From a virus (taxonomy: Duplodnaviria > Heunggongvirae > Uroviricota > Caudoviricetes), in the IMG/VR virus record IMGVR_UViG_2548876940_000012, positions 1 to 13,189 of that record: a DNA stretch of 13,189 nucleotides; one strand, given 5' to 3'. The position numbers were made by a program, and so were the translations under genes. A model generated the notes under the pieces. It was not told where the DNA came from. It ran no database searches and saw only the letters and a list, made by a program, of their open reading frames with translations. Positions 1 to 13,189 of the stretch are shown here, piece after piece (positions within the stretch are counted from its first letter, which is position 1; every line of letters starts with the position of its first letter).

Positions 1-72
1 TGAACTCCTGAAAATGGCTGTGAAAATATCGCCCGCGAAATGCCAGGCTGATTAGGTAAACAGGAAAGGGGA

Positions 73-483
73 TTAGTGATTCAGACCGTTGCCGCGCCCG
101 TCGAGAAAAACTTCCACGAGCAAGTCACGGGTATAAGTGCGCTCGATGCCGCGATGCAGATAAAGTCGTCCGCGTAAATTAGCTGATGCAGTCCAGGTAC
201 CATCTTTGCGTTTGACCAGCATTCCTGGCATGACCGCACCGCGATTAACGGTTTGCGTTCCGTAATGTTGATGAACCATAAAAACTCCTGCCCGTAAGCT
301 GGGCTGCTGAACATATAGAGACTTCTGCGCGTATTCAGGCGGTGGATGGCCGCCGGTTGTCATAACTAAGCCGCCTCGTTGAAGCGACTGAGGTATAAAG
401 TGTTGTGTTGATTTCAGCTGGTCACACCGACGTTCACGCGTCCGTTTCACCCCTCGCACTCCCCGAAGCCTGCTGAAATTCAA
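73..483 (-). CDS. Hypothetical leftward early protein with Arg-rich N-terminus (VKRTRERR); sits in the N-gene position left of the OL-like operators. Annotated start is TTG; an in-frame ATG at 363 (96 aa) has a GAGG upstream
   Basis: ORF on minus strand ending at 73. The basic motif resembles the arginine-rich motif of lambdoid N proteins, but I recognise no overall similarity and there is no boxA/boxB in the leader. Confidence 0.3.
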
Positions 484-564
484 ACTGCGGATCTAAGCGG
501 TCATCGCAACGGTGAATCAGGTAGTTGCCGTATCGTTGTGTTGTTGCGATGAACTTATTTAAAA

Positions 565-630
565 CTATAGTTGTTTTATCGTCAACAACAAAAGTTGTTT
601 TAATGGTTGTTTTAGATATAACTGGTTGTA
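565..630. promoter_or_regulatory. OL-like operator cluster: repeated GTTGTT/AACAAC half-sites, including ATGGTTGTT identical to the OR half-site
   Basis: GTTGTT at 570-575, AACAAC at 584-589, GTTGTT at 594-599, ATGGTTGTT at 603-611, GGTTGT at 624-629. Same half-site as the perfect palindrome at 2982-3006. Confidence 0.45.
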
Positions 631-720
631 TTTAGGATGGATTTATTTTGTGACTTGAATCGCATAGCGATAACTGAAGTGAGGTATGGTGGTTTTTCGA
701 ACGGTTTGTGTGATGAGGGG

Positions 721-749
721 ACAAAAGAAAACCCGGCACGGTGGCCGGG
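721..749 (-). terminator. Rho-independent terminator ending the cI / GNAT-PUA / ASCH leftward operon
   Basis: On the minus strand: 6-bp GC stem CCCGGC / GCCGGG (plus 732-737 and 744-749) with a 6-nt loop, followed by UUUUCUUUUGU (plus 721-731). It lies 4 nt after the ASCH stop codon. Confidence 0.65.
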
Positions 750-753
750 ATTC

Positions 754-1131
754 TTACGCAGGTAGGTAAAGATATGATTGTGGTGGCTTAATATTACTAC
801 CTAGAGCAGAGATAGGAATTGGTTCTTTATATCTTTCCACTTCACCAATTTTTATTGCGTAGGCCTTTTCTCTACCTGAATAATATGAGTCATAAAATTG
901 CTTAGAAATACCTGCGTGTTTTTCCGTCTTTTTCCAAAGAGATTCCGGTTCGTCACTTAGTATTGATTCAATACGGAATTGACCAACAACTTTACCTAAT
1001 GGCATCGTGGCATAAATAACAACGGTGCTAATTTGCGGATTTTTGAATATACCTTTACGAAACTCGAACCGCTTTGTTCCGTTCAATATTTTTTCTGCAA
1101 ACTCAGGCTTAATGGATAATAAAACTTTCAT
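754..1131 (-). CDS. ASCH-domain (PUA-like fold) protein, 125 aa
   Basis: N-terminal GTKRFEFR matches the ASCH signature G-x-K-x-x-E-x-R. Overlaps the upstream ORF by 23 bp (1109-1131). AT-rich relative to the prophage backbone. Confidence 0.7.
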   Translation of the reverse strand: MKVLLSIKPEFAEKILNGTKRFEFRKGIFKNPQISTVVIYATMPLGKVVGQFRIESILSDEPESLWKKTEKHAGISKQFYDSYYSGREKAYAIKIGEVERYKEPIPISALGSNIKPPQSYLYLPA

Positions 1132-2182
1132 TTATCTTGCCTAACTCGATGATCTTTAAGAACTGCTCATTTGTGAGTTTAAAGTGACTCCATCGGAATG
1201 CACGCGAACCATTTAGCCCCACATGATCTATTAAAATAGCACGATTGGGTCTCTTTGGCAAAGACAGATTGTATGTGAATCTTATAATGAAAGGGTATCG
1301 ACGTTCTTTATAGATTTTTCTGAGTTCATCTTCAGAAAATACGCTAAAACGAATACAATAGTCTACAAAACTATCTTCGCTTAAAAATTCAGAAATATTT
1401 TTTACGCTCTCAACTACACATAATGTACTGGCTACAGAACGATAGCGAGCTGGCCCTTTTTTGTCTCCGGTTCTATAGATGACAATGATATCTCCTCTTT
1501 TCATTCCCATCACAGAACGCATTCCACATATGTAAATTTTATGAATGCTGTTAGCATGGGATATATCTTTGACAATATCTGGTGATTCATTTACAAGTTT
1601 TGAATCAGGGAATAGTCTAGTGTGATATTCGGGATAAATCGCCAGTAAATATTTGTTGGCCCTTGATGTCATTATTCGAGGGTAATCTAATAAAATATCA
1701 CCATAAGGCTCATGCAAAGACCTCGCATATACAAACTCTTTCCCGTTATGTGTTTCTTTTTCACCATGAATGTAAAATCCGTACGTTTGGAAAAGTTTTA
1801 TTAGATGGACGTGTTTGTCGAAAACAGTAACATAAATATCATCAGATTTTGATGAAAATGCATGGTCAAACGCTTTTTTTAGAAATCGTTGTCCGCGAAG
1901 GGTGCCTTTAGATTCAAATTTGAATGTTCCTATCTTTAGATGACGTCCTGGTGGGAGCGCTGGATTAATGTCATTTGCATCATCATTTTCTTTTAGATAC
2001 ATAAAACCTTCGATTTTATGCTTGTCATCATAGAGCACATAAGCTGATTCTCCTTCTCTGGCTTTTTTTTCTAACCAAAGAGGAAACTCTTTATAATCTT
2101 TTTTTAAAGAGTCAAAAAATGGGTCATTGTGATCAAAATCAGAGAATTTCTCATATTTTAAAGTATCCATTAAGTTCTCCAT
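1109..2182 (-). CDS. Two-domain protein, 357 aa: GNAT-like N-terminal region and PUA/EVE-like C-terminal region (tentative). Alternative start at 2170 (Met5) has a GGAG 6 nt upstream
   Basis: Residues ~45-155 have a GNAT-like pattern (RGQRFLKKAF ... IYVTVFDKHVHLIKLFQTYGFYIHGE). Residues ~215-240 (KIYICGMRSVMGMKRGDIIVIYRTG) resemble the EVE/PUA-like core. No terminator separates it from cI upstream. AT-rich. Confidence 0.65.
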   Translation of the reverse strand: MENLMDTLKYEKFSDFDHNDPFFDSLKKDYKEFPLWLEKKAREGESAYVLYDDKHKIEGFMYLKENDDANDINPALPPGRHLKIGTFKFESKGTLRGQRFLKKAFDHAFSSKSDDIYVTVFDKHVHLIKLFQTYGFYIHGEKETHNGKEFVYARSLHEPYGDILLDYPRIMTSRANKYLLAIYPEYHTRLFPDSKLVNESPDIVKDISHANSIHKIYICGMRSVMGMKRGDIIVIYRTGDKKGPARYRSVASTLCVVESVKNISEFLSEDSFVDYCIRFSVFSEDELRKIYKERRYPFIIRFTYNLSLPKRPNRAILIDHVGLNGSRAFRWSHFKLTNEQFLKIIELGKINESFIIH

Positions 2183-2250
2183 TCTAAAATGAATAATTAA
2201 GTTGTTTTACTGAATGAGCACAATGCCCGGTTGATAATTTTTAATTGGTA

Positions 2251-2940
2251 CTATCCATGCTTCCTATACGTCTGCGGCATGCTCCCAATAACTTTCCCGA
2301 AGATAAATACCCGGTTCATCTCATCTTTCTCGATCGGGTCCCACGGTGAGTAGCTTTTGTTATCAGAGATAACCAGCAGCTTATCCTTCATCATTTGCAG
2401 GCGCTTTACATGGGCTGTGTCGTCGTACAGAAACGCATAGATACCATCACCGTCGAAAGATTTAACCGTGATATCAACGAATAGAAGATCACCAGGTTCA
2501 ATCGTTCCTGACATGCTGTCACCGCGTACGTTAATGATGCGGATATTTTCTGCCTTCCTACCATCGAACATGTGACGAGCATCGTCAAACGAGTACTCAA
2601 CCGAGCGTAGAACTTCTACAAACTCACGGTTGATGACTCCCGGCCCAGCACTGACTTCTATATCAAGAACGTCAATCTTGAAGTATTTGGAATGGCTGAC
2701 AGTTGATTGTATTGGTTGCACTGTACTGTCTGACATATTTCCAACGCCAGAAGATAACCATTCTGCGCGCACACCCAAAGCGTTCGCGATCTCCACGATT
2801 TTAGTTGTTTGATTAGCTTTCCCTGTTTCGATTTTCTGAATAGCAGCCTGGCTAACCCCGACCAAATCCCCAAGCGCCTTTTGTGTAAGGCCTCGCGCTA
2901 ATCTGGCTTCTTTAAGTCTTTCTGAGAGTGTTGTTTTCAT
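2251..2940 (-). CDS. cI: CI-like prophage repressor: N-terminal HTH (XRE type) plus C-terminal LexA/S24-type autopeptidase domain
   Basis: MKTTLSERLKEARLARGLTQKALGDLVGVSQAAIQKIE is an HTH; the C-terminal region has GDSM...GD-LLFVD and a K, typical of S24 self-cleaving repressors. The start was moved to the internal Met at 2940 so that the operator palindrome lies outside the CDS; the longest ORF runs to 3006. Confidence 0.9.
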   Translation of the reverse strand: MKTTLSERLKEARLARGLTQKALGDLVGVSQAAIQKIETGKANQTTKIVEIANALGVRAEWLSSGVGNMSDSTVQPIQSTVSHSKYFKIDVLDIEVSAGPGVINREFVEVLRSVEYSFDDARHMFDGRKAENIRIINVRGDSMSGTIEPGDLLFVDITVKSFDGDGIYAFLYDDTAHVKRLQMMKDKLLVISDNKSYSPWDPIEKDEMNRVFIFGKVIGSMPQTYRKHG

Positions 2941-2981
2941 AGTCCAAATGTACAACCAAGGTTTTATTCCATCAAACGAAA

Positions 2982-3006
2982 ATGGTTGTTGACTAAAAAC
3001 AACCAT
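2982..3006. promoter_or_regulatory. OR operator: perfect 9-bp inverted repeat ATGGTTGTT-N7-AACAACCAT
   Basis: Read directly: ATGGTTGTT (2982-2990), gactaaa, AACAACCAT (2998-3006), between the divergent cI and cro starts. Weaker related half-sites lie at 2930-2935 and 2952-2958. Confidence 0.65.
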
Positions 3007-3017
3007 AGTTTTAATCT
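2989..3017 (+). promoter_or_regulatory. Candidate PR promoter (-35 TTGACT, 17-bp spacer, -10 TAATCT) overlapping the operator
   Basis: TTGACT at 2989-2994 and TAATCT at 3012-3017. Followed by GGAGG at 3035-3039 and the cro ATG at 3045. Confidence 0.4.
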
Positions 3018-3044
3018 TGATTCAAATTAACCACGGAGGTTGTT

Positions 3045-3275
3045 ATGAACCCAGCTATCAAAACAGCGATCAATATCGTTGGTTCACAAAAGAAACTGGG
3101 CGCTGCTTGCGAAGTTTCACAGCAGGCCGTCTATAAGTGGCTTCACAACAAAGCAAAGGTATCCCCTGAACATGTCGGCAGCATTGTTACGGCTACTGGT
3201 GGAGTAGTGAAGGCATACCAGATTCGCCCGGATCTTCCGAAGTTGTTTCCACACACCGAAAAGAACGCAGCTTAA
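3045..3275 (+). CDS. Cro-like HTH repressor (YdaS family), 76 aa
   Basis: First gene of the rightward operon, divergent from cI, with a GGAGG RBS. The HTH-like segment SQKKLGAACEVSQQAVYKWL matches the Rac-prophage YdaS-type Cro. Confidence 0.8.
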   Translation: MNPAIKTAINIVGSQKKLGAACEVSQQAVYKWLHNKAKVSPEHVGSIVTATGGVVKAYQIRPDLPKLFPHTEKNAA

Positions 3276-3287
3276 ATTTCCATTTCA

Positions 3288-3300
3288 CGCTCTTTAACAA
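3288..3300 (+). promoter_or_regulatory. boxA-like element (CGCTCTTTAACAA) just downstream of cro; nutR-like position
   Basis: Matches the rrn/lambda boxA core GCTCTTTAACAA as I recall it. It lies 13 nt after the cro stop. No GC-stem boxB hairpin follows. Confidence 0.5.
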
Positions 3301-3344
3301 TAAGCAATCAACTTAACAGTCAATTCAAACTAAAGGAGTCAATT

Positions 3345-3884
3345 ATGCAACCACTTACATACCAACAGACTAGCGGATTTAGCCCAACTGCGGTGATAAA
3401 TCGTTCTCAAACAAAACAGGTGCCAGGCCACGAAAAAATCCGTGATGCCGTCCGCGCCTGGTCGGCTGTAGATAATCAGGATGTCGTTGCCACACTCATT
3501 GTGAATGAGTATCGGGAGCAGGGCGGCGGCACCATCGATTTCCCTGATGATGTCAGCCGTGCACGCCAGAAGCTGTTCCGCTTCCTCGATAACAAATTCG
3601 ATTCTGAAAAATACCGAAATAACGTGCGTGAACTGACCCCGGCAATTCTGGCGGTACTACCGCTGGAATATCGCGGTTACCTGGTTGAGCAGGATAGCTT
3701 CATGACTCGGTTGGCTGAAATGGAAAAGGAACTCAGTGAGGCAAAACAGGCTGTCATTCTCAACGCACCACGCCACCAGAAACTGAAGGAAATGAGTGAA
3801 GGTATTGTGTCGATGTTTCGTGTGGACCCAGATCTGGCTGGTCCATTGATGGCGATGGTTACTACCATGCTGGGGGCGATATGA
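3345..3884 (+). CDS. YdaT-family (cII-position) regulatory protein, 179 aa
   Basis: EYREQGGG and LTPAILAVLP motifs match E. coli Rac YdaT as I recall it (EEYLRQGGG ... LIPAILAILP). AAGGAG RBS. It occupies the cII slot after cro. Confidence 0.7.
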   Translation: MQPLTYQQTSGFSPTAVINRSQTKQVPGHEKIRDAVRAWSAVDNQDVVATLIVNEYREQGGGTIDFPDDVSRARQKLFRFLDNKFDSEKYRNNVRELTPAILAVLPLEYRGYLVEQDSFMTRLAEMEKELSEAKQAVILNAPRHQKLKEMSEGIVSMFRVDPDLAGPLMAMVTTMLGAI

Positions 3885-3970
3885 CAGGTTCAGAAATGGC
3901 GAAAGCCGGTCTGCGCGAACAGAACCGACTTTCAGGTGCAAATCGTAACACACTCATTGCGGGAGGAATT

Positions 3971-4900
3971 ATGGCAAACACTGCTGAGATATTCAATTTT
4001 CCAGTGCCGGATGCGGCACAAAAGGAGCCGCGCGTGGCAGATCTCGATGATGGTTATACGCGCATTGCAAATGAGTTGCTGGAAGCTGTGATGCTGGCCG
4101 GATTAACACAGCACCAGCTTCTGGTCTTCCTGGCTGTCATGCGCAAAACATATGGCTTTAATAAAAAACTGGATTGGGTGAGCAACGAGCAACTTTCCGA
4201 GTTGACCGGGATATTGCCGCACAAGTGTTCTGCTGCAAAAAGTGTTCTGGTAAAGCGTGGGATTTTTATTCAGAGCGGGCGGAATATCGGCATTAATAAT
4301 GTGGTCAGTGAATGGTCAACATTACCCGAATCAGGTAAGAAAAATAAAGTTTACCTGAAAGAGGTAAATTTACCTGAATCAGGTAAGAAAAGTTTACCCA
4401 AATCAGGTAAAGGCGTTTACCCGAATCAGGTAAACACAAAAGACAAACTAACAAAAGACAATATAAAACCTTATTCGTCCGAGAATTCTGGCGAATACTC
4501 TGACCAGCCAGAAAACGACCTTCCTGTGGTGAAACCGGATGCTGCGATTCAGAGCGGCAGCAAGTGGGGGACAGCAGAAGACCTGACCGCCGCAGAGTGG
4601 ATGTTTGACATGGTGAAGACCATCGCACCATCAGCCAGAAAACCGAATTTTGCAGGGTGGGCTAACGATATCCGCCTGATGCGTGAACGTGACGGACGTA
4701 ACCACCGCGACATGTGTGTACTGTTCCGCTGGGCATGCCAGGACAACTTCTGGTCCGGTAACGTGCTGAGTCCGGCCAAACTCCGCGACAAGTGGACCCA
4801 GCTCGAAATCAACCGAAACAAGCAACAGGCTGGCGTGACAGCCGGCAAACCAAAACTCGACCTGACGAACACTGACTGGATTTACGGGGTGGAGCTATGA
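3971..4900 (+). CDS. O: Replication initiator O (lambda O family) with ori iterons embedded in the linker; diverged N-terminal domain and lambda-like C-terminal domain
   Basis: Start at MANTAEIFNF with a GGGAGG RBS, aligning with the lambda O start MTNTAKILNF. The C-terminus (...KPKLDLTNTDWIYGVEL) matches lambda O from memory. The ORF can extend to 3881, where an ATGA overlaps the upstream stop. Confidence 0.85.
   Translation: MANTAEIFNFPVPDAAQKEPRVADLDDGYTRIANELLEAVMLAGLTQHQLLVFLAVMRKTYGFNKKLDWVSNEQLSELTGILPHKCSAAKSVLVKRGIFIQSGRNIGINNVVSEWSTLPESGKKNKVYLKEVNLPESGKKSLPKSGKGVYPNQVNTKDKLTKDNIKPYSSENSGEYSDQPENDLPVVKPDAAIQSGSKWGTAEDLTAAEWMFDMVKTIAPSARKPNFAGWANDIRLMRERDGRNHRDMCVLFRWACQDNFWSGNVLSPAKLRDKWTQLEINRNKQQAGVTAGKPKLDLTNTDWIYGVEL
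4322..4470. repeat. Replication origin: five 17-bp iterons (consensus TTACCYGAATCAGGTAA, each an internal inverted repeat) followed by an A-rich stretch
   Basis: Iterons at 4322-4338, 4351-4367, 4370-4386, 4394-4410 and 4417-4433, then acacaaaagacaaactaacaaaagacaatataaaacc. The arrangement matches ori-lambda inside O, but the iteron sequence differs from lambda. Confidence 0.8.
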
Positions 4901-5598
4901 AAAACATCGCCGCACAGATGGTTAACTTTGACCGTGAGCAGATGCGTCGGATCGCCAACAACATGCCGGAACAGTACGACGAAAAGCCGCAGGTACAACA
5001 GGTAGCGCAGATCATCAATGGTGTGTTCAGCCAGTTACTAGCAACTTTCCCGGCGAGCCTGGCTAACCGGGACCAGAACGAACTGAACGAAATCCGCCGC
5101 CAGTGGGTGCTGGCTTTCCGGGAAAACGGGATCACCACAATGGAACAGGTTAACGCAGGAATGCGCGTAGCCCGTCGGCAGAATCGACCATTCCTGCCAT
5201 CACCCGGGCAGTTTGTCGCCTGGTGCCGGGAAGAAGCATCCGTTACCGCCGGGCTGCCAAACGCCAGCGAGCTGGTTGATATGGTTTACGAGTATTGCCG
5301 GAAGCGTGGCCTGTATCCGGACGCAGAGTCTTATCCATGGAAATCAAACGCGCACTACTGGCTGGTTACCAACCTGTACCAGAACATGCGGGCCAATGCG
5401 CTTACTGATGCGGAATTACGGCGCAAGGCTGCCGATGAACTGTCCTGTATGACCGCGCGAATTAACCGTGGTGAGGCGATACCTGAACCAGTAAAACAGC
5501 TTCCTGTCATGGGCGGTAGACCTCTAAATCGTGCACAGGCTCTGGCGAAGATCGCAGAAATCAAAGCTAAGTTTGGGCTGAAAGGAGCAAGTGTATGA
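4897..5598 (+). CDS. P: Replication protein P (DnaB helicase loader), lambda P-like, 233 aa
   Basis: Sequence MKNIAAQMVNFDREQMRRIANNMPEQYDEKPQ... is recognised as near-identical to lambda P (from memory). ATGA overlap with the O stop. Confidence 0.9.
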   Translation: MKNIAAQMVNFDREQMRRIANNMPEQYDEKPQVQQVAQIINGVFSQLLATFPASLANRDQNELNEIRRQWVLAFRENGITTMEQVNAGMRVARRQNRPFLPSPGQFVAWCREEASVTAGLPNASELVDMVYEYCRKRGLYPDAESYPWKSNAHYWLVTNLYQNMRANALTDAELRRKAADELSCMTARINRGEAIPEPVKQLPVMGGRPLNRAQALAKIAEIKAKFGLKGASV

Positions 5599-5768
5599 CG
5601 GGCAAAGAGGCAATTATTTATTACCTGGGGACGCATAAGAGCTTCTGTGCGCAGGACGTTGCTGCGGCAACAGGTGTGACAGTAACCTGCATAAATCAGG
5701 CAGCAGCTAAAATGGCGCGTGCAGGAATCCTGGTCATTGATGGTAAGGTCTGGCGAACGTTTGTTTAA
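5595..5768 (+). CDS. ren: Ren-like protein, C-terminally truncated relative to lambda Ren (57 aa here, ~96 aa in lambda)
   Basis: ATGA overlap with the P stop. MTGKEAIIYYLGTH...INQAAAKMARAGILVIDGKVWRT resembles the lambda Ren N-terminus as recalled. The ORF stops early where the AT-rich moron island begins. Not in the ORF track because it is under 60 aa. Confidence 0.55.
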   Translation: MTGKEAIIYYLGTHKSFCAQDVAAATGVTVTCINQAAAKMARAGILVIDGKVWRTFV

Positions 5769-5914
5769 CGGTTAGCTACTCAGGATGATAGGGTGGGGCA
5801 AGTGAGTATGAAGCGGATTTTCAGGAATGCCGTCAGAGTTTGGAAATAAAGTGGGTTTTCTAGTGGCAAGAGACTTGATAATATTTAGTTCTTTAAATCC
5901 AAGGAGATAGGGTT

Positions 5915-6409
5915 ATGAGAAAATTTATTTTAGCCTTTGTCATAAGTGCCTCGTTTACAGCAAATGCTGGTGTAGAGAAGTTAGGGCCGTGGATAACAAA
6001 GTCTGAGATAAATAAAATGACTGACCAGACTGACTTTGTGGCTCTTAATTTATCACCAGATTCATATAACAAAGCAGGTACTGATCGTGCAACTTCACTG
6101 GTGTTGCGTTGTAGTGATAACAAAACAGATGCCTATTTATCATTCAATGATTATATGGGGTCGGACAACCCAAGAATTACAGTGCGGTTAGATGGCGGAA
6201 AGCCGGTCAAGAGTGTTTGGGGAGGTGGGGAAGGCGGTGATTCTGCATTTGCTCCACAACCAATACAATTTATAAAGACCTTGGCTAAGCATAAAAAAGC
6301 TATTTTTGGGTTTGAACCTTATGGATCAACTATGCAAGTAGTTGAGTTTGACTTGTCTGAGATTGATAAGGTTGTGGAAAAAATTTCACAGTCTTGCAAT
6401 TGGAAATGA
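5915..6409 (+). CDS. Secreted/periplasmic hypothetical protein with Sec signal peptide (moron)
   Basis: N-terminal MRKFILAFVISASFTANA with an A-N-A cleavage motif. AAGGAGA RBS. Two Cys residues (C66, C161). AT-rich. Followed by an intrinsic terminator. Confidence 0.7.
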   Translation: MRKFILAFVISASFTANAGVEKLGPWITKSEINKMTDQTDFVALNLSPDSYNKAGTDRATSLVLRCSDNKTDAYLSFNDYMGSDNPRITVRLDGGKPVKSVWGGGEGGDSAFAPQPIQFIKTLAKHKKAIFGFEPYGSTMQVVEFDLSEIDKVVEKISQSCNWK

Positions 6410-6426
6410 CAAAAAAATTTCATATG

Positions 6427-6454
6427 AACCCAGTTGGCGCTGGGTTTTTTATTT
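6427..6454 (+). terminator. Rho-independent terminator after the secreted-protein gene
   Basis: Stem AACCCAG / CTGGGTT (6427-6433 and 6440-6446), loop TTGGCG, then a T-run TTTTTTATTT. Confidence 0.65.
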
Positions 6455-6873
6455 CAGTAGCCAATAATGCATTCAAAATCTCTTACTTGAGAAACGGCCT
6501 ATTTGAGATTTCAGTCGTGGCAGGATGATCAGTTGATTCGAGTATTGACGCATTTACGTTCTGAACGGCTGTAATAAAGTTGCGGGAGAGAAATGCCGCT
6601 AGTATTTTGTAATTAATTGAATGCTGAAGGTTTAATGAGAAGTCAAGAACACTACTTGTACTATAATCGTTCGATGTTAGTGAGGGTTTGATGCAAAAAA
6701 TGAAGTGATTGACCCTAAATTTGCGCGATCAGCGACAGATTGTACACCGAGATCCTGTGGGCTGGAATTTGCAGAGAAATACCGAAAATGATATCCAATA
6801 TTGTTTTCAGTTCCTACATCATACCTGATAAGGGTATAATCATAAAAATTAGGATAATTCAAGTTATAATTGT

Positions 6874-7290
6874 ATGAATAAAAACGACCTTGAAGCATTA
6901 TCTGACACTAGGCTTAATGAGGCCAAATGCTTGCTTGATCATGGCTTTTTTCATGGTGCATATTATCTTTGTGGGTATGCAGTTGAATGTGCATTGAAGG
7001 CCTGTATTGCCAAGTCATTTTTACAACATGAGTTTCCAAACAAAAAAGTCGTAAATGATTCATATACTCATGATTTGTCGCAACTTCTCAAAATTGCCAA
7101 CTTACATCAAATTTTGATTGCTGACGCAAAAAATGATGTTTCGTTGGAGATTAACTGGTCGGTCGTTAAAGACTGGAGCGAGCAATTTAGATACGACAAT
7201 AACATAAGTAAAGCTATGGCCGAACAATTGTTTGATGCTGTAGGTGACCAAAATTCTGGAGTTTTGAAATGGGTAAAAGCACACTGGTAA
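6874..7290 (+). CDS. HEPN-domain protein (classical HEPN type), 138 aa; putative RNase toxin/effector
   Basis: Helix motif GAYYLCGYAVECALKA (E-x2-LKA), H-D-L motif (SYTHDLSQLL) and a later R-Y (EQFRYDN), as in classical HEPN/HepT-type domains. A GGAG for the downstream gene lies inside its 3' end. Confidence 0.65.
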   Translation: MNKNDLEALSDTRLNEAKCLLDHGFFHGAYYLCGYAVECALKACIAKSFLQHEFPNKKVVNDSYTHDLSQLLKIANLHQILIADAKNDVSLEINWSVVKDWSEQFRYDNNISKAMAEQLFDAVGDQNSGVLKWVKAHW

Positions 7291-7670
7291 TCGGCAGAGA
7301 GTTGACAAAAGATATGGAATTCTCAGGTCAATTTTTATTAAAAAAACTCAAGTTACAGAATTTAACTATTGATGCTGCAATGTGGTTTTATTACCCAGAT
7401 CTATCTTGGAGATATATTTTAGTTATCAGTGACTTCTCAGAACGTGGACCGGCAGAAATATATAGAAAAATCAGTGAGATAAATAGAAATAGCATATCAA
7501 AAAAGTATAAGCCGATACCATTAGAAGCAATTGAGGCTAAGGGGGATTCAGCTTTTATTTATAAAATGTTAAAAGGATTTGCTAGAGTCAACGATGGTAA
7601 AGTTCGCGTTTCTAATTCTATGGTAAATGGTTTAGAAATCGTTGACTGTCTGATCTATGAGTTAAAATAA
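7269..7670 (+). CDS. Hypothetical protein, 133 aa; overlapping partner of the HEPN gene; no nucleotidyltransferase (MNT) motif detected
   Basis: Overlaps the HEPN ORF by 22 bp, with a GGAG 8 nt upstream of its ATG. Lacks the G-S...D-x-D/E Pol-beta signature. AT-rich. Confidence 0.55.
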   Translation: MGKSTLVIGRELTKDMEFSGQFLLKKLKLQNLTIDAAMWFYYPDLSWRYILVISDFSERGPAEIYRKISEINRNSISKKYKPIPLEAIEAKGDSAFIYKMLKGFARVNDGKVRVSNSMVNGLEIVDCLIYELK

Positions 7671-7741
7671 GAAATCTCTTGCTGGGTATCATTATTGTTT
7701 AAATGACTTTTGATTTTCAATAATCAACTTGTCATAATTAA

Positions 7742-7770
7742 GTCACCGGAGTTTGAACTCCTCCGGTGAC
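7742..7770. other. Stable GC-rich hairpin (GTCACCGGAG ... CTCCGGTGAC) between the moron island and the nin genes; no clear T-tract
   Basis: 10-bp perfect inverted repeat with a 9-nt loop, read directly. Possible terminator or processing site at the module boundary. Confidence 0.4.
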
Positions 7771-7891
7771 TTCTGCGCTAAACGGGGACGTTTATGCGCA
7801 CATACAATCCAAACTCTCTTCTCCCTTCACAGATGCAGAAATGTACCTGCGATTTTTTGCATCCAGCGTTTGACCTCTGCGGAGGTGAATC

Positions 7892-8347
7892 GTGAACCTC
7901 CTACAAGATGGCATCAAATTGCATCGTGGTAACTTCACCGCTATCGGCCAGCAGATCCAGCCTTATCTGGAGGACGGCAAATGCTTTCGCATGGTGCTTA
8001 AACCGTGGCGCGAGAGACGCAGTCTTTCCCAGAATGCACTCAGCCACATGTGGTACAGCGAAATCAGTGAATACCTCATCAGCAAGGGTAAAACGTTCGC
8101 CACTCCAGCTTGGGTAAAAGATGCTCTCAAACACACATATCTCGGTTATGAAACCAAAGAGCTGGTTGATGTCGTAACCGGTGATATCACCACTATCCAG
8201 TCGTTACGCCATACCTCCGATCTTGATACCGGAGAGATGTATGTCTTCCTGTGTAAGGTTGAAGCCTGGGCGATGAATATTGGTTGCCATCTGACTATTC
8301 CGCAGAGCTGCGAGTTCCAGCTGCTGCGCGACAAGCAGGAGGCGTAA
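7892..8347 (+). CDS. ybcN: NinB/YbcN-family protein (DLP12 YbcN-like), 151 aa
   Basis: GTG start with a GGAGG RBS. The [11 protein letters not shown] motif resembles the NinB SLDQN motif. It sits at the head of the ninE-ybcO-rusA-ylcG cluster, as in DLP12. Confidence 0.75.
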
Positions 8348-8517
8348 TGGCTACACCGCTTATTCGTGTCATGAACGGACACATCTACAAAGTACCAAAT
8401 CGTCGTAAGCGTAAACCTGAGCTGAAGCCATCCGAAATACCAACTCTGCTCGGATATACCGCCAGCCTGGTTGATAAAAAATGGTTGCGACTGGCAGCAA
8501 GGAGGAATCATGGCTGA
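8347..8517 (+). CDS. ninE: NinE-family protein, 56 aa
   Basis: TAATG overlap with the upstream stop. PNRRKRKPELKP ... YTASLVDKKWLRLAARR parallels lambda NinE (PTKRTRNKPKP ... YTAHLWDIRWLRRRAR) from memory. Confidence 0.7.
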   Translation: MATPLIRVMNGHIYKVPNRRKRKPELKPSEIPTLLGYTASLVDKKWLRLAARRNHG

Positions 8518-8800
8518 TTTGAGAAAAGCAGCGCGTGGTCGGGAATGCCAGGTAAGAATCCCTGGCGTATGTAATGGCAATTCTGAAACGTCTGTACTGG
8601 CACATATCCGGCTGACTGGATTGTGCGGCACCGGTACGAAACCGCCAGACCTGATTGCCACCATTGCATGTTCTGCCTGCCACGACGAAATCGACCGCCG
8701 CACGCATTTTGTTGACGCTGGATATGCAAAAGAATGCGCGCTGGAAGGTATGGCGAGAACGCAGGTTATCTGGCTGAAAGAGGGGGTAATTAAGGCGTGA
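8510..8800 (+). CDS. ybcO: YbcO-family putative nuclease (DLP12 YbcO-like), 96 aa
   Basis: Start at [10 protein letters not shown] with a GGAGG RBS. Cys-rich CNGN...CSACHDEID motif. Recognised as near-identical to E. coli YbcO from memory. Confidence 0.8.
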
Positions 8801-9159
8801 ATACCTACAGCATCACATTACCCTGGCCTCCGAGCAATAATCGCTATTACCGCCATAATCGCGGGCGCACGCACGTCAGCGCAGAGGGGCAGGCATACCG
8901 CGATAACGTCGCCCGAATCATTAAAAACGCAATGCTGGATATCGGCCTGGCTATGCCTGTGAAAATCCGTATTGAGTGCCACATGCCGGATCGCCGTCGC
9001 CGTGACCTGGATAATCTGCAAAAAGCCGCTTTTGACGCACTCACCAAAGCAGGTTTCTGGCTGGATGATGTTCAGGTCGTTGATTACCGTGTTGTGAAGA
9101 TGCCCGTTACCAAAGGTGGGAAGCTGGAGCTGACCATCACTGAACTGGGGAATGAATGA
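8797..9159 (+). CDS. rusA: RusA Holliday-junction resolvase, 120 aa
   Basis: [24 protein letters not shown]... is recognised as essentially the E. coli RusA sequence (from memory). GTGA overlap with the ybcO stop. Confidence 0.9.
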
Positions 9160-9296
9160 TGTTTGAGTCTTATATGGCAGAACGTCTTCGCCACCGCTGG
9201 ATGCGCCTGCGCTTATATCGTTTCCCCGGTTCTGTTTTGACCGATTACCGGATACTGAAGAATTACACCAAAACACTGAAAGGAGCTGCCGCATGA
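9156..9296 (+). CDS. ylcG: YlcG-like small protein, 46 aa
   Basis: Translated by hand: [46 protein letters not shown]. Overlaps the rusA stop and the downstream ATG (ATGA). Same position as ylcG in DLP12. Confidence 0.6.
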
Positions 9297-9982
9297 ATAC
9301 CCAATATTTACAGTATGTCCGCGAGCAACTCATTGTGGCTACTGCTGATTTGAGCGGAGCAACTAAAGGCCAGCTTGAAGCTTGGCTGGAGCATGCACAA
9401 TTTGATACTGGTACATATAAACGAAAGAAGCCGCGCATTCTGGATGAGGTAACGGGCAAGATGATTACGCTGGATAATCCGCCGATTTCCGGTAAGCAGT
9501 CGTACGCAAAAGGTTCATCCATTGCACTGGTCAGCCAGGTTGAGTTCTCAACCTCGTCATGGCGCCGCGCGGTTCTGTCTCTCGATGAACATCAGAAAGC
9601 GTGGTTGCTGTGGAGTTACAGCGAAAGTGTTCGCTGGGAGCATCAGGTCACCATAACGCAGTGGGTATGGAGCGAGTTTAAGACTCTGTTGGGTACCAGG
9701 AAAATTGCAGGTAAGACACTGGAACGTTTGAAGAAGTTGATCTGGCTGGCGGCACAGGATGTGAAGAACGAGCTGGCAGGGCGTAAGACCTATGAATACC
9801 AGGAGCTGGCATCACTGGTGGGAGTGACATCAAAAAACTGGTCTGAGACATTTACTGAACGCTGGGTTGCAATGAAGCACATTTTTCTACAGCTTGATAG
9901 CCAAGCTTTATTGCTTTTAACGAAAACACGTTCAAAACAAAAGGCCACATTTTCACAGCAAGATATTGCAAAACTGGATTAA
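9293..9982 (+). CDS. Putative late-gene antiterminator (Q-like), 229 aa
   Basis: The call is positional: last gene before a ~300-bp noncoding region with an intrinsic terminator, followed by the lysis cassette. No Zn-finger Cys pattern as in lambda Q, so the family is unassigned. Confidence 0.5.
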   Translation: MNTQYLQYVREQLIVATADLSGATKGQLEAWLEHAQFDTGTYKRKKPRILDEVTGKMITLDNPPISGKQSYAKGSSIALVSQVEFSTSSWRRAVLSLDEHQKAWLLWSYSESVRWEHQVTITQWVWSEFKTLLGTRKIAGKTLERLKKLIWLAAQDVKNELAGRKTYEYQELASLVGVTSKNWSETFTERWVAMKHIFLQLDSQALLLLTKTRSKQKATFSQQDIAKLD

Positions 9983-10163
9983 AAAGCATATATTTCATAT
10001 AAATCTGATATTTTGCCAATGTTGTACGCACTGGCAGTATTCCAAATTCAAGCTCGAGGTTTAAAGCCTTGGGCTTTTCTGTTTCTGGGCGGTGAGTATC
10101 CTTCCAACGTACCCCAGCCAGGGTGTCTTCAGCTGTTGAGTTGATATTGCTTAACCCTCTGTT

Positions 10164-10189
10164 GCCAGCTACATGCTGGCTTTTTTATT
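10164..10189 (+). terminator. tR'-like rho-independent terminator in the Q-to-lysis intergenic region
   Basis: Stem GCCAGC / GCTGGC (10164-10169 and 10175-10180), loop TACAT, then TTTTTTATT. It lies ~180 bp after the Q-like stop, consistent with a short PR' transcript. Confidence 0.6.
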
Positions 10190-10303
10190 CCAGGCTTGCG
10201 GGGAGCATCAACTCCGTGCTTTGTCGTTAAATTACCCCGTGAGCCTGATTTCTGACATTTAACGTCCCGGCCTTTTGTCGGCGGCGAAACATTGGCTATT
10301 CAT

Positions 10304-10609
10304 ATGCACGAAAAAGAGAGCCTTGCCGGAGCGTTCTGGCTCGTTTTGCTGATCATCGCAGGTTGGGGCGGTCTGGTCCGCTACCTGATAGATGTGAAGC
10401 AGAGTAAAGCAACGTGGAGTTGGATAAATGCTCTGGCTCAGATAGTGGTATCAGGATTCACCGGTGTTATTGGTGGCCTGATCAGTATCGAAAGTGGATT
10501 CAGTATTTACATGATTCTCGCGACAGCGGGGATTAGTGGTGCGATGGGTTCGGTTGCACTGACGTACTTCTGGGAACGACTGACAGGGGTGAAAAATGCA
10601 AAATCTTAA
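10304..10609 (+). CDS. Putative holin with three predicted transmembrane segments; alternative TTG start at 10292
   Basis: Hydrophobic segments AFWLVLLIIAGWGGLV, WINALAQIVVSGFTGVIGGLI and FSIYMILATAGISGAMGSVAL, then a charged C-terminus. Immediately upstream of, and overlapping, the endolysin gene. Confidence 0.6.
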   Translation: MHEKESLAGAFWLVLLIIAGWGGLVRYLIDVKQSKATWSWINALAQIVVSGFTGVIGGLISIESGFSIYMILATAGISGAMGSVALTYFWERLTGVKNAKS

Positions 10610-11072
10610 TCCTCAGCGTAAAGCTTTCCTCGATATGTTGGCGTGGTCAGAGGGAACGGATAACGGGCGACAACCGACACGTAACCACGGTTATGATGTT
10701 ATTGTTGGTGGTGAACTGTTTACTGATTACTCCGATCATCCTCGCAAACTTGTCACGCTAAACCCGAAACTTAAATCAACAGCCGCCGGACGTTATCAGC
10801 TTCTTTCACGCTGGTGGGATGCTTACCGTAAGCAGCTTGCTCTGAAAGACTTCTCTCCGAAAAGCCAGGACGCTGTGGCATTGCAGCAGATTAAGGAGCG
10901 TGGCGCTTTACCGATGATTGATCGCGGTGATATTCGTCAGGCAATTGACCGTTGCAGCAATATCTGGGCTTCACTGCCGGGTGCTGGTTATGGTCAGTAT
11001 GAACATAAAATTGGCGACCTGATTTCCCGGTTTAAAGAGGCTGGTGGGGTAGTAAATGAAGCTGAGATATAA
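10596..11072 (+). CDS. R: Endolysin R, lambda-type lytic transglycosylase, 158 aa
   Basis: QRKAFLDMLAWSEGTDNGRQ ... IDRGDIRQAIDRCSNIWASLPGAGYGQ is recognised as near-identical to lambda R (from memory). Confidence 0.9.
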   Translation: MQNLNPQRKAFLDMLAWSEGTDNGRQPTRNHGYDVIVGGELFTDYSDHPRKLVTLNPKLKSTAAGRYQLLSRWWDAYRKQLALKDFSPKSQDAVALQQIKERGALPMIDRGDIRQAIDRCSNIWASLPGAGYGQYEHKIGDLISRFKEAGGVVNEAEI

Positions 11073-11448
11073 GCTGGTTATTGTTGCCTTCTTTGTTACC
11101 GTCATTGGTTCCTTCATCTGGTCTGCCGGGCATTACTACAGCAAATATCTGCACGAAAAGGAGCGTGTTGATGAGGCTATACGAAATGCTGAATCAGCAA
11201 CTGCCATTACCCGTAACGTTCTGCAATCACTGCAAATCATCAATACAGTTATAGAGGCTAACCAGCATGCAAAACAGCAGATTGCACTGGAGTCACAGAG
11301 AACCCAGGAAGATATCAAAGTGGCTGTTGCGGATGATGATTGTGCTTCACGTCCTGTGCCTGCTGCCGCTGCTGACCGGTTGCGGAAGTACGCGGACAGT
11401 TTACGTGAACACTCCGGCGGTACCACTGCCAGCCAGCCTGACTTCTGA
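11056..11448 (+). CDS. Rz: Rz-like i-spanin, 130 aa
   Basis: N-terminal TM segment (LVIVAFFVTVIGSFIW), a periplasmic region rich in charged residues with a single Cys near the C-terminus. Overlaps the R 3' end. Contains the start of the Rz1 frame. Confidence 0.75.
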   Translation: MKLRYKLVIVAFFVTVIGSFIWSAGHYYSKYLHEKERVDEAIRNAESATAITRNVLQSLQIINTVIEANQHAKQQIALESQRTQEDIKVAVADDDCASRPVPAAAADRLRKYADSLREHSGGTTASQPDF

Positions 11449-11584
11449 AACACCGATTCCAGTTGTACCTAGTCCACTGACATATGGTGCTAGCCTGGAA
11501 CTGAATGCGAGTTTGTTATCTGCATTAGCGCAATGCAATAGAGATAAAAAGGATATTCTAAAAATAGGATATCAAAATGAATAA
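11333..11584 (+). CDS. Rz1: Rz1-like o-spanin lipoprotein, +1 frame relative to Rz, extending beyond the Rz stop
   Basis: Lipoprotein signal MMIVLHVLCLLPLLTGC with lipobox LLTG-C. Pro-rich mature region. Starts inside Rz at 11333 and ends 136 nt after the Rz stop. Confidence 0.7.
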   Translation: MMIVLHVLCLLPLLTGCGSTRTVYVNTPAVPLPASLTSETPIPVVPSPLTYGASLELNASLLSALAQCNRDKKDILKIGYQNE

Positions 11585-11620
11585 ATATTTTCCTGAAAAT
11601 GATTGTAACTGTGCTATAAA

Positions 11621-11626
11621 TATAAT
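11621..11626 (+). promoter_or_regulatory. Perfect TATAAT -10 hexamer upstream of the 169-aa moron gene; no convincing -35
   Basis: TATAAT at 11621-11626, 24 nt upstream of the ATG at 11651, with AAGGTGAG as RBS. Confidence 0.3.
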
Positions 11627-11650
11627 CATCAAATAATATAAAGGTGAGTT

Positions 11651-12160
11651 ATGGAAAGGTTTATAAAATCAATTGAATCTTCAATTGAAAGTGAGAATTG
11701 GTTAGCGGCATTGTTTATGGCTCTTGCTATGCCTGATATTTGCAGGAGCGTTGAACGTCCCAAAATAGGTAAGGGTGAAACAGGGAAATGGTATAAAGAT
11801 TGGGTTTCTCGTTATCTTGAAAATAAATATACATCCGGTACACATGAACAGTGTCGATTTTATGCGGATGATTTTTGGCTGTATCGTTGTTCTTGTTTAC
11901 ATGCTGGACAGGATCCAGAGAACAGGAAAAGAATGATGCAGTTTAATTTTACACCACCACCTAGGCCAAATTGCCAAGTGCATTTAAATCACTTAAATGG
12001 CAAACTTCAGTTGCAAATAGATGTGTTTTGTCGAGATATGATTGAGGCAGTCAATCAATGGCGTACTGAGGTCGAGGATACGCCAGAAATTAAGGCTCGT
12101 ATGGATTCTCTGATAAATATATCATTAGCATCTTTTGGAACATTCATTGTACTTGGTTAA
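11651..12160 (+). CDS. Hypothetical moron protein, 169 aa, with an Rx4H motif (YRCSCLH); possible HEPN-like effector
   Basis: AT-rich island between the lysis genes and the HNH/terminase genes. R-x4-H (R-CSCL-H) resembles the HEPN catalytic motif. Bounded by a -10 hexamer upstream and an inverted repeat downstream. Confidence 0.6.
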   Translation: MERFIKSIESSIESENWLAALFMALAMPDICRSVERPKIGKGETGKWYKDWVSRYLENKYTSGTHEQCRFYADDFWLYRCSCLHAGQDPENRKRMMQFNFTPPPRPNCQVHLNHLNGKLQLQIDVFCRDMIEAVNQWRTEVEDTPEIKARMDSLINISLASFGTFIVLG

Positions 12161-12166
12161 ATATTA

Positions 12167-12208
12167 ATGAAGTGAATTTTACAGTGGGTACTAAAAGGTT
12201 CACTTCAT
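12167..12208 (+). other. 10-bp inverted repeat ATGAAGTGAA ... TTCACTTCAT with a 22-nt spacer, downstream of the moron gene; possible terminator
   Basis: Read directly (12167-12176 and 12199-12208). The loop is long for a canonical intrinsic terminator and the 3' T-tract is weak. Confidence 0.3.
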
Positions 12209-12267
12209 TTAATGATTTCCCTAACACAAATTAGTTTTTAGAGAGGAAACTATTTAGGACATTAATA

Positions 12268-12618
12268 ATGCCCCCTCGAACCCCAAAAGCCTGCCGTGTT
12301 CGCGGCTGCCGCTCTACAACCACAGACCCGTCAGGCTACTGCGAAAGCCACAAAAGCGAAGGCTGGAAGCAATACAAACCAGGACAATCCCGTCATCAGC
12401 GCGGCTACGGTTCGAAGTGGGACAGTATCCGCGCGCGTGTCCTGAAGCGTGACAAAGGCCTGTGTCAGTTATGTCTGCGTGCTGGTGTGGTGCGTGAGGC
12501 GAAAACTGTTGACCACATCATCCCTAAAGCGCATGGCGGCACTGATGCTGACAGTAATCTGCAGAGTCTGTGCTGGCCGTGTCATAAGGCGAAGACGGCC
12601 CGTGAACGGTTAAATTGA
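12268..12618 (+). CDS. HNH endonuclease (terminase-associated, HK97-like packaging module), 116 aa
   Basis: HNH motif: CQLCLRAG ... VDHIIPKAHGGTDADSNLQSLCWPCHKAK. Located immediately upstream of the small terminase. Confidence 0.9.
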   Translation: MPPRTPKACRVRGCRSTTTDPSGYCESHKSEGWKQYKPGQSRHQRGYGSKWDSIRARVLKRDKGLCQLCLRAGVVREAKTVDHIIPKAHGGTDADSNLQSLCWPCHKAKTARERLN

Positions 12619-12644
12619 TAATAATTCTCAACTGTCTGAGGGGA

Positions 12645-12704
12645 GGGGCGGGTCAAATCCCTGTGACCTGACGTCTTCCGGACTGCCCGCCCCGTCGTTT
12701 TTTT
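12645..12704 (+). other. GC-rich inverted repeat (GGGGCGGG ... CCCGCCCC) followed by a T7 run: terminator and/or cos-region structure between HNH and terS
   Basis: GGGGCGGG at 12645-12652 and CCCGCCCC at 12686-12693, then GTCGTTTTTTTAT (T-run 12698-12704). Confidence 0.4.
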
Positions 12705-12743
12705 ATACCCGCGAAAAATGAAATTTAACCAGGAGTGCCGCAT

Positions 12744-13189
12744 ATGGCTGGAACGGCGGGGCGTTCCGGGCGTCGCCCCAAGCCAACGGCGCGCAAGGCG
12801 CTGGCCGGAAACCCCGGCAAGCGAGCCCTGAACAAAGATGAACCTGTTTTTACGCCCATCAAAGGTGTTGAGCCACCGGAGTGGTTCGCAGAAGAAGATC
12901 TCCCTCTCGCCACGATCATGTGGCAACTGACAACCAAAGAACTCTGCGGTCAGGGCCTGCTGTGCGTGACTGACCTTGCGGTACTTGAGCGGTGGTGCGT
13001 GGCCTATGAGTTCTGGCGACGTGCCGTGAAAAATATTGCCAGACAGGGCAACACCATCACCGGTGCAATGGGTGGCATGGTTAAAAATCCGGAGCTGACC
13101 GCCAAGAAAGAACAGGAGTCCGAGATGAGCAGCACGGGGGCAATGCTCGGACTCGACCCCAGCAGCCGCCAGCGTCTGATTGGCCTGGC
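12744..13189 (+). CDS. Terminase small subunit, P27 family; 5' partial (runs off the window end)
   Basis: AGGAG RBS at 12731-12735. Hand translation MAGTAGRSGRRPKPTARKALAGNPGKRALNKDEPVFTPIKGVEPPEWF... matches the P27-family small-terminase N-terminus. No stop before 13189. Confidence 0.8.
   Translation, partial: MAGTAGRSGRRPKPTARKALAGNPGKRALNKDEPVFTPIKGVEPPEWFAEEDLPLATIMWQLTTKELCGQGLLCVTDLAVLERWCVAYEFWRRAVKNIARQGNTITGAMGGMVKNPELTAKKEQESEMSSTGAMLGLDPSSRQRLIGL

Follow-up and report, generated by a model that had tools for sequence, protein, structure and literature searches.

A GNAT-EVE and ASCH gene pair in the rexAB-like slot of a lambdoid prophage: a candidate toxin–antitoxin-type defence or exclusion module

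The gene pair and its genomic slot

The analyzed window is a DNA stretch of 13,189 nucleotides covering positions 1 to 13,189 of the IMG/VR virus record IMGVR_UViG_2548876940_000012. Two overlapping genes, here called gevT and gevA, were found on its minus strand between a cI-type repressor gene and an intrinsic terminator. The features of this locus are the following:

559..614, no strand: OL/PL-type operator cluster, three tandem TAAAACAAC sites and a −35-like hexamer, TTGACG
722..749, minus strand: intrinsic terminator (t_imm equivalent), CCCGGC-CACCGT-GCCGGG followed by a T-run
750..2251, minus strand: exchangeable cargo cassette, delimited by the points at which homology to phages of other cargo ends
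754..1131, minus strand: gevA-like gene, 125 aa, ASCH domain, assigned by Pfam, PADLOC, homology to ZmASCH and a GenBank label
1109..2170, minus strand: gevT-like gene, 353 aa, fusion of a GNAT and a PUA-like (EVE/ASCH-type) domain
1109..2182, minus strand: gevT ORF from the alternative ATG at 2182, 357 aa
2171..2250, minus strand: leader from the cI stop to the gevT ATG, 80 nt, cassette-specific, with GGAG at 2180–2177
2251..2940, minus strand: cI-type repressor gene, HTH_3 and S24 peptidase domains, ORF open up to 3006
2974..3014, no strand: operator region of OR type, located between cI and cro and repeating the OL sites in inverted orientation

The initial annotation of this DNA placed the pair directly behind a cI-like repressor on the same strand, in the position of rexAB. 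Both statements agree with the present analysis. The ORF ending at 2251 matches the HTH_3 (E 6.5e-13) and Peptidase_S24 (E 1.5e-18) models; its start is probably 2940 and not 3006, and the resulting gene length of 690 nt is also that given by RefSeq and PV340567.1. Three tandem operator-type sites span positions 570–614, and their inverted counterpart was found at 2974–3014 by cro, where 19 nt are 95% complementary to 559–577. Since operator clusters are located at both ends, the gene order reads OR, cI, cargo, terminator, OL/PL. In lambda, the layout is cI, rexA and rexB, the immunity terminator and OL/PL.

As had been stated, no terminator was predicted between the cI stop at 2251 and position 2170. 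No promoter passed the scan of the cI–gevT leader, and the best candidate found there by eye had 3/6 hexamers. At 2201–2209, the leader repeats the 9-mer of the OL operator once and without mismatch; this operator-like site could link expression of the cassette to the repressor. Because the slot is bounded by the cI stop on one side and by the immunity terminator on the other, cotranscription with cI would be expected in lysogens. Judged by its sequence context, the cassette is a predicted promoterless cargo that a lambdoid prophage carries in its lysogenic operon.

At the other end, a minus-strand terminator was predicted at 749..732, followed by TTTTCTTTTG, with a folding energy of −17.5 kcal/mol (z = −3.97). 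Thus, the strong terminator described earlier behind the ASCH stop is present, but it is an element of the conserved phage backbone and not a part of the cassette: phages that carry other cargo have this terminator in common, and their homology to the window restarts exactly at 749/750.

Phage PhiR5_1 is homologous to the window over 1–749 and 2252–3400, and phage PhiR70_1 over 1–750 and 2250–2807. The cassette edges therefore coincide exactly with the stop codon of cI at one end and the stem of the terminator at the other, and these sharp edges against other-cargo phages back the previously suggested horizontal acquisition. The cassette is also AT-rich relative to the backbone, as had been noticed, with a GC content of 0.31–0.37 over 750–2250 (about 35% for the pair) against 0.43–0.57 in the flanks. 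In related phages, the same slot is occupied by genes annotated as 'HipA toxin/HipD antitoxin' or by an MqsA-like antitoxin gene. The PhiR phage panel reportedly comes from Brenes & Laub 2025. Temperate phages arm their hosts through the slot behind the repressor; among its occupants, this cassette is one of the more widespread.

The start of gevA and the 3′ end of gevT overlap by 23 nt in the ORF list of the window (754–1131 and 1109–2182), the same overlap as originally reported. Two starts, 2182 and 2170, had been considered for the larger gene. Of the two ATGs, the one at 2170 (353 aa) is the likely start: GGAG lies 6 nt 5′ of it, at 2180–2177, and nearly all GevT homologues are 350–357 aa long, with alignments beginning at the Met of this ATG. 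The peptides GTKRFEFR, LIKLFQTYGFYIHGE, RGQRF, and GMRSVMGMKRGDIIVIYRTG were all found in the two ORF translations.

Identity and domains of the two proteins

GevT matches the PADLOC model PDC-M11A (PDLC04419) with E 2.1e-133, residues 6–356 aligning with positions 10–356 of the 357 in the profile, and GevA matches PDC-M11B (PDLC04425) with E 6.8e-52. Only PDC-M11 models were found in the PADLOC scan. A full-length match to the A component, an adjacent match to the B component, a GNAT fold, and an EVE/PUA-like C-terminus are all present, as in PDC-M11. The region 600–2300 is 99.1% identical to eight lambdoid coliphages, including PV340567.1, and the 98–99% identical copy of the pair in this GenBank record is annotated as 'GevT toxin / GevA antitoxin'. 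The copy in phage PhiR47_2 is identical at 98–99% as well. PDC stands for 'phage defence candidate' in PADLOC, and the toxin and antitoxin labels are those of the GenBank annotation. Operons of GNAT-EVE and ASCH genes were predicted to be toxin–antitoxin (TA) systems and are common in prophages of beta- and gamma-proteobacteria (Bell, Wolf & Koonin 2020, citing Iyer et al. 2013). The claim that no named defence system has this architecture is hence not supported, the same architecture being that of PDC-M11, of GevT/GevA, and of the operons of Bell et al. 2020. The assignment to this cassette type and to a rexAB-like slot is nearly certain, and the pair is a rediscovery of an already catalogued candidate system. 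No experimental paper on PDC-M11, GevT/GevA, or the GNAT-EVE pair was found in the literature searched, and the pair is mentioned neither by DefensePredictor nor in one domain-centric screen.

The AlphaFold model of GevT (pLDDT 87.5) consists of an N-terminal GNAT and a C-terminal PUA-like EVE/ASCH domain, so that both domain calls of the initial annotation hold. The GNAT topology is canonical, with PaiA as the best match by sequence as well as by Foldseek; Pfam GNAT models gave no match to GevT. The CoA loop is degenerate, as had been noted, with K-G-T-L-R-G at the Q/R-x-x-G-x-G position. Additionally, the Tyr of the PaiA motif FYKKMGF aligns with Phe in LFQTYGF of GevT, and the invariant Tyr130 lies three residues past this Phe. 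The GNAT domain of GevT may not be a standard acetyltransferase. Proteins of the GevT family are 45–83% identical across phyla and have about 70 invariant residues.

The best structural match of the C-terminal domain of GevT is ZmASCH of Zymomonas mobilis (PDB 5GUQ). This protein binds nucleic acid and cuts single-stranded RNA (ssRNA) in vitro in a Mg-dependent manner; its authors reported no acidic metal-binding site and needed 3 µM enzyme for activity. GevA is a full-length homologue of the same protein (E 8e-16 with the single sequence, 7e-20 with the family profile), and its ASCH assignment is confirmed by Pfam (PF04266, E 2.5e-8). It also matches the C-terminal domain of the L22 ribosomal-protein fusion family NF008917 (E 2.8e-15). 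Equivalents of ZmASCH Tyr47, Thr49, Arg32, and Gln127-Ser128 are kept in GevA; Lys53, Arg50, and Trp15 have no conserved counterpart. Invariant positions of the GevA family are K20, E23, and R25 of the GxKxxExR motif, as well as Y40 and Q118-S119. Glu51 is nearly invariant, and the allele in the window has Gln at this position.

Two closer relationships were considered and rejected. The C-terminal domain of GevT and GevA are not supported as recent duplicates, since their hhalign match covers only 21 residues (first strand and helix) with a probability of 42%; beyond these elements, the likeness is seen in the fold alone. Nor is ZmASCH the counterpart of GevA in a GNAT-EVE operon of Zymomonas, its upstream 375-aa neighbour being unlike GevT (BLASTP E 5; hhalign 0.1%).

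Distribution of the pair

The pairing of GNAT-EVE and ASCH genes is conserved. An ASCH homologue was found in all 80 species-level loci (80/80 genomes), directly downstream and on the same strand in 77 of them. In viral loci, the ASCH gene is the immediate neighbour in 54/54. An overlap of exactly 23 nt was found in 69/77 loci; in six others, it measures 29 or 35 nt. Among complete E. coli genomes, about 5% contain the pair, O157:H7 included, and it is also distributed in many phyla. Segments specific to gevA and to gevT were each found in 275 E. coli genomes, while a deletion of both genes was found in 758. Phage PhiR34_1 has the natural deletion, which covers 830–2205. Prophages thus lose the module at no evident cost, and this speaks against strong addiction. 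In one E. coli genome, an IS1 element is inserted into gevT and gevA is intact.

In 52 of the 54 non-identical viral loci, a gene on the same strand lies 5′ of the pair; HTH_3 was found in the upstream gene in 30 of the 54 loci, Phage_CI_repr in 20, and S24 in 10. In a P2/186-like prophage, a 65%-identical allele is located between CI and the integrase. A directly upstream cI was rejected as a universal feature: it is common in phage contigs and was found in only 4/73 species-level loci. Across species, the flanks differ and include genes for integrases, AAA_17, Fic, SIR2_2, and nSTAND3 proteins. This heterogeneity suggests that the pair is autonomous of its neighbours. At one homologous locus, a Mom-family gene lies directly 5′ of the pair.

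Possible function and relation to known systems

The favoured explanation, held with moderate confidence, is that the GNAT-EVE and ASCH cassette would be lysogen-expressed cargo of a lambdoid prophage and would act as a TA-type abortive defence or exclusion module. For TA-like defence or exclusion taken on its own, the sequence evidence tips the balance slightly in favour. The defence or TA flavour seen by the initial annotation is shared by the PADLOC candidate status, by the published TA prediction, and by the TA-like cargo in the slot of sister phages. As in TA systems generally, the two genes are coupled and always occur together (80/80 and 54/54 loci, with the 23-nt overlap in 69/77).

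According to this explanation, GevT would be the effector. Its PUA-like C-terminal domain would dock on nucleic acid, most plausibly tRNA or another RNA and possibly via a modified base, and the GNAT domain would acylate the docked substrate or its attached amino acid, stopping translation. The 23-nt translational coupling would set a fixed proportion of GevA to GevT, with GevA keeping GevT harmless until infection by a second phage disturbs the balance. RNA is suggested as the lead by the homology of GevA to the ssRNA-cutting ZmASCH and by its match to the L22 fusion domain. Acylation of RNA or aminoacyl-tRNA as the toxic act is a tentative and rather doubtful part of the proposal. Neutralization either by occupation of the ligand of GevT or by direct binding to GevT is favoured because the fold of GevA resembles the targeting domain of GevT. 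A GNAT guided by a reader domain for modified bases, with another reader domain as its partner, could point to a novel mode of translation poisoning or of nucleic-acid marking during infection.

Since both proteins carry the same ZmASCH-like type of PUA domain, GevA might instead act on the nucleic-acid target of GevT, shielding the site or undoing or cleaving the acylated product, and not on the GevT protein. This variant is considered unlikely. If true, GevTA would be an acylation-based TA system with a 'mimic/eraser' working at the nucleic-acid level, a chemistry that is not known from any phage defence.

A related possibility is that GevT acetylates a nucleobase, e.g., cytosine N4 in RNA or DNA, and that GevA is an ASCH amidohydrolase removing this mark, similarly to DarG and DarT. 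A GNAT joined to a base-reading domain would fit such a writer, the invariant K20, E23, and R25 and the nearly invariant Glu51 would suit an enzyme, and YqfB, an ASCH protein, hydrolyses N4-acylcytosines according to a review. However, only ZmASCH was found in the PDB with the GevA-family profile (E 7e-20), and YqfB was absent at E ≤ 10 in both the single-sequence and the family-profile searches. Moreover, the conserved Glu51 is replaced by Gln in the window allele, and for the characterized homologue, ZmASCH, RNase activity and nucleic-acid binding were reported, but not amidohydrolase activity. GevA was accordingly rejected as a YqfB-like amidohydrolase, and the acetyl writer and YqfB-like eraser of the initial annotation found no sequence support. 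This scheme is quite improbable.

Comparably improbable is a modification of nucleic acid to the benefit of the phage, i.e., base acylation as an anti-restriction or epigenetic mark without host killing, an idea attributed to Iyer et al. 2013. The Mom-family neighbour described above and the reading of modified DNA bases by EVE domains (THYN1, VcaM4I) would be in line with it. On the other hand, a place within the repressor operon points to expression in lysogens and not during lytic DNA synthesis, the cassette also occurs outside phages beside defence-type genes, and the slot of sister phages is occupied by TA-like cargo.

Very improbable are the last two explanations. In the first, the roles are reversed: GevA would be a ZmASCH-like ssRNase effector, and the GNAT-EVE protein would be its sensor or regulator, acetylating GevA or sensing modified phage nucleic acid. 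The Mg-dependent cleavage of ssRNA by ZmASCH and the cleft residues kept in GevA speak for it. Against it, GevA is annotated as the antitoxin in GenBank, Lys53, Arg50, and Trp15 are not kept, and the IS1 insertion in gevT beside an intact gevA, though from a single genome, is as expected for a harmful gevT. In addition, the RNase activity of ZmASCH may be non-physiological, given the missing acidic metal site and the 3 µM enzyme needed. In the second, the pair would be a passenger, whether selfish or neutral, such as a module of the addiction type or a moron in decay, without defence gain for the lysogen. This would agree with the 'candidate' status in PADLOC and with a deletion scar nearly three times commoner in E. 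coli than the intact pair (758 vs. 275 genomes), but the 45–83% identity of GevT across phyla with about 70 invariant residues, the strictly kept gene overlap, and the repeated, independent placement behind repressors of lambdoid and P2-like phages indicate selection for function.

Among known systems, lambda RexA-RexB shares the position of the pair, i.e., behind cI, on the same strand, with the immunity terminator at the end and before OL/PL. No sequence or domain relation exists between them, and the PADLOC and Pfam scans gave no Rex model. RexAB is a membrane-depolarizing exclusion system; GevT and GevA, by contrast, have soluble domains of nucleic-acid type. In TacAT, AtaRT, KacAT, and ItaRT, an RHH/DUF1778 antitoxin is encoded upstream, whereas here an ASCH partner is located downstream and cI upstream. 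GevT differs from GNAT toxins of type II TA systems by its extra PUA-like domain, the Phe at the canonical Tyr, and the degenerate CoA loop, and neither the toxin-first order nor the ASCH partner resembles what is known of GNAT TA systems. With YqfB-type ASCH amidohydrolases, GevA shares the fold class (ASCH/PUA-like) and has a related G-x-K motif at the N-terminus, but no sequence relation is detectable even by the family profile. At the position of Thr24 in YqfB, GevA has Glu. ZmASCH is a full-length homologue of GevA with the cleft residues Tyr47 and Ser128 kept as equivalents, although its gene, unlike gevA, has no adjacent GNAT-EVE gene. Within PDC-M11, the pair is of the short form and lacks both the N-terminal PIN domain and the AAA_17 partner found in some members; no structural difference from GNAT-EVE and ASCH operons was found, and the architecture and the gamma-proteobacterial prophage setting are the same.

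Identity of the pair and layout of the immunity region

The two cargo genes, herein referred to as gevT and gevA, are a member of PDC-M11, a phage defense candidate (PDC) of PADLOC that consists of a GNAT-EVE gene and an ASCH gene. The matches to PDC-M11A (E 2.1e-133) and PDC-M11B (E 6.8e-52) are essentially end to end, and the pair agreed with this system in every feature of sequence and structure that could be tested. The locus is a rediscovery of a known, catalogued pair, and the statement in the initial annotation that no named defense system has such an architecture is out of date. Both the identity of the pair and its slot are considered nearly certain.

EVE domains fused to GNAT were reported to form a distinct cluster, the earlier description of which was credited to Iyer et al. 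(2013), and GNAT-EVE modules were predicted to be toxin-antitoxin (TA) systems, none of them characterized at that time (Bell, Wolf and Koonin, 2020; PMC7641849). The same study found these proteins to be common in prophages of beta- and gamma-proteobacteria. In PHROGs, GevT and GevA both belong to families of unknown function. Window positions 600-2300 are 99.1% identical to eight lambdoid coliphages, including PhiR47_2 (PV340567.1), in which the genes are labeled "GevT toxin" and "GevA antitoxin". The PhiR phage panel traces to Brenes and Laub (2025). The paper behind the gene names was not found in a literature search, and the toxin and antitoxin roles are those of the GenBank annotation only.

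The window comes from a lambdoid E. coli prophage and spans its immunity and early region. The elements around the cargo are as follows.

Elements of the cargo operon and its flanks
Stop at 2251, (-): cI-type repressor, HTH_3 and Peptidase_S24; start most likely at 2940, as in the RefSeq and GenBank annotation
80 nt between the cI stop and the gevT ATG, (-): cargo leader, leftward after cI
2170 (or 2182) to 1109, (-): gevT, open reading frame
1131-754, (-): gevA, 125 aa, 23-nt overlap with gevT
749-722, (-): terminator, GC-rich hairpin and T-run
570-614: operator-type 9-mer TAAAACAAC, three tandem copies just past the terminator

The reading frames, their 23-nt overlap, their AT-richness, and the peptide motifs quoted in the initial annotation were all found as claimed in the translations and the GC profile (31-37% GC in the cargo versus 43-57% in the surroundings). 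Terminator and promoter prediction gave neither element in the 80-nt leader, and the hairpin with a T-run after gevA was borne out as well (folding energy -17.5 kcal/mol, z = -3.97). The 9-mer TAAAACAAC occurs four times in the window versus 0.17 expected, and the cI-cro interval holds an inverted version of the 570-614 sites (19 nt, 95% complementary). These flanking operators give the order OR - cI - cargo - terminator - OL/PL, which is the order of cI-rexA-rexB-t_imm-OL/PL in lambda and supports the proposed rexAB-type position. The fourth exact copy of the 9-mer, at 2201-2209 (-), lies in the cargo leader, 31 nt 5' of the gevT ATG, and may be a repressor-binding site regulating the cargo. 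The gene in the cII position (3345-3884, +), called "cII" in the PhiR phage records, encodes a YdaT_toxin domain (Pfam E 4.3e-30).

The cargo slot, its occupants, and the loss of the pair

Homology to the related coliphage PhiR5_1 breaks where the terminator stem begins (window 749/750) and returns at 2252, just past the cI stop codon. The same breaks were found in the comparison with PhiR70_1. Thus, a terminator does follow the ASCH stop, as claimed, but the break places it with the backbone rather than with the cargo. The slot of PhiR5_1 contains a pair annotated as "HipA toxin/HipD antitoxin", and that of PhiR70_1 contains three genes, one with an MqsA-antitoxin domain. The homology breaks and the differing occupants show that the interval from the cI stop to the terminator is an exchange slot for promoterless cargo, the known alternatives of which look TA-like.

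Comparison loci from other genomes
L087:3689-5262: cargo of PhiR5_1, in exactly the same slot
L086:1860-3382: cargo of PhiR70_1, in exactly the same slot
Window 830-2205 and L085:3692-3772: deletion junction
L088:4530-7634: 65%-identical allele, between a CI repressor and an integrase in a P2/186-like prophage

Conserved pairing was found throughout the survey of homologues. Each of 80 loci, drawn from 80 species (Proteobacteria, Bacteroidota, Firmicutes, Acidobacteriota, Verrucomicrobiota, and others), contains an ASCH homologue of GevA, which in 77 is directly downstream on the same strand. All 54 viral contigs with non-identical copies of the pair have an adjacent one. Of the 77 loci, 69 have an overlap of exactly 23 nt and another six one of 29 or 35 nt, always with the same relative frame. 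This constancy of overlap and frame is strong evidence for translational coupling. Among the complete E. coli genomes, the gevA-specific segment was found in 275 and the gevT-specific segment also in 275. The pair is obligate and translationally coupled, and the repressor operon carries it as cargo that lacks a promoter of its own.

In 52 of the 54 viral loci, a gene lies directly upstream on the same strand; upstream genes match HTH_3 in 30 loci, Phage_CI_repr in 20, and S24 in 10. A second E. coli allele with 65% DNA identity was found in 35 genomes. In the one example examined, strain MIN9, it belongs to a P2/186-like prophage, a convergent placement. The CI repressor gene comes first there, followed by a 260-aa gene, GNAT-EVE, ASCH, and an integrase gene, all five on one strand; the 260-aa gene, 2 nt from gevT, had no family match. 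An integrase directly follows the ASCH gene in several other Enterobacteriaceae loci. Non-phage flanks are varied (integrases, AAA_17 ATPases, Fic, SIR2_2, nSTAND3, Mom, and housekeeping genes), which argues that the pair is an autonomous mobile unit.

The apparently empty slot of PhiR34_1 is a deletion that fuses window position 829 to 2206. The deleted segment, 830-2205, has short homology arms, GTTCTTTA and GTTGTTTTA, and the TAAAACAAC copy at 2201-2209 doubles as one of them. The whole gevT and about 100 gevA codons are removed, and the last 25 gevA codons stay. Of 5426 complete E. coli genomes, 758 have exactly this junction, nearly threefold the 275 with the intact pair. In the one genome inspected, it adjoins a repressor whose accession is adjacent to that of the intact module's repressor. 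In a single genome, E. coli E138 (NZ_AP022351.1), IS1 is inserted within gevT and the ASCH gene is intact.

The nin region contains a second AT-rich two-gene module, 6874-7290 (+) and 7269-7670 (+), with a 22-nt overlap. The first gene encodes a HEPN-domain protein (Pfam E 3e-6) with a weak PADLOC match to PDC-M28A (E 1.8e-7), and the second (133 aa) had no family match; the two may be another defense or TA cargo. The AT-rich frame 5915-6409 (+) encodes 164 aa with a signal-peptide-like N-terminus, and its match to the type VI secretion VasI family (E 5.3e-6, 26.7 bits) is barely above the cut-off of 26.5. An AT-rich (32-40% GC) 169-aa frame at 11651-12160 (+), with the Rz/Rz1 lysis genes on one side and an HNH endonuclease on the other, gave no match in Pfam and PADLOC scans and looks like another moron.

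Domains and conserved residues of GevT and GevA

Of the two gevT starts proposed, the ATG at 2170 is the likely one, since it is preceded by GGAG and nearly all homologues, 350-357 aa in length, align from that Met; the start at 2182 is less likely. The Pfam search with GevT gave no match. The N-terminal half nevertheless proved GNAT-like: a profile of 36 GevT homologues matched the GNAT enzyme PaiA (residues 4-146, E 2.8e-5), and in the AlphaFold model (mean pLDDT 87.5) a domain with the canonical topology of GNATs precedes a second one. The top Foldseek matches of the model are GNATs; ZmASCH, a homologue of GevA, is also in the list and is the best structural match of the C-terminal domain. 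The GNAT domain is atypical, with K-G-T-L-R-G in the pyrophosphate loop versus Q/R-x-x-G-x-G, and with Phe (LFQTYGF) aligned to the Tyr of the PaiA motif FYKKMGF. Loop residues G93 and R95, as well as H120, Y130, and G131-F132, are family-invariant, and GevT is therefore likely to be enzymatically competent.

The ASCH assignment of the 125-aa protein was upheld (Pfam E 2.5e-8). Its homology to ZmASCH (PDB 5GUQ; E 8e-16 with a single sequence, 7e-20 with the family profile) extends over the full length. In terms of folds, GevT has a GNAT and a PUA-like reader domain, and GevA has a ZmASCH-like PUA fold. The nucleic-acid-binding site of ZmASCH is a basic cleft, and the protein cleaves single-stranded RNA in vitro; Tyr47, Lys53, and Ser128 are important for its activity. 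Equivalents of Tyr47, Thr49, Arg32, and Gln127-Ser128 are kept in GevA and vary little or not at all within the family, whereas Lys53, Arg50, and Trp15 are not conserved in GevA. The N4-acylcytosine amidohydrolase YqfB was undetected by the GevA-family profile search of the PDB even at E <= 10. A further match of GevA, at E 2.8e-15 and far below that family's cut-off, is to the C-terminal "unknown domain" of NF008917, the NCBIfam "L22 ribosomal protein/unknown domain fusion"; this lead hints that the ASCH subfamily of GevA may have the ribosome or rRNA as its site of action.

At GevA residue 51 (window 979-981), the E. coli allele of the window has Gln (GQF), the family has a nearly invariant Glu (G-E-F), and ZmASCH has Phe. 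In Zymomonas mobilis (L084:4825-6447), a 375-aa gene precedes the crystallized ZmASCH gene on the same strand, as in all three loci of this species returned. Its product gave no Pfam or PADLOC match and has no similarity to GevT, so ZmASCH-type proteins may partner with other uncharacterized proteins.

Proposed mechanism and comparison with known systems

The pair would be transcribed with cI in lysogens and would serve in exclusion or abortive infection in the manner of a toxin-antitoxin system; such a role in defense or exclusion is somewhat probable. GevT is the favored effector, which would dock on RNA through its PUA-like domain, with a modified base as the recognition handle, and would acylate the docked RNA through its GNAT domain. 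GNAT toxins acetylate aminoacyl-tRNA (as cited in PMC7641849), which makes tRNA the obvious candidate substrate; acylation of RNA or aminoacyl-tRNA by GevT is proposed tentatively. GevA is the favored antidote. Since its homologue is the best match of the GevT targeting domain, competitive or target-level action is attractive, and direct binding to GevT is equally possible.

Alternatively, GevT and GevA could be a writer-eraser pair, their roles could be reversed with GevA as an RNase effector, they could form a base-modification system benefiting the phage, or they could be a selfish or neutral passenger. Cross-phylum conservation of the pair speaks against neutrality and its frequent clean deletion against strong addiction.

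GevTA shares its position with RexAB but not homology, and it shares the GNAT fold with GNAT-RHH toxin-antitoxin systems but differs from them in partner, gene order, and catalytic motif. It is therefore classed under neither.

Follow-up and report, generated by a model that had tools for sequence, protein, structure and literature searches.

Five copies of a 17-bp palindromic repeat of the type TTACCYGAATCAGGTAA, together with the A-rich box that follows them, very probably serve a lambdoid prophage as its replication origin, which lies within the initiator gene O as in phage lambda. The DNA analyzed here (the window, 13,189 bp in all) comes from a lambdoid phage or prophage of E. coli whose late-regulation region is 82-like, an assignment based on 96.6% identity to phage 82 (see below) and on the frequent occurrence of its O protein in Escherichia coli. 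The anatomy of the origin region, its homologies, the recombination junction and the conservation of the iterons at the DNA level are established here. The main features are as follows.

3971-4900, plus strand: gene O, replication initiator, 309 aa; Pfam PF04492 (Phage_rep_O) at aa 21-115, E 7.5e-34
3971-4321, plus strand: N-terminal part of O, putative origin-binding domain; 48% (aa) and 53% (nt) identical to lambda, 84% (aa) to Klebsiella phage GZ7
4322-4433, plus strand: five iterons; 40% (nt) identical to lambda
4434-4470, plus strand: A-rich box, ACACAAAAGACAAACTAACAAAAGACAATATAAAACC, with two ACAAAAGACAA repeats, 65% A; 76% (nt) identical to lambda
4471-4900, plus strand: C-terminal part of O, lambda-type, putative P-binding region; 96% (nt) and 97% (aa) identical to lambda O
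4897-5598, plus strand: gene P, DnaB helicase loader of the lambda type, overlapping the O stop; PF06992 (Phage_lambda_P), E 8e-62; 95% (nt) identical to lambda

The sequence hallmarks of a lambda-family O/P origin are all found in this region. The repeats lie inside a Phage_rep_O initiator gene (4322-4433 within 3971-4900), they include at least four dyad iterons of about 17-19 bp in the 20/24/23 register, a strand-asymmetric A/T-rich region stands directly to the right of the last iteron, and a P loader gene directly follows the coding sequence for the C-terminal domain of O. The specificity type is not that of ori-lambda proper, shared by lambda, 434 and 21, given the 40% nucleotide identity in the iteron region and the 48% amino acid identity in the O N-terminus.

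Genes O and P

The O protein aligns with lambda O from M1 and is 67% identical to it overall, and P matches lambda P at 229 of 233 residues (98%); both genes are full-length and intact in the window. Sequence records often start O at the ATG at 3881, giving a protein of 339 aa whose start overlaps the stop of the YdaT-like gene as ATGA, and NCBI holds both the 309-aa and the 339-aa forms, labelled "replication protein". The homologues in lambda, GZ7 and SEN34 align from MANTAE at the ATG at 3971, which has a GGAGG 5 nt upstream. The 30-aa extension from 3881 is thus probably an artefact of annotation, and the findings favor 3971 over the commonly annotated start. A search of solved structures with the O sequence gave no match. 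A single-sequence AlphaFold2 model of O aa 1-125 was unreliable (pLDDT 42) and too poor for a fold search; its helix-helix-helix-helix-hairpin order loosely fits a winged helix and carries no evidential weight.

The iterons as DNA sites

The preliminary description had placed five palindromic 17-bp iterons inside O, and both their coordinates and their description proved correct. The TTACCYGAATCAGGTAA pattern matches five times on the plus strand between 4322 and 4433, with 0, 2, 0, 1 and 0 mismatches, and has no further match in the window. Chance would give 0.05 matches, and none of 200 dinucleotide-preserving shuffles reached the observed count (10, since both strands of each near-palindrome are counted). 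A repeat finder also picked out this family, whose copies start 29, 19, 24 and 23 bp apart, and each copy is a near-palindrome with dyad symmetry.

4322-4338, plus strand: iteron 1, TTACCCGAATCAGGTAA; no mismatch to the pattern, one arm mismatch; the upstream extra copy relative to the four-iteron lambda layout
4351-4367, plus strand: iteron 2, TTACCTGAAAGAGGTAA; two mismatches, degenerate center
4370-4386, plus strand: iteron 3, TTACCTGAATCAGGTAA; no mismatch, perfect 8+1+8 palindrome
4394-4410, plus strand: iteron 4, TTACCCAAATCAGGTAA; one mismatch
4417-4433, plus strand: iteron 5, TTACCCGAATCAGGTAA; no mismatch, one arm mismatch; adjoins the A-rich box

The spacing had been called irregular, and this does not hold: the last four copies stand at 19/24/23, against 20/24/23 in the family, with one additional copy 29 bp upstream. 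The 20/24/23 register, with four copies in each case, is shared by lambda (ATCCCTCAAAACGAGGGA), HK97 (TTAGCCAAGTCGGCTAA), P22 (TTTACCAGATCGGTAAA) and PhiR12_1 (TGTCACCAAAACGGTGACA), and the SEN34 iterons (TTAGCGGAAGTTGCTAA) are spaced at 24/23. The window thus resembles lambda in having its origin in the middle of gene O, with dyad repeats of about 17-19 bp at roughly 20/24/23, then an A-rich box, and a two-domain O protein. It differs, as had been claimed, in the iteron itself, which is TTACCYGAATCAGGTAA in five copies rather than ATCCCTCAAAACGAGGGA in four.

A related iteron is found in the gene 18 origin of P22, which has four repeats at 20/24/23 and an A-rich box nearly identical to that of the window. 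The two share the arms TTTACC...GGTAAA and a GAATC core (window 4369-4435 against 1802-1888 of the P22 sequence compared), but the P22 repeats have one bp less on each side of the core, so that the spacer between the arms is 5 bp instead of 7. The P22 and window iterons are a natural spacing variant of one half-site.

The iterons had also been said to encode an LPESGKK-like peptide repeated in the O linker. This is correct for iterons 1, 3 and 4, which give LPESGK, LPESGK and LPKSGK; it fails for iterons 2 and 5, which are read in another frame and translate as VYLKEVN and VYPNQVN. Because the copies are read in two frames, the conserved entity is the DNA and not the peptide. Comparison with four Klebsiella-type relatives points the same way: identity is 89-92% in the iterons, 56-70% in the spacers between them and 76-79% in the N-terminal coding DNA, and none of the five copies shows a change in the TTACC/GGTA arms. 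These data bear on the idea that the repeats serve only as a coding repeat for a flexible, Lys/Ser/Gly-rich linker of O, with the origin lying elsewhere. Three copies do give LP(E/K)SGK where the interdomain linker of lambda O aligns. However, two of the five copies encode unrelated peptides in a different frame, every copy is a dyad-symmetric DNA palindrome, the iteron bases are better conserved than both the spacers and the N-terminal coding DNA, and the repeats occupy the place in the O alignment that is homologous to the lambda iterons, agreeing in position and spacing with these experimentally defined sites. A coding repeat alone deserves almost no credence and was rejected, since the copies are read in two frames and are conserved as DNA.

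The extra upstream iteron

Alignment with lambda leaves a 30-nt gap exactly at iteron 1, and this extra copy adds 10 aa to the O linker relative to lambda O. A similar arrangement occurs in the Stx phages 933W and P27, which also have extra iterons upstream of the core four and a lengthened O (PMC7466680); these phages differ from the window in having six iterons of lambda specificity. The extra upstream iterons of the Stx phages are bound weakly in vitro and needed in vivo (PMC7466680), and the extra iteron of the window may, by analogy, behave in the same way. Together with the degenerate center of iteron 2, the weak binding of extra iterons in Stx phages argues that the five copies need not be equivalent sites.

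A possible reading, to be entertained with some reserve, is that iterons 2-5 alone make up the working origin and that iteron 1, 29 bp upstream, is accessory or regulatory, for instance by adjusting O-some geometry or dependence on host factors, a role that has been proposed for the additional iterons in Stx phages. The spacing of iterons 2-5 fits the four-iteron layout of lambda, HK97, P22 and PhiR12_1, the insertion relative to lambda falls precisely on iteron 1, and in Stx phages four of six iterons are strongly bound while the extra ones are required in vivo (PMC7466680). On the other hand, iteron 1 is a perfect match to the consensus and iteron 2 is the degenerate copy, and the arms of all five are kept in the Klebsiella relatives, in which iteron 1 retains its arms around a different center. 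This reading refines the explanation of the repeats and A-rich box as a lambda-like origin and does not replace it.

A mosaic initiator

The O protein was compared in three segments (N-terminal aa 1-116, linker aa 117-165, C-terminus aa 166-309) with those of seven other phages. Amino acid identities to the window O are, in that order:

lambda: 48%, 31%, 97%
434: 48%, 36%, 96%
PhiR12_1: 39%, 26%, 97%
SEN34: 60%, 44%, 78%
Klebsiella phage GZ7: 84%, 69%, 23%
P22: 58%, 39%, 18%
HK97: 43%, 34%, 18%

The preliminary description held that the O N-terminus had diverged from lambda O while the C-terminus and P had stayed nearly identical, and the first line of this comparison, with a C-terminal 144 aa at 97% and P at 98%, bears out both statements. 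Alignment with lambda O, which it had proposed as the way to find the recombination junction, puts the junction at about 4464-4471, on the right margin of the A-rich box, where DNA identity to lambda climbs from roughly 40-53% to 96%.

The A-rich stretch had been correctly placed right after the iterons. Its plus strand is 65% A (4434-4470), compared with 30% across the whole O gene. The ACAAAAGACAA repeats after the iterons are common to the window, lambda, HK97, P22, PhiR12_1 and SEN34, and the box as a whole is 90-97% identical to those of P22, SEN34 and the Klebsiella phages, against 76% for lambda. Direct reading confirms that it is of the SEN34/Klebsiella/P22 kind, with lambda-type sequence beginning at TTATTCGTC at 4471. 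The Klebsiella-type relatives part from the window at about 4464. In megablast searches, 434, 21, SfI and many Stx1 phages align only from about 4421-4434 of the window onward. Two independent mosaic comparisons, one with lambda-type and one with Klebsiella-type phages, therefore locate the exchange where the A-rich box ends on its right.

On the left side, similarity to GZ7, SEN34 and lambda starts only at the Shine-Dalgarno sequence and ATG of O, and the oop 5' box ACTGGATCAATCCACAGGAGTAATTATG, conserved in lambda, GZ7, SEN34 and P22, is replaced upstream of the window O. Taken with the right junction, this left limit delimits a specificity module of about 3963-4470, in which the iterons are, as judged from these comparisons, inherited as one unit together with the A-rich box and the N-terminal domain of O.

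The same module occurs on a different C-terminus in the Klebsiella phages and their kin. GZ7, KO-TP1, ST11-VIM1phi8.2 and the prophage of E. coli CUVET21-424 share with the window the iteron, its five copies at 29/19/24/23 and the A-rich box, and in this group the N-terminal domain is 84% identical to that of the window. The O C-terminus of GZ7, however, is unrelated (23%), and the gene downstream of O in GZ7, ST11-VIM1phi8.2 and the CUVET21-424 prophage encodes a loader of the DnaC/AAA ATPase type; in KO-TP1 the downstream gene is annotated "putative replication protein P". P22 likewise has an unrelated C-terminus (18%), with the DnaB-type helicase gp12 in place of P. Conversely, PhiR12_1 and SEN34 carry other types of iteron and N-terminus on a lambda-type C-terminus with P. 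These independent mosaics in PhiR12_1, SEN34 and the Klebsiella phages support the modular exchange suggested from the start, in which origin specificity was swapped and the O-P interaction surface kept, and all of its elements check out at the level of sequence.

The type of iteron tracks the N-terminal domain. Identity in this domain is 84% where the iterons are the same, 58% in P22 with its related arms, and 39-48% in phages with different iterons (lambda, HK97 and PhiR12_1). At the putative start of the recognition helix, TTACC arms pair with LPHKCS (window and GZ7) and APTKCS (P22), TTAGC arms with HHTH(V)C (SEN34 and HK97), and TCCCTC with PVKRCN (lambda). In this small sample, the start of the recognition helix thus seems to co-vary with the half-site.

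Initiation at the proposed origin

In lambda, O dimers on four iterons form the O-some, and the adjacent A/T-rich tract is then unwound (PMC7466680, PMC6022878). Lambda O has two domains, an N-terminal one for DNA binding and a C-terminal one for binding P, and a flexible linker connects the two (PMC7466680; PMC6022878). By analogy, we infer that O binding, unwinding and origin function reside at 4322-4470 in the window, and the A-rich box at 4434-4470 is presumed to be the DNA-unwinding element. Dimers of the O N-terminal domain would bind each iteron, as TTACC-N7-GGTAA dyads, to build an O-some, as expected from homology with lambda; the A-rich box next to it would be destabilized; the lambda-type O C-terminus would recruit a lambda-type P-DnaB complex; and host chaperones would free DnaB, so that theta replication could begin. 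On this reading, recombination where the A-rich box ends on the right has fused the specificity module with a lambda-type module of O C-terminus and P. The literature searched yielded no binding, footprinting or replication data for the TTACCYGAATCAGGTAA iteron type.

Beyond annotation these findings have little import, but they illustrate cleanly, in a natural case, the classical build of lambdoid initiators from two modules, in which the N-terminal domain and iterons set origin specificity, the C-terminus sets helicase-loader specificity, and exchange takes place at the A-rich box. They can guide the annotation of rep_origin features in the large number of E. coli prophages with this module, and they predict groups of replication incompatibility and compatibility among co-resident lambdoid prophages.

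Relation to phage 82

Moore, Denniston and Blattner (1981) reportedly described an origin of phage 82 with five repeats, together with an O whose right half is lambda-like and a P that is interchangeable. The pattern that we take to be that of ori82, with five repeats, an O N-terminus specific to the type and a P compatible with lambda, is also the pattern of the window. The region from 7708 to 9982 of the window is 96.6% identical to the orf151-rus-orf96-orf56-Q82 region of phage 82 (X92588), and the late-regulation region is accordingly of the phage 82 type. Five repeats, an O/P mosaic and linkage to an 82-type nin/Q region, taken here as the features of ori82, are thus all present in the window. 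The reported five-repeat ori82 and the 82-like rus/Q region together make it likely that the origin in the window is the classical ori82.

A literature search for the phage 82 ori or O sequence gave only citations (Furth and Yates 1978; Moore et al. 1979), the phage sequence collection searched held no record of phage 82 ori or O, and a full-text literature search for the iteron string returned no paper. The lambda-82 and lambda-phi80 hybrid O proteins of Furth and Yates (1978) are taken here as they are cited in PMC6022878. Modular exchange in O is classical lambda genetics, with its two-domain O and swappable origin specificity, and is not new. The kind of origin seen in the window is therefore already known, and very probably so are its details.

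If the origin were not ori82, the commonest O/ori type of E. coli prophages, present in about 42% of complete genomes, would be biochemically uncharacterized; this outcome is unlikely. The window would then offer a natural system for learning how origin specificity depends on the geometry of the O dimer and on the number of iterons, with P22-like arms set 2 bp further apart and a fifth copy upstream.

Distribution

Among 5,426 complete E. coli genomes, 2,297 contain the N-terminus and iterons (3971-4470) over at least 80% of that length, in nearly every case at 95% identity or more, and 2,371 contain the junction-spanning segment 4300-4620. The exact O protein appears many times in NCBI as "replication protein [Escherichia coli]", and its 90%-identity cluster has 7,825 members. 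Among sampled members of differing length, the differences are start-codon calls or truncations, and no variation in iteron number was found. The module is also present at 95% nucleotide identity or more in at least 15 sequenced E. coli phage genome records, and phage records routinely annotate the gene as replication protein O.

This distribution weighs against the notion that a cryptic prophage has left the module here as a decayed remnant, with the anatomy of an origin that no longer fires. The neighboring ren gene is indeed truncated, to 57 aa. However, O and P are full-length and intact, the five iterons are conserved in thousands of genomes with a constant number in the sampled cluster members, and at least 15 phage genome records contain near-identical modules (at least 98% nucleotide identity over the iteron region). 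Decay is accordingly very improbable, and from its presence in these phage records the origin is presumably functional.

Neighboring genes

The early region to the left of O contains the following genes.

754-2182, minus strand: pair of genes to the left of the cI-like repressor, where lambda has rexAB; matches to the PADLOC candidate defence pair PDC-M11A (E 2e-133) and PDC-M11B (ASCH-domain protein, E 7e-52)
2251-3006, minus strand: CI-type repressor, S24/HTH, upstream of O
3045-3275: YdaS/Cro-type gene, PF15943, upstream of O
3345-3884: YdaT-type gene, PF06254, upstream of O

The positions of Cro and CII (3045-3884) are thus taken by YdaS-type and YdaT-type proteins, not by lambda Cro and CII, and the YdaT-like gene is called "cII" by position in phage records. 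A sigma-70-like promoter, TTGAAT-17-CATAAT with an extended -10 TG, lies on the minus strand at 3968-3996 and points leftward over the O start, in the same place as pO (oop RNA) of lambda. No terminator was found with it (3885-3970), the minus-strand fold upstream of O is not significant (z -1.6), and an Rfam search of the window gave no match.

Downstream of P are the truncated ren, a small cargo block, a NinB-like gene, RusA, the Q antiterminator and lysis genes. The 57-aa ren product matches lambda Ren over its first 55 aa at 85% identity. The cargo block (within 5595-7670) encodes a VasI-like protein (5915-6409) and a HEPN-domain protein (6874-7290) with a weak match to PADLOC PDC-M28A, overlapped by a 133-aa ORF without a match. 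Related phages have other cargo in this place, and the region after ren may be a variable cargo or defence site. In PhiR26_1 the post-ren cargo is annotated PD-lambda-1, and HipA/HipD (PhiR5_1) and GevT (PhiR47_2) are annotated somewhere within the matched early regions.

Follow-up and report, generated by a model that had tools for sequence, protein, structure and literature searches.

A HEPN-domain gene and the small gene that overlaps its 3′ end were found to form an obligate unit, which moves as such between bacterial phyla, chromosomes and prophages. The pair lies in the window, the whole 13,189-nt stretch of viral DNA analysed here, which covers the early-right region and the lysis genes of a lambdoid prophage. 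Judged from comparative evidence, the pair would be a self-contained, horizontally mobile two-gene module of the HEPN toxin-antitoxin or abortive-infection kind, in which the HEPN protein acts as the effector and the partner as a non-enzymatic inhibitor. A rough probability of 0.5 is assigned to this reading. The toxin-antitoxin or abortive-infection function put forward earlier for the pair, in a sequence-only reading, is supported by the sequence comparisons described below.

Prophage setting and borders of the cassette

The genes and signals of the window used in the analysis are given below.

2251-3006, minus strand: cI-like repressor
3045-3275: cro
3345-3884: YdaT-domain gene in the cII position (YdaT_toxin, Pfam E 4e-30; compare Rac-type prophages)
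3881-4900: O
4897-5598: P
5595-5768: ren, truncated to 57 aa, 3′ of P
5915-6409: TagO/VasI-like lipoprotein gene
6488-7705, plus strand: HEPN-partner cassette (moron), AT-rich, ~1.2 kb, delimited by homology borders and GC content
6811-6840, plus strand: putative sigma-70 promoter (-35 TTCCTA at 6811-6816, 18-nt spacer, perfect -10 TATAAT at 6835-6840)
6841-6873, plus strand: leader of 33 nt, with no Shine-Dalgarno sequence 5-12 nt from the HEPN start
6874-7290, plus strand: HEPN protein (ORF1), 138 aa, HEPN-T/PF05168 class, AF0298-like variant, assigned from Pfam, alignment and model
7258-7261, plus strand: Shine-Dalgarno sequence GGAG of the partner, inside the HEPN coding sequence, 7 nt 5′ of the ATG at 7269
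7269-7670, plus strand: partner protein (ORF2), 133 aa, undescribed family, predicted to inhibit or regulate its cognate HEPN protein
3′ of the HEPN pair, in this order: ybcN, ybcO, rusA, ylcG and Q (Q at 9293-9982)
Distal to Q: holin, lysozyme, Rz and HNH endonuclease

Positions 6600-7900 of the window are 99.5% identical to E. coli STEC409, in which the two genes are annotated as 'HEPN domain-containing protein' followed by 'hypothetical protein'. In this near-identical STEC409 prophage, ren is designated a pseudogene by RefSeq. Searches for a regulatory RNA or tRNA belonging to the cassette gave no Rfam or ARAGORN match in the window.

The borders of the cassette were deduced from the extent of homology to other phages. 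Ordinary lambdoid phage homology stops at about 5839. The TagO-like gene and an intrinsic terminator (6426-6447) are common to the window and phage IdasGreatGrand, and the DNA shared with this phage extends only to about 6487. On the right side, homology to many lambdoid phages restarts at about 7706, in front of ybcN. With the left border at ~6487 and the right border at ~7706, the cassette was therefore placed at approximately 6488-7705. The GC content is 0.34-0.36 across the HEPN pair versus ~0.50 in the flanking phage genes, which bears out the earlier description of the island as AT-rich. In the same slot IdasGreatGrand (PP925829.1 22787-25213) carries other cargo, consisting of a Bro-N/P22AR_C (P22 antirepressor C-terminal) protein and two proteins without a family match, and the site thus behaves as a variable cargo position of lambdoid nin regions.

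The ~75 nt 5′ of the HEPN start are common to the enterobacterial copies and the copies on IMG/VR viral contigs, and the DNA further upstream differs. In related copies the promoter layout is TTACAA, 18 nt and TATAAT, located 37-41 nt 5′ of the ATG. From this conserved arrangement, we infer that the element at 6811-6840 is the cassette's own promoter, which would permit expression in the lysogen. The element was absent from a generic promoter scan because its -35 hexamer fits at three of six positions. Within the ~25 nt 5′ of the HEPN start, a palindrome with 7-nt arms (ATAATTC-N6-GAATTAT) abuts the start codon in related enterobacterial cassettes of four IMG/VR loci (L114, L116, L117 and L121), and in the window it is present in degenerate form at 6853-6873 (ATAATTC...TAATTGT). 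This leader palindrome could act as an operator or fold into a weak RNA hairpin over the start codon. A search for operator-like inverted repeats upstream of the cassette genes gave none at the thresholds chosen.

Other cargo and elements were also observed in the window. Directly downstream of the cI-like repressor, at 754-2182 on the minus strand, lie two overlapping AT-rich genes, in the place taken by rexAB in lambda. The encoded 357-aa protein matches PADLOC PDC-M11A (E 2e-133), and the 125-aa ASCH-domain protein matches PDC-M11B (E 7e-52; Pfam ASCH, E 2.5e-8); given these two matches, the prophage may carry a second candidate defence cassette. The stretch at 5840-6487 is a separate moron, which comprises the TagO/VasI-like gene and its own strong intrinsic terminator and is common to IdasGreatGrand, a phage without the HEPN pair. 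The TagO/VasI-like protein has a signal-peptide-like N-terminus and matches Pfam VasI just above the threshold as well as PHROG 1848. At 11651-12160, between the Rz-region genes and the HNH endonuclease gene, a 169-aa ORF with a GC content of ~0.36 looks like another moron; its sole match was PHROG 18591 (unknown function), with none in Pfam, NCBIfam or PADLOC. At 7740-7772, just within the conserved lambdoid DNA before ybcN, AAGTCACCGGAG and CTCCGGTGACTT make up a perfect 12-bp inverted repeat with a 9-nt spacer and no T-run; for the homologous DNA of phage 82, record X92588 lists a 'possible regulator-binding site' as well as promoter signals.

Overlap, linkage and distribution of the two genes

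ORF1 and ORF2 overlap by 22 nt (7269-7290, plus strand). The overlap and the partner's own GGAG, both noted in the sequence-only reading, were located as described. In the window the partner start codon draws its A (A7269) from the end of the HEPN Lys132 codon and its TG (T7270-G7271) from the beginning of the conserved Trp133 codon. Among 85 loci the partner ATG is at the exact 22-nt overlap in 62, GTG or TTG occupies the same spot in ~9 more, and 8 have an overlap of 7 nt, with the start nested in the terminal HEPN Trp codon; start codons in distant loci were assigned heuristically, which affects these counts as well as the comparison of divergence below. Both overlap types build the start codon alike, by joining the opening two bases of a conserved Trp codon in HEPN to the base ahead of it; this Trp is W133 for the 22-nt overlap and W138 for the 7-nt overlap.

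The linkage of the two genes was analysed in loci fetched by HEPN alignment alone, comprising 80 contigs with one genome per species (of at least 582 matches) and 41 IMG/VR viral contigs. In every one of them (80/80 from genomes and 41/41 from viral contigs, 121/121 together) an HMM of the partner matched directly downstream in the same orientation, and the linkage extends to a HEPN homologue that shares only 27% identity with the query. The co-occurrence analysis suggested earlier hence returned the same arrangement at every locus. The HEPN gene is upstream in 121/121 loci, so that the HEPN-first order, which had been noted as the reverse of canonical MNT-HEPN modules, extends to all of them. 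The distance matrices of the two proteins correlate (r = 0.66, Mantel p = 0.001). Two small, co-oriented, overlapping genes that are inherited together are a generic feature of toxin-antitoxin systems. The mean pairwise identity is 0.49 for the HEPN protein versus 0.33 for the partner, and this better conservation of the HEPN protein is as expected for an effector and its regulator. No consistent acid/base pairing was seen in the charge of the two proteins.

Decayed copies were found for both genes. In two copies the HEPN gene is decayed and the partner is kept; one of these, from a Chlorobiaceae genome, has a premature stop in the HEPN gene and an intact partner. In one Planctomycetota MAG the HEPN gene is intact and the partner is truncated to 88 aa, which would be unexpected for a lethal toxin; an assembly error in this MAG is possible.

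The HEPN matches cover at least 582 species representatives and at least 14 bacterial phyla, including Proteobacteria, Bacteroidota, Acidobacteriota, Chloroflexota, Desulfobacterota, Planctomycetota, Verrucomicrobiota, Chlorobiota, Nitrospirota and Spirochaetota. Of 5426 complete E. coli genomes, 190 (~3.5%) carry the pair, as a single chromosomal copy with at least 99% identity, and O157:H7, O26:H11 and O111 strains are among the carriers. Klebsiella pneumoniae prophages harbour a copy with 75% protein identity, located in the nin region before NinG and Q with other neighbours. The Acinetobacter copy lies at a prophage end beside umuDC and once also beside AbiH, and one copy is in the opposite orientation within an unrelated prophage. 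Only one of 50,697 deposited phage records, that of Klebsiella phage Kp4864-1, carries the pair.

In environmental bacteria the pair is mostly inserted on its own, flanked by unrelated housekeeping genes (such as prfB-lysS, panC, dapA, prmA and a Pup ligase). It is sometimes near PIN, HicB or Fic modules, and IS elements occur among the flanks. In one case (L042) the pair directly adjoins a Septu system. The 20 flanking ORFs sampled from 12 environmental genomes comprised 17 of mostly housekeeping function, one IS66 transposase and two without a Pfam match. Enrichment in defence islands was considered and rejected: the association is weak, with sampled flanks that are mostly housekeeping and the Septu system of L042 and AbiH as the exceptions. 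A patchy, mobile distribution with unrelated neighbours is a further generic feature of toxin-antitoxin systems, and the patchy solitary insertions fit selfish toxin-antitoxin modules better than dedicated defence-island genes.

Predicted properties of the HEPN protein and its partner

ORF1 matched PF05168 over residues 12-118 with 27.8 bits (gathering score 22; E 3e-6), and a precomputed PF05168 match is present in most of its homologues. The AlphaFold2 model, built with 35 homologues in the alignment (pLDDT 93), showed an up-and-down bundle of four helices, in which an insert separates helix 2 from helix 3. Alignment of homologues from many phyla revealed seven invariant residues, R13, E38, K42, H66, N94, R106 and Y107, which are polar and catalytic-looking. 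The HEPN hallmarks named from the sequence alone (E38, K42, H66, R106 and Y107) are all among them. A search of the PDB with the HEPN family profile gave no sequence relative.

The canonical Rx4-6H motif is absent from the ORF1 family, in that no His is found 4-6 residues after the invariant R106 and the columns concerned vary. [quoted passage not shown] The missing Rx4-6H was no ground for exclusion from HEPN-T because the Arg/insert-His arrangement is a recognised variant within the family. ORF1 is thus predicted to be an RNase effector with R106 and H66, plus E38 and K42, as candidate catalytic residues; RNase activity through the alternative His is a published proposal rather than a demonstration.

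The partner was taken for a narrow enterobacterial orphan when a word-indexed search gave 32 clusters, restricted to Enterobacteriaceae and Acinetobacter. This view was overturned by a profile search of 1.84 billion cluster representatives, which yielded 773 at E <= 1e-3, almost all of them 120-150 aa long with a single domain, and by the genes found next to distant HEPN homologues. When 39 diverse members of the partner family were compared with Pfam, none matched a family. No partner match was obtained in NCBIfam or PADLOC, and PHROGs gave a family of 'unknown function' only, in agreement with the non-canonical second component that had been anticipated. The partner profile had no sequence match in the PDB.

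The AlphaFold2 model of the partner (pLDDT 92.9) comprises an alpha-beta-beta-alpha-alpha-beta core, a short helix and a conserved C-terminal beta-hairpin. G20, W39, W47, G60 and Y130, which are mostly structural, are invariant family-wide, R113, N120 and D126 are nearly so, and no catalytic-looking constellation is evident among the conserved residues. A Foldseek search with this model against the PDB returned nothing significant, and the best weak matches were BolA- and uS3-like folds. Matches to HTH, RHH or AbrB domains were not found, leaving the partner without a recognisable DNA-binding domain. Such a domain is carried by many type II antitoxins, and the feature is not universal among toxin-antitoxin systems.

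Proposed function and comparison with known systems

In the proposed mechanism, the HEPN protein would dimerise to form a metal-independent RNase with a composite active site, and the cleavage of cellular RNA (tRNA, mRNA or rRNA) would stop growth. The partner would be made by coupled translation from a better ribosome-binding site than that of the HEPN gene and would bind and silence the HEPN protein directly, in a type II manner and not by AMPylation. The nuclease would become free once the partner is lost or titrated, as might happen when a phage infects, transcription is shut off or the element is lost. Expression in the lysogen from the cassette's own promoter may then stabilise the prophage, abort infection by other phages, or both.

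An unlikely though serious alternative is a sensor-effector defence pair, in which the HEPN protein would be inert by default, like HepS and Tha, and the partner would detect a phage protein or nucleic acid and switch the nuclease on. It would account for the copy with an intact HEPN gene and a truncated partner, for a partner without a DNA-binding domain, and for the presence of the pair on prophages and next to Septu or AbiH at some loci. However, the chromosomal copies are mostly solitary between housekeeping genes, which is the pattern of an addiction module, and the two decayed copies that lost HEPN and kept the partner are as expected if HEPN is harmful. Since the nested start ties partner synthesis to HEPN translation, neutralisation fits best. 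A doubtful extension, based on the predicted model of the partner, is that it may represent a new fold family and serve as a sensing or RNA-targeting subunit with a KH type II/BolA-like core, gating HEPN-T cleavage by the alternative active site on infection.

Rather improbable is the descent of the partner from a nucleotidyltransferase, in which case the partner would be a degenerate, catalytically dead MNT and the module a rearranged HEPN-MNT system whose neutralisation had changed from enzymatic (type VII) to stoichiometric. For the comparison, an MNT profile was built from a genuine PF18765/PF01909 protein of one fetched locus, and hhalign of the partner profile against it gave a probability of 0.05%. 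Pfam NTP_transf_2 and Polbeta matched 0/39 partner members, and the GS...DxD positions are not conserved in the family, consistent with the lack of a G-S...D-x-D/E signature reported earlier for this one protein. The nucleotidyltransferase fold has a GS-bearing helix between strands one and two, which the predicted strand-hairpin-strand order of the partner core lacks. The weak BolA- and uS3-like matches were the best that Foldseek found, and the gene order is reversed. With the hhalign, motif, Foldseek and fold-order evidence all against it, the partner was not filed as an MNT. A recognisable MNT had been named beforehand as an outcome that would make the module a standard one, and none was found by profile and structure comparison.

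[quoted passage not shown] The antitoxin-first order is the commonest in type II systems, the canonical catalytic His is missing, and non-catalytic HEPN domains such as MtlR are known (PMC3710099). Against these points stand the better conservation of the HEPN protein and its invariant polar residues, which match the proposed alternative active site, as opposed to the Gly, Trp and Tyr residues that are invariant in the partner. The decayed copies drop HEPN and retain the partner, and toxin-first HEPN operons are known, for example rnlAB (PMC8266594). A phage life-cycle or housekeeping RNA-processing function without genetic conflict, with an incidental nin location, would agree with the place of the pair among nin genes of a delayed-early operon and with the many chromosomal copies beside housekeeping genes, but is scarcely credible for a pair that is present in so few E. 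coli genomes and phage records, is replaced by other cargo in the same slot, is patchy over at least 14 phyla with unrelated neighbours, and has a higher AT content than its host phage.

HEPN nucleases recur as effectors in bacterial immunity and toxin-antitoxin biology, including Cas13, Csm6, HepT, RnlA, HepS and Tha. The analysis delimits a large, phylogenetically broad, strictly two-gene HEPN family whose second component falls outside the described families. If the pair proves toxic and neutralising, it would add a new antitoxin or regulator fold and would provide a test case for the alternative HEPN active site with an Arg and an insert His, a prediction that dates back to 2013. The cassette, carried by STEC lineages and by Klebsiella and Acinetobacter prophages, could influence prophage stability and superinfection. 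It is directly clonable, being small (1.2 kb) and apparently equipped with its own promoter.

Type VII HEPN-MNT systems neutralise their toxin by AMPylation. As the partner is not a nucleotidyltransferase, neutralisation by AMPylation is not expected for the pair. In HEPN-MNT (HepT-MntA) systems the partner is a nucleotidyltransferase, the MNT gene is upstream (PMC3710099) and the HEPN protein is of the DUF86 class with an Rx4HxY motif, whereas here the HEPN gene comes first and the protein is PF05168/AF0298-like with R106...H66. The Tyr of Rx4HxY is the AMPylated residue; the corresponding stretch of ORF1 reads R106-Y107, with an invariant Y107 and no His. The 'classical' HEPN-T proteins AF0298, TT1696 and ST0689 (PF05168, UPF0332) are only 17-19% identical to ORF1 and are standalone or MNT-linked, in contrast to the ORF1 subfamily, which is strictly tied to a different downstream partner.

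Assignment to a named or candidate defence system was also rejected. In PADLOC the HEPN protein had a weak match to PDC-M28A (138 positions; 29.7 bits, E 1.8e-7), with distant relatives reaching 1e-9 and scores of ~30-37 bits, and the partners of this pair and of three distant pairs had no match at E <= 1, a search that covers PDC-M28B if it is modelled there. By sequence, the pair is related to PDC-M28 at the HEPN level only. NCBIfam gave nothing, and PHROGs returned families of unknown function. At E <= 1 neither ORF matched any Pfam or PADLOC model of a named HEPN defence such as AbiV or RnlA/B. The literature covered, which lay mostly outside subscription journals and included work on PDC-M28, nin-region defence, NetFlax and O157 prophage toxin-antitoxin systems, included no paper with the RefSeq accessions or with a description of the pair. 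In the portions covered of the DefensePredictor supplements, which focus on E. coli, neither the accessions nor three peptides of the two proteins occur.

HepS (Gifsy-1) and Tha (S. aureus) likewise present a HEPN nuclease as accessory cargo of a temperate siphovirus. The location of HepS is similar to that of the pair, in a lambdoid prophage between replication genes and late regulators, where accessory genes cluster. Unlike the pair, HepS is solo, with a canonical Rx4-6H and no partner, and prophage HEPN defences such as HepS act without an antitoxin (PMC13043305); the pair was set apart from HepS and Tha on the basis of their descriptions. RnlA-RnlB and LsoA-LsoB resemble it in having the HEPN gene upstream and the gene of a small protein downstream, and they are described as toxin and antitoxin with anti-phage activity (PMC8266594). 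RnlA is a large multidomain protein, unlike ORF1; neither ORF matched RnlA or RnlB in Pfam, and RnlB was absent from the structural matches of the partner. Set beside these systems, the HEPN side of the pair belongs to a known class, and the partner family together with the conserved nested-start architecture is, as far as we can tell, newly described here.

Follow-up and report, generated by a model that had tools for sequence, protein, structure and literature searches.

HepS (STM14_3211; PDB 9OIJ/9OIK) of the Salmonella prophage Gifsy-1 is a solo HEPN tetramer that is opened by the tail-tip protein J and then cleaves tRNA anticodon loops, and its homologues occur from Bacillaceae to Enterobacteriaceae, often on prophages (PMC13043305). 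Similarly, Tha-1 and Tha-2 of S. aureus prophages are tail-activated, by the minor tail proteins of incoming phages, and lead to abortive infection (PMC11087260). RAZR (PD-T7-4) combines a zinc finger with DUF4145, a divergent HEPN domain, has portal or recombinase rings as its activators, and can be over-produced without toxicity (PMC13017515). HEPN toxins of the HepT/MntA type (PDB 7ae2, 5yep, 1jog) are invariably accompanied by an MNT antitoxin gene. Prophage-borne abortive infection by a single HEPN protein is thus already established by HepS, Tha and RAZR, which stay latent until bound by a structural protein of a phage, and what would be new at the locus described here is the protein family, for which, by analogy with these systems, single-protein anti-phage defence appears the most likely role.

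The locus lies in the IMG/VR virus record IMGVR_UViG_2548876940_000012, of which a stretch of 13,189 nucleotides, called the window in the following, was analysed as a whole. The window covers the early region, the lysis genes and the beginning of the packaging genes of a lambdoid prophage of the SfV/ST64B-like type with E. coli as its host. Its gene order runs from a cI-like S24 repressor, cro/YdaS, YdaT and the replication proteins O and P through NinB, YbcO, RusA, the antiterminator Q, holin, lysozyme, Rz and Rz1 (PF10828 and PF23793) to an ORF of 169 aa and an HNH endonuclease. The features of the region around this ORF are the following.

11333..11584, plus strand: left flank, Rz1/LysC o-spanin gene at the end of the lysis cassette (PF23793 LysC; coordinates from the RefSeq annotation of an identical region)
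11585..12267, no strand assigned: AT-rich island with cargo (moron), filling the variable Rz1-HNH slot (from GC content, homology breaks and presence/absence)
11612..11620, plus strand: candidate extended -10 element TGCTATAAA (TGnTATAA conserved in homologue loci)
11621..11626, plus strand: perfect TATAAT, overlapping or adjoining the conserved element (read from the sequence)
11642..11648, plus strand: Shine-Dalgarno-like AGGTGAG (read from the sequence; GGTGA kept at the same position in homologue loci)
11651..12160, plus strand: CDS of the stand-alone protein of 169 aa with predicted HEPN-like fold (PHROG 18591; hypothetical protein WP_024228295.1)
11885..11902, plus strand: codons R79-C-S-C-L-H84, the predicted catalytic R-x4-H (R79 at 11885-11887, H84 at 11900-11902)
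12166..12209, plus strand: inverted repeat, a terminator-like hairpin just 3' of the stop codon (arms 12166-12185 and 12190-12209)
12268..12618, plus strand: right flank, HNH endonuclease preceding the terminase small subunit (PF01844; from the annotation of the E. coli STK78-E prophage)

The island of about 680 bp has a GC content of 0.346 (0.376 within its CDS) compared to 0.478 in the lysis genes and 0.576 on the HNH side. When phage genomes were searched with megablast, the Rz/Rz1 and HNH flanks matched SfV, SfIV, SfI, SfII, ST64B, 118970_sal3, SKA5, 720R4 and 689R6 at 85-94% identity, while the island itself had no match in any of these flank-sharing phages. In pairwise alignments with 720R4, 689R6, SKA5 and 118970_sal3 the homology broke on the left at 11547-11591 and resumed at 12266-12268, which is the start codon of the HNH gene. 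The slot between Rz1 and HNH is empty in SfV, and in the four aligned phages it holds the following.

vB_EcoM-720R4: empty, about 70 bp
689R6, L081:881-1387: unrelated ORF of 168 aa, GC 0.39
SKA5, L082:742-1062: unrelated ORF of 106 aa, GC 0.39
118970_sal3, L083:736-1290: unrelated ORF of 184 aa, GC 0.35, with a predicted N-terminal hydrophobic segment

The three slot ORFs of these phages are each annotated as hypothetical protein, and none is related to the family studied here. With an insertion that is present or absent between conserved phage genes and deviates from them in base composition, the island is a self-contained moron at a cargo hot spot, in which a single gene stands between a candidate promoter and a terminator-like hairpin. 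The preliminary description of this DNA had recognized an AT-rich single-gene moron between the lysis cassette and the HNH/terminase genes, encoding a protein of 169 aa with the peptide LYRCSCLHAG. All of this is borne out by the base composition, the ORF at 11651-12160 and the collinear phages that lack the gene or carry unrelated AT-rich single genes in the same slot, and the island coordinates given at that time coincide with the homology breaks. In lambda, bor and lom are AT-rich morons of the late region near Rz, which are independently transcribed and flanked by a promoter and a terminator, and whose products are outer-membrane proteins affecting serum resistance and adhesion. The island resembles them as AT-rich cargo among late genes near Rz with flanking promoter and terminator signals, whereas its gene encodes a predicted cytoplasmic, enzyme-like protein. 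Among 5426 complete E. coli genomes the island was present in 19, at an identity of at least 97.8% and always as a single chromosomal copy. One 100% identical copy is found in E. coli STK78-E, where the genes for the small and large terminase subunits, portal, protease and capsid come next. The early region of the STK78-E prophage differs from that of the window, and between Q and holin this prophage (L001:9940-11351) carries a KwaB-like (Kiwa) gene and an ORF of 173 aa on the opposite strand; this interval is another cargo slot.

Two further AT-rich regions with cargo were observed in the window. The first (754-2182, minus strand, GC 0.35) is a two-gene unit directly downstream of the cI-like repressor gene (2251-3006), that is, in the position of lambda rexAB. 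It encodes a protein of 356 aa matching the PADLOC candidate PDC-M11A (E 2.5e-133) and an ASCH-domain protein of 124 aa matching PDC-M11B (E 5.9e-51), and it is probably a second, repressor-linked defence cargo. The other, a third island (5850-7700, plus strand, GC 0.365) between the replication gene P and ninB, contains a VasI-like ORF of 164 aa (5915-6409), a gene for a canonical HEPN protein (PF05168, 6874-7290) and, overlapping the latter, an ORF of 133 aa without a family (7269-7670). The PF05168 protein has a weak match to PDC-M28A and reads R-Y-D-N-N, without His, in its motif region; this third island may encode a HEPN-based pair with an atypical partner.

Sequence signals for a promoter and a terminator of its own are present in the moron, both at sites that generic scans did not call. 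For their analysis IMG/VR contigs and a Serratia fonticola prophage were compared, which encode proteins 60-77% identical to that of the window and whose upstream flanks are unrelated to those of the window. TGnTATAA was invariant in six of six aligned upstream regions (proteins 60-100% identical) with differing surrounding sequence; it is located about 30 nt before the start codon, with the GGTGA ribosome-binding site next, and by itself the pattern is not rare (2 matches compared to 1.1 expected). The preliminary description had pointed to a perfect TATAAT upstream of the gene, which is indeed found exactly at 11621-11626. However, this hexamer is not conserved in the homologue loci, relative to which it arises via two extra bases, and the conserved element is the overlapping TGCTATAAA instead. 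A consensus promoter scan called no sigma-70 site at TATAAT/TGCTATAAA because no -35 hexamer fits, and an extended -10 element such as TGCTATAAA fits a missing -35. The functional -10 is more probably TGCTATAAA than the adjoining TATAAT. The inverted repeat, which had been placed at 12167-12208 before, has arms of 20 nt that are 80% complementary and is predicted to form an RNA hairpin of -19.7 kcal/mol (z = -4.47), with none of 200 shuffled sequences folding as well. It was not flagged by a generic terminator scan because it is AT-rich with a weak T tract, while most of the compared homologue loci have a textbook GC-rich terminator right after the stop codon (CCGCC-loop-GGGCGG-TTTTTT or CCGCC...GGGCGGTTTTTT). 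Since both TGnTATAA and a downstream terminator or hairpin recur across diverged loci, the promoter-gene-terminator layout appears to travel with the gene.

Two other sequence elements were noted. Just upstream of TGnTATAA several homologue loci (L011:4207-4227 and equivalents in L013, L016 and L018) contain a short GC-rich hairpin (CAGGCAttcactgaGTGCCTG or GAAGCTCttcactgaGGGGCTTC) that is absent from the window and that may be a moron-insulating terminator or an operator. Two copies of the palindromic 9-mer TCAATTGAA, 12 bp apart, lie in the 5'-terminal part of the CDS (window 11669-11689); the pair encodes the peptide repeat SIESSIES and could either merely reflect this repeat or be a protein-binding site. 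A search of the island against Rfam gave no known RNA element at E<=1.

The nested small ORFs of the island, on either strand, encode 44-53 aa, and the 169-aa frame was taken as the gene because it is conserved across phyla, unlike any nested ORF. Judged by sequence, the gene is real and under selection. It is assigned to phrog_18591 (function unknown), and its product is a hypothetical protein in every source. Searches of Pfam, NCBIfam and PADLOC with the protein gave no match; the PADLOC-DB v2 system HMMs, including those for PD-T7-4/RAZR, AbiV and the PDC candidates, returned no family at E<=10, and a literature search with the protein accession and the PHROG identifier found no papers. A word-indexed search retrieved 26 relatives, and an exhaustive HMM search from their alignment yielded 2881 clusters (50% identity) at E<=1e-3 and 1780 at E<=1e-10. 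Nearly all members are stand-alone proteins of 160-210 aa, with one C-terminal TPR fusion recorded by Pfam among 150 diverse members, and the identity of the homologues ranges from 98% down to about 25%. Relatives were found on 102 viral contigs (IMG/VR), and 122 relatives came from genomes that cover the majority of the bacterial phyla (Proteobacteria, Firmicutes, Actinobacteria, Cyanobacteria, Bacteroidota, Chlorobi, Planctomycetota, Verrucomicrobiota, Acidobacteria, Chloroflexi, Nitrospirae and several CPR phyla) as well as one archaeon, a Woesearchaeote. Isolated phages with relatives comprise E. coli phage ECP1, Bacillus phage SPbetaL5, 35 Arthrobacter phages, Gordonia phage Bowser and Acinetobacter phages. 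The ECP1 member (L092:3501-3944; record 8614-9057) is 46% identical and lies in an unannotated gap after the lysis genes.

In order to survey the genomic neighbours, three genes on each side, called with a simple longest-ORF caller, were clustered for 116 independent loci, of which 41 were viral clusters and 75 genomic loci. A neighbour family was present in 6 of these loci at most, the recurring ones being endolysin, spanin, integrase and UmuD-like genes. There is therefore no antitoxin, sensor or other partner, and the gene works alone; a toxin-antitoxin arrangement of the type II HEPN-MNT kind, in which a conserved antitoxin gene would be adjacent, is ruled out by these loci. The sites themselves vary. 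The gene lies after Rz1 and before the packaging genes in the prophage studied here, in a Serratia prophage whose head module differs, and in ECP1, it adjoins the integrase gene in a Bacillus SPbeta-like prophage and both the integrase and the immunity repressor genes in Arthrobacter phage Popper, and in Gordonia phage Bowser it is found in the same central region near the integrase gene. In a Melainabacteria chromosome it stands beside genes for an AAA_15/AAA_21 ATPase and a DEAD/ResIII helicase. This locus (L087:3732-5536), in which the ATPase is accompanied by an ORF of 166 aa, a DUF2283 gene and a helicase with a faint nSTAND3 match, resembles a defence island in its gene content. A stand-alone gene at prophage cargo hot spots in many lineages supports the accessory or defence cargo that the preliminary description expected at this position.

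R79 and H84 were the only fully invariant columns in an alignment of 173 sequences, most of which represent 50%-identity clusters. This is the outcome of a check that the preliminary description had itself named, namely whether R and H are conserved among homologues. An R-x4-H is present by chance in 25% of shuffled versions of the 169-aa protein, and the evidence for the motif is its invariance across the aligned family, not its mere presence. The motif region is otherwise conserved at C80 (95%), L83 (90%) and G86 (95%), resulting in the local signature L-R-[C/N]-x-x-L-H-x-G. The residue after the conserved R in HEPN families is usually N, D or H, which is typical but not obligatory (PMC3710099). 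In 95% of the members here it is Cys, and in the remaining 8 of 173 it is Asn, giving the canonical HEPN RNxxxH. Outside the motif D29 (99%), D74 (90%) and H111 (96%) are strongly conserved, and the positions conserved in at least 90% of the sequences comprise N16, W17, A20, L21, L25, P28, D29, I30, C31, Y48, W51, Y60, D74, C80, L83, G86, F100, H111, F126, C127 and W137. A Cys/His metal cluster was considered and ruled out: substitutions at C31, C80 and C127 (by Ala, Val, Ser, Gly or Asn) are not coupled between the three positions, which makes core packing look likelier.

The AlphaFold2 model obtained from a 16-sequence alignment (pLDDT 85.3, pTM 0.81) contains helices at residues 2-13, 17-35, 44-55 (plus 57-60), 72-84, 89-95 (short), 123-141 and 145-153 and three strands between 98 and 122. 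In the model R-x4-H is at the C-terminal end of helix 72-84 with a loop after it, in line with the position of Rx4-6H at the end of helix 3 that has been described for HEPN domains (PMC3710099). The non-helical stretch after the motif helix and the four-helix up-down bundle with an insert between helices 2 and 3 likewise correspond to the HEPN topology. HEPN families often have, in addition, a conserved acidic residue in helix 2, upstream of the motif and close to it, to which the near-invariant D29, placed in the earlier helix 17-35, or D74, at the start of the motif helix, may correspond. Similarity at the level of sequences or profiles to a curated HEPN family was, however, not detected. 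Pfam searches with 150 diverse family members gave no HEPN family even at E<=1, PDB sequence searches with the single protein and two family profiles returned noise only, and Foldseek found nothing in the PDB and family members only in BFVD. Comparison by hhalign with the PF05168 HEPN alignment resulted in a probability of 0.6%, the comparator having been built from the other HEPN gene of the window, which lacks the motif His and thus provides a weak test. At the sequence level the family thus has no detectable membership in curated HEPN families or in known or candidate PADLOC systems. Since HEPN families are mutually very divergent (PMC3710099), the lack of a profile match lowers the claim to HEPN membership without excluding it. 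The earlier suggestion of a HEPN-like R-x4-H holds with respect to the invariant motif and the predicted fold but is not backed by any Pfam, PDB-sequence, Foldseek or hhalign match. Taken on fold and motif, in spite of the missing sequence similarity, the protein is likely to be a member of the HEPN superfamily.

The comparison with the described effectors shows a number of parallels. Like HepS, the protein is small and stand-alone, has R-x4-H in a HEPN or HEPN-like fold, and is accessory cargo of a lambdoid prophage without a partner gene; its homologues, like those of HepS, occur from Bacillaceae to Enterobacteriaceae and often on prophages. The LT2 Gifsy-1 record contained no ORF with the published HepS motif positions, and the protein, compared with HepS through the published description, is not a detectable member of the HepS family as far as testable. 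With Tha it would share the organization of a prophage-encoded single effector with a HEPN R-x4-H, its expression in the lysogen being predicted. Tha differs in its length of 301 aa, an extra N-terminal region, the motif RNSIMH and an antisense unit for its cognate inhibitor Ith, whereas the protein studied here has 169 aa and a single HEPN-like domain, and the search for a conserved gene beside or antisense to its own found none. RAZR is distinguished by an N-terminal Cys4 zinc ribbon and R-x7-H spacing (R146/H154), while the protein here matches neither DUF4145 (Pfam) nor PD-T7-4 (PADLOC) and has cysteines that are not metal-cluster-like. In contrast to the HepT toxins it has no conserved neighbour, and its motif is followed by an additional insert rich in strands (residues 98-122).

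By analogy with HepS, Tha and RAZR, we infer RNase activity, oligomerisation, latency, a phage trigger and a defence phenotype for the protein, which would act as a latent solo HEPN RNase and abortive-infection effector of the prophage. Expressed in the lysogen from an extended -10 promoter of its own, the protein would form a latent homo-oligomer, in which two R-x4-H motifs would form a composite active site as in HEPN RNases. A product of another, infecting phage would activate the latent protein, while the resident prophage would have no trigger of it. Once activated, the protein would cleave RNA, either tRNA or mRNA, without a metal cofactor, and the resulting stop of translation would abort the infection. 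We give this chain of events, when taken in its entirety, an even chance of being correct.

A genuine HEPN-type RNase might alternatively serve the phage rather than host defence, through the shut-off of host or competitor RNA late in the lytic cycle, through counter-defence, or as a partner-less addiction toxin that stabilises the prophage. Such a role would draw on the same fold and motif evidence as the defence role, and homologues are found in isolated phage genomes, too. Moreover, the gene is located inside the Q-dependent late operon, between lysis and packaging genes and in the same orientation, so that its transcription would also be expected in the late lytic phase. On the other hand, a conserved candidate promoter element and a terminator-like hairpin of its own are typical of genes expressed in the lysogen, and collinear phages may have the gene, lack it or carry unrelated cargo in its place, so that it does not appear to be part of the lytic programme. 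In other phages, furthermore, it is found beside integrase or repressor genes, not in late operons, and many copies are chromosomal. Considering both sides, we regard a phage-serving RNase as unlikely.

Equally improbable in our view is a helical-bundle protein outside the HEPN superfamily, for instance a metal-dependent DinB-like hydrolase or a ligand- or protein-binding module, that uses H84, H111, D29 and D74 (and N16) and in which the spacing of R-x4-H is coincidental. Against the HEPN reading stands the strong conservation of N16-W17, P28-D29-I-C31 and H111 in the alignment, which is not explained by the HEPN paradigm. A function as an accessory or regulator of the adjoining lysis cassette, such as a lysis-timing or spanin-associated factor, would suit the position directly after Rz1 in this prophage, the Serratia prophage and ECP1 and the endolysin and spanin genes among the more frequent neighbours, but is highly implausible given that related phages with the same lysis genes lack the gene or have unrelated genes in its place, that most homologues lie away from lysis genes, beside integrase, repressor, portal or chromosomal genes, and that the protein is a predicted soluble helical bundle with enzyme-like invariant residues.

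Returning to the reading as a latent defence RNase, it can be extended, tentatively and with somewhat less confidence than for the single protein, to the family as a whole. Its members would then be minimal, partner-less HEPN-type immune effectors that sense a phage trigger and form an abundant, hitherto unrecognised family. Their architecture would consist of an N-terminal NW...PDIC helix, the R-C-x3-H motif and a beta insert with a conserved His, and the family, with about 2,900 clusters at 50% identity, would be entirely missed by current defence-finder tools. The family is of interest for its size and breadth without annotation, its minimal architecture, the conserved NW...PDIC and the H111 within the beta insert, and the ease with which it can be tested. 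No Pfam, NCBIfam or PADLOC model covers it, and all databases consulted call its members hypothetical proteins. The Rz1-HNH junction of SfV/ST64B-like phages, in turn, is a cargo hot spot that can be mined for further candidates. If the proposed role is true, a family of thousands of sequence clusters would represent single-gene RNase defence on temperate phages, and thus a widespread component of prophage immunity that is not counted by current annotation pipelines. In addition, the 169-aa protein would provide a compact model for how a partner-less HEPN nuclease stays silent and how it recognises infection without harming its own phage, questions that HepS, Tha and RAZR have made tractable only recently.
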